From: Candidatus Latescibacterota bacterium | Lineage (GTDB): Bacteria; Latescibacterota; UBA2968 | Direction of reading: 5' to 3' | Assembly (NCBI GenBank): GCA_965205975.1 | Contig: OZ242195.1 | Location: 3,030,656 to 3,094,655, forward strand | Length of the DNA stretch: 64,000 nt | In this document: piece by piece, positions 1-64,000 of the stretch | How the letters are laid out: each line of letters opens with the position of its first letter | Numbering within the stretch: position 1 is the first letter of the stretch | The notes under the pieces: generated by a model | What the model saw: only the letters and a program-made list of their open reading frames with translations | What the model was told of the DNA's origin: nothing | Database searches by the model: none | Program-made: the position numbers and the translations under genes

Positions 1-160
1 GATCTACTGCGTTACCCCGGCGACTTCAAGCGAAAATATTGACCATCCCTCCTCTCTGCGTGAAGCCGGCAGTGTGCAGGCGCCCCTGCACACTACTCAA
101 ATTATCAGTTTTGTAGTACGATATAAACTAATAACTGGGATTAGAAGTTCCCTTTTTTTT

Positions 161-187
161 AGAAGGGCGCGGTTTTGCGCGCCCTTC
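161..187. terminator. GC-rich inverted repeat (GAAGGGCGCGG..CCGCGCCCTTC) preceded by a T9 run. It lies just 3' of the TonB-receptor gene and is a possible terminator or structured element.
   Basis: Perfect 10-bp inverted repeat with a TTTTG loop at 161-187, and a T-run at 150-160. The U-tract is on the wrong side for the minus-strand gene, so terminator function is uncertain. Confidence 0.3.
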
Positions 188-193
188 CGCAAT

Positions 194-2227
194 CTACCAC
201 TTGATGCGCAAGCTGAATTGCATCTCGCGCGGAGAATCCCAATAGTTGCCGATATCGTTGATTTCGGGTGCTTGCAGACCCAGCGCAAGAATATCGACAT
301 TGGTAGGCTCTAAACCCATGATGCCATACTGCTGATAGCGATCAGAATCCCAATCTTCCGGGACCCCACCAAGGGCATTCTGGCGCCAGTCCTTCTGATT
401 AAACAAATTGTATATCTCCACAGCCACGGTTATGTTCACGCCCGACATATTGCCAAATACCTTCTCGGCATTGAAGTCTGCACGCGTATGGAGGGGACCT
501 TGACGGAATCCCTGAATACCGCCCGTGCTATACGTAAACCTGTTACCCGCGTAGAGATAATACACCAGGTTGGAGCGAAGATTGCCCAGAGCTTTGCCAC
601 CAAAAGGACCGTAGTTCGATGGCGTCGCAAACAAGAACGTAATCGAACCATAGCTGCGGCGGTCGGCGGTCAGCGGGGCGCGCTCGCCAGATTCCTGGTT
701 GTGCGCCACTGCCAGCGTACCTTCGCCACTTCCCGGATTGCCGGGATGGTTGCCAGCGCGTTCCCAATATTCCCTGTCTCCATCGTCGTAATGGCCCAGA
801 CTCGATCGGGCTTCATCGGCGACAAACTGCGCGCCTTCTGACGAATAGTGAGAATACCAGGGAATCCACGACCACGCACCACCTGTGCCAGTGAAATTCA
901 CTATTCTGGTATGTTGAGTCCGCAAATAAATATTCGCCTGGTTTCCATACGCCTCAATGTAGTGATTATCGGGCAACCCTTCGCGACGGGCTTTTTCCTG
1001 CAATGACACGGGAATCTCTGCACCCGTCGTGGGATCGACATCCCAGGTGTTCCAATAGTACCCACTGGCTACGAACTGAGAGTCGGGCCATACATCGCGG
1101 CGGTGCGCGCTATTGCGCCCTCCGTCTGCCCACTGCAGGTTGTAGCCTACATTGAACGAGAACATGTTCGAGAATTTCTTGCGCAAATTGATCTCGAAAC
1201 CGCGGACATCGCGCCAGTCGCCCGGTCCAGAACCTTGAACGCCCGTCACATACTGATGGCCTCCTGGATCGATCCACTGCTGTGAGGCGCTTCTGATCCT
1301 ATTGCCCGACGCCTTGTAAAAAGTCGTCAAACCGAGCACATAATCGCTCACAAAGTTCCAGTCTAAGCCTACCTCAAAAGAAGTGGTTTCTTCGGGAGGC
1401 AAATACGGCGTGCCGTGCCGTGATCCCGAGTCATTGAACTCGTTGAACTGTTCGCCGGGATCAATCACGCCATTGCCATTCAGATCTCTATCCACGGCCT
1501 CATTGGACGTGAATTCGTTCATGAACATTTCGTGGAATTGCGGGCGCTGCGTAAACCGACCGTAGAAGAAGCGCACGAGGCTCTTTTCTGTAATCGGATG
1601 CGACACGCCAATGCGAGGCTGAAATGCTTTGATCGTGGGTCCCTTGGTTGTGGGAATATAGGCGGAACGCGTCATGCCATTCCAGGGAGCCTTAGCACCG
1701 TACCAGGCATCGGAGTCTTTGATATAGGTATTCGGGAAGAAAAGCTCGCCCCTTATACCCGCATTCACAATCATCCCCTCAAACTCGATCTTGTCCTGAA
1801 TATAGACACCAAAATCAAGGGGATTGAGGCCCACATTGTCCCCACTGGGCCAGAATGCCGTATCTGTATAGTTCTGGGAGAACCAGCGCAGGCGACGGTG
1901 CGTGGGACCATCTGACCACCGCTGCTGATACCAGTTGTTGTAGCGGATGATTTCCACACCGGCTTTCACAAAGTTCTGCTTGTTCACCTGGCTGGAAAGA
2001 TCTGCCTTAAAGCTCAACCGCTTGTAGCCATACATGCTCCAGTTGTGCGTTTCGCGGTAAATCGTGTAGTGACCTGCCGCATCCTTCACACTCGAAGACG
2101 TCAGTTTGTCACCCACCAAAAAGTGGGGATGAAATCCCGTTGTGTCGCGCGTCGTCGCCGAATACCCCAAATTCACTTCGTAAAAAGTCTTGGGAGACAG
2201 AGAATGCGTCACAGCACCGTAAAACAA
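194..2227 (-). CDS. TonB-dependent receptor, C-terminal beta-barrel portion. Probably the same gene as 2284..3468, split by a frameshift.
   Basis: 677-aa ORF rich in beta-strand Gly/Tyr/Asn motifs and ending ...FSLRIKW, the aromatic C-terminus typical of outer-membrane barrels. The listed start is a TTG. The frame stays open upstream to 2261 and overlaps the end of the upstream ORF. Confidence 0.65.
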   Translation of the reverse strand: MFYGAVTHSLSPKTFYEVNLGYSATTRDTTGFHPHFLVGDKLTSSSVKDAAGHYTIYRETHNWSMYGYKRLSFKADLSSQVNKQNFVKAGVEIIRYNNWYQQRWSDGPTHRRLRWFSQNYTDTAFWPSGDNVGLNPLDFGVYIQDKIEFEGMIVNAGIRGELFFPNTYIKDSDAWYGAKAPWNGMTRSAYIPTTKGPTIKAFQPRIGVSHPITEKSLVRFFYGRFTQRPQFHEMFMNEFTSNEAVDRDLNGNGVIDPGEQFNEFNDSGSRHGTPYLPPEETTSFEVGLDWNFVSDYVLGLTTFYKASGNRIRSASQQWIDPGGHQYVTGVQGSGPGDWRDVRGFEINLRKKFSNMFSFNVGYNLQWADGGRNSAHRRDVWPDSQFVASGYYWNTWDVDPTTGAEIPVSLQEKARREGLPDNHYIEAYGNQANIYLRTQHTRIVNFTGTGGAWSWIPWYSHYSSEGAQFVADEARSSLGHYDDGDREYWERAGNHPGNPGSGEGTLAVAHNQESGERAPLTADRRSYGSITFLFATPSNYGPFGGKALGNLRSNLVYYLYAGNRFTYSTGGIQGFRQGPLHTRADFNAEKVFGNMSGVNITVAVEIYNLFNQKDWRQNALGGVPEDWDSDRYQQYGIMGLEPTNVDILALGLQAPEINDIGNYWDSPREMQFSLRIKW

Positions 2228-2283
2228 GGCATCTGTGGTAACGTAAGTTACCCGTTGGATTTACGACGTGCAAAAAGATATTT

Positions 2284-3468
2284 TTACCGCTGTTGCGCAA
2301 ATCCAATCTGCCGCCTTCGGTCGGGCCACCAAAGGTTTTCACTGCTATTGTAAACCCCCCCTAATCGCAACTTCAAGCTGGGAGAAGCAGAAAACGTCAG
2401 CTTCCCCGTATTCCGCGTATTTGGGGGCGTCGTCAAATTGGCATTCAACAATGCCTGTGGCTCTTTGCGCCAGACCGTACTGGCAAAAAATGTCATGTCC
2501 TGACTCAGCGGACCCGCGATATTGGCATCGATGCGATGTCCCATTTTGCCCGTGTAGTCCAGGCGCTTGTGCGCCTGCACGATGTCATTGGCGCCATCGC
2601 CATCGAGATCAGCGGGGATCTCGACCTGCTCTGCAACCCAGGCGGCATTATCCCACTGGTTGCTACCCCGGTGCATGGGCGAATCGTACACATTCGCACC
2701 CCAGTGCTTCTGTCCGGCAGGTGTGAATCGATAGTCCAGCATACCGCTGTATGACGAACCACCATCGCGCGTCACCATCGAAACCACGCCACCCTGGGCA
2801 TTGCCATACTCGGCGTTGTAACCACCCGTGATCACCTGGAGTTCCTGAACCGCACTCTTGTTCAAGGTGCGTCCAATACCCGTGCGAGAACCATAGGAGT
2901 CGGTCGTTGAAATGCGAACGCCATCCACGATGTATGCCACATCCTCGCGGTCTCCGCCGCGGATCATAAGCTCATCGCCTTCGGCATCGATTGAAACGCC
3001 AGCCTGAAGCTCGATGAACTCGCCCATATCGCGCACGATGGGCACGGCTTCCAGATCCTCGGCACTCATAATATACTTACTCGTCGTCTTATCTGGCTCA
3101 ACGGGCGGGCGCTCTGCAATCACTGTGATTTCGCCCAATTCCAGCGCAGCTTCTCGAATCTGGAAATCAACCGTCGTCGTCAAGTCAACTTGAACCCTGA
3201 TGTTGGTCTGACGCTGTGAATCATAACCCACCAGCGAGGCCGTCATCGAATACGTGCCGGGATCGACGAGCAAAATCACAAAAAATCCATCGCTATCGGT
3301 GACCGCACCGCGCTGTGTGCCTTCAATCACCACATTGGCACCCGGCAATACCTCACCCGTCTGCGCGTCGCGCACTGTACCCTGCATTTTTCCCGTTGTC
3401 GCGGCATGTGAAATACCCGCGCTAACAAGCAAGGACAGCACAACTATTGAAAGTATCTTTTGCATCAA
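2284..3468 (-). CDS. TonB-dependent receptor, N-terminal part: signal peptide, carboxypeptidase-regulatory-like (CarbopepD_reg) domain and plug domain.
   Basis: Signal peptide MMQKILSIVVLSLLVSAGISHA. Motif GTVRDAQTGEVLPGANVVIEGTQRGAVTDSDGFF is typical of the CarbopepD_reg domain that precedes TonB plugs. Plug-like segment ...ELGEITVIAERPP...DGVRIS.... Ends at a TAA 56 nt upstream of the barrel ORF, in a different frame. Confidence 0.7.
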   Translation of the reverse strand: MMQKILSIVVLSLLVSAGISHAATTGKMQGTVRDAQTGEVLPGANVVIEGTQRGAVTDSDGFFVILLVDPGTYSMTASLVGYDSQRQTNIRVQVDLTTTVDFQIREAALELGEITVIAERPPVEPDKTTSKYIMSAEDLEAVPIVRDMGEFIELQAGVSIDAEGDELMIRGGDREDVAYIVDGVRISTTDSYGSRTGIGRTLNKSAVQELQVITGGYNAEYGNAQGGVVSMVTRDGGSSYSGMLDYRFTPAGQKHWGANVYDSPMHRGSNQWDNAAWVAEQVEIPADLDGDGANDIVQAHKRLDYTGKMGHRIDANIAGPLSQDMTFFASTVWRKEPQALLNANLTTPPNTRNTGKLTFSASPSLKLRLGGVYNSSENLWWPDRRRQIGFAQQR

Positions 3469-3480
3469 CTTTTACCTCCT

Positions 3481-4254
3481 TTAGTCCCAAAAATAAAACT
3501 TGAACCCAGCACTCAGATCAAACATCTGAAGCGGAAATGCCTTATCCAGACCCCATGCATCTCGAGGGCGGAGTTCGCCGAGAATAAAATGATACCGCGC
3601 ACGCACATCCAGCGCGATCGTCTGCGTCACATGCGCTTCCAACCCCAACCCCAACACTGCGGTCACGGCCGTGCGCGTATCTTCCTGACGGTCCATCACT
3701 ACCTGGGGCAAAACATCGCCCTGGGCATCTACATTCGTCGCATCTACACCGTTGGCATCGGTCGGACTCTGCCCGGGCCACACGATATTTTCTGCTACGG
3801 TCTTGTGATCGTACACACCGCCACCCGCGACGATATAGGGCGAAAAACTCCCCTCATCCATTGAACGGTCTGCATTAAAAAACCACAATCCGGACAATAG
3901 CACGCTATTAAAGCGATTCGTGTGCGAACTATTCGGGTTGATATCTTTGCTGCTATATTGTTTGGCTGTCAAAGCCTTGGGAGACCAGGTAAACTCACCG
4001 GTTTCCAGAGCACCACCATCCATCTGGGTGTGGTGAAACTCGGCTTCAACGGTCAGACGAGAGCTACTCACACGACTGGCAGTAAGCCCCCATTTATCCA
4101 CACCACTGCCAAACCGCTCACCAAAGGTGAACATGGGATTGGTATAGCTGACAAACCCGCCCAAACCCCATTTGCCGGCAACCTGAGCCGATGACATGCT
4201 TGCCGAAGCCAAAATACCTGCAGCGACAAAACTCAGAACTTTAAACCATCTCAA
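3481..4254 (-). CDS. Outer-membrane beta-barrel protein (OmpA-like / porin-family small barrel).
   Basis: Signal peptide MRWFKVLSFVAAGILASASMSSAQ. Alternating amphipathic beta-strand pattern. C-terminal ...AGFKFYFWD aromatic terminus. Confidence 0.55.
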   Translation of the reverse strand: MRWFKVLSFVAAGILASASMSSAQVAGKWGLGGFVSYTNPMFTFGERFGSGVDKWGLTASRVSSSRLTVEAEFHHTQMDGGALETGEFTWSPKALTAKQYSSKDINPNSSHTNRFNSVLLSGLWFFNADRSMDEGSFSPYIVAGGGVYDHKTVAENIVWPGQSPTDANGVDATNVDAQGDVLPQVVMDRQEDTRTAVTAVLGLGLEAHVTQTIALDVRARYHFILGELRPRDAWGLDKAFPLQMFDLSAGFKFYFWD

Positions 4255-4554
4255 AGTGCTACCTCCTTTCGCAAACTGCGAAAAATGAACGACTTAACAA
4301 CTTTACTATGCAACGCAAAACAAATCTGTACGCTATTCACCACCTCCTTTTGTTTGTTATCACATCTGAAACATATAACCAAAAAATAGCTATCAAGACA
4401 TAATAGATTGAAACTTTGTTTCCAAATTATTTCCAAAAATTCACTTTAATGTAAAAAAAAGTAACACGCTATGCAATCATTTTTTTCAGCAATCATTTAC
4501 AATGCAAACACCGGATCGCGGCTTAAATGACAGGGCGAAGCAGGCCGCGATAAC

Positions 4555-4578
4555 GGGACGGCACAGGGGCCGTCCCTT
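4555..4578 (-). terminator. Hairpin (GGGACGGC..GCCGTCCC) downstream of the cytochrome gene. Putative terminator.
   Basis: 8-bp perfect inverted repeat located about 40 nt 3' of the stop of the minus-strand ORF 4619..5830. Confidence 0.3.
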
Positions 4579-4618
4579 ACGCCGATAACCTAATACCTCC
4601 CCTCTGTGTTCATCCGTG

Positions 4619-5830
4619 TTAATCTGTGGTTGAATTTCTTGCCTCTAACCGCAACCGCTTTGCCTCCGTGCGGATCTTATCCATCTCCATCTTCATCCGC
4701 ACAATACCCTCCCAATGCGTATAATCTGGCGAATGGTGATACGCCGCCTTAAACGTGGTCGCGTGATAAAACTTGAACAACCTGAAAAACGCCTGTTCAA
4801 TCTCCGATGTATTTTCGTACAATTGCTGCCCACCCATTTCAAAAGCGTGCCCAACCACTGGATTCGCCGGACGGTCTTCGGGCATGGGATCCAGCGCATT
4901 TTCGTCGTACAACGCCTTAATCAACGCATAAGACTCCGCAACCAGCGCGTCTGCCTCGCGCTTAATCGCATCTGCACGCTCGAGGCTCTCGCGAGAAAAC
5001 CGATTGGAATGACACGGCGCACACACCTGCAACATCGCATTCCGATTCGCTTCAAACTCCTCTTTCGTCAACCGCTTCATCGCCAGATGCGGCAGAAAAT
5101 CCTCCTCGAGCGCGGCACCCGTAAACACCGCACCCAACCCGATATTGGGCACATGCCCGTGATCGCCATTGGGCATGTGGCACGTCACGCAACTCGGCGA
5201 CTTCTCGGCATCTCTATCATTATAATATAGAACACCGTGAATACTCGTTTTATACGCCTCCATCACGGGATGGTCCGGACCGCCGTGACAAACGGCACAG
5301 GCCTCGGGTTCTCGCGCAAGCGCAGCACTAAATTCATGACTCGGATGACAGGTATTGCACCCCCCCACGCTACCATCGGCAAACCGGGCACCAATGCTGT
5401 GACACCCCATACACCCCTCTTCTTGCATCGCGCGCGACTGCGCCAAAAAACGCGCATCCGACAACGCGGCCAGTTCTGCATCGGCATGCCCGCTCTCTGC
5501 AAATGCCTCGACCTCTTCTGCATGGCATTTACCACACATACCCGCCGACACCTGTCCCCGAACAGCAAAAACCGTCTCGTGGTTCTCCCCATGACAATCC
5601 GCACACCCCACATTGGCTCGAAAATGGGCACTCTCTCGCCACTGTTTGTCCATGCCCGGATCGATATTCCGATGGCATCCTTCGCACGACTGGTCACTCT
5701 GGATACGCCACAAAAAAACCGGATGTTCAACAAACTGAACCGCCTCCTCGGGCTGCAAAAAATAAAACACACCAAAGGCGCAACCCAATACCAGCACGCC
5801 AACACCGACAATTTTCATCCAGACCTTCAC
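4619..5830 (-). CDS. Membrane-anchored octaheme c-type cytochrome (HAO/ONR/OTR-like multiheme family).
   Basis: N-terminal TM helix IVGVGVLVLGCAFGVFYFL. Eight CxxCH motifs (CEGCH, CADCH, CGKCH, CMGCH, CNTCH, CAVCH, CVTCH, CAPCH), followed by a long helical C-terminal region. Confidence 0.7.
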   Translation of the reverse strand: MKVWMKIVGVGVLVLGCAFGVFYFLQPEEAVQFVEHPVFLWRIQSDQSCEGCHRNIDPGMDKQWRESAHFRANVGCADCHGENHETVFAVRGQVSAGMCGKCHAEEVEAFAESGHADAELAALSDARFLAQSRAMQEEGCMGCHSIGARFADGSVGGCNTCHPSHEFSAALAREPEACAVCHGGPDHPVMEAYKTSIHGVLYYNDRDAEKSPSCVTCHMPNGDHGHVPNIGLGAVFTGAALEEDFLPHLAMKRLTKEEFEANRNAMLQVCAPCHSNRFSRESLERADAIKREADALVAESYALIKALYDENALDPMPEDRPANPVVGHAFEMGGQQLYENTSEIEQAFFRLFKFYHATTFKAAYHHSPDYTHWEGIVRMKMEMDKIRTEAKRLRLEARNSTTD

Positions 5831-5982
5831 AATTCACGCCCTTCCAATTAGGCCCCCTTCCTACCCCAAAATGCAACCACCGATGAACACAGATGAACAC
5901 GGATGGACACGCTTCTACTTCGTGTACCTTCGTGTCGTGAACTGCTATCGCAGTTGTACCCCGTTCCGTGAATTAACTGCGT

Positions 5983-8784
5983 CTATTCACTCAATTCGCG
6001 CAACAAATCGCGCGCCTGCACATTGCCCGGCTCTCGCGCAATCACGCGCCGCAAAACCGCAACCGCGCTATCTCGCTGTCCACTTATGGCATAAGCCTGT
6101 CCCATAAACAACTCCAATCCCTGCGCTTCTGGCTCCAGTATCCACGCTTGCCGATATACAGACAGCGCACCTTCTATATCGCCGCGCTCCTGTAAAACCG
6201 TACCCAGCACAGTAAGCGCGGGCACATAAAAAGGATCGACAATCAACGCATCCAGCAAAAGGGATTCCGCAGCCTCTAACTCGCCCAAATCAGCGCGAAT
6301 AAGCCCCTGCATCGCATACACATCAGCGCGGTTGGCATGGTATTTCACCGCAACCTCAAAATGCGGCAACGCATCTGCGAGCGCACCCCGCACATAAACG
6401 CGGTGCCCGGCGTCAAAAGCCGAATCCGATTTTGCTTTCCCCGCTTCTCGCGCCTGCCTGCCCAATCCAAACGATCCCGTACCCGCATCCTCCATTTCCA
6501 ACGCCCTGTGGTATGCCGCGCGCGCCAATGCCCAATCGCCCGACAGCGCGTGTGCAGTCCCTCTTTCCACCCAATCGCCTATCGGCATCTCATCCCACTC
6601 ATAATCATCGCGCACCTCGCCATCCCCAGCCGAAAACGCCAATAACGCGAGTTGTCGAATCGCTGGCACGTATCCCGGCGCAACAGCAAGTGCGCGGCGA
6701 TAGGCTTCAATAGCACCTGCGCGATCCCCACTGCCCCACCGCGCATCCCCCACAGCCGTCTGCAAAACCGGCGAACCATCGCGCACATCGTCAAAAGCCG
6801 TATCTGCATAGCGCCCATGGTGCAACAGCAATGCACCTGTGCGCAACCGGGAAGTCAAATCGCTCTTCCCCTTCAGCAAACCCCTCATCTCCTCAAAACG
6901 CTCCTGTTTTCGCGCCAATCGCGCCAGATCCGCCGCGGTCTCCGGGTGCAGGGGATCTAACTTCGCAACAATCTCAAATTCCCGCCTCGCATCTTCAAAA
7001 AGCCCCTGCGCTTCATAGACCTGCCCCAAACTCTCGTGAAAACCCGGATCATCGCCCTGCACGCCATACACCACATCGCGATGCTCCTCAAGTGCCCTGC
7101 GAAACGCATCGCCCACAGCAGAACCATCCGGCAAATAGCCAATATCCATCAGCGCGAACGGTGCTTGCACCCGCACAATACGCGCCGAATCGGACAACGC
7201 ATTCAAAAGCGCGGGCAAACCGCGCACATCGCCCAAACGCCCCAGCGAAATCGCCGCCTTCATCCGCACCATCGCATGTGAGTCATCCATCGCCTCAACC
7301 AGCGCCGGCACCACACGCGCATCCCCCAAACCGCCCAGCAAAGACGCAGCCGCTGCGCGCCACACCGCACTCTCACCCCCGTCGTTTACCAACCGCGCCA
7401 ACGGCACCACACCACTGCCCTTTTGCCCATTGGCAATCGCTGTTGTACGCGCCACAATTTCGTCCTGATAATCGCCATACCACTGCTTTGCCCACGACGA
7501 AGCCCATTGTGCGGACTTATCGCCGTGACACTGATTGCACGCATTGGGCACGCCATTGACCACCGTATTTTCCGGTGCAGGAGATGCAATGCGATGATCC
7601 GTCAGATTCTCTCCCGTCACATAGTGATACGGCATGTGACACTGCACGCATTGATTGCCCACACTCCCCGCGCGGTGATGCCCATGCGCGACCGGATCGG
7701 CTGCAATGTCTTCATGACACGTCTCGCACAACCCCACGCCATTCCGATCCGCCACCAGATCGACATCGCGCGCTGTTCCGTGCGCGTCGTGGCATGTCGT
7801 ACACGTCAACTCGCCCTGAATATAACACGCACTCATCAAATGCAATGCTGCGGGATACAAATAAACCCTGGGCTGTCCATCGGGATAAAAAATCGCCTCG
7901 TCATCTGGCAACACAAGAGAATAATAATCGTAAAAGTTCTCACCTGGCAAATACCCGGTCGCCACAATTTCCTTGGCCGCATGACACTGGGCACACACCT
8001 CGACAGACCGTTCCTTATCCAGCGACCGCAATAACAGCAAATGCAACGGGGCATTGACCTGTCCGCGCGTCTCATCGTGTTTGCCCGACGGCCCATGGCA
8101 CGCCTCGCAATCAATACTCAGACTACCCACAGTCGTGCGATAAGACTGGGACGCCACATCGTAATGCTTTTGCACCCGGCTGGCATGGCAATCAAAACAG
8201 TGAAAATTCCAGGTGCGTCCCGCATTCGTCCAATAATAATAATCTTCTCTCGCCAAAGGCCGCGACTGAGCCACCACACCTCCTTCTTGAGCATCGACCC
8301 AATCATTTGTCGCGCCATCGTGATACAGAGGCAACACCTGCCAACGCCCATTGGGAAAAGCCGTCAAATAAGCCTGGTGCTGCCGCTTGCCAATCGCGTA
8401 ATCCACGCGGTATGCTCCAACGCGCCCTTCCTCATCTTCAGTCTCCATATAATACGCACCATCCTTGCGAAACATACGCGAACGCACACCGCCATACACA
8501 TGGGACACATTGTCAAAATCGCCCACAATCGTCGAATCACTCGGCACAGTCATCGCGACACTGTGCAAACTCTGCCGCCACTCGGCATACTTGTCGGTAT
8601 GGCAGATCGCGCACCGTTCCAACCCGGTAAACCCCGGCTCAGAAGCGCGCACCAAATTGGGCACCTCGCGCTCCCGGCTGCACGACGCAAACACCAGAAT
8701 CACCCATAAAAAGCAACCACAGATGAACACCGATAAACACCGATAAAAAGCAAGATACAAGATGTGAAATTTTCTGCACCGCAT
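5983..8784 (-). CDS. Multiheme (8x CxxCH) c-type cytochrome lipoprotein fused to PBS-lyase HEAT-like repeats and a C-terminal TPR array.
   Basis: Lipobox LVFASC. CxxCH motifs CAICH, CFDCH, CEACH, CAQCH, CTTCH, CETCH, CVQCH and CNQCH. Then HEAT-like AMVRMKAAISLGRLGDVRGLPALLNALSD repeats, then multiple TPR-like repeats to the C-terminus. 933 aa. Confidence 0.65.
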   Translation of the reverse strand: MRCRKFHILYLAFYRCLSVFICGCFLWVILVFASCSREREVPNLVRASEPGFTGLERCAICHTDKYAEWRQSLHSVAMTVPSDSTIVGDFDNVSHVYGGVRSRMFRKDGAYYMETEDEEGRVGAYRVDYAIGKRQHQAYLTAFPNGRWQVLPLYHDGATNDWVDAQEGGVVAQSRPLAREDYYYWTNAGRTWNFHCFDCHASRVQKHYDVASQSYRTTVGSLSIDCEACHGPSGKHDETRGQVNAPLHLLLLRSLDKERSVEVCAQCHAAKEIVATGYLPGENFYDYYSLVLPDDEAIFYPDGQPRVYLYPAALHLMSACYIQGELTCTTCHDAHGTARDVDLVADRNGVGLCETCHEDIAADPVAHGHHRAGSVGNQCVQCHMPYHYVTGENLTDHRIASPAPENTVVNGVPNACNQCHGDKSAQWASSWAKQWYGDYQDEIVARTTAIANGQKGSGVVPLARLVNDGGESAVWRAAAASLLGGLGDARVVPALVEAMDDSHAMVRMKAAISLGRLGDVRGLPALLNALSDSARIVRVQAPFALMDIGYLPDGSAVGDAFRRALEEHRDVVYGVQGDDPGFHESLGQVYEAQGLFEDARREFEIVAKLDPLHPETAADLARLARKQERFEEMRGLLKGKSDLTSRLRTGALLLHHGRYADTAFDDVRDGSPVLQTAVGDARWGSGDRAGAIEAYRRALAVAPGYVPAIRQLALLAFSAGDGEVRDDYEWDEMPIGDWVERGTAHALSGDWALARAAYHRALEMEDAGTGSFGLGRQAREAGKAKSDSAFDAGHRVYVRGALADALPHFEVAVKYHANRADVYAMQGLIRADLGELEAAESLLLDALIVDPFYVPALTVLGTVLQERGDIEGALSVYRQAWILEPEAQGLELFMGQAYAISGQRDSAVAVLRRVIAREPGNVQARDLLRELSE

Positions 8785-8796
8785 AACACGTCCTGA

Positions 8797-9648
8797 CTAA
8801 CGCGCCTGTACCTCTCCCCGCGCACACCGAAACCCAATATGGGCAAATATTTCGATATCAAAATCGTCGCGCGCCAGAGCTCGCTCTTCCATAATTAAAA
8901 CCGTACTCCGCACAAATACGCGGATACTGGGTTGTGGTGAAAACCAACTCCCACCGCGAAGCGTGCGATCTGGCCCATCTTCCATACCCGAATTTTGCAA
9001 ATTCACCGGATTGTGCCTGGGGCTATTTGCGTAATACGTATGCTGGTATTCATCCACCGTCCACTCCCACACATTGCCCGCCATATCCATCGCGCCATAA
9101 GGACTTGCACCATCTGGATAGCTGCCCACAGGCATGGGACCCGAACTGAAATTGAAATTACACAGCGATTCACTCGCAGGCTCATTGCCCCAGGGAAACA
9201 CGCGCCCATCCGTACCTGCAGCGGCCAACTCCCACTGCGCTTCACTCGGCAATTGCAAACCCGCCCACAGGCAATAATCCCGCGCCTGAGACCACAAAAC
9301 CCCCACCGCTGGCTGATCGGCTTGATCAAACCCCTCTAATCGAAAGTACTGCGGCTCTTCACTTCCCGTAGCCTCCGCATAAGCCAAATACTGCGCGTTG
9401 GTCACCTCGTATTTATCGATATAAAATGCGTCGAGCATCACCTCGTGTGGCGGGCGCTCATTGGAGGGACCATCGCTCGACCCCATCGTAAAAGTGCTGG
9501 CCGGAACAAAAACCTGCACATGCTCCGTACCCGCAGGCGTGGTCACAACAGATTCTTCAACCACATACTCTGGATCGGTGGGCTTGCCACAGGCCATGGC
9601 CAATGCAATACCCAAAACGCCGAACCGATAAATCGTTTTTGGTATCAT
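8797..9648 (-). CDS. Formylglycine-generating enzyme family protein (SUMF1/FGE-sulfatase domain), lipoprotein.
   Basis: Lipobox LAMACG. FGE-domain signatures MGSSDGPSNERPPHEVMLDAFYIDKYEVTNAQYLAY, GNVWEWT and RGGSWFS. Confidence 0.7.
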   Translation of the reverse strand: MIPKTIYRFGVLGIALAMACGKPTDPEYVVEESVVTTPAGTEHVQVFVPASTFTMGSSDGPSNERPPHEVMLDAFYIDKYEVTNAQYLAYAEATGSEEPQYFRLEGFDQADQPAVGVLWSQARDYCLWAGLQLPSEAQWELAAAGTDGRVFPWGNEPASESLCNFNFSSGPMPVGSYPDGASPYGAMDMAGNVWEWTVDEYQHTYYANSPRHNPVNLQNSGMEDGPDRTLRGGSWFSPQPSIRVFVRSTVLIMEERALARDDFDIEIFAHIGFRCARGEVQAR

Positions 9649-9712
9649 TGCATTCTCCTGCGACAGGCGCGAATCAACGAATCTGCGAAAGCATTTGGGT
9701 GGCGGGGTGGGG

Positions 9713-9766
9713 TTCGTCTATTCTCTATTCGTCTATTCGTCTATTCGTCTATTCGTCTATTCGTCC
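9713..9766. repeat. Tandem octamer repeat (TTCGTCTA / CGAATAGA unit, about 6 copies) in the FGE-YcaO intergenic region.
   Basis: Directly visible as ggttcgtctattctctattcgtctattcgtctattcgtctattcgtcc. Same family as the repeats at 26229-26262 and 33379-33402. Confidence 0.9.
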
Positions 9767-9768
9767 TC

Positions 9769-10779
9769 TCACATCCAAACAATATAATTGCCCGAATCCA
9801 CCATAATGCGATGCACATACGTCTCGATCATCGCGTGGTCCCGCTCGTGTTCTGTAGTCTCTAAGCTAAAAGGCCGCAACACCGGAATCTGCATCTCTGG
9901 ATCTGTCCAATCTTGCACATAAACCGAAGATTTCATACCACTCAACACCACCTGAATATCGGTTATCAAATCATCCGTAAAATGATTGGGCAAATCCCAC
10001 AGTGCAATCTCGGCATTAAAAGTCTGCAAATCAGATACAAACCGCGTCTTGTGACTCTGAACAGTCTCATTAAACGCCCGCTGCAACGCGATGCGCCCAT
10101 CCAAATGCGTACACGTACGCACCAGAGGCCCCAAATCTTTGGGACACACCACCGCGTGAACCGTCGTCACCTTCTCATTCTCCCCCGGCACGGCCACAGC
10201 CAGCATCTTTTCTGCAACGCGAGGAGCAAAATCCGTCAAATTTGGATCGATAAACTGCCGGTGTTCCAATCCCGGCCAATAAAAATGCCTCCCCACATCC
10301 AGGTGTTCGTGCATCTCCAGCAAACCGTGAAACACGCACTCCAGCACAGTATTGCCCGCCGAAACGCCATTTGCCGAATCATTCAAATGCGGCACATCCG
10401 AAGCCTTCATATCGGTCGGCACAAGTTCGACATCAGAAGTCAACTCATAAATCGGAGTCTCTCGCCCGCTCGCCAGCGCGTCAAAAAACGAAATGCGCTC
10501 GACCGCCTCTGCCATCGCCCCCGCCAGCACCTGCTGTTTGGAAAGCCCTTTGCCCATCGTGCGAAGCGCGATACCCTCCATCAGCGGCCCTTCGTATTTG
10601 CGAAACAGCGCCGACTGCACGTAATCCGTATAACAATCGGCAATCCACACCGTATCGTAAAACCGCCGCGCGCGCGTTTGAAACCGACACTTCTTGGACA
10701 GCGCCTCCCCGAACCGCTCAATAGTCTCTTCAAACGGAACCGTGCGATCGGCAATAACGATATGATGCGACTCACTCAT
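9769..10779 (-). CDS. YcaO-domain protein (ATP-dependent peptide backbone-modifying / cyclodehydratase superfamily), short standalone form.
   Basis: Contains the canonical YcaO nucleotide-binding signature ...RTMGKGLSKQQVLAGAMAEAVERISFFDA... (GKG...A.AEA.ER). 336 aa. Overlaps the upstream TPR gene by 4 nt (ATGA coupling). Confidence 0.6.
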   Translation of the reverse strand: MSESHHIVIADRTVPFEETIERFGEALSKKCRFQTRARRFYDTVWIADCYTDYVQSALFRKYEGPLMEGIALRTMGKGLSKQQVLAGAMAEAVERISFFDALASGRETPIYELTSDVELVPTDMKASDVPHLNDSANGVSAGNTVLECVFHGLLEMHEHLDVGRHFYWPGLEHRQFIDPNLTDFAPRVAEKMLAVAVPGENEKVTTVHAVVCPKDLGPLVRTCTHLDGRIALQRAFNETVQSHKTRFVSDLQTFNAEIALWDLPNHFTDDLITDIQVVLSGMKSSVYVQDWTDPEMQIPVLRPFSLETTEHERDHAMIETYVHRIMVDSGNYIVWM

Positions 10780-11999
10780 TGCGCCCGTGCCCGATTCATA
10801 TCTTCAACCGCCTCGGCAAACCGTCCCATTTGCCGAAACGTCTCCGCGCGGAGTTCTCGTGCCCATCCATTTTCGGGATCGATATCCAACGCCCGCGTAA
10901 AATCTGAAACCGCTGCCTCATACTGCCCCAGCATCCGTCGGGACTCCCCGCGATTTGCCCAAACCCACGCATCACCATCATCCATCATCACCGCCCGATC
11001 AAAATCGATCAGCGACGCCTCGGGATCATTTTCCATCCGCAACGCGACGCCGCGCCCCATAAGCGCCCACAGATGATCGGGAAAATTCTCCAGCACCCGT
11101 GTAAAATCGCGTATTGCTTCGGCACTTCGCCCCAATTGCCGCAACATATCACCCCGCGCGGCCCACAAATCCGGATCACCAGGCGCGACGACGAGTGCGC
11201 GGTCAAAATCCAAAAGCGCATCCTCCAATTGACCGATCTCCCGCAGCACCTCGCCCCGCCCGATCAACGCGCCCAGATGATCGGGCATAGCCTTCAAAGC
11301 CTCCCCAAACATCTCCATCGCAGCCCCAGCTTCATCAGCCTGTCGATAGACCTCCGCCCGTCCGGCAAACGCATCCGGATGCCCATTGCCCACCGCAATC
11401 GCCCGATCAAAATCGCCCGCCGCCGCATCGAAATGCCCCAACTGCATCAGCACATGCCCGCGGCTGATCAGCGCGCCAAAATAATCTGCATCCAACGCCA
11501 AAACCCGATTGAGATCCCCCAGTGCCTCCTCAAACCGCCCCATCTCGCGCAGGGTCTCCCCCCGGCTGGCAAGTGCCTGCGTATTGTCCGGATCGAGCGC
11601 AACAGCCTTTCCAAAGCTATCTATCGCCGCATCAAAATGCCCCATCAACCCGCAGGCAATCGCGCGATTACTCCACACCCATGGATCGTCTGGCGCCAGA
11701 GCGATTGCGCGGTCAAAATCCGCAATCGCCGCATCAAATTGTCCCAATTGTCCATAAGTAATCCCGCGATGCACAAACACAACGGCATCGCTATCACACG
11801 CCGCAATCGCCGCATCAAAACCCGCAACAGCCGCTTTCAGATCGCCACCATCGCGGTGCGCGATGGCGCGCTGAACCACAGCTTCAAAGTCATTTATAGA
11901 TAGAGGCATAAAAGAAAAAGTGGGAACCGTCAGACACCCAAAACGTAAACACAATGTAGATAAACCAAACCCCAAAATCAAGCGCAAACCCCGTGACAT
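10776..11999 (-). CDS. TPR-repeat protein, translationally coupled to the YcaO gene.
   Basis: About 9 tandem 34-aa TPR units (A..G.....G.....A...F..A). N-terminal hydrophobic segment. Confidence 0.65.
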   Translation of the reverse strand: MSRGLRLILGFGLSTLCLRFGCLTVPTFSFMPLSINDFEAVVQRAIAHRDGGDLKAAVAGFDAAIAACDSDAVVFVHRGITYGQLGQFDAAIADFDRAIALAPDDPWVWSNRAIACGLMGHFDAAIDSFGKAVALDPDNTQALASRGETLREMGRFEEALGDLNRVLALDADYFGALISRGHVLMQLGHFDAAAGDFDRAIAVGNGHPDAFAGRAEVYRQADEAGAAMEMFGEALKAMPDHLGALIGRGEVLREIGQLEDALLDFDRALVVAPGDPDLWAARGDMLRQLGRSAEAIRDFTRVLENFPDHLWALMGRGVALRMENDPEASLIDFDRAVMMDDGDAWVWANRGESRRMLGQYEAAVSDFTRALDIDPENGWARELRAETFRQMGRFAEAVEDMNRARAQ

Positions 12000-12113
12000 T
12001 TTGCACGCGATTTAGTATATTACAGCGGTCAGAGGTGAGACGACCCCACCTTATCCTTCTTGTATCTCAAAACGGGCGAGGCATGCCTCGCCCCTACATT
12101 ATGGAGGAACACC

Positions 12114-13415
12114 ATGAAACATCTGTGTATTTTTTCTATCGCCCTATTTCTGTGCTTATGCACAACAGCTTTTGCCCAGCCCAATGTGGGTGAAAAAGTA
12201 GGTGAATTTCAGCTCCAGGCCCTCGACGGCAGATCTTACGGCGTCAGTCATTCGGCCAATACCGTCTCCGTCCTGTTTTTTGTAGGCTACAACTGAGGAA
12301 CTTGCATAGGGGCGGGTCCCGCCTTTGAAAGAGATGTTCACCAACGGAACAAAGACACAGCCGGCGTACAAGTTCTCACACTCGACAGATACAATGGCAA
12401 CCGCGCACAGGCGCAATCCTATCTGACACAAGCCAGAGTAACGACGCCCATGCTCACCAATGCCTCTGGCGTCTCCGCAACTCTCGGCACTCGCAACGAA
12501 GATATCCTGGTCGTTGACCAGGGAGGTATCCTACGCCTCAGAACCACGGCAATCGCCACCGGCTCTCATCACCTGATCAACGCGCAAATCGATGCACTAC
12601 TCAACAAAACGCCTGTTATTTCTCTATTCCCAAACGAGCTTTACTTTGGCAGAACCCTTGTCGTGGGGCAATCCAAAACCGTAGAGTTTAAGATCGAAAA
12701 CACCGGTGCAGGTCCCCTCGAAATCACCGGATACTCGGCTCCCGAAGGCATCACAATGGAGCCATCCACCCTGACCATAGCGCCCGGCGAAAGCAAAACC
12801 GTACAAATCACCCTGACGCCAACACAGGCCGGCACATTATCGGGTAAAATCACCCTCCAGCACGGCGAACAAAGTGTTGGCACACTGGAAGTCCCTTTTC
12901 TCGACCTCACCATCGAAGCGCCCCAACTCCCGGTCATTTCACTGATTCAGGAAAACTTGAGCCTGGGTGAAATCGAAGTGGGCAAAGACGTCACCACAAC
13001 ATTCACCATCACAAATACTGGCTCGGGTCCACTCACCATCACAGACATCCAATCCAACATCGCGGGCATTGCATTTTCAGAAACCCAATTAACAGTGCCA
13101 CCCGGTCAATCTCAAGACATCACCGTGACTTTCAGTCCGCCAGCCGAAGGGCCTATCACCGGCACCATCGACGTATTTTCAGACGACCCTGAAAAAGCCT
13201 CAATCAGTCTGACCATCACCGGATCGGCCATCTTCATCCCCGCTGATCCACGCACCGACTTCGACGGTTCGCGCACCATTAACTTCGCGGACTTCCTCTT
13301 GTTCGTAAGTGCCTTTGGCACGACCGATGCAACCTTCGATCTCAACGGGTCCGGCACTGTTGACTTTCCCGACTTTCTCATATTCGTCCAGAACTTTGGG
13401 AAAACAATCAACTAA
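12114..13415 (+). CDS. Candidate selenoprotein. Secreted TlpA/redoxin-like thiol-disulfide oxidoreductase with U-G-T-C in place of CxxC, fused to ASH/Ig-like repeats and a C-terminal dockerin.
   Basis: ATG at 12114 with a GGAGGA RBS. Signal peptide MKHLCIFSIALFLCLCTTAFAQ. Redoxin fold ...VLFFVGYN-TGA(12294-12296)-GTCIGAGPAFERDVHQRNKDTAGVQVLTLDRY.... The frame stays open through the single TGA into the listed ORF 12450..13415. A GC hairpin GGCGG-GUC-CCGCC lies about 14 nt downstream of the TGA. Three GxGPLxI Ig-like repeats. Two dockerin Ca-binding repeats DFDGSRTINFADFLLF / DLNGSGTVDFPDFLIF. Confidence 0.55.
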
Positions 13416-13477
13416 AAAAGTAGGGACAACCACTCGGGGTTGTCCCTACCCTCTGTAGTTATCCCGCACTATTTTCC

Positions 13478-14179
13478 ATGTCCCACCGCCAAACGCTCAT
13501 CAACGCATTCAAACGCATCCTCGAAATATCGGATCACGACCATCTCTATTTGCCCTTTCAACGCGACAGCAAATTGCGGGCAAAACACTTTCCCGGCGCA
13601 GGGTCTAAAATCGGGCGAAAAAAACTCATCGACGCATATCTCCTTGAATTTGGCGACACAAACCCCGACGAAAAATTGCTCCAACACGCCACCTATCCCT
13701 GGATTCACGGGTACGACGCCAGCCTCACGCATATTCTCGATGACCTCCGAAAACACGAAAAAAAAGCACCCGCCGAACTTTCTACGGACCGAAGACGCGC
13801 ACTCGAAAAGAAATTTACCCGCACGGGTGCCGAAGAAATCTCTGCCTTCTGGAGCGTATATGCCGCCGCCGACAACAGCTATCGCAAAAGCGTCATAGAA
13901 ATGCTAGCCCGCGTCAAACCACCCGAAACGGCCCCCCCGACCGTTCAGCCTACACAAAAGCCCACAACTCGCGCCCCCTCTCAAATAGAACCCACCACAC
14001 AGTCGGGATATGCTTTGATGGGCGCGCTTATCTTCTTTGTCCCCACCTTTATATTTACTATAATACAATATTGGCGACTCCCAAATGAAAGCCACTATAT
14101 CGCCTTATCAATCGCCGGATTTTTTGGGATAGTCACACTCATCTTCCTCATCGACTACTTGCGTAAACGCAACACATGA
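13478..14179 (+). CDS. Hypothetical membrane protein (two C-terminal TM helices).
   Basis: 233-aa ORF with a Pro/Thr-rich linker and C-terminal hydrophobic helices ALMGALIFFVPTFIFTII and IALSIAGFFGIVTLIFLI. No recognisable family. Confidence 0.4.
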   Translation: MSHRQTLINAFKRILEISDHDHLYLPFQRDSKLRAKHFPGAGSKIGRKKLIDAYLLEFGDTNPDEKLLQHATYPWIHGYDASLTHILDDLRKHEKKAPAELSTDRRRALEKKFTRTGAEEISAFWSVYAAADNSYRKSVIEMLARVKPPETAPPTVQPTQKPTTRAPSQIEPTTQSGYALMGALIFFVPTFIFTIIQYWRLPNESHYIALSIAGFFGIVTLIFLIDYLRKRNT

Positions 14180-14261
14180 CCACAATGAACAAAGGCACCT
14201 ACCCCCGGCCCCTTCCTGAGAGGAAGGGGAGAAAACCTACCATCCCTCGCTTCTTGCCCTT

Positions 14262-14292
14262 CATCTGCGTCCATCTGCGTCATCTGCGGATA
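14262..14292. repeat. Tandem 9/10-mer repeat (CATCTGCGT)n ending in CATCTGCGGATA, immediately 5' of the ATG at 14293.
   Basis: tcatctgcgtccatctgcgtcatctgcggata. The same element recurs at 29235-29270, 36130-36172 and 63014-63052. Confidence 0.9.
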
Positions 14293-16071
14293 ATGATCTC
14301 CACCGTCCTCTTTCTCACCCTCCCGCTTCGCTCCTGGGCAGTTCCCCTTCAGATCGGCGACAGCCTCAATGATTTTGCCCTTGCCGACCTCAACGGCTCG
14401 TCCGTTACCCTCAGTGATTTATCTCAGAACCGCGCACTCGTCATCATCTTCAGTTCCGTCGTCTGCCCCGCCTCGCTAAAATACGACATACACCGCACAC
14501 AAATACACGAACAATATGCCCCCAGAGGTGTACACCTGATATCTGTAAATGCCAATTTTAACGAAACCGACAAAGACATCAAAGAACACTACGCCCAAAA
14601 CCCCGTACCCTTCGCTGTCCTGCGCGACCCGCACAACAAACTCGCCGATCATCTCGGCGCAACACATACCCCCCATGCCTTTCTCTTTGACGCCCAACGC
14701 CGCCTGCGCTACAAGGGCGAAATCGACAACGGCTGGGGCGTACCCGAAGACACGACCTCGCGCGGTTTATGGGACGCCCTCGATGCACTGCTCGCCAACC
14801 GCGAAATTATCAACACCAACCTGCCCAGTTTTGGCTGTGAAATCAGACGCACACCCCGGCCAACAACTGTGGCGAACACCTCTACCCCAACATTTTATCG
14901 CGACATCTTGCCCCTGCTCCAAAACCGCTGCCAGAACTGCCATCGCCCTGGCGGTATCGGTCGCGTACCCTTTTTCGACTACACAGAAGTACTCGCCTGG
15001 GCCTATCAGATGCGCGACTCCATCGAAGCCCGCATCATGCCGCCCTGGAAAGCGCGCCCAGAATACGGCGACTTCAAAAATTCCCGCAGACTCACAGACG
15101 CCGAAATACACACCTTCGCGCAATGGGTCAACAGCGGCCTGCCAGAGGGCGATCCCTCCGACCAGCCCGAACCTCTCACATTTGCCAAAAGCTGGACCCT
15201 GGGCACGCCCGATCTGATCCTCGAACCCGAAGCACCCTATTCACTCGAAGCCGTGGGGCGCGATGAATACCGCTGCTTTGTCTTGCCCACAAAACAGGAC
15301 ACAGGCAACTACGTATCGGCTATTGAAGTCCTGCCCGGAGAACGCGAAGTCGTCCACCACGTCAGCGTGTACATAGACATCTCTGGCAAAGCGCGCCTGC
15401 AACAGAAAAACGCATCATCGCCGGGCTACCCTTGCTTTGGCGGAATTGGCGTGCCCATCTACGAATCCCTGGGCGGTTGGGCACCCGGCAACACCCCCTT
15501 TGTCCTTCCAGATGGCACAGGCCGCGATTTACCGCCCAACAGCGACATCATACTTCAGATCCACTATCACAAAATTGGTCGCGCCGTAAAAGATCACTCC
15601 CGACTGGGAATCTACTTTGCCAAAAAACCCGTCCAGAAACAGCTCAGAGAAGAAGCCATCAACAGCCGTTTGCTCTTCATTCCGCCCAACATCAAACGAC
15701 ACAGAGTAACCGGAGCAATCACCATCACCCGCGACCAGCACCTGCTCGGCATCTTGCCGCACATGCACCTGCTCGGCACAGAAATGAAAATAACCGCAAC
15801 CTATCCCGACGGCACACAACACCCCTTAATATGGGTTAAACCCTATGACTTCAACTGGCAAGAAACCTATGTGTACAAAACACCCGTCGCACTCCCGCGC
15901 GGTACCCGCATCGCGCTCGAAGCCTTTTACGACAACTCTGCCGACAACCCCCGAAATCCCAACAATCCACCCAGGCTGGTGCGATGGGGCGAAAAATCAA
16001 CCGATGAAATGTGTACCGCATTTCTCTATGTCACGCACGATGATGAAAATTTAGAAACAGGTAAGAAATGA
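14293..16071 (+). CDS. Secreted three-part fusion: AhpC/TSA-redoxin-like domain, c-type cytochrome (CxxCH, PSCyt1-like) domain, and PHM/DBH-like copper type II monooxygenase domain.
   Basis: Start chosen at MISTVLFLTLPLRSWA (signal peptide). The listed ORF start 14176 would read through the tandem repeat. Redoxin-like LNDFALADLNGSSVTLSDL...VIIFSSVVCPAS. Heme site CQNCHRPGG...IMPPW. Copper-site-like motifs VHHVSVY (HH), IHYH, LPHMHLLGTEMK (HxH) and STDEMC (Met ligand), arranged as in the PHM CuH/CuM sites. Confidence 0.55.
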   Translation: MISTVLFLTLPLRSWAVPLQIGDSLNDFALADLNGSSVTLSDLSQNRALVIIFSSVVCPASLKYDIHRTQIHEQYAPRGVHLISVNANFNETDKDIKEHYAQNPVPFAVLRDPHNKLADHLGATHTPHAFLFDAQRRLRYKGEIDNGWGVPEDTTSRGLWDALDALLANREIINTNLPSFGCEIRRTPRPTTVANTSTPTFYRDILPLLQNRCQNCHRPGGIGRVPFFDYTEVLAWAYQMRDSIEARIMPPWKARPEYGDFKNSRRLTDAEIHTFAQWVNSGLPEGDPSDQPEPLTFAKSWTLGTPDLILEPEAPYSLEAVGRDEYRCFVLPTKQDTGNYVSAIEVLPGEREVVHHVSVYIDISGKARLQQKNASSPGYPCFGGIGVPIYESLGGWAPGNTPFVLPDGTGRDLPPNSDIILQIHYHKIGRAVKDHSRLGIYFAKKPVQKQLREEAINSRLLFIPPNIKRHRVTGAITITRDQHLLGILPHMHLLGTEMKITATYPDGTQHPLIWVKPYDFNWQETYVYKTPVALPRGTRIALEAFYDNSADNPRNPNNPPRLVRWGEKSTDEMCTAFLYVTHDDENLETGKK

Positions 16072-16072
16072 C

Positions 16073-17668
16073 ATGAAAAAATTCCTCAAGCTCAGCATCC
16101 TGATAACCCTGATCCACGCGCCTATCTACGCCCAATGGAACATCGCCGTATTGCCACATGAAAACACACTGGGCGATCCGCAGTGGAATTGGCTCTCCGC
16201 AGCCATTGTCGAAGGATATATCAACGCCTATTACCATGTACCGAAAATACATGCCGTTGACGAAGAATATCTGCGCCACAAACTCGGAGACACGCCAGTA
16301 AGTTCCTCTGATCTCGCACAAAAATTAGACATCCACCTGATTTTAAGTGGGCGTTACGACATTGCGGGAGGGCGCATCCAAATCGAAACCGACATGCTTC
16401 ATACAACCACAGGCGAAGTCATCGAAACCTTTACAGGTCAGGCATCCACCTCTACGCCGCTCGACGCCATATTGCCCGTACTCTACGCCATTGCAGATCG
16501 GTTAAACGCGACCCTGACACCCCATGAAAAAACCCGCCTGCAAATCCCCATGTTTCACGATCCACAAGCGCTTCACATCGCAACCGAAAGCATGGTGGCA
16601 CTGTATCGGGCACTGCGACAATCTCCCATTGACGACACGCTACTTACACAGGCTGAAGGCGGTCTAAAACGCGCCGTGCAACGCGATGCCAAAAGCGCGA
16701 TGCCCCATTATTATCTCGGGCGCATACACGAAACGCGCAACAAAATATCAGAAGCGGAAAACGCCTATCGCAACGCCCTCAAAATCGACTTTGAACACGT
16801 TGCAGCGCGCTATCGCCTATCTCTGCTCCTCAAAAAGCGCGGACACACAGAAGAAGCCATGAACGAACTCGAACAAGCCCTCCAGCAGTCGCCCATAAAC
16901 CCCGATATTCAGGCAGCCCTATCCAGCATGTTTTTCAATCAATACGCTCAAACCTTTGAAACAATCACCTCACAACTTCGCCAGGCCATCCAGGCCAATC
17001 CCGATGACCCCATTGCCTGTTATGAATTGGCCAATGCCTATAACGAACTCGACCGCATCGACGAAGCCACAAACTATTACCATCAAGCCCTACAACGCGA
17101 TTCCACATTCGCCGATGCACACTTCAAACTCGGCCTGATTGCACACCGCAAAGGGGAACACGAAAAAGCCGTTGACCAACTTCAAAAAGCCGCAGCGCAC
17201 AACACCCAATTCACCCGCGTCCATTTTCGCCTCGGCACCATCCTCTACCTCATCGAGCGCTATGACGCAGCGATCAAAGCCTTTTCAAAAGCCATCGAAG
17301 TCGAACCCAATTACGTCATCCCGCGCTATCACCTCGGCCTGAGCTATCTCGCAAACGCGCAGACAGACAGTGCTTATGAAGCCTTTCAGAAATACGCAGA
17401 ACTCACCTCAGACGATCACCGCCCGTATTTCCAAATGGCCGAGATTGCACGGCAAAAAGGAGAAACCGAACGCGCAATTAACGGATATATGCGCGCAATC
17501 GCCATCAGCCCTGTCCACGTACCGTCACACCTCCGTCTGGGCTATCTCCATGCCGAGCACCAGCGCTTTGACCTCGCTGTCCAGCAACTGCAAACCGCGC
17601 TGCGCCTGCAACCCGATCATCCGGATGCCAAAAAAATCCTCGCCGACATCCAGAAATGGACACCGTGA
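16073..17668 (+). CDS. Secreted TPR-repeat protein.
   Basis: Signal peptide MKKFLKLSILITLIHAPIYAQ. Multiple TPR units (AYRNALKIDFEHVAARYRLSLLLKKRGHTEEA etc.). Confidence 0.6.
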   Translation: MKKFLKLSILITLIHAPIYAQWNIAVLPHENTLGDPQWNWLSAAIVEGYINAYYHVPKIHAVDEEYLRHKLGDTPVSSSDLAQKLDIHLILSGRYDIAGGRIQIETDMLHTTTGEVIETFTGQASTSTPLDAILPVLYAIADRLNATLTPHEKTRLQIPMFHDPQALHIATESMVALYRALRQSPIDDTLLTQAEGGLKRAVQRDAKSAMPHYYLGRIHETRNKISEAENAYRNALKIDFEHVAARYRLSLLLKKRGHTEEAMNELEQALQQSPINPDIQAALSSMFFNQYAQTFETITSQLRQAIQANPDDPIACYELANAYNELDRIDEATNYYHQALQRDSTFADAHFKLGLIAHRKGEHEKAVDQLQKAAAHNTQFTRVHFRLGTILYLIERYDAAIKAFSKAIEVEPNYVIPRYHLGLSYLANAQTDSAYEAFQKYAELTSDDHRPYFQMAEIARQKGETERAINGYMRAIAISPVHVPSHLRLGYLHAEHQRFDLAVQQLQTALRLQPDHPDAKKILADIQKWTP

Positions 17669-18378
17669 ACCTCCTTAAAAAATGCAGTGCCGAATTTATC
17701 GGCGCATTTGCCATCGTCTTTGGCGGATGCGGGGCCATTGCCATCAACCAGCTATCCGAAGGCGCCATCACCCACGTGGGTATTGCAACATCCTTTGGCC
17801 TCATCGTCATGACAATGGTCTATGCCACCGGGCACATCTCGGGCGCGCACTTCAACCCCGCTGTCACCACCGCCTTTGCCTTCACCCGCCACTTTCCCAA
17901 ACGCGAAATTCTGCCCTACATCGCAGCGCAATGTCTCGGAGCCATCGCCGCCAGCGGCATTCACCTCTGGTCTCTCACACCCATCTTAAAAGCAAAACAC
18001 CCGCAGCAAATCCTCAACCTGGGTGTCACACAACCGATGGATAACCTTTTTGCCACAGCTTTCATCTGGGAATTCTTGCTCACCTTCTTCTTAATGCTCG
18101 TCATCATGGCCGTTGCCACAGACTACCGCGCCACGGGTCAAGCCGCCGGCCTGGCCATTGGCGGCACCATCTGGTTTGAAGCCATGTTTGCCGGTCCGCT
18201 CTCTGGTGCCTCCATGAACCCAGCGCGCAGCCTTGGTCCCGCTCTGGCTGCTGGCGATTGGACCCATTTCTCCGCTTACGTACTCGGCCCCATTCTCGGC
18301 GCAACTGCAGGCGCGTTTTTTTACGAATTCATCCGCTGCCATTCCGACCCCGGCACAGACGCCAAAGGTTGTTGTTAA
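17656..18378 (+). CDS. MIP-family channel (aquaporin/aquaglyceroporin). Candidate arsenite channel, given the adjacent arsC.
   Basis: Two NPA boxes (GAHFNPAVT and GASMNPARS), six predicted TM helices, 240 aa. Confidence 0.85.
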   Translation: MDTVNLLKKCSAEFIGAFAIVFGGCGAIAINQLSEGAITHVGIATSFGLIVMTMVYATGHISGAHFNPAVTTAFAFTRHFPKREILPYIAAQCLGAIAASGIHLWSLTPILKAKHPQQILNLGVTQPMDNLFATAFIWEFLLTFFLMLVIMAVATDYRATGQAAGLAIGGTIWFEAMFAGPLSGASMNPARSLGPALAAGDWTHFSAYVLGPILGATAGAFFYEFIRCHSDPGTDAKGCC

Positions 18379-18396
18379 TCCATAGAAAACCATCCC

Positions 18397-18819
18397 ATGA
18401 ACCGCGTACTCATCCTCTGCACGGGCAACTCCTGCCGCAGCCAAATGGCACAAGGGCTATTTAGCCATCTGAGCAATGGCACTTACGACGCCTATAGCGC
18501 AGGCGTCAGCCCCACAACAGTCAACCCACTGGCCATTCGCGCCATGCGTGAAATCGGCATCGACATATCCCACCACACATCCGACAGCATCGACCTCTAT
18601 CTCAATCGAGACTTTGATCTCGTCATCACCGTTTGCGACAATGCCAAAGAAAATTGTCCGATCTTTCCGGGCGCCAAAAACACGCGACATTGGCCCTTTG
18701 AAGACCCCGCTGATGCCCAGGGCACAGAAGAAGAGCGCATGCGCGTATTTCGCAAAGTGCGCGACCAAATACGCGATAAAATCGCAAACTTCCTCCACAT
18801 AAAAAAAGCCTCGAAATAA
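18397..18819 (+). CDS. arsC: Arsenate reductase, LMW-PTPase family (thioredoxin-coupled ArsC).
   Basis: CTGNSCRSQMA P-loop at the N-terminus, then ...VITVCDNAKENCP... and a C-terminal ...WPFEDPA...GTEEE... pattern. These match Bacillus-type ArsC. 140 aa. Confidence 0.8.
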   Translation: MNRVLILCTGNSCRSQMAQGLFSHLSNGTYDAYSAGVSPTTVNPLAIRAMREIGIDISHHTSDSIDLYLNRDFDLVITVCDNAKENCPIFPGAKNTRHWPFEDPADAQGTEEERMRVFRKVRDQIRDKIANFLHIKKASK

Positions 18820-18861
18820 CTCGAGGCTTAAAAAATTTCTGTGTCGGGGTATTATTTACCA

Positions 18862-34861: not shown

Positions 34862-37354
34862 CTAACCATGTGGCAAATAATATTCGTGAAGTTGCTCTTT
34901 CGCTATGCCCTTTGCGATCAGACCATCAACATAATCGCTATCATAACCCAACTCCCCGAGAATCTCCCTCGTATGCGCTCCCTGTTTGGGACAAGCGTAA
35001 AGCAATTGAACAGGCGCATTCTTCAAACGCACATAAGCGGGCGGCGCGAGATCGACAGCACTGCCAGCCGGATGATCTGTAAAACGAACAATAGAAATGG
35101 ATCGCCCATCGTCCCATGTGTCCAACAGATCGTCACACACCTCGTGCAAAAACATCTCGCGAATATCTTCCAGCGAATCAATGCGGTGCCCGGCCAGACC
35201 CACCTCGTTAAAAACTTTAACCCAATGGGCCACATCGCGTTTTTTGATCTCACCCTCTAAAAATTCGCCAGCATCTTCATCGGGTGTATTCTCCAACCCC
35301 GCAACACACCTCAACTTACCCATCTCATGTTCCAACCCACCCAGGAAAACCCAGCCATCGCGCGCGCGATACATGCGGTGAAGCGCGTGTTCACCAACAG
35401 CATCCTGTCCCGCTGGCTCATCGCCCGAGCACCCGGCTTCGCAAGCATACATAAAAGGCGCCTGCACGAGTTGCCCCCCCTGCGCGAGCGACGTCGTCAC
35501 AAAATCGCCGCCATCGGGCACGCCGCTGCGCCTGCGCTTGAGCAACGCCAGCACCGCGCCATAAGTAGCCGAATATCCCGTAATATAATCGATACACGAC
35601 GCCCAACCGTGCAACACCGGTCTCTTGCCCTCACCACCATAGCGCATCTGTATCCCCGTCGATCCCTGAAGCAGAGGATCAAAACCCGGTCGATTCATCC
35701 ACGGTCCCGGGCGCGGACCATTAAACGCCGTCAAATTGAGATACACAATATCGGGTTTACACCGCTTAACAGCATCGTAGTCAATACCCAAACTTTGCGC
35801 AACCCCGGGCCGGAAATTGTGAACAATAACATCGGCTGTCTCAACCAACTTCATAAAAGCCGCCCTGCCAGCCTCGTCTTTCAAATTCAAAATCACACTG
35901 CGCTTCCCGGGACTAACTTCCAGAGGAAACCAACTGGAAATGCGCGGACCAAAATAAGGCTCCGGCGGATCAATCTTAATAACCTCCGCACCGTATTCCG
36001 CCAGCGTACGCGCACTGGCTGGTCCCGCGAGCACATTGGACAAATCCAAAACGCGAATACCTTCCAAAATGGGTTTTGCTGGCGAAGTAGCCTCTGTGGA
36101 TTTTGATTCACCGCCACCTGCAAAAGATCCATCTGCGTTCATCTGCGTCATCTGCGTCATCTGCGGATACGCTTCTAACGGCCTCGACGGCCTGGGAATC
36201 GCGCATTCATCCGGCGTCTTGGCAAGCCACGTCTGCACGCCGAGTTGCCGCATCGGACCATACTCGGGATCATCAACCACAACAGTCAAAGCCGCTTCTT
36301 CGGTCTCGGATTTGTGCAACCACTCCTGTGCCGTACGCTGAATCGTACACGGCACGCCAGCAGCCGTCAAAACATCGACCCAGTGTTGTGCAGGTTCACT
36401 CGCCAGCACACTTTCAATTTTTTCCCGCGCTTTGAGATTCCATTCACGAGACAAATGGGATGAATCGGGAATATTATTCGTCAGATGCAGATTCTCATAC
36501 ACGGGCACATCGACCATACCCTCTGCGATCAAATCATCGTACACCTCCAGCGCCTTGACCAGTGACCGACTATTTCGAGAATGTCCAGCCGCAATAATAT
36601 AAAGCCATTGCCCATCGCCTGCCCGAAACGTGCCACTAAAAGGCGACCCCGCACGACTGCGTTGTTTCTGACGACCAACATTAGACGGGCCGCCATATCG
36701 CGCGGGCTTGTCCGCCACATCCAGCATAATAACCGCCATAGCAGACATCGCCGCACCAACCAGAGAAACCTCGATCACATCGCCGCGCCCGCTCTCTTCA
36801 CGCGCATACAGCGCAAGCGTAACAGCGATAGCACCGTGAATCGCCCCATAAGTCGAACCCAACGGCATCGGCGTATAAACAGGTGGCAAATCCGGTCTTC
36901 TACTTTGAAGATCTGTATATTGACCTATAGCCGCGCTGATAATACCTTCAAATGCGCGAATCGACGCTCTGTCATCCGTCGAAGCAAAACCCGGCAAAGA
37001 GAGATAAATCAACCCCGGATTCAGCGTAGTCATCTCTTCGGCTCCCAAACCCAATCGCTGCATAACGCCCGGGCGGAAATTTTCAATAACCACATCCGCC
37101 GAACGGATTAACTTCACCGCAGTCGCGAGATCATCTGCATTTTTCAGATCGAGCGCGATGCGCTGTTTGCCCCGATTAAAAACGCCATTTGCCGGCGTAT
37201 CCCAATCCGGCTTACCCGGCCGATCCACCTTAATCACCTCGGCACCCTGATCTGCGAGCAACATCCCCGTCAAAGGCCCGGCAATATAATGACCGAAATC
37301 GACAACGCGGATCCCGGTCAACGGCACTTGTTTATCGCGTTCTGGATTCATCAA
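34862..37354 (-). CDS. Tandem (two-domain) CoA-transferase family III (CaiB/BaiF) protein.
   Basis: Two complete family-III CoA-transferase units. Their N-termini are LTGIRVVDFGHYIAGPLTGMLLADQGAEVIKVDRPG and LEGIRVLDLSNVLAGPASARTLAEYGAEVIKIDPP. The inter-domain linker ...AYPQMTQMTQMNADGS... is encoded by the (CATCTGCGT)n tandem repeat at 36130-36172. Confidence 0.8.
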   Translation of the reverse strand: MMNPERDKQVPLTGIRVVDFGHYIAGPLTGMLLADQGAEVIKVDRPGKPDWDTPANGVFNRGKQRIALDLKNADDLATAVKLIRSADVVIENFRPGVMQRLGLGAEEMTTLNPGLIYLSLPGFASTDDRASIRAFEGIISAAIGQYTDLQSRRPDLPPVYTPMPLGSTYGAIHGAIAVTLALYAREESGRGDVIEVSLVGAAMSAMAVIMLDVADKPARYGGPSNVGRQKQRSRAGSPFSGTFRAGDGQWLYIIAAGHSRNSRSLVKALEVYDDLIAEGMVDVPVYENLHLTNNIPDSSHLSREWNLKAREKIESVLASEPAQHWVDVLTAAGVPCTIQRTAQEWLHKSETEEAALTVVVDDPEYGPMRQLGVQTWLAKTPDECAIPRPSRPLEAYPQMTQMTQMNADGSFAGGGESKSTEATSPAKPILEGIRVLDLSNVLAGPASARTLAEYGAEVIKIDPPEPYFGPRISSWFPLEVSPGKRSVILNLKDEAGRAAFMKLVETADVIVHNFRPGVAQSLGIDYDAVKRCKPDIVYLNLTAFNGPRPGPWMNRPGFDPLLQGSTGIQMRYGGEGKRPVLHGWASCIDYITGYSATYGAVLALLKRRRSGVPDGGDFVTTSLAQGGQLVQAPFMYACEAGCSGDEPAGQDAVGEHALHRMYRARDGWVFLGGLEHEMGKLRCVAGLENTPDEDAGEFLEGEIKKRDVAHWVKVFNEVGLAGHRIDSLEDIREMFLHEVCDDLLDTWDDGRSISIVRFTDHPAGSAVDLAPPAYVRLKNAPVQLLYACPKQGAHTREILGELGYDSDYVDGLIAKGIAKEQLHEYYLPHG
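36130..36172. repeat. Tandem 9-mer repeat (CATCTGCGT x4, then CATCTGCGGATAC) lying in-frame inside the CoA-transferase coding sequence.
   Basis: catctgcgttcatctgcgtcatctgcgtcatctgcggatacgc. On the minus strand it is translated as QMTQMTQMN in the inter-domain linker. Confidence 0.9.
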
Positions 37355-37513
37355 CTATCTCCTCAAACAAGGTCCTCTGATAACTCATTAACTGACATTA
37401 CGCATATATCGCCTGTCATCCCCATTTCATAGGCATGACAAGATATAGCGTTGCTGCGTAAGGTCAAATATATATTTTCGGAATCACCGTCGAAAACATG
37501 AGAAGTATAAACC

Positions 37514-37548
37514 AAAAAACCACGCCCAAAGGACGTGGTTTTTTATTT
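37514..37548. terminator. Bidirectional rho-independent terminator (A6-CCACGCCCAAAGGACGTGG-T6).
   Basis: GC stem with one mismatch, flanked by an A-run and a T-run. It sits just outside the left end of the IS element. Confidence 0.5.
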
Positions 37549-37619
37549 ATGAACTTGACCTGTTTTAGTTGATAACAGAATTAAACCCACTGGTCGAGTC
37601 CAAAAAGTTCTGTAAAATA

Positions 37620-38878
37620 GTAGCTCCGTGAAATAGGGGTCAGTGATTTTGTTTTAGGTACGTCATGTCCAGATAGCGTCTGCCTGTGATCCACTCATCA
37701 GACCATTCCATACACAACGCGCCGATGAGACGTTCACAAGCCTTCTGGTTGGGGAAGATCTGCACCACATCGGCACGTCTTTTGATCTCCCGGTTGAGTC
37801 TCTCCAACAGGTTGGTGGTACGAATGCGTCTTTGGTGCTGTTGTGGAAAGTGGAAGCAGGCCAGAGCATGGATAATATCCTGGTCTATCTTGTCCACGAG
37901 CTTGGGCAGTATCTCTTCATAGGTGTCCATCATAGCAGATAGGCGCGCTTGTGCAGTGGCCTGATCGGGGGCATTGAAAACGTCTTTGAGTGCTTGGGCA
38001 ACTTCGCGTTGATACTTAGGCGGTGTAATGCCTTTGACATTTCTGTGAAAATGGGTTTGACAATGCTGCCAAGAAGCCCCTTGAAAGTGTCGTTTGATGG
38101 CGTTTTGTAAGCCTTCGTGGTGGTCAGAGATAACCAGTTGCACACCCTTTAACCCACGCTTTTTAAGGTCTTTAAACAAATCCCCATACGTGGCTTCTGT
38201 CTCGGTGTGCGCCACGTCAATGGCCAAAATGTCGCGGTGCCCACTCTCTGCGATCCCAGAAACGATTAAGACGGCCTCAGAAGCGACCTGTCCTCGACTA
38301 CGGATGTGGAGATAGGTCGCATCAATGATCAGATAAGGGTATCCTTGCTCAAGGGAACGCCCCCGCCAGGCTTTAATATCTGCATCCAGGTCTTGACAAA
38401 GCTGTGAGACTTGGGACTTTGAAAAAGAGGTGCCACACAAGGCTTCTGTGATCTTTGTCACTTTGCGTGTGGAGACCCCTTGCAAATACGCCTCTTGAAG
38501 GGCAAGAATCAGTGCTTTTTCACTGCGTTGAAACCGTGAGAATAACGCACTGCTAAATCGTCCTTCCCGATCTTGAGGCACGCGCAGTTCGATACGGCCT
38601 ACGCGCGTCTTGAGGACACGAGGCTTATATCCGTTACGGTAGCCTGTCCGCTCGCCAGTTCTTTCATAAGGTTCTGCTTGTAAACACGACGTGATCTCGG
38701 CTTCCATAAACTGTTGCAGGAAGCGGGTGATGGCCTGATTGAGAAAATCAGGGTCATTCAAAAGTGCAAATTGCTCTGGCGCGGCAATTTTTATATCTTT
38801 GGGGTAAGTCATCGTAGCCTCCAAGGTTAGGGTTTATATTACTACTCACCCCTATTTTAAGATTTTTCTCGGAGCTAC
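37620..38878 (-). mobile_element. IS256-family insertion sequence (about 1.26 kb) with imperfect terminal inverted repeats.
   Basis: Left end GTAGCTCCGTGAAATAGGGGTCAG (37620-). Right end, as reverse complement, GTAGCTCCGAGAAAAATCTTAAAATAGGGGTGAG (-38878). A single mutator-type transposase ORF lies inside. No matching 8-bp target duplication is visible. Confidence 0.75.
37640..38824 (-). CDS. IS256-family (mutator-type) transposase.
   Basis: 394 aa. The N-terminal LNDPDFLNQAITRFLQQFMEAEITSCLQAEPYERT...YRNGYKPRVLKTRVGRIELRVPQDR and central DATYLHIR...VLIVSGI are characteristic of the IS256 transposase family. Confidence 0.85.
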   Translation of the reverse strand: MEATMTYPKDIKIAAPEQFALLNDPDFLNQAITRFLQQFMEAEITSCLQAEPYERTGERTGYRNGYKPRVLKTRVGRIELRVPQDREGRFSSALFSRFQRSEKALILALQEAYLQGVSTRKVTKITEALCGTSFSKSQVSQLCQDLDADIKAWRGRSLEQGYPYLIIDATYLHIRSRGQVASEAVLIVSGIAESGHRDILAIDVAHTETEATYGDLFKDLKKRGLKGVQLVISDHHEGLQNAIKRHFQGASWQHCQTHFHRNVKGITPPKYQREVAQALKDVFNAPDQATAQARLSAMMDTYEEILPKLVDKIDQDIIHALACFHFPQQHQRRIRTTNLLERLNREIKRRADVVQIFPNQKACERLIGALCMEWSDEWITGRRYLDMTYLKQNH

Positions 38879-39363
38879 GGTGACTTTTTTTCCTTTTTAC
38901 AGAAATTTAAGGACGCTATCTCCACTTCGTTGATCATGCGATAAACCACATCTCCAGATTTGTTGCGATCATAAAAACTCAATGGCAACTGGATCAAGTG
39001 GTCGAAAAGATGGCTCCTTATATCCAGCATCATGCGATTGTTTATCCAAGCAAATAGATAGTTTGAGCAAAAACCAATGATGATATTGCCGACTGTAACG
39101 CCCAGGAGCAGAAGCAAAATAAATATCAACAGCTCATAATCTTCATTTGGAAAAACATCATCAATGATAATTTTCATGATATAGGGAAAAGCCAACGAGC
39201 TAACAGTCCCCAGGATCATGAGAACAAAAACAATGCTTTGGTGTATCCAATAAGGTTTCAGAAATTTCAAGAAATGATAAAAGACATGTCCCTGCTTAGA
39301 GAGATTGAAAATGGCTGATATGACTGGTTGTTTGTTCTTCATATTCACCCGTGATGTAAACAA
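38875..39363 (-). pseudogene. Truncated ABC exporter gene. Only the N-terminal transmembrane domain fragment remains, and the reading frame runs into the IS256 right end.
   Basis: MKNKQPVISAIFNLSKQGHVFYHFLKFLKPYWIHQSIVFVLMILGTVSSLAFPYIMKIIIDDV...LPLSFYDRNKSGDVVYRMINEVE is the first about 150 aa of a type-I ABC exporter TMD. The TAG stop is formed by the IS terminal sequence ...GGAGCTAC. No ATPase domain follows. Confidence 0.7.
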
Positions 39364-39384
39364 CTCAAAGTGTGCGTATGCATA

Positions 39385-39572
39385 AGACGCTCTTTGCTCG
39401 ATAAGCTCAAGTAAACCATTCTCTCAAGCTCATATTCCCAAATGCTTGAGCTTTGAACTGTTGCCTGCCCGCGCCGTCGCACGGCAGGCAGGTCTGCCGC
39501 CAATATTCGACTTGCCAGGGTCTGTCGGCGGCTTTTTATATTTAGAAATCCGGACAAATAGATAACCGCGTA
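39385..39572. repeat. About 190-bp structured repeat, copy 1 of 3 (other copies at 43785-43993 and a shorter one at 51245-51354).
   Basis: Near-identical sequence cttgata(g/a)gctcaagtaaa(a)ccattctctca(a/g)gctca(t/c)attcccaaatgcttgagctttgaactg + ttgcctgcccgcg(c/t)cgtcgcacggcaggcagg + tctgccgccaatattcgacttgccagggtctgtcggcggcttttt. It contains GCTCAAG/CTTGAGC pairing segments, a long GC hairpin and a terminal hairpin followed by a T-run. Confidence 0.85.
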
Positions 39573-42074
39573 TCAATCCTCCCGCAGGGCATCTATTGGG
39601 CTTGCAGAGGCGACCTTCAGCGCGTGTACGAAGCCACCTAACAAGGGAAGTAGAATGCCTGCGAAAATCGCCGCTAAAATCGTCCCAACCCCAAATTGAA
39701 AACGGTAAGCAAATATCGAAAGCCACTCATCCATAAAGAAATAAGACAGCGGTAGCGCGATAACGGCGGCTACAAACCCGGGCACTGCGTAGTTTAGCAC
39801 GATCCCACTGGCTATTTTGGATGGCACAGCACCCATGACCCGTCGAATGGCAATTTCCTTTCGCCTGCGCGCCACTGCCAGAGAGATCATGCCCAGGGCA
39901 CCCATTGACGCGATGAGAACAGCGCACAAAGCCGCCCCTGAGACGATTTTGCTCCAACTGATTTCTCTGGCATAAAATTTTTGTCTTTCATCTTCTATAT
40001 AAGAAAATCTCAAGGGGTGCTCTGTTTTAAGGTCTTCCCATACGCTTGTGAGATACGTACCAAAGGCTTCGGCACTGCCCTCTCGAATCCGAATCAATAT
40101 CTCTGCCGAGAAGGCACGTTGCAAAGTTGCATCCGTGCCTACGGTGATGATCGTCGGTGAAACCTTATGGCTCAAGTCTCTAACGTGAAAATCCTTAACG
40201 ACACCCACGATGCGACCACTGACATCACTGCCAAACACGCGCGATCTTAACTTTTCTTCTGCTGGACTGATCACCTCTCCGATAGGGTCTGACAACCGCA
40301 GATGCTTTTGAAAGACTTCATTTACGATCACATCGCCAGGCATCGGATTGGGATACAATGATCTCCCCTGCAAGAGTTGCAACCCAACCGTCTCGAGAAA
40401 AGGCCCCTTCACTTGATAATAGGTGACCTCATCTATGAGATTACCATGGCTATCTTTTATCAGGACTGAGTTTGACCAACCGAACGGCAAGTTCGTCCGT
40501 GCAGAGGATGCCACGAGCGGAGACGCAGATAAAGACGCTTGCAGGCGCCCCATCTCATTTTCGGTCAACCTACCCGTTTCGAGCCTGACCAGGTTCGCAG
40601 GTTCAAAGCCCGGCTCTGCCGTAAGAACAAAAAAAGTCTGTTCAAAGATGATGATCGTGCAAAAGACAAACACCAATGTCACACCCGATTGAACAGCCAT
40701 CAATACCTTCAAAAAGGGACCAGACCTGACTACCTTTGCTGTTTTGCTCAAAACGATGAGGGCAGATACAGACGACATAAAGGTCGCCGGATAAATGGCT
40801 GTGCCCAGACCAATCAGACAGGCAAGCGAAAGAATAATGGTCGCGGTCTGAACGGGATCTACTAAAGACGTAAAGGGGGTCCGCAAAACACCTTCAAGAG
40901 GACTTGAAGCCAACTCTGCAACCATCAATCCAATAACACAAGCCAACAGGCTGTATCCAAAGCATTCGACCAATAGCTGGTATCTGAGTTGCCGCTGGTT
41001 CGCACCAAAAATTTGCCTGATGCCCAATTCTTTGGTGCGTGAATTGAACCGTGCCACGTAGAGCAACACGTAATTCAGACACGCGACAGACAGAATTAGG
41101 ACACTGATACCGCTGAGAATATATCCATACAAAGGGTTGGTGCCAGGACGCACACCTTGGCTGCCCCCCCCCGACCCACTATGACTATGATGGTGCAACT
41201 CTGTGATGGGTTGAAGTTTGGCCCTTAAGGTCTCCAAATCCCAGAACGGGTTAGCGGGGTAATTTTGGATGATCCGTGTGAGCTTTCTCTCCACTTCCTT
41301 TATGTTGGCTTCGTCTGCCAGACGTATATAATGTGTGGATGTAAAATCCCAGCCCCGTCCACCTTCTTGCTTGTCGAGAAAGGTTGACGACATACTCAAG
41401 GGCAACAGAATCTCAAAATCCAGACTTGAATTTAGGGGAGGCGTTTCCACAATGCCCTCTATTTTTACAGGGACCACTGCTTTTTTTGTCGGGTTAAAAG
41501 ATAAAGACAATTTCGGAGGTGGTTGTATCCATAACACTTGACCTACTAAATTGCCAATATTGTTGGAAAGCGTCTGAGCGAATGCGCGTGTTATTGCGAC
41601 TTGCCCTGGACGTGAGAGGAATGTACCATGAATAAGCGGGAATGAAAAAATCTCCACGAAACTCCTATCTACCAACACGACCTTATCTATATCTCTCAGA
41701 AAATCTTTGTGAGTACCTACGTGCCAAATTCTCATATCAGGATGGGAAAAGGCACCAAGTATACGGGTTGTGGCCTCGATCTCAGGAATCTCGGCAGACA
41801 TCGCCGATGCCAATGAAACTGGAAAACTGGTAGGCTCAGCTCCTGTGCCCGCCAGAGGACCCATACCTATTTGTCTGAACTTTGCCTTCCCAGTAATGCG
41901 GTATATGCGATGATGGTCTTTGTGGAACTTATCAAAGCTCCAATCATACAGGACGTAAAGCACGCAAAGATAGGTGCAGGCAATCCCTATCCCCAAACCC
42001 AGCAGGTTAATGGCGGCATACGTTTTATATTTGAGAGCATTGCGAAACCAGGTTCGGAAATAATTGAAAAGCAT
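39573..42074 (-). CDS. FtsX-like ABC-transporter permease with a MacB-like periplasmic domain, duplicated 8-TM type (paralog 2).
   Basis: 833 aa. Starts directly with TM1 MLFNYFRTWFRNALKYKTYAAINLLGLGIGIAC. There are two FtsX-type 4-TM bundles, each preceded by a large extracytoplasmic domain. About 70-75% identical to 43994..46474. Confidence 0.8.
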   Translation of the reverse strand: MLFNYFRTWFRNALKYKTYAAINLLGLGIGIACTYLCVLYVLYDWSFDKFHKDHHRIYRITGKAKFRQIGMGPLAGTGAEPTSFPVSLASAMSAEIPEIEATTRILGAFSHPDMRIWHVGTHKDFLRDIDKVVLVDRSFVEIFSFPLIHGTFLSRPGQVAITRAFAQTLSNNIGNLVGQVLWIQPPPKLSLSFNPTKKAVVPVKIEGIVETPPLNSSLDFEILLPLSMSSTFLDKQEGGRGWDFTSTHYIRLADEANIKEVERKLTRIIQNYPANPFWDLETLRAKLQPITELHHHSHSGSGGGSQGVRPGTNPLYGYILSGISVLILSVACLNYVLLYVARFNSRTKELGIRQIFGANQRQLRYQLLVECFGYSLLACVIGLMVAELASSPLEGVLRTPFTSLVDPVQTATIILSLACLIGLGTAIYPATFMSSVSALIVLSKTAKVVRSGPFLKVLMAVQSGVTLVFVFCTIIIFEQTFFVLTAEPGFEPANLVRLETGRLTENEMGRLQASLSASPLVASSARTNLPFGWSNSVLIKDSHGNLIDEVTYYQVKGPFLETVGLQLLQGRSLYPNPMPGDVIVNEVFQKHLRLSDPIGEVISPAEEKLRSRVFGSDVSGRIVGVVKDFHVRDLSHKVSPTIITVGTDATLQRAFSAEILIRIREGSAEAFGTYLTSVWEDLKTEHPLRFSYIEDERQKFYAREISWSKIVSGAALCAVLIASMGALGMISLAVARRRKEIAIRRVMGAVPSKIASGIVLNYAVPGFVAAVIALPLSYFFMDEWLSIFAYRFQFGVGTILAAIFAGILLPLLGGFVHALKVASASPIDALRED

Positions 42075-42124
42075 TGGTTACCCTTGGCAATCAAGAGACG
42101 CTTGATCTCAGCTAACTTTCGCCA

Positions 42125-43219
42125 TTAGCTGGTAGGGGTTTCAGGAGGGCCAATAAGACGATATACCCTGATCCTACCATTCGTATTCTCGTTATCTGTC
42201 GGAGATAAATACCTATATACAAACATCCCATAACAATTAAAAACATCGTTTACACCCAGTTCGTTTTTTATTTTTTCTGCATAAGGCTCTCCACTCGGAT
42301 CTGATAGAAGTATCAGAGCTGTGCTATTTGATGAATCATTGAATAGATATCTGAGCAACATATCTCCCGAAGATAAGAGATGCATGCCGTTCAAGCGGCT
42401 GAAATTGTGTATATCACTTGCCAATTCTTTCTGAGTTTTGCTATCGTCCATTTTAAAGCGAATAAACTTAGGCTGACTCATGGTAATGGGCTTAAGAAAA
42501 CGTTGTGTTATCAAATCAATTCGCATAACCTTCTCTTCCCAGGGCAGGACAAAGTGTATGATTTTTCGCGCTTCGTCATAAGCAAGCCCTTGAAAACGCT
42601 GCAACATAAAAAATAGGTCCATGTATTGTGCATCACAGACTTTGAACTTTACGATATCTTTACCTGTTTCAAGTGAGGTGACGCAAAGCATACCGTTTTT
42701 GTCTTTGTCAACGTAAGTATGAATAAAGTTTTGATCTTCAGAAACCATCATGCGATTAATGAAACGTCTCTCCGGCAGTTTCAATTGTCCTAAAAATTCA
42801 CCTTTGATCGAGAATCGAAGAATCTGCCCGGCTCCCGCATCGTAGATCAGCATTTGGTCGGTATTCGGTATCATTGTTGGCTCTCGCGGTATCTTGTACT
42901 GGCCTTCCATACCCCCTCGGTTGCCGATAGACCACTTGTAGTTACCCTCTCTGTCAAAAACTTCGACACTCCTTCTCAAGCCATCTAAAACAATGATATA
43001 GTCCTTCACAACTGTGATAGAACTTACTACCCCAAGTCCTGGCCTCATCTCCGGGAATTCGAGTGTAATCTCGTCAACCAATGAAAGTTGCGTTCCTTGC
43101 GCTTGCTTAAGGACGACCTCTTCTTGCTGGTTTTCAACAGCACTTTTTTCGCAACTTCCAAAGATAAGAAAGAAGAGTGCCATCAATCTCACAGGGGCTA
43201 ATAACTTTTTTCGATTCAT
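42125..43219 (-). CDS. 6-bladed beta-propeller lipoprotein (paralog 2).
   Basis: Lipobox LIFGSC. Repeated about 45-aa blade-like units (VVKDYIIVLD...VFDREGNYKW...). Paralogous to 46525..47652. Confidence 0.6.
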   Translation of the reverse strand: MNRKKLLAPVRLMALFFLIFGSCEKSAVENQQEEVVLKQAQGTQLSLVDEITLEFPEMRPGLGVVSSITVVKDYIIVLDGLRRSVEVFDREGNYKWSIGNRGGMEGQYKIPREPTMIPNTDQMLIYDAGAGQILRFSIKGEFLGQLKLPERRFINRMMVSEDQNFIHTYVDKDKNGMLCVTSLETGKDIVKFKVCDAQYMDLFFMLQRFQGLAYDEARKIIHFVLPWEEKVMRIDLITQRFLKPITMSQPKFIRFKMDDSKTQKELASDIHNFSRLNGMHLLSSGDMLLRYLFNDSSNSTALILLSDPSGEPYAEKIKNELGVNDVFNCYGMFVYRYLSPTDNENTNGRIRVYRLIGPPETPTS

Positions 43220-43556
43220 GAGGATAATCCTTTCTTATCGTTGGCTCGGTGCCCCCAGTCTGTTTACCGAGAACACCAAGCCAATCTTGAGCCTATCAAG
43301 CTCGGTTGCACACTTTTTTCTATGATTAAGATCAGCAATTAAGAGTACACCTAAAGCTCACTCAGAAGAAAGAAGCCAGTCTAAAGTTCATAGAAAAGAA
43401 AAATGATCGAATTCACTTGAGATAGAACTTTTGCCCAGAGATGTGTGGGTATCTGTCAATCCAGGCGACTTCGATTCTTTTTATGAATTAGCAATACCTT
43501 AGACTGAATGATGGGTAGCTAAAGATGCTCTCAAGCATCAGAGATTCCAGCGCTAA

Positions 43557-43766
43557 CTAGCCGCACGTAATAGTCTCCTCGTCATTATAGAAAATGTGAA
43601 GGCAGCTAGTATCGCACGTCACACTTCCCTCACATTGAATACAATCAAAGTAATGTGCTCCGTAAGAGTCTGTAAACCAATAATCAAGGCGGCTTCCACT
43701 GCCCTCATATCCATAGATACGCGGAGAAGACAGCCGAGACTGCACAGGCTTTGTCAAAGTTTTCAT
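43557..43766 (-). CDS. Small Cys-rich peptide (69 aa), putative precursor/bacteriocin-like peptide (paralog 2).
   Basis: MKTLTKPVQSRLSSPRIYGYEGSGSRLDYWFTDSYGAHYFDCIQCEGSVTCDTSCLHIFYNDEETITCG. Strong RBS AAGGAGGTGATA. The N-terminal about 25 residues are conserved with the peptide at 47826..48023, and the C-terminal part is divergent and Cys-rich. Confidence 0.6.
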   Translation of the reverse strand: MKTLTKPVQSRLSSPRIYGYEGSGSRLDYWFTDSYGAHYFDCIQCEGSVTCDTSCLHIFYNDEETITCG

Positions 43767-43784
43767 AGTATCACCTCCTTTCCT

Positions 43785-43993
43785 TATTGAGTCAAGTTAA
43801 AGTGTGCTTGCCCTTACTTGATAGGCTCAAGTAAAACCATTCTCTCAGGCTCACATTCCCAAATGCTTGAGCTTTGAACTGTTGCCTGCCCGCGCTGTCG
43901 CACGGCAGGCAGGTCTGCCGCCAATATTCGACTTGCCAGGGTCTGTCGGCGGCTTTTTATATTTAAAAATTCGGACAAATAGATAACCGCGTA
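43785..43993. repeat. About 190-bp structured repeat, copy 2. It forms the entire intergenic region between FtsX permease paralog 1 and peptide gene 2.
   Basis: See the copy at 39385-39572. About 95% identical. Confidence 0.85.
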
Positions 43994-46474
43994 TCAATCC
44001 TCCCGCAGGGCATCTATTGGGCTTGCAGAGGCGACCTTCAGCGCGTGTACGAAGCCACCTAACAAGGGAAGTAGAATGCCTGCGAAAATCGCCGCTAAAA
44101 TCGTCCCAACCCCGAATTGAAAGCGGTAGGCAAACATCGAGAGCCAATCATCCATAAAGAAGTAGGAGAGAGGGAGTGCGATGATGGCAGCTATAAATCC
44201 GGGTAGTGCGTAGTTCAGCACAATGCCACTGGCTATTTTGGATGGCACAGCACCCATGACCCTTCGGATGGCGATTTCCTTTCGCCTGCGCGCCACTGCC
44301 AGAGAGATCATGCCCAGAGCACCCATTGACGCGATGAGAACCGTGCACAGGGCTGCGCCAGAGACGATTTTGCTCCAACTAATTTCTCTGGCATAAAATT
44401 TTTGTCTGTCATCTTCTACGAAGGAGAACCGCAACAACCCATTGATTTTCTGGTCTTTCCAAAGCTGTTCGAGATACGGGACAAATTCATCTGCACGGCC
44501 TTCTTCGATACGAACCAATATCTCTCCTAAGCTGGCTCGTTGCAAAGTCGCATCCGTACCAACGGTGATGATGGTCGGCGCAACCGTGTGGCTCAAGTCT
44601 CTAACGTGAAAATCTTTTACCACACCCACAATGCGTCCACTGACATCACTCCCAAACACTCGTGATCTTAACTTTTTTTCTGCTGGGCTGATCACCTCTC
44701 CAAGAGGCTCTGAAGACGTTAAGTGCTTTAGGAAGGCTTCATTCACGATTACATCGCCAGGGATAGGGTTTGGGTATAGCGACTTTCCGTGTAAGAGTTG
44801 CAACCCAACGGTATCGAGAAAAGGCCCATCCACTTGATAATAGGTGACCTCATCAATGAGTTTGCCACTGCTGTCTTTCATCAAAACTGTGTTTGACCAT
44901 CCGAAGGGCAGATTCGTCCGCACATAGAAGGTCACGAGTGGAGAGGCTGATAAAGATGCCTGCAGGCGGTTGATCTCATTTTTTTTCAAGCCATCAGTAT
45001 TGAGTTTGACGAGGTTCGTCGGGTCAAAACCTGGATACGTGGTGAGGATAAAAAAAGTCTGTTCAAAGATAATAATGGTGCAAAACACGAACACCAACGT
45101 CACGCCCGATTGGACTGCCATCAATACCTTTAAGAAAGGACCAGACCTGACAGCTTTTGAGGTCTTGCTCAAAACGCTGATGGCAGATATAGATGACATA
45201 AAGGTCACCGGATAAAGGGCTGTTCCTATCCCTATCAGACAAGCTAATATCAAGAGAATAATTGCGGTCTGAAGGGGTGCCACCGAGGACGTGAGTGGGG
45301 TCTGTAAAATACCTTCAAGGGGGGGTGATGCTAACTCTGCAACTGCCAGGCCTATGATGCAAGCCAAAATGCTGTATCCAAAGCCTTCGACCAATAGCTG
45401 GTGCGTGAGGTCCTGGCGGTTCGCGCCGAAGACTTGCCTAATGCCCAATTCTTTGGTGCGTGAATTGAACCGCGCCACGTAGAGCAACACGTAATTCAGA
45501 CAAGCGACGGACAAAATTAGGATACTCATACCACCGAGAATATATCCATATAAGGGACTGGTGATTCGACTCACACCATACACCCGCTGTCGTATCGATC
45601 CAGGATTATGGTGCATATCTGTGATGGGTTGAAGCCTGCTTTTAAAGGTATCTAAATTCCATAATGAGTTAAGAGAAGCCTGCTTTTGGATCAGTCTCGT
45701 AAGTTTTCCATCTAATGCCCCGATATCTGATCCATCTGTCAAACGGATGTAATGTGAGGATTGAAAGCGCCAGTCCCAATCTCCTTCTTCCCTGTCGAGA
45801 AAGGTTGCAGACATACTCAATGGCAAAAGTATCTCAAAATCCAGGCTCGAATTGCGGGGAGGCGTTTCCACAATACCCCCTATTTCAATAGGGGCTACTA
45901 TAGGTTCCAGGTCTTTAAAGAGACTATGAGAAAATCGCAGCCATAAGACTTTGCCAATCAAACTGTCAGTATCATTGGCCAGTGTTCGAGCGAATCTGCG
46001 CGTGATCACGACTTGCTCTGGTCGAGCCAAGAAAGTTCCGCGGATAAGCGGAAAAGAGAACATCTCCTCAAAACTTCTATCGACGAACAGTACCTTTTTG
46101 ATAGGGCGCAGAAAATTTCTGTGGGTACCCACATCCCAATTCGCAAGGTCACTCGTTACGCGGGTCGTAAGTTCAATCTCTGGAAACTCGGCAGACATCA
46201 TGGGTGATAGTGCAACAGGAAAAGACATTGTCTCAGTCCCTGTCCCTGCTTTAGGAGAGCTTCCTATTGTTTCGCTGTACTTTACCTTTCCTGCAACGCG
46301 ATAGATGCGCTGATGGTTTTCGTGAAATCTATCAAAGCTCCAATCGTACAGGATGTATAACACACAGAGATAGCAACACGCGATCCCGATTCCCAAACCC
46401 AGCAGATTAATCGTTGCATAAGCTCTATACTTGAGGATATTGCGAAACCATGTTCGGAAATAATTGAAAAGCAT
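43994..46474 (-). CDS. FtsX-like ABC-transporter permease with a MacB-like periplasmic domain (paralog 1).
   Basis: 826 aa. MLFNYFRTWFRNILKYRAYATINLLGLGIGIAC.... Same architecture as 39573..42074. Confidence 0.8.
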   Translation of the reverse strand: MLFNYFRTWFRNILKYRAYATINLLGLGIGIACCYLCVLYILYDWSFDRFHENHQRIYRVAGKVKYSETIGSSPKAGTGTETMSFPVALSPMMSAEFPEIELTTRVTSDLANWDVGTHRNFLRPIKKVLFVDRSFEEMFSFPLIRGTFLARPEQVVITRRFARTLANDTDSLIGKVLWLRFSHSLFKDLEPIVAPIEIGGIVETPPRNSSLDFEILLPLSMSATFLDREEGDWDWRFQSSHYIRLTDGSDIGALDGKLTRLIQKQASLNSLWNLDTFKSRLQPITDMHHNPGSIRQRVYGVSRITSPLYGYILGGMSILILSVACLNYVLLYVARFNSRTKELGIRQVFGANRQDLTHQLLVEGFGYSILACIIGLAVAELASPPLEGILQTPLTSSVAPLQTAIILLILACLIGIGTALYPVTFMSSISAISVLSKTSKAVRSGPFLKVLMAVQSGVTLVFVFCTIIIFEQTFFILTTYPGFDPTNLVKLNTDGLKKNEINRLQASLSASPLVTFYVRTNLPFGWSNTVLMKDSSGKLIDEVTYYQVDGPFLDTVGLQLLHGKSLYPNPIPGDVIVNEAFLKHLTSSEPLGEVISPAEKKLRSRVFGSDVSGRIVGVVKDFHVRDLSHTVAPTIITVGTDATLQRASLGEILVRIEEGRADEFVPYLEQLWKDQKINGLLRFSFVEDDRQKFYAREISWSKIVSGAALCTVLIASMGALGMISLAVARRRKEIAIRRVMGAVPSKIASGIVLNYALPGFIAAIIALPLSYFFMDDWLSMFAYRFQFGVGTILAAIFAGILLPLLGGFVHALKVASASPIDALRED

Positions 46475-46524
46475 TGGTTCTCCTCAGCAATTAGAGGATG
46501 CTTGAGCACACCTCACTTTTACCA

Positions 46525-47652
46525 CTATTCGGCAGGGTTTGCAGGAGCATCAATAAGACGATAAACACGGATATTACCATTCGTATCCTCGTTATCAGAA
46601 GGAGGCGAGTACTTATAAACAAGCCTGCCTTGACAAGTAAAAATATTTCGTTCCAATTCATTGTTTACTTCTTGTGCAGAAGGTTGCACGCTCAGGTCTG
46701 ATAGAAGTATAAGCGCGGTACTATTTGAGGGATCCCTAAAATCGTACCTGAACAAAATATCTCCCGAAGGGAGGAGATGCATTCCGCTTAATCTACTAAA
46801 CTTACCAAAGTTAGGTGGAGGGGAGAATAATCCTGTTTTATCATCATCTAATTTGAGACTGACGAATTTGGGATGATTTGTGGTTATAGGGGGGAGAAAA
46901 TCTCGTGTCGCCAGATCAATTCTCATCACTTTATCTTCCCAAGATAGGGCAAAATATATGATTTCTCGCGCCTCATCATAAGCAAAGCCGTGAGAACGCT
47001 GGAACATAAAAAAAGCCCTCTCGTATTGAGCCTCGCAGACTTTGAACTTTGCAAGGTCTTCACCCGTATCAAGGGAGGTAACGTAAAGCATACCGTTTCC
47101 TTTTCGGTCACCATAAGGATAAATGAGCTTGCGATCTTCAGAAACCACCAGGGGATTAATAAGGCGTCGTTGGGGCAGTTTTAATCGTCCTAAAAATTCA
47201 CCTTGAACGGAGAAGCGAAGCGTCTGCCCAGTCCCGCCATCGTAGATCAGCATTTGTTCGGTATTCGGTATCATCGTTGGCTTGCTCGGTGATTTGTACT
47301 GGCCTTCTCCCTCTCCTCGACTGCCAATAGGCCACTTATAGTTGCCTGCTCTGTCAAAAACTTCGACACAACTTCTTAGAACATCAAAAATAATGATGTA
47401 GTCATCCATCACCGCAATTGAGCTTACCATCCCAAGTGCGGGACCTGTCTCTGGACGTTCGAGTGTAATGCCATCAATTAAAGATAGATGAGCCCCTTGT
47501 GTTTGCACTTTGAGGACGATGACATCTTGTCGCGATTGAAAACTCGCCATCCCATCTTGCTGGTTTTCAACCGCACTTTTTCCGCAACTCCCGCAGATCA
47601 GACACAGAAGTGTCAGCCCCCCTACTTGAACCCATAGCTTGTTGCGAGTCAT
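46525..47652 (-). CDS. 6-bladed beta-propeller lipoprotein (paralog 1).
   Basis: Lipobox LICGSC. Colinear with 42125..43219 (IIIFDVLRSCVEVFDRAGNYKWPIGSRGEGEGQYK...). Confidence 0.6.
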   Translation of the reverse strand: MTRNKLWVQVGGLTLLCLICGSCGKSAVENQQDGMASFQSRQDVIVLKVQTQGAHLSLIDGITLERPETGPALGMVSSIAVMDDYIIIFDVLRSCVEVFDRAGNYKWPIGSRGEGEGQYKSPSKPTMIPNTEQMLIYDGGTGQTLRFSVQGEFLGRLKLPQRRLINPLVVSEDRKLIYPYGDRKGNGMLYVTSLDTGEDLAKFKVCEAQYERAFFMFQRSHGFAYDEAREIIYFALSWEDKVMRIDLATRDFLPPITTNHPKFVSLKLDDDKTGLFSPPPNFGKFSRLSGMHLLPSGDILFRYDFRDPSNSTALILLSDLSVQPSAQEVNNELERNIFTCQGRLVYKYSPPSDNEDTNGNIRVYRLIDAPANPAE

Positions 47653-47825
47653 GACTTATCACCCTTTCCCTATTGTAAAATCAGTGCTCCTGTAATATTT
47701 TGAGAGCACTGAGTCAATTTTGAGCCTATCAAGCTTGATTGCACACTTTTATTTTTTACTGAACATACTTCATTATGGCAATAAAAAAGATAAAATAGAA
47801 GACAGATCTCTTTAAAAGCCAGCCC

Positions 47826-48023
47826 TTATCCCCAAGACCGAGCACCAGGAGGAAAGCACTGCAAAACGGAACGCCAAACGAACTGGCACTCATACAAATC
47901 AACAGGGTTTCCATCTACAACGCCATCTCCAACGTCTACCCAGGCAAGTCCAACTCCAAACTCGTATCCATATATAGGCGACGCCATATTCTGAATCTTC
48001 ACTGGTTTGGTCAATGTTTTCAT
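47826..48023 (-). CDS. Small peptide (65 aa), putative precursor/bacteriocin-like peptide (paralog 1).
   Basis: MKTLTKPVKIQNMASPIYGYEFGVGLAWVDVGDGVVDGNPVDLYECQFVWRSVLQCFPPGARSWG. Same RBS and 5' leader DNA as peptide 2. The shared N-terminal block is MKTLTKPV...SP.IYGYE.G.G. Confidence 0.55.
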   Translation of the reverse strand: MKTLTKPVKIQNMASPIYGYEFGVGLAWVDVGDGVVDGNPVDLYECQFVWRSVLQCFPPGARSWG

Positions 48024-48111
48024 AATATCACCTCCTTTCCTTATTGCGTCAAATCAAAGTGTGCTTGTCCTTACTTGATAGGCTCAAGTAAAACCGTTCT
48101 GTTCTTAAATA

Positions 48112-48834
48112 TCAATAAATAAATGTAGATAAAGGATCTATATCAAAATCTTTGGCAATAATTTGAGAATAGGGCACTCCTTTAAGATGATCGTTCAGAA
48201 GTGGTTTTTGCAATCGCAAATGTCTTTGAATCACACCAAAAAAGAGGACTGTATTTTGAGGGCGATCTTTTGAGGATAGATGACAATGCGTTATGATATT
48301 CTTTTCATTGACAACAAAGATAGCCGGGGTGCGATGAGTAAGCATTTCATTTTGGAATAGCATGTTCTCCGTATCCGGAAGCAACTCGTAATGGAGGTTA
48401 AAACTCCTTTTGTATCTTTTTAACACGCCCGCAGGAGCATTGGCAAAAGCATAAATTGGAAAGCGTTTTGAGGGATCCTGATTTTGGTACACATGCTCCA
48501 GTAACTTTATCTGGGTGATTAGACATGGCTGACAGTCTTGTGGGCTGAAGACCAGAACCAGTCCTTTTCCTGTTTCGGAAAAGTCTGTTGAAATCCAGTC
48601 GCCATTTATGTTCTTCAATTCCAACTTCGGAAATTCCTGTCCTTGATAATTGGATGCGTAGGTAGAGGCATTTATATGCTCTTTGTAATCGGCATTCTCT
48701 ATTCGGAGTTCTCTGATTGTTTTCCAATGACCAGAGTTCGTATTTCTCAATTTCCATATCCCGAATAACGCAACCAGAAGAAGAACAGATAACAGGATAT
48801 TCAAAATCAGCGACATTTTCCGAATTTCTTGCAT
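48112..48834 (-). CDS. Membrane-anchored thioredoxin-like protein (TlpA/ResA family, CxxC).
   Basis: N-terminal TM LILNILLSVLLLVALFGIW. Redoxin motif LVLVFSPQDCQPCL. 240 aa. Confidence 0.7.
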   Translation of the reverse strand: MQEIRKMSLILNILLSVLLLVALFGIWKLRNTNSGHWKTIRELRIENADYKEHINASTYASNYQGQEFPKLELKNINGDWISTDFSETGKGLVLVFSPQDCQPCLITQIKLLEHVYQNQDPSKRFPIYAFANAPAGVLKRYKRSFNLHYELLPDTENMLFQNEMLTHRTPAIFVVNEKNIITHCHLSSKDRPQNTVLFFGVIQRHLRLQKPLLNDHLKGVPYSQIIAKDFDIDPLSTFIY

Positions 48835-48977
48835 TTACTTTCTCCCCATCACCAAAAGCAACCACAGATAAACCGATGAACACGGATGGTTGCAGGTTTA
48901 GGACCTGCACTGGAGGCCATAATTCAGTGCTACGCTTGTCTCAAATGCGGGCAACCACGAGGGTTGCCCCTACGATT

Positions 48978-50879
48978 TCAAAAAAAATCAACAACAACAT
49001 CGGCCATCTTTTTACGTCCTTCGGCACTAATTATCTCAGTCGCCGGAATGCGATGTGTTGATTCCAAGTTCAATATCGTTTGACAGATTTCCTCTCTACA
49101 AAGCGGTTGACTCACGACTGTGTTGACCGTGTGATTTACAATTTTTTTCTTATCGCTAAAAACGAGCAGAATAACTTTTCCTTTTCCCAGGCTCTCTAAA
49201 ACTCGGATATTTTCCTGTATAAATTCAGGCTCGTCGATAGAATTAACGAGCAAGACATAAGCATCGGGAACGGTTCCAAAAAGCAAGATCAATGAGGGCA
49301 AAGTGTAACTCTGAGATTTTTCGTAAAAGTTATGAGGTATGATACCGGACTGGCCACCAACGACGATGATATCCGGGTCTGATTGTTCGATACCGACCAT
49401 AGCGGAATTTAGAAGTGGAATGTGCAAATCCATGGGAATCTGGATGCTCTGATGCCCGTCATATCCATTTGGAAATGTAAAATCGAAATCAAATAATGCA
49501 GATTGGTGTTCTGTACCCAATTGACCAACTTTATAGCCAATTTTCTGTAATTGTTTTCTGAGTGCCAATTGAGCAGTGAACTTTCCTTGCTGCGGTCCTG
49601 TTCCAAACACGCCCAAGACAGGTTTCTGGCTTCTGCTTCTCCAATCATAAGTTTTGGTCAAAGCCTCATAAGTTGCAAAATCTATGGTCGGTGCTGCATA
49701 ATGCAGATGTTTTTCTTCAAATGCTTTGCTTATGCTTTCGTATTGCTTATTTGCAATGGGGCTCAGACTATACACATTCTTGTTATGCTTCAATGCCAAT
49801 TCCAAAGATTCTTGTAACACATCGCGTTTCTTAATCCGGCTAATTTCATCCAAATAGCCCAGAACGAGCGTATCGCCGTATTGCAGACAATCTTCCAAAT
49901 TTTGTTGTATGATCAAATTAGATTCGGACCCCCCAATAACCTCCCCACAATCTTTGCCTATGGTTCTTTTTCCAATAACATCAACTACCCTTGTAATTCT
50001 AAACGGCAATAACTCCCGAAACCGCACCAACCCATGCATTTCTTTGTTATAGGGGAAAATAACAGCCTCGTCTATCCAGCTTGGCGCGTTTGCCTTATTG
50101 AGATCGCGGATAGAAACATCTGAGCGAGATCTGGGCATCCCGCTCATCGCATAAGTGCTACTATCTACCAGGTCGGGACATTGACTTAAGGAATGTCTCT
50201 GCAAAATTTCTGTCAGATCGTTGAACGAGATACAACCATATTTCTCTATGATCAGAGCAATCAAGCCGGAAATATGCGGAGCCGCAAAGCTCGATCCCCC
50301 AATAAATATCTGTTTGCCTTCCAGCCAATTTAGGCGTTGACGATCACCCCGTGCGACAAACTGTATTTTTTCGTGCGGGTCATAAAAGTAATCAAACTTG
50401 CCATTAACTTTTCCTCCTGCTACGCCAAAGACATTGGGAAAAGACGCGGGAATACTCGGTTGTCCATCATTTGATGTCGCAGCAACAATGAACGTCTGGT
50501 GTTTGTGTGCAAAATCACAGGCCTCCTTCAAAACATCGCTATCTCTCTCATCCAGAGTACCTAAACTCAAATTGACAATGTGACAGTGATGTTCAACACA
50601 CCAGTAAATCGCCTTGCACAAAATGTCCATTTTCGTTATCAGTTCTGACTTAAAAATTTTGACAGGCAAAAATTCAGTATTTGGAGCTTTGGAGTGGATG
50701 ACGCCAATACAGGCTGTGCCGTGGCCTATCATATCTTGGTAATTTGAATCTTGATCGCCATTACAGAAACTGGTACCATTCAACACATGCACATTTTTTT
50801 TACCCGTATTAAAACCGCTATCAATCACGCCTACCCGGGTACCTGTACCTGTCAACCCAGAAAAAAAATGCTCCATCAA
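48978..50879 (-). CDS. S8-family (subtilisin-like) serine peptidase with no signal peptide or propeptide, fused to an about 330-aa C-terminal domain of unknown function.
   Basis: Catalytic triad blocks VGVIDSG (Asp), HGTACIGVI (His) and GGSSFAAPHISG (Ser), starting at residue about 15. The C-terminal domain contains the glycine-rich VLGVFGTGPQQGKFTAQLA. Confidence 0.75.
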   Translation of the reverse strand: MMEHFFSGLTGTGTRVGVIDSGFNTGKKNVHVLNGTSFCNGDQDSNYQDMIGHGTACIGVIHSKAPNTEFLPVKIFKSELITKMDILCKAIYWCVEHHCHIVNLSLGTLDERDSDVLKEACDFAHKHQTFIVAATSNDGQPSIPASFPNVFGVAGGKVNGKFDYFYDPHEKIQFVARGDRQRLNWLEGKQIFIGGSSFAAPHISGLIALIIEKYGCISFNDLTEILQRHSLSQCPDLVDSSTYAMSGMPRSRSDVSIRDLNKANAPSWIDEAVIFPYNKEMHGLVRFRELLPFRITRVVDVIGKRTIGKDCGEVIGGSESNLIIQQNLEDCLQYGDTLVLGYLDEISRIKKRDVLQESLELALKHNKNVYSLSPIANKQYESISKAFEEKHLHYAAPTIDFATYEALTKTYDWRSRSQKPVLGVFGTGPQQGKFTAQLALRKQLQKIGYKVGQLGTEHQSALFDFDFTFPNGYDGHQSIQIPMDLHIPLLNSAMVGIEQSDPDIIVVGGQSGIIPHNFYEKSQSYTLPSLILLFGTVPDAYVLLVNSIDEPEFIQENIRVLESLGKGKVILLVFSDKKKIVNHTVNTVVSQPLCREEICQTILNLESTHRIPATEIISAEGRKKMADVVVDFF

Positions 50880-50913
50880 AAACCTCTCGCAGTGTTTAGT
50901 TCATAACGTTGAT

Positions 50914-51207
50914 CTATTCGGGAATAAGTGAATGTGTATCAGTGGCTAATTTCTCATATATATACTTCGCGACCGAATGTGTCGAAGTTAGCATTTCTTC
51001 TGTGAGTTCTTCGTCCTCTACGATCACATCAAATGCATCCTCTAAGCCTGTCACCAGGGCCAGGGTAGAAATAGAGTCGAGTATAGAATTCAAAGGAAGA
51101 TTGTCCCAATCTATATCATCGGATGTGACTTCACGGTCTAATGCCTTCAGAACCAAATCTTGAATCTGATTCTCAATCTCAGATATTGTTATTGTATTTT
51201 TTGTCAT
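50914..51207 (-). CDS. Acyl/peptidyl carrier protein-like small acidic protein.
   Basis: 97 aa and acidic. LDSISTLALVTGLEDAF resembles the phosphopantetheine-attachment DSL motif and its helix. Confidence 0.45.
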   Translation of the reverse strand: MTKNTITISEIENQIQDLVLKALDREVTSDDIDWDNLPLNSILDSISTLALVTGLEDAFDVIVEDEELTEEMLTSTHSVAKYIYEKLATDTHSLIPE

Positions 51208-51244
51208 AAAATTTTATATCCGATTGCACGATGGTTGACAATCT

Positions 51245-51354
51245 ACCCCTCAAAAGATACCTTACTATCAAGCTCACATTCCCAAATGCTTGAGCTTTGA
51301 ACTGCAGTCTGCCGCCGACACTCGACTTGCCAGGGTCTGTCGGCGGCTTTTTTA
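51245..51354. repeat. About 110-bp shortened copy (copy 3) of the structured repeat. It lacks the central GC hairpin.
   Basis: ctatcaagctcacattcccaaatgcttgagctttgaactgcagtctgccgccgacactcgacttgccagggtctgtcggcggcttttttat. It has a perfect 10-bp stem GCCGCCGACA/TGTCGGCGGC followed by a T-run on the plus strand. Confidence 0.8.
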
Positions 51355-52722
51355 TCAATATGATGTGTTCTTTAACGCTTCTTCAGCCTTTGCCAAGTTT
51401 ATATTCCGAACACATCCTGAACGGCATTCCCAGCCCACACCTTCATAGTCAGCAATAGCAGCGATTTGCTCTCGCAAAGGATCGTTGCATAAATCAAGAA
51501 CGCGCTTGCCCTTCAAGATGGGTAAAATCGGTATATGAAACGAGGAAATGGGATGTGCGATCAACAGTAGGGAACATTCACATAGCGACTTGAGGGATTT
51601 TGTCAATTGTCCCTGCCACATCTTTCGGGCATCACTTTGAATATAAGTCGGCTCCACGTCCAAGAGGCCCAACTCCACTGACGGGTCATATGCGATCACA
51701 TGATACCCTTCTGAGATGAGCATGTTTCCGAGTTTTACGAATGGACTATCCCTCAAGTCGCCTGTATTGGGCTTAAAACTCAAACCCAACATACCCAGTG
51801 TTCCTCGAACGGCAAGCGACCTTACCCTCCTTACCGTGGACCTGATATGAAGATCATTACTGGCGATGATATTGGTCAGCAGAGGTAATTCGGGTTCTTG
51901 TCGTCCGTTAGATAGCCGCAGGAGTGCTGTAAGATCCTTCGGGAGACAGGATCCTCCGAATGCGAATCCCGGCCTCATGTAGGCTTTTGACATATTGAGC
52001 TTGTTGTCTGAGCACACGACCTCCATTACTCTATTGCTGTCTATCCCGAGATATCTGCAAATATTCGATATCTCATTCGTGAAAGTAACCTTCATAGCAT
52101 GAAAAGCATTGCATACATACTTCACCATTTCAGCGATCTCGTATTCGGTAATGTACACCGGCCCAGCTTCACCGTAAATATCTAACACGCGCTGGTAATA
52201 ACCAGTCTTTGGAGCACCAATGATCCGAATCGGAGGATCATTCAGGTCCTCCATTGCGCTTCCCTCTCTCAAGAACTCCGGATAATACCAGACATTGCCA
52301 AAATTCCCGAAGGCTCCAGAGGCGATATTACGCGTCGTACCGGGCGGAACAGTGCTGCGCAAAACTATGTCAAACATGCCTCTTTTCTTTTTCACTATCT
52401 CTACCAGTGACGTTACGGCCTGATAAAGAAAACACAGATTTGGTACTCCGTCTTTCTCACCTCGCGGCGTACCTACACAGATAATCGCTACACTCGCATC
52501 CTCGACAGCTTTGAAGTAGTCAGTCGAAAGCTGGAGCCTCCCACTTCTAAGTGCTGAACTTAGCAGGTCGCTTACGCGGGGTTCTGGTTCAGGTTCACCG
52601 GCAAAAAGATGGTGGATTCTCTCCTGGGAGACATCCAGACCTGTGACGATATGACCTCGTTCAAGCAAGTAGGCAATATTCACAATGCCGACATGGCCCA
52701 AACCAACTACACAAATTTTCAT
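51355..52722 (-). CDS. NDP-sugar dehydrogenase (UDP-glucose / UDP-ManNAc / GDP-mannose dehydrogenase family).
   Basis: N-terminal Rossmann MKICVVGLGHVGIVNIAYLL and catalytic-Cys block FGGSCLPKDL. 455 aa. Confidence 0.8.
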   Translation of the reverse strand: MKICVVGLGHVGIVNIAYLLERGHIVTGLDVSQERIHHLFAGEPEPEPRVSDLLSSALRSGRLQLSTDYFKAVEDASVAIICVGTPRGEKDGVPNLCFLYQAVTSLVEIVKKKRGMFDIVLRSTVPPGTTRNIASGAFGNFGNVWYYPEFLREGSAMEDLNDPPIRIIGAPKTGYYQRVLDIYGEAGPVYITEYEIAEMVKYVCNAFHAMKVTFTNEISNICRYLGIDSNRVMEVVCSDNKLNMSKAYMRPGFAFGGSCLPKDLTALLRLSNGRQEPELPLLTNIIASNDLHIRSTVRRVRSLAVRGTLGMLGLSFKPNTGDLRDSPFVKLGNMLISEGYHVIAYDPSVELGLLDVEPTYIQSDARKMWQGQLTKSLKSLCECSLLLIAHPISSFHIPILPILKGKRVLDLCNDPLREQIAAIADYEGVGWECRSGCVRNINLAKAEEALKNTSY

Positions 52723-52861
52723 CCTGCACCCTTACCTTCCATATGTCTCACTGACCCTAATCCTGATTGATTTCCAATATTTTTAATAGCATCAAATCTA
52801 TATTTACCAGATTGAATTACCATTTACCGGGCAACCCAATATCATCTGATATCGAACAGAA

Positions 52862-53863
52862 CTACTTGGTGAATTTCTGTTGTTCAATACAAGAGACTAT
52901 GACCTCCGTTGTGTCTTCCCACTTTTTATTTTCAGGTTTGACTCGCGGAACTCTATTGCTAAGATTTGCCAATATTTCTTTAGTCACCTTACCAAGATCA
53001 GGGATTATTAATTGTCCACTCTCGACTAATTCTCGGTTTATGCACATTTCCCTTCTTCCAAGATAGATAGTAGGTACTCCTAAGAGAGCCCCTTCCCTTG
53101 CAACAGTATCTCCAGTAGTTACCACCAGGGCTGAATAGTAAATCAGGGAATGGATACTGGGACAAGGTTCAACAACCTTTCGGAAATTGGGGTGTTCAAA
53201 CTCGAGATTTATTCCCCGTTCAAGGGAGGCTATGATGCTCATTCCAGTATTTAAAATCGCATTCGTCGCTTGCATAACTTCTTCCTGACCCAGGCGTCGA
53301 TAGTTCATGCTAATAGGTGCAACATACCTGACGAAAACATACTCTCCTGGCTGAACGCCATAATCACCTAAAATCTTCGGTTGCGGGACGAATCGGTTCA
53401 AGTAAGCCAACTCTTTGAACCCGTTGTATTGAATGATGTTTCTGCCTGCCACTCCGAGTGCTTCAGGTAAGACAAGTTGATGAGCGAATAAAAGACATGG
53501 CCAAAAATTTAGCTTGTATTCGAAGTCGTCATAAAAAATCACAGACCGTACGCGACAAAACCGCGAAACTATGCCCGAATAGAATCCACAACTCGCCAAA
53601 ACATCTGTCTCCATTTCGCATACTATCTTCTTGAGATCAACGACCCTTTCCCATACCCCAAACATCTTTCTAACACCAGTTCTATGAGCACCCATTACAC
53701 GAAAGGAACAAGGGAGGTCTGACTCCGCTATGGCAACAAGGTTACCTCTTTGCCTGACAACAGCCGACACATCGTGTCTCGCCTTCAACGATTTGATGGC
53801 TGAATTAAAAAAATTGAGATGTGCGACGTGAAGAATGTCAAAGAGAATCTTCAAAGGTAGCAT
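52862..53863 (-). CDS. DUF354-family protein (GT-B/epimerase-like fold, common in sugar-modification loci).
   Basis: The N-terminal LKILFDILHVAHLNFF matches the DUF354 (W)IDI.N.PHV.FF pattern. 333 aa. Confidence 0.45.
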   Translation of the reverse strand: MLPLKILFDILHVAHLNFFNSAIKSLKARHDVSAVVRQRGNLVAIAESDLPCSFRVMGAHRTGVRKMFGVWERVVDLKKIVCEMETDVLASCGFYSGIVSRFCRVRSVIFYDDFEYKLNFWPCLLFAHQLVLPEALGVAGRNIIQYNGFKELAYLNRFVPQPKILGDYGVQPGEYVFVRYVAPISMNYRRLGQEEVMQATNAILNTGMSIIASLERGINLEFEHPNFRKVVEPCPSIHSLIYYSALVVTTGDTVAREGALLGVPTIYLGRREMCINRELVESGQLIIPDLGKVTKEILANLSNRVPRVKPENKKWEDTTEVIVSCIEQQKFTK

Positions 53864-53903
53864 CCTAAATTAGCCAAGTGATCTCTGTCCAAGTTCTATT
53901 GAT

Positions 53904-54137
53904 TTAATAGCCGTCATGTGCAAATACATACACATACCAAGAGGCCTGTTCTGGTCCTACCCCATTAGGGGGAGCTTCACAACCCCAAATTTTAGCGAGT
54001 CGAGTCACTTCTTGCTGGGCTTCCCTCTTAGAATTATAATGCGCCACAGTCTTCCAGTTTCTGAAGGAGCGGAACCTGGAACGCCAATATCGCTTTCGCT
54101 CGTCGGGATCCATCGTAATTCCAACTCGACAGGCCAT
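53904..54137 (-). CDS. Small basic hypothetical protein (77 aa) immediately 3' of the radical-SAM gene.
   Basis: ORF only, with reasonable codon usage. No recognisable family. Confidence 0.3.
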   Translation of the reverse strand: MACRVGITMDPDERKRYWRSRFRSFRNWKTVAHYNSKREAQQEVTRLAKIWGCEAPPNGVGPEQASWYVYVFAHDGY

Positions 54138-54154
54138 CTTTATCTCTTTATGGT

Positions 54155-55594
54155 TTACGAGGTTATTTCCAGATTATATCGTCGCTGCAACAAAGACGCA
54201 TCCTCTTCTGCAATCTCCATACACATCTCCATCGCCAGTTCATAGCGATAACGTGTCTGTTCACAAGCAACAGGGTTGGGGTACATCGGGTCCCCCGTCG
54301 TCGTCCGAGCATCCCAAAGACATCCACCACCACACAGATTGCGCGCCCAGCATGTCTTGCACTCTGGGCGATTATTCACATTGAACTGCGCGTCAAAATG
54401 CTGCTGCTTTTCGCGATCAATACCCACAAACACATCACCCATCTTAAACTCGGGTGCATCGGCCAGACTCGAGCAAAAATAAATTGATCCATCTGCTGCA
54501 ATAGCCAGATACTGCTTACCACCCAGGCATCCATGACAGGATTTTGCGCGCGTCAGCAATTTCTGAATCCGCGGATCAAACTCTTCACTCTCTTCACCAT
54601 TCAGAATAGCTTTGAGCGCACGGCGGCTCCGCCTGTAAATTTGTTGTTTCAAAACAGGTATGTGTTCTTCCCGAATGGCATAAGGCGCATCGGGGGAGAC
54701 AACCGCCGGACCGATGAGCGCGTTATCAGTACCCAATGAGCGCAAATCATCGGCAATCTCATCCTCATCCATATCATACGCTGTCATAATAGCTTGCAGG
54801 TACACGCGCTCAGGTGCCTCAGCAGTCAATTTCTGTACATTCTTTGCCACGACATCATAAGTACCAGAACCATTGTGAAACTTGCGAATACGGTCCTGTG
54901 TCTTACGTCCGCCATCCAGGCTGACTTTAATTTGAAACTTTTCATCGATCAAGAACTGCTTCATCTCGTCGGTCAACAGCGTGCCATTGGTCACAATGCC
55001 AAAACCAACCTGCACTCCCAGGCACGCGCCCAGAGATTTGGCAAATGGGACAAGCTCTCTCATCAATGGAAAATTCAGAAGCGGCTCCCCGCCAAAAAAA
55101 TCAATCTGGCACCGCCCCAAAGCCTGAGCTTCGGTGATGATCCAGCGTATCGATTGCTCGGCAACATCGGGTTGCATCAGCATCGCCTTACCGCCATAAT
55201 CCCCGCCATGTGCAAAGCAATAAGCACACTGAATATTGCATGTATGCGAAACGTGCAGCGACACCTGCAAACGATCTGTCTGTGATACCCCACAAGCTGC
55301 CACCCCTTCTGTCGTCGGCACCTGGGACACCAGAAGCAATGCACCATCCGCAATCAACCCCACCTGTGCCAATTCCTCAATAGCCTCGGCAATTTCCTCT
55401 GCCTCGTATTGATCGGCCAACGTCTGGACAACCTGTGAAGCAGATAAGCCCTCGCAACATTCTAAAATTGATTTGAAAAGGGGATCCAGTTCAAAAAACA
55501 GACCTGTCTCAATCTGATAGACAATCGGCTGATTTTGCTCTTCAGTTTGAAAAAGATGTATGTCGCATTTCTGAATGCATAGCATGCCAGGCAC
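54155..55594 (-). CDS. Radical SAM / SPASM-domain enzyme (peptide-modifying maturase or anSME-like).
   Basis: CNIQCAYC (CxxxCxxC) radical-SAM cluster motif. C-terminal SPASM cysteine array CHGCLGGKQY...FCSS...CKTCWARNLCGGGCLWD. 479 aa. Confidence 0.8.
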   Translation of the reverse strand: MPGMLCIQKCDIHLFQTEEQNQPIVYQIETGLFFELDPLFKSILECCEGLSASQVVQTLADQYEAEEIAEAIEELAQVGLIADGALLLVSQVPTTEGVAACGVSQTDRLQVSLHVSHTCNIQCAYCFAHGGDYGGKAMLMQPDVAEQSIRWIITEAQALGRCQIDFFGGEPLLNFPLMRELVPFAKSLGACLGVQVGFGIVTNGTLLTDEMKQFLIDEKFQIKVSLDGGRKTQDRIRKFHNGSGTYDVVAKNVQKLTAEAPERVYLQAIMTAYDMDEDEIADDLRSLGTDNALIGPAVVSPDAPYAIREEHIPVLKQQIYRRSRRALKAILNGEESEEFDPRIQKLLTRAKSCHGCLGGKQYLAIAADGSIYFCSSLADAPEFKMGDVFVGIDREKQQHFDAQFNVNNRPECKTCWARNLCGGGCLWDARTTTGDPMYPNPVACEQTRYRYELAMEMCMEIAEEDASLLQRRYNLEITS

Positions 55595-55613
55595 TCCTCA
55601 GAACAGATACAAT

Positions 55614-55790
55614 TTACTCAGGCTGATCAAAATTGTCCCAATCGTCATCATCAGGGAACGGCATGGGGGGAACAGTAATAGGATAAGGGGTACAGCCAAC
55701 TTCAAAACTATCCGTCGTCTGATATGTGCTAATACCACCCTCTTTATCCATTGTTCCATTGATCAAGATCAACTTGCGTCGAGTCGTCAT
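55614..55790 (-). CDS. Unannotated 58-aa ORF, putative precursor peptide for the adjacent radical-SAM/SPASM enzyme.
   Basis: GGAGGATAAT-ATG RBS. Translation MTTRRKLILINGTMDKEGGISTYQTTDSFEVGCTPYPITVPPMPFPDDDDWDNFDQPE. Ends 20 nt before the rSAM start codon. Below the 60-aa cutoff of the ORF track. Confidence 0.55.
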   Translation of the reverse strand: MTTRRKLILINGTMDKEGGISTYQTTDSFEVGCTPYPITVPPMPFPDDDDWDNFDQPE

Positions 55791-55849
55791 ATTATCCTCC
55801 TTAAATACAAAAATCTAAATGTCGTCATTGTCTTCGCTCCGTTTATATC

Positions 55850-55864
55850 GCAAGATCCGTGCCT
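55850..55864 (-). promoter_or_regulatory. Sigma-54 (-24/-12) promoter upstream of the peptide and rSAM operon.
   Basis: The minus strand reads AGGCACGGATCTTGC, which fits GG-N10-GC with TTGC at -12 (consensus TGGCAC-N5-TTGC). About 60 nt upstream of the peptide ATG. Confidence 0.55.
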
Positions 55865-55880
55865 AATAATGCATTAGCAT

Positions 55881-55920
55881 AAAAAAAAGCACTTAAAAAC
55901 TCTCAAGTGCTTGAAAAAAC
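55881..55920 (-). terminator. Rho-independent terminator downstream of the sigma-54 activator gene.
   Basis: On the minus strand, AAGCACUUGAGAGUUUUUAAGUGCUU followed by U8. Flanked by A/T runs on both sides. Confidence 0.6.
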
Positions 55921-55970
55921 AAGGAAATAAAATTTAAAAATTATTTGTACTGTAAATGCGGCATCCAGAT

Positions 55971-55999
55971 ATATGTGTACCTAATAGATACACATATAA
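55971..55999. promoter_or_regulatory. Palindrome ATATGTGTA-N9-TACACATAT, candidate enhancer (UAS) for the sigma-54 activator.
   Basis: Perfect 9-bp inverted arms about 110-140 bp upstream of the sigma-54 promoter, in an extremely AT-rich region. Confidence 0.4.
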
Positions 56000-56103
56000 C
56001 CGTTCATTTAGATAAAATATGCATAACCGATTGATTAATATAAAAATAAATTAAAGTGCATCTAAATGATACATTATTGTAAAATGATACACCCATTCAA
56101 CAT

Positions 56104-59100
56104 CTATCTCAACCCCAGACGATTCATCTTTCTATACAAGCTGGCGCGCACCAACCCCAGTTCTTCGGCCGTACGCTTAATATTACCCTCGTATTTTTCG
56201 AGCGCATCCATAATCAACCGTTTCTCATACTCCTGCATACTATCTTTTAAATGTCCCTGGTATTCGACAGAGACACCCGACATCGCGTGGCCGACAGCTT
56301 CCGAAAACAAATCGGGCGTAATTGCACCATCTTCTTCTACCAATGCAACCGCACGCCGAATCTCATTCTCCAACTCGCGCACATTACCCGGCCAGTTGTA
56401 ATTTGTAAGTGCCCTGATTGCACCTACTGTCAGCCCGCCAACCGACTTGTTTGCCTCTTCCTTTGCCCGAATGAGCAAATGTTCGGCCAATAACGGCACA
56501 TCTTCCATGCGTTCTCGTAAAGGCGGCATATCGATCTGAATCACGTGCAACCGATAATACAAATCTTCGCGGAAAGAGCCTTTTTCTACTTCTTTTTTTA
56601 AGTCTCGATTGGTCGCTGCAATAATGCGTACATCTACTGCGCGATCCTCTGTTTCTCCCACACGCCTAATCTCTCCTTCTTGCAACACCCGCAACAAACT
56701 CCTTTGCAATGGTGGCGGGGCATCGCCGATTTCATCTAAAAAGACCGTACCCCCATTAGCCGTCTCAAAAACCCCCTTATGATCTTCAGTCGCGCCAGTA
56801 AACGCCCCTTTTTTATGACCAAACAACTCACTCTGCAACAGCTCTGGTGAAAGGGCAGCACAATTTTGCGACAAAAAACGCTGGTCTTTACGTGTACTAT
56901 TGTAGTGTATGGAACGCGCAGCTAATTCTTTGCCAGTACCTGTTTTGCCTTGCACAAGCACGGGAATATCGCTTTTTGCCGCACGTTCTATAAGCCGGTA
57001 GATCGCCTGCATCGCATCACTTTGCCCAAACAGATCGCCAAGCTGGTGCTGTCTTTCGACCTCTTGCTGCAAATATCGCGCTTTCTCTTCCAATTGTTCG
57101 TACATCCTCGCATTGACCAGTGCTACACCCACCAGATTCGCAAATGCTTGTAAAAACGTCTGGTCTGCTTCAGAAAATGCGTTGCCTATGCCGCGATGAT
57201 CCACATATAGGGCACCCATTACACCTTCGCTAACATGAAATAGAGGCACACACAATACAGACCGAATGTTGTAGTCTATCACACTCTGATATTGATTTAG
57301 CCTATCGTCTGTTTGTGCATCAAGGCTCAAAACGGGTTCATTTGTTTCAATAACCCGACGAATAATACCCCCACTCAATTCTTCTGCATCATTCGATTCT
57401 AAATTGTGGTGGCGCACCACATCAACTACAAAGTCTTTTGGAGTCTCATTTTTAATCGCAACAATCACCCGCTCTGCTGAATAGACAGCCAACAAATTGC
57501 CCAAAGTTCCATCCAATAGCACCTTGACATCGTGCTCTGTTGTTAATTCCTGGCTCATATCATAGAGCAAATTCCAACGATCAACAGACAACGCACCAAC
57601 TGGAACCTCAGAACTGGATACGGTATCCTCACCGCGATGGAGCGTTGGAGCGGCATCCCTGCCGCGACCATCTTCGTCGCGAGATAATTGATTTAATAAC
57701 ACCTGTGTTTTCTCCAAAAAATAGGACATTTCCATTTCCTCAAACGCCTGTTTTGCCGCTTCGAGATGTGCTTGCGCTTTTGGCATATCATCGCGCTGGA
57801 GATAAAACTCCCCAGCCATCAGCAATGCCCGCGCCCAGTGGTCGCCTTTGGATTCTCTGCGACATTCAATTGCCTGCTCAAAAGCCTCTTCAGCCTCAGC
57901 AATTCGCCCTGCCTGAGCAAAAGCCGCACCAATACCGCAATATACCAGGGGCAATATGCCTGTGTACATACCCGATATTTGTTGCGTACCTTCTTTGGCT
58001 TTTTCAGCCCATTCAAGTGCTGTTTCACCATTTCCCATTCTCGCAGCAGCCGTTGCCGCAATTGCATAAGCGCGATAGATATAATCTTTTCGCGGTGTTT
58101 CCAAAAATCGCTCTGATGAAATCTCGGCATATTCCAATGCCTCGGCAAAATCATCGCGTTCCAGAGCCAATTCCCCAAGCCATAGGAAATTTGCTGCTTC
58201 CCAATACACACCCCCTCGCTTCTGCCACTCACCAATGACCTCATAACAAACGGCTTCAGCACCATTGAAATCCCCCAAATAAAAATAAATTCTTTGAAGT
58301 GCATTGAGTGCCCAAACGCGATGGTGCTCTAAACCAAGTTGTCTAAAGATCTTTACAACAGTTTCTAAATAGCCCTTAGCTGTCTCAAATCGAAATTCCA
58401 CTAATGCGGCCTGGCCTTCTCGTCCTTGTATAAAAGCCTGGTTTTGTGGATCTCCCGACTCACGGAGTTTCTCTATTTCCCGACGCATATACGCAATTGA
58501 TTCTTCGTGCCGACCAGACACATCACACAAATAAGACAAGCTGCTTAACGCCTGAATTTCGCCATCGAAATCACCGAGTTCACGATAAAGCTGCAATGCC
58601 TCCAGCATATATCCTTCTGCAATTTCACCATGTTGAAGTACGCTGTGAATCTCACCCTGGTCGTTTAAAATACGCGCTTTCAAATCTTTCCGATCAGCGG
58701 GCAATAATGCATTTGCTTCGTCTAAAAGTTTTAGTGCGCAATTGTATTCACTACAATTGCGAAACACATCTGCATAATCGCACAAAAAATCGATAGCATC
58801 TGCAGGTAATTCAAAAACGTCATCCGCTGTCCAGTCCCTCACTGCCTCGAACCGTCTCAATGCCTGGCGATACGCTTGTACCTCCAATGCTTTTTTACCC
58901 GCCAGACACATATATTTCACAGCCTTATCTCGTTCTTCTGCCGCCGCAAAATGATCCGCCAATTCTTCCGTCAATTCTTCTGCATCACCCGTCTCTTCCA
59001 GAGCATTGCCAATTTCTCGATGCAACAGACGCCGCCGCACATCTTGCATGCGGTCATAAATTGCACGCCGACACAAATCCTGTGAAAATCGATAGCGGTC

Positions 59101-60186
59101 TTCATCCTCTCCACAAGCAGCCAAAAGCCCTTCCGCAATCAAGTCATCCAGCATATCCAGCAATTCTAACTCATCACCGCGCCAAACTGCAGCCAATAAT
59201 TCGAAAGAAAAATCACTTAAAAAAACACAGGCGTATTCCAGCACCCGCTGTTGCATAGCAGGCAGGGTTGCTATGCGCCTGTACAAAACCTCTGAAAAGT
59301 CATTGGATAATAATGTTTCGGGAAACTCTCCCCACTGCCAATCGCCAGACACATCTTGCCGAACCACATCGGCATGCACCAGTGTCCTTATCGCCTCCAC
59401 GACAAACAGGGGTTGTCCGCCTGTTTCTCTGAACAGGGTTTGCAATGCATCCGACGGTATGGATCGCTCCCCTAACATCGACGCCGCTAAATATCCCACC
59501 TCTTCTTGTTGTAGATACTCCAACTGCATCTGGGTCGCTTCAGCAAATTCATTACTATGTATAAAATTCTCAATTTCCTCTGAAAGCGGTTCCAGATTAG
59601 ACCATCGGCAAGTCAGACATAACAAAAACGGGCACGGTTCTGGATCGCGCAACACATACTGCAAAAATTCCAGAGTCAATTCATCAAGCCATTGAATATC
59701 TTCCAAACACAACACAATGGGCTGTTTCTGTCGCAGACTTTTTAGTAACTGCAACCAGCGCTCCATAACAGAAAACTTGTCGGTCTCTAATGAATCGGGC
59801 AACTCTGCCATCAAATCCGTCGTCCCTTGAAAAGCCCTGATCAACGCACCGTATATTTGTCCGCCCTCTTCCTGCCCTGCGCCCTTCAAACATAGAAAAT
59901 CGTGGATCAGAGCGTCGCCCAACAGTTCTTCGGCCAGTCTCGATTTACCTACTCCCGCCTCACCCGAGATCAAAACCACGCGCTGCTTGCCAGCCTGTAC
60001 ATCCTGTAACATCGCACTCAGTATCTTCATTTCAGATTCCCGCCCGACAAATTGTGGGCGCACAACTTTTCTATGCACATCGCGCTGCTCGTCCTCCAGC
60101 AGCACAAGCTCCGATGGTAAGGCACGTACCAGTTCCTCTGCCGACTGATAACGATCAACACGCTCCTTTGCCAGCAACTTCAGCAC
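56104..60186 (-). CDS. Sigma-54-dependent transcriptional activator with a giant N-terminal sensor: STAND/AAA ATPase, TPR-like array, GAF, sigma-54 AAA+, Fis-type HTH. It is the C-terminal 1360 aa of a frameshift-split kinase fusion.
   Basis: P-loop VVLISGEAGVGKSRLAEELL. A long TPR-like helical-repeat region. GAF-like segment about residues 880-1030. Sigma-54 interaction domain VLVQGKTGTGKELAARSIHYNS...GAFTGA...GGTVFLDEIGD. C-terminal HTH IKRTAEELGLVRASLYRKMNRLGL. The first residues LKLLAKERVDRYQSAEELVRAL are the end of a protein-kinase domain. Confidence 0.75.
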   Translation of the reverse strand: MLKLLAKERVDRYQSAEELVRALPSELVLLEDEQRDVHRKVVRPQFVGRESEMKILSAMLQDVQAGKQRVVLISGEAGVGKSRLAEELLGDALIHDFLCLKGAGQEEGGQIYGALIRAFQGTTDLMAELPDSLETDKFSVMERWLQLLKSLRQKQPIVLCLEDIQWLDELTLEFLQYVLRDPEPCPFLLCLTCRWSNLEPLSEEIENFIHSNEFAEATQMQLEYLQQEEVGYLAASMLGERSIPSDALQTLFRETGGQPLFVVEAIRTLVHADVVRQDVSGDWQWGEFPETLLSNDFSEVLYRRIATLPAMQQRVLEYACVFLSDFSFELLAAVWRGDELELLDMLDDLIAEGLLAACGEDEDRYRFSQDLCRRAIYDRMQDVRRRLLHREIGNALEETGDAEELTEELADHFAAAEERDKAVKYMCLAGKKALEVQAYRQALRRFEAVRDWTADDVFELPADAIDFLCDYADVFRNCSEYNCALKLLDEANALLPADRKDLKARILNDQGEIHSVLQHGEIAEGYMLEALQLYRELGDFDGEIQALSSLSYLCDVSGRHEESIAYMRREIEKLRESGDPQNQAFIQGREGQAALVEFRFETAKGYLETVVKIFRQLGLEHHRVWALNALQRIYFYLGDFNGAEAVCYEVIGEWQKRGGVYWEAANFLWLGELALERDDFAEALEYAEISSERFLETPRKDYIYRAYAIAATAAARMGNGETALEWAEKAKEGTQQISGMYTGILPLVYCGIGAAFAQAGRIAEAEEAFEQAIECRRESKGDHWARALLMAGEFYLQRDDMPKAQAHLEAAKQAFEEMEMSYFLEKTQVLLNQLSRDEDGRGRDAAPTLHRGEDTVSSSEVPVGALSVDRWNLLYDMSQELTTEHDVKVLLDGTLGNLLAVYSAERVIVAIKNETPKDFVVDVVRHHNLESNDAEELSGGIIRRVIETNEPVLSLDAQTDDRLNQYQSVIDYNIRSVLCVPLFHVSEGVMGALYVDHRGIGNAFSEADQTFLQAFANLVGVALVNARMYEQLEEKARYLQQEVERQHQLGDLFGQSDAMQAIYRLIERAAKSDIPVLVQGKTGTGKELAARSIHYNSTRKDQRFLSQNCAALSPELLQSELFGHKKGAFTGATEDHKGVFETANGGTVFLDEIGDAPPPLQRSLLRVLQEGEIRRVGETEDRAVDVRIIAATNRDLKKEVEKGSFREDLYYRLHVIQIDMPPLRERMEDVPLLAEHLLIRAKEEANKSVGGLTVGAIRALTNYNWPGNVRELENEIRRAVALVEEDGAITPDLFSEAVGHAMSGVSVEYQGHLKDSMQEYEKRLIMDALEKYEGNIKRTAEELGLVRASLYRKMNRLGLR

Positions 60187-60961
60187 AATTTGTTGCGTCT
60201 CTTCGGGAACAGCGATATTGAACTTCGCCTATTGGTGGAGGTGACTCTCGAATATGCTTCATAATAACAGATATGGGATTTTGTCCAGAAAAGGGCGATG
60301 CGTCCGTGAGGACTTCGTATAAAATCACACCCAATGAGTACAAATCTGACCGATGATCCACCCACAACCCCTTACCCTGCTCTGGCGACATATATTCTGC
60401 CGTACCAATCGTTGCACCCGTCTGAGTAATGGAAGCACTGTGCAAATGTCTGAATTTCGCCAATCCCAGGTCCAGAATCGTGGTTTCAATCCCCTCTTTT
60501 GTCTCCAAAACCATAATATTGGATGGCTTGAGATCGCGATGCACTGCACCCTGAGCGTGGACATAAGCCAATCCATCGGCAATTTGTTGTATCAAGTCAA
60601 AAAAGTGAGACGTCCGGAATTGCTCTAACAGTACACGATCGGCAATAATTTTTTCCAATGTCTTTCCGGGCAAATATTCCATTGTAAAATAGGGACGGTC
60701 TTTGGCAAAGCCCCAGGTGTATGTGCGAACCAGACGCGGGTGCTGGAATCGGTTCAACACCTGAAACTCTCTGTGAAAACGACGGCGCACAGCCTGCTCA
60801 TCCATCATTTCATTCAAAATTTTGAGCGCGCAATCCCGATCTTGCTCCAGGTCCAAAACCCGATACACTTCACCCATGCCCCCGGCTCCCAGGTGCGCCT
60901 GGATCTGGTATCTTTTGTCGAGAATTGTGCCAATTTCGAACATACGCGTTATTCTTTGCAA
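60155..60961 (-). CDS. Ser/Thr protein kinase catalytic domain (Hanks-type), N-terminal part of the same gene as 56104..60186, across a frameshift.
   Basis: GAGGMGEVYRV...ALK (ATP-binding Lys), HRDLKPSNIM, DLGLAKF and GTAEYMSPEQ. The last about 20 residues of this frame are non-kinase-like. The kinase C-lobe end (AKFNIAVPEETQQIVLKLLAKERVDRYQSAEEL) continues in the frame of the downstream ORF. Confidence 0.8.
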   Translation of the reverse strand: MQRITRMFEIGTILDKRYQIQAHLGAGGMGEVYRVLDLEQDRDCALKILNEMMDEQAVRRRFHREFQVLNRFQHPRLVRTYTWGFAKDRPYFTMEYLPGKTLEKIIADRVLLEQFRTSHFFDLIQQIADGLAYVHAQGAVHRDLKPSNIMVLETKEGIETTILDLGLAKFRHLHSASITQTGATIGTAEYMSPEQGKGLWVDHRSDLYSLGVILYEVLTDASPFSGQNPISVIMKHIRESPPPIGEVQYRCSRRDATNCAEVAGKGAC

Positions 60962-61070
60962 GTTTTGATTGATATGTGAGATTAATAATGCGTAAGATTC
61001 AGAATTTTTTCAACCTTTTTGGCGACACGGGGCGCAGTTTGTTCTGTTGTATTTTTCAGACCCATCAATT

Positions 61071-62984
61071 CTAATTGAGATGGATAGCCCTGGCCTGTCT
61101 TTGCACCAACACCAGAACGAGAAAAATCGCCATCCCAATGACATGACATACCAGCAAAGGCCAGAGCATCAGAACCGCTGCCACCAGGAATAAGACGCGG
61201 TATAATACACTCAGCGACACCATATGAAAACCCTCAGAAGCCGCCGCAAAAGACAGCAATCCCAGAAGCGTAGCTATCGCAGTCTCAATAACGCGCCAGG
61301 TCTCTCCTTCAAAAAGGATGGGCGTGTAGCAAAAAAGCAGGGGAATAAAATAAATGCCCTTGGCAATGCGCCACGACTCAAAACCCGTACGCAGCGGATT
61401 TGCCCCCGCAATACCCGCAGCAGAATACGCAGCCAGACAAACCGGAGGCGTGACATTGGCATCCTGAGAATACCAGAAAATCAGCAAATGCGCCGCAATC
61501 AGACTCACCCCCAGATTGGTCAGCGCAGGCGCAGCCAGCACCGCGAGCACGATATAAGAAGCCGTCACCGGCAGACCCATGCCCAGAATCAGAGACGCAA
61601 TGGCAATAAGCACAACAGTAATGAGCACACTGCTTCCGGCAATCGCCGAAATGAGCAAAGAAAATTTGATCCCAACGCCAACCATCAGCACCACACCCAC
61701 AATAATACCCGCACACAGCAGAATAATACCCGTGGTAATCATATTGTGAGCACCCAGCGCAAGAGCATCGACAATATCGCGGATATTCATGCGCGTATTC
61801 TTATTCAACCAGCTCGCAACAACAATACTCGCGGTTCCCGTTGCCGCCGCAAACGTGGGTGTAAAACCGTAGATCAGTGTACCCACCAGCACCCCAATGG
61901 GAATCGCAAAATGCCAGCCTTCGCGGATCGTATCGCGGATATCCGGAAGTTCCGAAGCAGGCAAGGGCGCAATCCCCCGTTTTCGCGCGCGAAAATGAAT
62001 AAAAAAAGTAACACTCAAAAAATAGATAAGCGCCGGGATAAAAGACACACCTACAATGGTCAAATACGGAATCTGCGTCCACTGACTCATAATAAACGCA
62101 CCCGCACCCATAATCGGCGGCATGAGTTGACCGCCCGTAGATGCCGCCGCCTCGACCGCGCCTGAAAAAGTAGGCGAAAAACCCGTGCGCTTCATCATCG
62201 GAATCGTAAGCGAACCCGACCCCACCGTATTCGCCACAGCACTCCCCGAAATTGAACCGAGCATACCACTGGCAAAAACCGCCATCTTTGCCGGTCCACC
62301 CACCGTGCGCCCCAGCAGCGCGAGCGCCAGACGAATCATAAAATCGCCCGCACCCGAACGCAGGAGAAACGCGCCAAAAAGCACAAAAAGCGCGACAAAA
62401 GTAGATGAAATAGTCGCAATCGTCCCAAAAATACCATCGGGCGCGAAGTACATGCGGTAGAGCAAACGCGGAAATGACACCCCTGGAAACGCCCATATAC
62501 CCGAAATATATTGCCCCCAAAAAAGCGCGTAAGTGAGAAATACAAGCGCGAGCAGTGGAATAAAAAAACCCGTTGTCCGCCGGGTAATCTCGAGCAAAAG
62601 GAGAATCGCGATACCCGCAAAAATGAGATCAGCCGTATTCGGCACCTCATTGCGGGCGTGCAGTGCATCCTCAAAAAACACGAGATAAAGGGCGACGGCA
62701 ACAGATAGGATGGCGAAAAAATAATCGAGAATCAGCGTGCGCGGGGCATAGCGCGTAGAAACGGGATAAAGCAGATATCCCAAAAAAAGAATAAAGGCAT
62801 AATGAGCGGCATTGCGCTGTAATTCGGGCAAAACACCCAGCGTATTGCTCCACAGGTGAAACAGAGACAGGCAAACCCCCACAACAACGACGAGCACCTG
62901 ATGCCTGCCTGTAAGCACGCGATGCGGCGTACTCACTTCGCCGCCGTGATCCTGTTCAACTATGGTCCTATGAGATTCTGGCAT
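61071..62984 (-). CDS. TRAP transporter fused (DctQM-type) permease, TAXI-associated.
   Basis: 637 aa, highly hydrophobic with about 17 TM segments. Adjacent to a TAXI-family solute receptor gene. Confidence 0.7.
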   Translation of the reverse strand: MPESHRTIVEQDHGGEVSTPHRVLTGRHQVLVVVVGVCLSLFHLWSNTLGVLPELQRNAAHYAFILFLGYLLYPVSTRYAPRTLILDYFFAILSVAVALYLVFFEDALHARNEVPNTADLIFAGIAILLLLEITRRTTGFFIPLLALVFLTYALFWGQYISGIWAFPGVSFPRLLYRMYFAPDGIFGTIATISSTFVALFVLFGAFLLRSGAGDFMIRLALALLGRTVGGPAKMAVFASGMLGSISGSAVANTVGSGSLTIPMMKRTGFSPTFSGAVEAAASTGGQLMPPIMGAGAFIMSQWTQIPYLTIVGVSFIPALIYFLSVTFFIHFRARKRGIAPLPASELPDIRDTIREGWHFAIPIGVLVGTLIYGFTPTFAAATGTASIVVASWLNKNTRMNIRDIVDALALGAHNMITTGIILLCAGIIVGVVLMVGVGIKFSLLISAIAGSSVLITVVLIAIASLILGMGLPVTASYIVLAVLAAPALTNLGVSLIAAHLLIFWYSQDANVTPPVCLAAYSAAGIAGANPLRTGFESWRIAKGIYFIPLLFCYTPILFEGETWRVIETAIATLLGLLSFAAASEGFHMVSLSVLYRVLFLVAAVLMLWPLLVCHVIGMAIFLVLVLVQRQARAIHLN

Positions 62985-63013
62985 ATCAGTGGTCAGTAGT
63001 CAGTCCCTCTTTT

Positions 63014-63090
63014 TCATCTGCGTTCATCTGCGTTCATCTGCGGATACTCGCCTTTCACACTTCAAACTTCTCACTTCAAACTTCTCACTC
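63014..63090. repeat. Intergenic tandem repeats: (CATCTGCGT)x3 ending CGGATACTC, followed by (CACTTCAAACTTCT)x2.
   Basis: tcatctgcgttcatctgcgttcatctgcggatactcgcc tttcacacttcaaacttctcacttcaaacttctcact. Confidence 0.9.
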
Positions 63091-64000
63091 CCCTATCAAA
63101 GACGGCGAAATATCGATACCCTTCTCGCTATAATAGCGCACAGCACCCGCATGCAGGGGAACAGCCAGCCCCATCGTGGCTTTATCGAGAGACATTGCGA
63201 GCGTGGCCTTGTGGATATTTTGAATCTCCTCTAAATTCTCATAAATAGTTTTTGTAATCTCATAGACCACATCCTCAGGCAAATCTGCTCTACACGCCAA
63301 AAAATTGGGTTGTGCAATCGTCTCAATCGCTTCGGACTGCCCGGGATACGTATTGGCCGGAATAATATACCGCGTCCACATGGGAAACGCATTTTGGATT
63401 GCCGCGAGGTGATCATCGCTAAAAGCAAGCACAGAAACCCCGTCTGCACCGAGCTGGGCAAAAGCCTGCGTCACAGCAGCCACGGGCGGACCAGCCGAAA
63501 GCGTCGCCCCAGCAATGCGACCGTCAATCATAGCCTGAGCAGACGGACTATAACCCAAATACTCAGACGTAAAATCCTCATCCGGAGAAATATTAAGCGC
63601 TGCGAGAATCGTTCGCGTCGCGCCTTCTGTACCACTGCCGCGTTTGCCAATAACGTATTTGCGGCCGAGTTTTCTCAAGTCCTCAACAGTACCTGTTTTG
63701 GCATCGGACGCCCGAAGTATAAAATGCTCGACATTCTCCCATAGCAGGGTAATAGACCGGAGATCTCTAACCGCTTGCCCCTGATAAGTCCCCTCTCCGC
63801 GATAAGCCATCGTACCGTACAAACCCAGCAAAATCGCCAGATGTGCCTCTCGATTGACCAGCATCTGAATATTCTCGGCCGACCCTGCAGAATTGATAGC
63901 TGCTACCACAATCTTGGGCTGTAGCTTCTGTGTAATCGTCGTACTCAGCGCAACACCCACCGGATAATACGTACCGCCGGGCGTGGCTGTTGCAATAATC
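63085..64000 (-). CDS. TAXI-family TRAP-transporter solute-binding protein (partial, and the N-terminus continues beyond the window end).
   Basis: The frame is open to position 64000. The upstream translation gives ...TPGGTYYPVGVALSTTITQ, the TAXI signature. The C-terminal part ...VPLHAGAVRYYSEKGI is conserved. Confidence 0.7.
   Translation of the reverse strand, partial: IIATATPGGTYYPVGVALSTTITQKLQPKIVVAAINSAGSAENIQMLVNREAHLAILLGLYGTMAYRGEGTYQGQAVRDLRSITLLWENVEHFILRASDAKTGTVEDLRKLGRKYVIGKRGSGTEGATRTILAALNISPDEDFTSEYLGYSPSAQAMIDGRIAGATLSAGPPVAAVTQAFAQLGADGVSVLAFSDDHLAAIQNAFPMWTRYIIPANTYPGQSEAIETIAQPNFLACRADLPEDVVYEITKTIYENLEEIQNIHKATLAMSLDKATMGLAVPLHAGAVRYYSEKGIDISPSLIGE

What the first reader, a model, noticed from the sequence alone, without database searches (positions are those of the whole stretch)
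56104..60961. Ser/Thr kinase, STAND ATPase, TPR, GAF and sigma-54 activator encoded as one frameshift-split 1600-aa gene
The kinase ORF and the bEBP ORF overlap by about 30 nt in different frames. The kinase C-lobe terminus (AKFNIAVPEETQQIVLKLLAKERVDRYQSAEEL) is completed only in the bEBP frame. That localises a +/-1 frameshift to about 60190-60245.

A Hanks kinase fused through a MalT/PknK-like STAND and TPR module and a GAF domain to a sigma-54 AAA+ activator is an unusual signalling architecture. PknK-type proteins normally end in a LuxR HTH. The gene sits directly upstream of a sigma-54 promoter.
Basis: seen in the sequence. Interest (0 to 1): 0.7.

Follow-up and report, generated by a model that had tools for sequence, protein, structure and literature searches.

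The report
Frameshifted giant kinase–sigma-54 activator gene
One extra T splits a 1612-residue regulator gene (protein kinase, STAND ATPase, TPR, GAF and sigma-54 activator) that belongs to a large uncharacterised family; in sponge-symbiont genomes each copy sits next to, and probably switches on, its own small modified-peptide operon.

Summary
Two minus-strand ORFs (60943..60155 and 60186..56104) overlap by 32 nt in different frames. They are one gene broken by a single duplicated T at 60221/60222. Removing it restores a 1612-aa ORF with no other lesion.

Pfam confirms every domain: Pkinase (spanning the break), AAA_16 STAND, TPR, GAF, Sigma54_activat and HTH_8.

The architecture is not rare. 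More than 120 intact ~1600-aa homologues (80-87% identical) occur in Poribacteria/"Latescibacterota" sponge-symbiont MAGs, at two or three sampled copies per genome. At least 83 clusters at 50% identity carry kinase plus bEBP.

The sigma-54 promoter is real (55864-55850) and conserved in 27 loci. It drives a 58-aa peptide gene and a PqqD-RRE/radical-SAM/SPASM maturase. Three upstream palindromes covary with the regulator's HTH recognition helix, which fits a dedicated activator of a RiPP-like cassette.

No orthologue or paralogue shares this frameshift, so programmed recoding is rejected. A genuine recent mutation and an assembly error cannot be separated without reads. I lean towards genuine: a syntenic orthologue carries a different 1-nt insertion 53 nt away, and all five single-site frame-breaking lesions seen in the family lie in the 5' quarter of the gene. 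The frameshift is ordinary; the family and its cassette are moderately interesting.

The parts
56104..60943 (-). Whole regulator gene as reconstructed. It gives 1612 aa once one T is removed. ATG at 60943, stop TAG at 56106-56104.
   Evidence: Deleting one T gives a 1612-codon ORF with no internal stop, 92% aa identity to the intact orthologue P0126, and dN/dS of 0.14.
60155..60943 (-). 5' ORF in the kinase frame. Residues 1-241 are authentic. An out-of-frame tail (QYRCSRRDATNCAEVAGKGAC) follows to the TGA at 60157-60155.
60221..60222 (-). The lesion: a TT where every other copy has a single base (1-nt insertion in codon 241, Val).
   Evidence: It is unique among 27 aligned copies.
56104..60186 (-). 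3' ORF as listed (GTG at 60186, 1360 aa). This frame is open from 60228, just after the TAG at 60231-60229. No convincing Shine-Dalgarno sequence precedes the GTG.
60133..60910 (-). Hanks-type Ser/Thr kinase domain (residues 12-270). Motifs: GAGGMG, ALK (Lys41), HRDLKPSN, DLG, SPE.
   Evidence: Pkinase, 4.4e-46; PknB, 1e-50; motifs.
59635..60054 (-). STAND NTPase (AAA_16, residues 297-436). Walker A GEAGVGKS, Walker B IVLCLED.
57739..58560 (-). TPR / MalT-like repeat region (residues ~795-1068). This is the most variable part of the family.
   Evidence: TPR_12 58 bits; TPR_MalT 40.1, below its cutoff of 45. (conservation 0.66-0.74 against ~0.86 elsewhere).
57118..57534 (-). GAF domain (residues 1137-1275).
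   Evidence: GAF 2e-12, GAF_2 9.5e-12.
56293..57030 (-). Sigma-54 interaction AAA+ domain plus lid (residues 1305-1550). Walker A GKTGTGKE, GAFTGA loop, Walker B VFLDEI.
   Evidence: 1.3e-74; ZraR, 3e-83.
56119..56235 (-). Fis-type HTH_8 DNA-binding domain (residues 1570-1608). Recognition helix VRASLYRKMNRL.
56056..56093 (-). Two tandem candidate enhancer (UAS) sites: GGTGTATCATTTTACAATAATGTATCATTTAGATGCAC.
   Evidence: conserved position in 27 loci; half-site covaries with the HTH helix; coordinates.
56011..56043 (-). Conserved AT-rich block. It contains an IHF-like motif, AATCAATCGGTTA (WATCAR-N4-TTR).
   Evidence: The motif sits at a fixed position, -172 +/-2 from the promoter, in 26 of 27 loci (17 of 27 on the strict pattern). 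The IHF reading is inference only.
55973..55995 (-). Third candidate UAS, a palindrome: ATGTGTAtctattaggTACACAT.
55881..55912 (-). Intrinsic-terminator-like hairpin (11 pairs) plus T8. It lies between the regulator gene and the sigma-54 promoter.
   Evidence: -13.4 kcal/mol, z = -2.7; terminator scan; conserved in 27 loci.
55850..55864 (-). Sigma-54-type -24/-12 promoter: AGGCACGGATCTTGC.
   Evidence: Searches show xGGCAC-N5-TTGC at the same aligned position in all 27 cassette loci (GGCACG in 26). One search shows TGGTACGCGAATTGC in a homologue locus at 42% identity.
55614..55790 (-). 58-aa candidate RiPP precursor (RBS AAGGAGG at 55802-55796). It has a conserved leader, one invariant Cys, a 6-residue hypervariable stretch and a conserved VPP.PFPDDDDWD tail.
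54155..55594 (-). Radical-SAM/SPASM peptide maturase with an N-terminal PqqD-like RRE (CNIQCAYC cluster motif).
   Evidence: Radical_SAM, PqqD, SPASM. (best matches are the SCIFF, QhpD, Nif11 and PapB maturases, all below equivalog cutoffs).

Best explanation
Window 60943..56104 (minus strand) is a single gene for a 1612-residue cytoplasmic one-component regulator. Its domain order is Hanks Ser/Thr kinase, STAND (AAA_16) NTPase, TPR sensor, GAF, sigma-54-activating AAA+ domain, then Fis-type HTH.

In this assembly a one-base duplication (T to TT, 60221/60222) in codon 241 cuts the gene into two ORFs. The first is a kinase fragment lacking the last ~30 residues of the C-lobe. The second is a 1360-aa remainder with no convincing ribosome-binding site.

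Proposed function of the intact protein (inferred, not shown):
- It binds three palindromic sites lying between its own stop codon and a terminator.
- It assembles through its STAND and AAA+ modules when the TPR/GAF sensors are satisfied.
- It uses ATP hydrolysis and its GAFTGA loop to open the sigma-54 promoter 240 nt downstream.
- That promoter transcribes a 58-aa precursor peptide and its radical-SAM/SPASM maturase.

Regulator plus promoter plus peptide plus maturase forms a cassette. It recurs two or three times among the sampled loci of single Poribacteria-type sponge-symbiont genomes, with matched HTH/UAS specificity classes and hypervariable peptide cores.

The frameshift is specific to this genome and recent. 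I judge it more likely a genuine inactivating or kinase-uncoupling mutation than an assembly error. It is not programmed recoding.
For: One gene, one lesion:
- there is a single extra T relative to two intact orthologues at 90.5% DNA identity, and removing it restores a clean 1612-aa ORF.
- the kinase domain spans the junction.

Family:
- more than 120 intact ~1600-aa homologues.
- two to three sampled copies per genome in chromosome-level MAGs.
- 83 kinase-plus-bEBP representatives at 50% clustering.

Target operon:
- promoter, RBS, peptide, and RRE-rSAM-SPASM maturase.
- the same order and spacing in 27 loci.
- the same layout beside a homologue at only 42% identity.

Direct regulator-site link:
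- the HTH helix ..GLQKK.. pairs with GTGCATC (11 loci), TRVGLHKK mostly with GTGTATC (7 loci; 2 more carry GTGTAA/GTGTATA), and ..SLYRK.. with TGTATCAT (6 loci).

Active-site motifs are intact in all three enzymatic domains. The kinase, NTPase, GAF and AAA+ domains are the most conserved parts across 118 intact copies; TPR and HTH are the most variable.

In favour of a genuine mutation:
- the syntenic orthologue L062 is split by a different 1-nt insertion (A to AA) 53 nt upstream. Its contig name carries a '24x' tag.
- another syntenic orthologue, L063, is truncated after 733 aa, and this form is seen on 3 contigs.
- paralogues L015, L020 (7-nt deletion), L021, L029, L031, L032 and L034 carry independent lesions.
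- All five single-site frame-breaking lesions lie in the first ~1310 of 4839 nt. The chance of this under a uniform distribution is about 0.27^5 = 0.0014, my arithmetic. Random sequencing error would not be expected to produce that pattern.
- the window also lacks the ~1.25 kb (Peptidase_M28 gene plus the regulator's upstream region) present in four syntenic loci.
- an IS-disrupted ABC-transporter gene elsewhere in the window shows that real gene decay occurs in this genome.
Against: No reads are available, so a consensus error cannot be excluded.

There are no secondary lesions. The window-specific branch shows no relaxation of constraint: N:S is 6:20 in the kinase and 33:64 in the rest, similar to the intact L001 branch. 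The lesion is therefore either very young or not real.

The HTH/UAS covariation involves elements less than 300 bp apart. Linked inheritance or recombination could preserve the pairing without independent co-evolution.

DNA binding, sigma-54 dependence, kinase activity, the signal sensed and the peptide modification are all untested. The presence of rpoN in this genome was not checked.

The clustering statistic rests on five events and was noticed after the fact.
Confidence: 0.6

Rival explanations
1. Assembly or sequencing artefact. The organism carries an intact 1612-aa gene, and the extra T is a consensus error in the MAG.
For: There is exactly one lesion and no secondary damage. dN/dS is 0.14 overall and 0.08 in the kinase. 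The window-branch N:S ratio is indistinguishable from that of the intact orthologue. Related assemblies include low-coverage contigs, for example a '3x' tag on L001. Single-base indels are the typical residual error of long-read assemblies (general knowledge).
Against: The TT context is not a homopolymer run. Independent lesions occur in orthologues and paralogues, including a 7-nt deletion, kilobase deletions and a second 1-nt insertion in a contig tagged 24x. All small lesions fall in the 5' 27% of the gene, which random error does not predict. The adjacent 1.25-kb deletion shows real change at this locus.
Confidence: 0.35
2. Functional gene fission. The frameshift is genuine and tolerated or favoured. 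The STAND-TPR-GAF-bEBP part is still translated (GTG 60186 or a later start) and runs the cassette without its kinase, while the truncated kinase is lost.
For: All five small lesions spare the 3' three-quarters of the gene. The 3' ORF shows no decay. Shorter natural relatives exist among the representatives: stand-gaf-ebp, tpr-gaf-ebp and gaf-ebp forms of ~500-1000 aa, which could be either genuine shorter forms or fragments. Removing N-terminal regulatory domains often leaves bEBPs active (established for NtrC1/DctD/XylR-type bEBPs; general knowledge).
Against: There is no Shine-Dalgarno sequence before GTG 60186, unlike the AAGGAGG before the peptide gene. The kinase is among the most conserved domains in 118 intact copies, so it is normally needed. 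The lesions are young enough that absence of decay proves little.
Confidence: 0.12
3. Programmed +1 ribosomal frameshifting joins the two ORFs into one protein.
For: Only the geometry supports it: the two frames overlap, and a +1 shift anywhere between 60228 and 60158 would restore the protein.
Against: None of 26 other aligned copies has the extra base. The syntenic orthologue L062 is broken at a different site. Inspection found no slippery or stall motif and no conserved stimulatory element. More than 120 homologues encode the protein in a single frame.
Confidence: 0.02
4. Two unrelated neighbouring genes (a small kinase and a separate bEBP) that merely overlap. A variant of this rival is that the STAND module marks an Avs-like anti-phage defence gene rather than a transcription regulator.
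For: A gene caller did call the 1360-aa ORF separately (P0014). STAND-plus-TPR architecture is common in defence systems (general knowledge).
Against: The kinase HMM and the PknB alignment run across the junction, and orthologues are a single ORF. PADLOC gives only generic kinase-domain (PD-T4-6) and RtcR-type AAA hits in the 25 best of 40 families listed, with no STAND/Avs model among them. The C-terminus has every bEBP hallmark and a cognate promoter.
Confidence: 0.02

Closest known systems
TOMM system kinase/cyclase fusion protein (NCBIfam TIGR03903). This is the 'large Ser/Thr kinase' that accompanies NHLP-Burk precursors in Burkholderia, Acidovorax and Delftia (Haft et al. 2010, PMC2887384).
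   Same: It is a giant cytoplasmic protein that starts with a Hanks kinase followed by an AAA_16/TPR STAND module, and it is encoded next to a RiPP precursor and its maturase. It is the best named non-bEBP NCBIfam hit (297 bits). The paper's Figure 2 legend notes the association.
   Different: The score is far below the family cutoff (297 against 705.75). Its output is a nucleotide cyclase, whereas here it is GAF plus sigma-54 AAA+ plus HTH_8. Its neighbouring chemistry is cyclodehydratase (TOMM), whereas here it is radical SAM/SPASM.
GAF-containing bEBPs: NifA, NorR, FhlA.
   Same: The C-terminal ~490 residues have the same GAF-AAA+-HTH_8 order, with the GAFTGA loop and Walker motifs. Matches are NifA 394 bits and NorR 367 bits, with the solved NifA (9qq6) and ZraR (1ojl) structures as best PDB matches.
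   Different: All scores are below the equivalog cutoffs. Some 1100 extra N-terminal residues (kinase, STAND, TPR) are absent from those proteins. The target is a peptide/rSAM operon, not nif, nor or hyc genes.
STAND signal-transduction ATPases with TPR sensors: MalT and the LAL family, and M. tuberculosis PknK (from memory, not tested here).
   Same: They share an AAA_16 P-loop NTPase followed by a MalT-like TPR arm. PknK also has an N-terminal Hanks kinase. Ligand- and ATP-driven oligomerisation is the accepted MalT mechanism, and it would suit a bEBP that must form a ring.
   Different: MalT and LAL regulators end in a LuxR-type HTH and act on sigma-70 promoters. PknK has no DNA-binding domain. 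The TPR_MalT match here is below threshold (40.1 against 45).
HstK-type dual kinases of cyanobacteria (Ser/Thr kinase ... GAF ... His-kinase; from memory).
   Same: They share the design logic: an N-terminal Hanks kinase, a central sensory region with GAF, and a C-terminal output module in one polypeptide.
   Different: Their output is a histidine kinase rather than a sigma-54 activator. This was not compared computationally here.
Sigma-54/EBP control of natural-product gene clusters in Myxococcus (PMC7910581; title and abstract only).
   Same: It is a precedent for sigma-54 promoters and EBPs directly regulating secondary-metabolite genes.
   Different: Those are PKS/NRPS clusters with conventional EBPs. 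They are not a kinase-STAND fusion dedicated to a one-peptide RiPP cassette.

Membership tests
Bacterial enhancer-binding proteins (sigma-54 activators) | AAA+ domain matching Sigma54_activat above the curated threshold | tested here: met
   PF00158 scores 249.9 bits against a cutoff of 20.2, residues 1305-1470.
Bacterial enhancer-binding proteins (sigma-54 activators) | GAFTGA sigma-54 contact loop and Walker A/B motifs | tested here: met
   GAFTGA at residue 1379, GKTGTGKE at 1332, VFLDEI at 1400.
Bacterial enhancer-binding proteins (sigma-54 activators) | C-terminal Fis-type HTH and cognate upstream sites near a -24/-12 promoter | tested here: met
   HTH_8 scores 45.3 bits against a cutoff of 22. 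The promoter is AGGCACGGATCTTGC. Three palindromes lie roughly 110-230 nt upstream of the -24 element and covary with the HTH helix. This is in silico evidence only.
Bacterial enhancer-binding proteins (sigma-54 activators) | ATP-dependent activation of sigma-54 holoenzyme; rpoN present in the genome | not tested
   This needs biochemistry. The window's genome beyond these 64 kb was not available to search for rpoN.
Hanks-type Ser/Thr protein kinases | Pkinase domain with Gly-loop, catalytic Lys, HRD, DFG-like and APE-like motifs | tested here: met
   PF00069 scores 157.9 bits. Motifs found: GAGGMG, ALK, HRDLKPSN, DLG, SPE.
Hanks-type Ser/Thr protein kinases | Complete kinase fold encoded in one reading frame | tested here: not met
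   In this window the frame breaks at codon 241 of a ~273-residue domain. The feature is met in orthologues P0124 and P0126.
STAND NTPases (AAA_16 / MalT-like) | P-loop NTPase with Walker A/B followed by a repeat (TPR) sensor arm | tested here: met
   AAA_16 scores 88.8 bits against a cutoff of 32.6, with GEAGVGKS and IVLCLED. TPR_12 scores 58 bits against 30.1. TPR_MalT itself, at 40.1 bits, is below its cutoff of 45.
TIGR03903 TOMM system kinase/cyclase fusion protein | Whole-protein score at or above the curated cutoff; a cyclase output domain; a TOMM cyclodehydratase neighbour | tested here: not met
   The score is 297 bits against a cutoff of 705.75. No cyclase domain appears among the Pfam hits listed. 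The neighbour is an rSAM/SPASM enzyme.
NifA / NorR equivalogs | Score at or above the equivalog cutoff | tested here: not met
   NifA scores 394.5 against 528.85 and NorR 366.7 against 476.
Programmed ribosomal frameshift (recoding) site | Frameshift conserved in orthologues, with a slippery or stall motif | tested here: not met
   The extra T is absent from all 26 other aligned copies. L062 is broken at another site. Inspection found no slippery motif.
Radical-SAM/SPASM RiPP maturases (neighbouring gene) | CX3CX2C cluster, SPASM domain, PqqD-like RRE, and an adjacent small precursor ORF | tested here: met
   CNIQCAYC motif. Radical_SAM 57.8 bits, PqqD 27.5 bits (cutoff 23.4), SPASM 23.5 bits (cutoff 21.5). 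A 58-aa ORF lies 19 nt upstream.
SCIFF / QhpD / PapB thioether maturase equivalogs (neighbouring gene) | Score at or above the equivalog cutoff | tested here: not met
   Scores are 266.5 against 425, 254.7 against 453, and 224.5 against 340. The gene is related to these families but is not a member of any named one.
Anti-phage STAND (Avs-like) defence proteins | Match to a defence STAND model | tested here: not met
   PADLOC gives only kinase-domain (PD-T4-6) and RtcR-type AAA+ hits among the 25 best of 40 families listed. No STAND/Avs model is among them.

The most novel reading that the evidence does not exclude
Each cassette is an insulated, self-contained peptide-signalling circuit.

- The variable TPR arm of each regulator senses the matured product of its own hypervariable peptide (or a cognate host or neighbour cue).
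- STAND-driven oligomerisation assembles the bEBP ring on paralogue-specific enhancers.
- The kinase broadcasts the state to other targets.

On this reading, the recurrent small frameshifts confined to the 5' quarter of the gene are selected events. They would uncouple or silence individual circuits without destroying the activator. That would give sponge symbionts a birth-and-death repertoire of orthogonal sigma-54 switches.
Probability: 0.12. Interest if true: 0.75.

Novelty: new variant of a known kind. Interest (0 to 1): 0.45.

Why it matters
The frameshift alone matters little. It is either a recent pseudogene or a consensus error.

What it exposed is more useful: a large, uncharacterised family in which a eukaryote-like kinase, a STAND oligomerisation switch and a sigma-54 activator form one polypeptide. 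Each copy is hard-wired to a minimal modified-peptide operon.

The family offers three things.
- It provides a testable model for how STAND-type assembly could drive the ring formation a bEBP needs.
- It supplies natural sets of apparently orthogonal regulator/enhancer pairs (Q, H and Y helix classes against GTGCAT, GTGTAT and GTGTAA sites). These could be useful for sigma-54 synthetic biology.
- It gives a regulatory handle for activating cryptic radical-SAM RiPP clusters from uncultivated sponge symbionts in heterologous hosts.

Tried and rejected
- **Programmed frameshift.** Rejected, because the extra base is unique to this window.
- **Two independent genes.** Rejected, because the domain spans the junction and orthologues are intact.
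- **Defence-system reading.** PADLOC gave only generic domain hits.
- **Other frameshifts in the window as a gauge of assembly quality.** The one other overlapping same-strand pair, 22793..24499 and 24408..25103, is two distinct genes (sulfatase and rhodanese). No second case was found, but the check was not systematic.
- **Literature.** Searches on Poribacteria plus sigma-54 plus kinase, Pkinase plus Sigma54_activat, bEBP plus STAND plus kinase, 'myxobacterial kinome', and Poribacteria plus radical SAM or ranthipeptide found no description of this fusion or cassette. The library lacks most subscription journals, so this is weak evidence of absence.
- **Locating the window's own genome record.** Exact look-ups of P0014, P0039 and P0079 found nothing on record.
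- **Full-length query to the representative search.** The C-terminal 1200 aa were used instead.
- **Branch-specific N:S counts as a test for relaxed constraint.** No signal was found.
- **Whether HTH/UAS classes are monophyletic.** They are not. However, physical linkage of the two elements prevents counting independent co-switches.

Full report
**1. The observation**

The minus strand carries a 268-codon ORF (60961..60155; the plausible start is ATG 60943, 'MFEIGTIL') and a 1360-codon ORF (60186..56104). They overlap by 32 nt in different frames. Three-frame translation shows the kinase frame reading ...MKHIRESPPPIGEVQYRCS...GAC*. The other frame has a TAG at 60231-60229 and then reads ...NIAVPEETQQIVLKLLAKERVDRYQSAEEL.

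**2. Locating and typing the lesion**

A search with the reconstructed protein returned more than 120 full-length proteins of ~1600 aa at 80-87% identity and 100% coverage. It also returned the window's own 1360-aa ORF (P0014) on a 5,559,252-bp contig. P0014's 90% cluster contains two intact proteins, P0126 (1616 aa) and P0124 (1639 aa).

Their loci, L001 and L002, are 90.5% identical in DNA to window 60944..54151. The gene alignment shows only two indels. One is an in-frame 12-nt difference. The other is a single extra T in the window: GCGAAGTTCAAT against GCGAAG-TCAAT.

The extra base is 60221 or 60222, in codon 241. Deleting it gives a 1612-codon ORF with no stop, 92% aa identity to P0126, and dN/dS of 0.14 (0.08 in the kinase). 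The true junction is ...PPPIGEV|NIAVPEE....

**3. Domains**

Pfam on the reconstruction gives the following:

| Domain | Residues | Note |
|---|---|---|
| Pkinase | 12-270 | crosses the break |
| AAA_16 | 297-436 | |
| TPR_12 / TPR_MalT | ~795-1068 | TPR_MalT is below its cutoff |
| GAF | 1137-1275 | |
| Sigma54_activat | 1305-1470 | |
| AAA_lid_14 | 1476-1550 | |
| HTH_8 | 1570-1608 | |

- The catalytic and nucleotide-binding motifs of all three enzymatic modules are present. So is the GAFTGA loop.
- The best solved relatives are ZraR, NifA, FleQ and NtrC1 for the C-terminus, and PknB (residues 8-273) for the N-terminus.
- The 5' ORF alone would lack the last ~30 residues of the kinase C-lobe.

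**4. How common is the architecture?**

- A scan of species-representative genomes found 33 close loci, almost all in MAGs labelled Candidatus Latescibacterota or Poribacteria. Several are chromosome-level assemblies. Two or three copies were sampled per genome.
- A full HMMER pass over 1.84 billion representatives at 50% identity, using the C-terminal 1200 aa, listed 149 proteins besides the family's own representative. Of these, 83 (1487-2180 aa, plus two shorter ones) contain both a kinase and a bEBP module.
- One of them is annotated from Candidatus Polarisedimenticolia.
- The fusion is therefore a widespread database family, annotated only as 'protein kinase' or 'sigma 54-interacting transcriptional regulator'.
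- I found no paper describing it, but the searchable library is incomplete.

**5. What lies downstream**

The following elements follow the stop codon on the minus strand:

| Element | Coordinates | Sequence or detail |
|---|---|---|
| Two tandem palindromic sites | 56093-56056 | candidate enhancers |
| AT-rich block with IHF-like motif | 56043-56011 | AATCAATCGGTTA |
| Third palindrome | 55995-55973 | ATGTGTA-N9-TACACAT |
| Hairpin plus T8 terminator | 55912-55881 | -13.4 kcal/mol |
| Sigma-54-type promoter | 55864-55850 | AGGCACGGATCTTGC |
| Ribosome-binding site | 55802-55796 | AAGGAGG |
| Peptide ORF | 55790..55614 | 58 aa |
| Downstream ORF | 55594..54155 | 479 aa |

The 479-aa protein has a PqqD-like RiPP recognition element, a radical-SAM core (CNIQCAYC) and a SPASM domain. 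It is closest to the thioether-forming SCIFF, QhpD, Nif11 and PapB maturases but falls below all their cutoffs.

**6. The cassette is conserved**

- In 28 of the 33 close loci returned by the genome scan (L003-L035), and also in L001 and L002, an rSAM protein 87-92% identical to the window's follows the regulator.
- In all 27 aligned loci the same elements occur in the same order and spacing. GGCAC-N5-TTGC sits at one aligned position in every locus.
- The peptides share a leader (M.TRRKLTLINGTID.EG), a single invariant Cys, a six-residue hypervariable stretch and a conserved VPPLPFPDDDDWDDF tail.
- A homologue at only 42% identity (P0128, L060) has the same plan: terminator, TGGTACGCGAATTGC, a 61-aa ORF and a PqqD/rSAM gene.
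- A 33%-identical homologue (P0143, L061) has no such neighbour. The architecture is therefore also used with other targets.

**7. Evidence that the regulator acts on this promoter**

The half-site of all three palindromes changes together between loci and tracks the HTH recognition helix.

| HTH helix | Half-site | Loci |
|---|---|---|
| TRAGLQKKINRL (one locus TRVGLQKK) | GTGCATC | 11 |
| TRVGLHKKINRL | GTGTATC | 7 |
| [VA]R[AI]SLYRK[MI]N[RS]L | [GA]TGTATCAT | 6, including the window |
| TRVGLHKK or TRVGLYKKIDRL | GTGTAA | 3 (L011, L026, L017) |

The classes are scattered on a tree of the GAF-AAA+ region. This means either repeated co-switching or exchange of the physically linked HTH-plus-UAS segment. 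Either way, matched pairs are maintained.

Across 118 intact copies, the TPR arm (0.66-0.74) and the HTH (0.75-0.77) are the least conserved parts. The kinase, NTPase, GAF and AAA+ domains are the most conserved (0.85-0.87). That fits variable input and address with conserved engines.

The mechanism itself is inferred from the established behaviour of MalT-type STAND proteins and bEBPs. It runs from signal sensing by TPR/GAF, through STAND- and AAA+-mediated assembly, to ATP-driven opening of the sigma-54 promoter. It was not shown here.

**8. Nature of the frameshift**

It is not conserved. All 26 other aligned copies have one base at this position, so programmed recoding is rejected.

Other copies are damaged in different ways:
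- L015 has +G in a G-run near residue 295.
- L020 has a 7-nt deletion near residue 430.
- L021 has T5 reduced to T4 near residue 430.
- L029 has lost residues 715-1185 in frame.
- L031, L032 and L034 have large deletions or truncations.

The syntenic orthologues are the most telling.
- L062 has the same NMT1_3-DctM-Peptidase_M28 upstream genes, is 86% identical, and its contig is tagged 24x. It is split into 290-aa and 1370-aa ORFs by a different single-base duplication (CCC-ATATC to CCCAATATC), 53 nt upstream of the window's site. It too has no other lesion.
- L063 ends after 733 aa and lacks the cassette.

All five single-site frame-breaking lesions lie in the first ~1310 of 4839 nt. Under a uniform distribution the chance is about 0.0014. 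This is a post-hoc figure from five events.

The window also lacks ~1.25 kb present in four syntenic loci, namely the Peptidase_M28 gene and the regulator's upstream region. Only 127 nt separate the DctM stop (61071) from the ATG at 60943.

Against a long-standing pseudogene, window-branch substitutions show no relaxed constraint (N:S 6:20 in the kinase and 33:64 in the rest).

My estimates are: genuine recent mutation ~0.6, including ~0.1 for a tolerated fission with the 3' part still expressed; assembly error ~0.35; recoding ~0.02. Only the reads can settle it.

**9. Comparison with known systems**

The nearest named relative for the N-terminal two-thirds is the 'TOMM system kinase/cyclase fusion protein'. 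It scores 297 bits against a cutoff of 705.75. It is the large Ser/Thr kinase noted beside NHLP-Burk RiPP precursors by Haft et al..

The C-terminal third resembles the NifA/NorR-type GAF bEBPs, again below their cutoffs. The protein is a member of the broad bEBP, Hanks-kinase and STAND superfamilies. It is not a member of any named equivalog.

PADLOC gives no defence-STAND match among the hits listed.

**10. Verdict**

The frameshift is an ordinary single-base lesion of unresolved authenticity. The architecture is a database-common but, as far as I could find, undescribed variant of known signalling modules. The added value is the conserved, multi-copy regulator-sigma-54 promoter-peptide-rSAM cassette with matched HTH and enhancer classes.

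Noticed in passing
window 60944-61070; compare L002 4683-6068, and the same region in L001, L062 and L063: The window lacks the divergently oriented Peptidase_M28 gene and the regulator's upstream intergenic region (~1.25 kb). These are present in all four syntenic loci. Only 127 nt of unrelated sequence separate the DctM stop from the regulator's ATG. The DctM C-terminus also carries a ~20-aa internal difference.
   Followed up: partly
L062 6001-10957 (ERZ25069412, contig ctg853855_24x): The syntenic orthologue is also split, into 290-aa and 1370-aa ORFs. The cause is a different 1-nt insertion (A to AA in CCCAATATC), 53 nt upstream of the window's site. Removing it restores a clean 1607-aa ORF.
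   Followed up: yes
L063 6001-8202 (three contigs carry the same product): Another syntenic orthologue ends after 733 aa (kinase plus STAND only). Unrelated genes follow it, and the peptide/rSAM cassette is absent.
   Followed up: partly
window 54151 and below (52862..53863 DUF354; 51355..52722 UDP-glucose dehydrogenase); compare L001 8787-12725: Homology to L001 and L002 stops exactly at the end of the rSAM gene. Those loci continue with a second radical-SAM gene (573 aa), a 78-aa ORF, an ABC ATPase and a Golvesin_C protein. The window instead has sugar-metabolism genes.
   Followed up: no
window 37640..38824 and 38875..39363 (minus strand): A Mutator/IS256-family transposase gene (4e-126) lies directly beside a 162-aa ORF that is only the N-terminal part of an ABC_membrane domain. 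This is apparently an IS-disrupted ABC transporter.
   Followed up: no
window 20418-20432 (minus strand): This is the only perfect TGGCAC-N5-TTGC match in the window (TGGCACGGTGTTTGC). It sits in the gap between the penicillin-amidase gene (20435..22771) and ORF 19230..20318, about 100 nt upstream of that ORF's start. It may be a second sigma-54 promoter.
   Followed up: no
window 39573..43219 and 43994..47652 (minus strand): There is a tandem duplication of a gene pair. Each pair has a MacB/FtsX-type permease (833 and 826 aa) followed by a 6-bladed beta-propeller DUF5128 protein (364 and 375 aa).
   Followed up: no
window 56011-56043, and the aligned position in 26 other loci: An IHF-like motif (WATCAR-N4-TTR; AATCAATCGGTTA in the window) sits at a fixed distance, -172 +/-2 nt from the promoter's -24 element. 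It lies between the enhancer-like palindromes.
   Followed up: partly
window 48978..50879 (minus strand): A single 633-aa ORF combines an N-terminal subtilase (Peptidase_S8) domain with a C-terminal DUF1611 P-loop domain. This is an unusual pairing and was not examined further.
   Followed up: no
L029 4001-7267; L020 ~5300; L021 ~5296; L015 ~4915: Paralogues in other genomes carry independent lesions. L029 has lost residues 715-1185 (the TPR arm) in frame. L020 and L021 are broken within 11 nt of each other, by a 7-nt deletion and a T5-to-T4 change respectively.
   Followed up: partly
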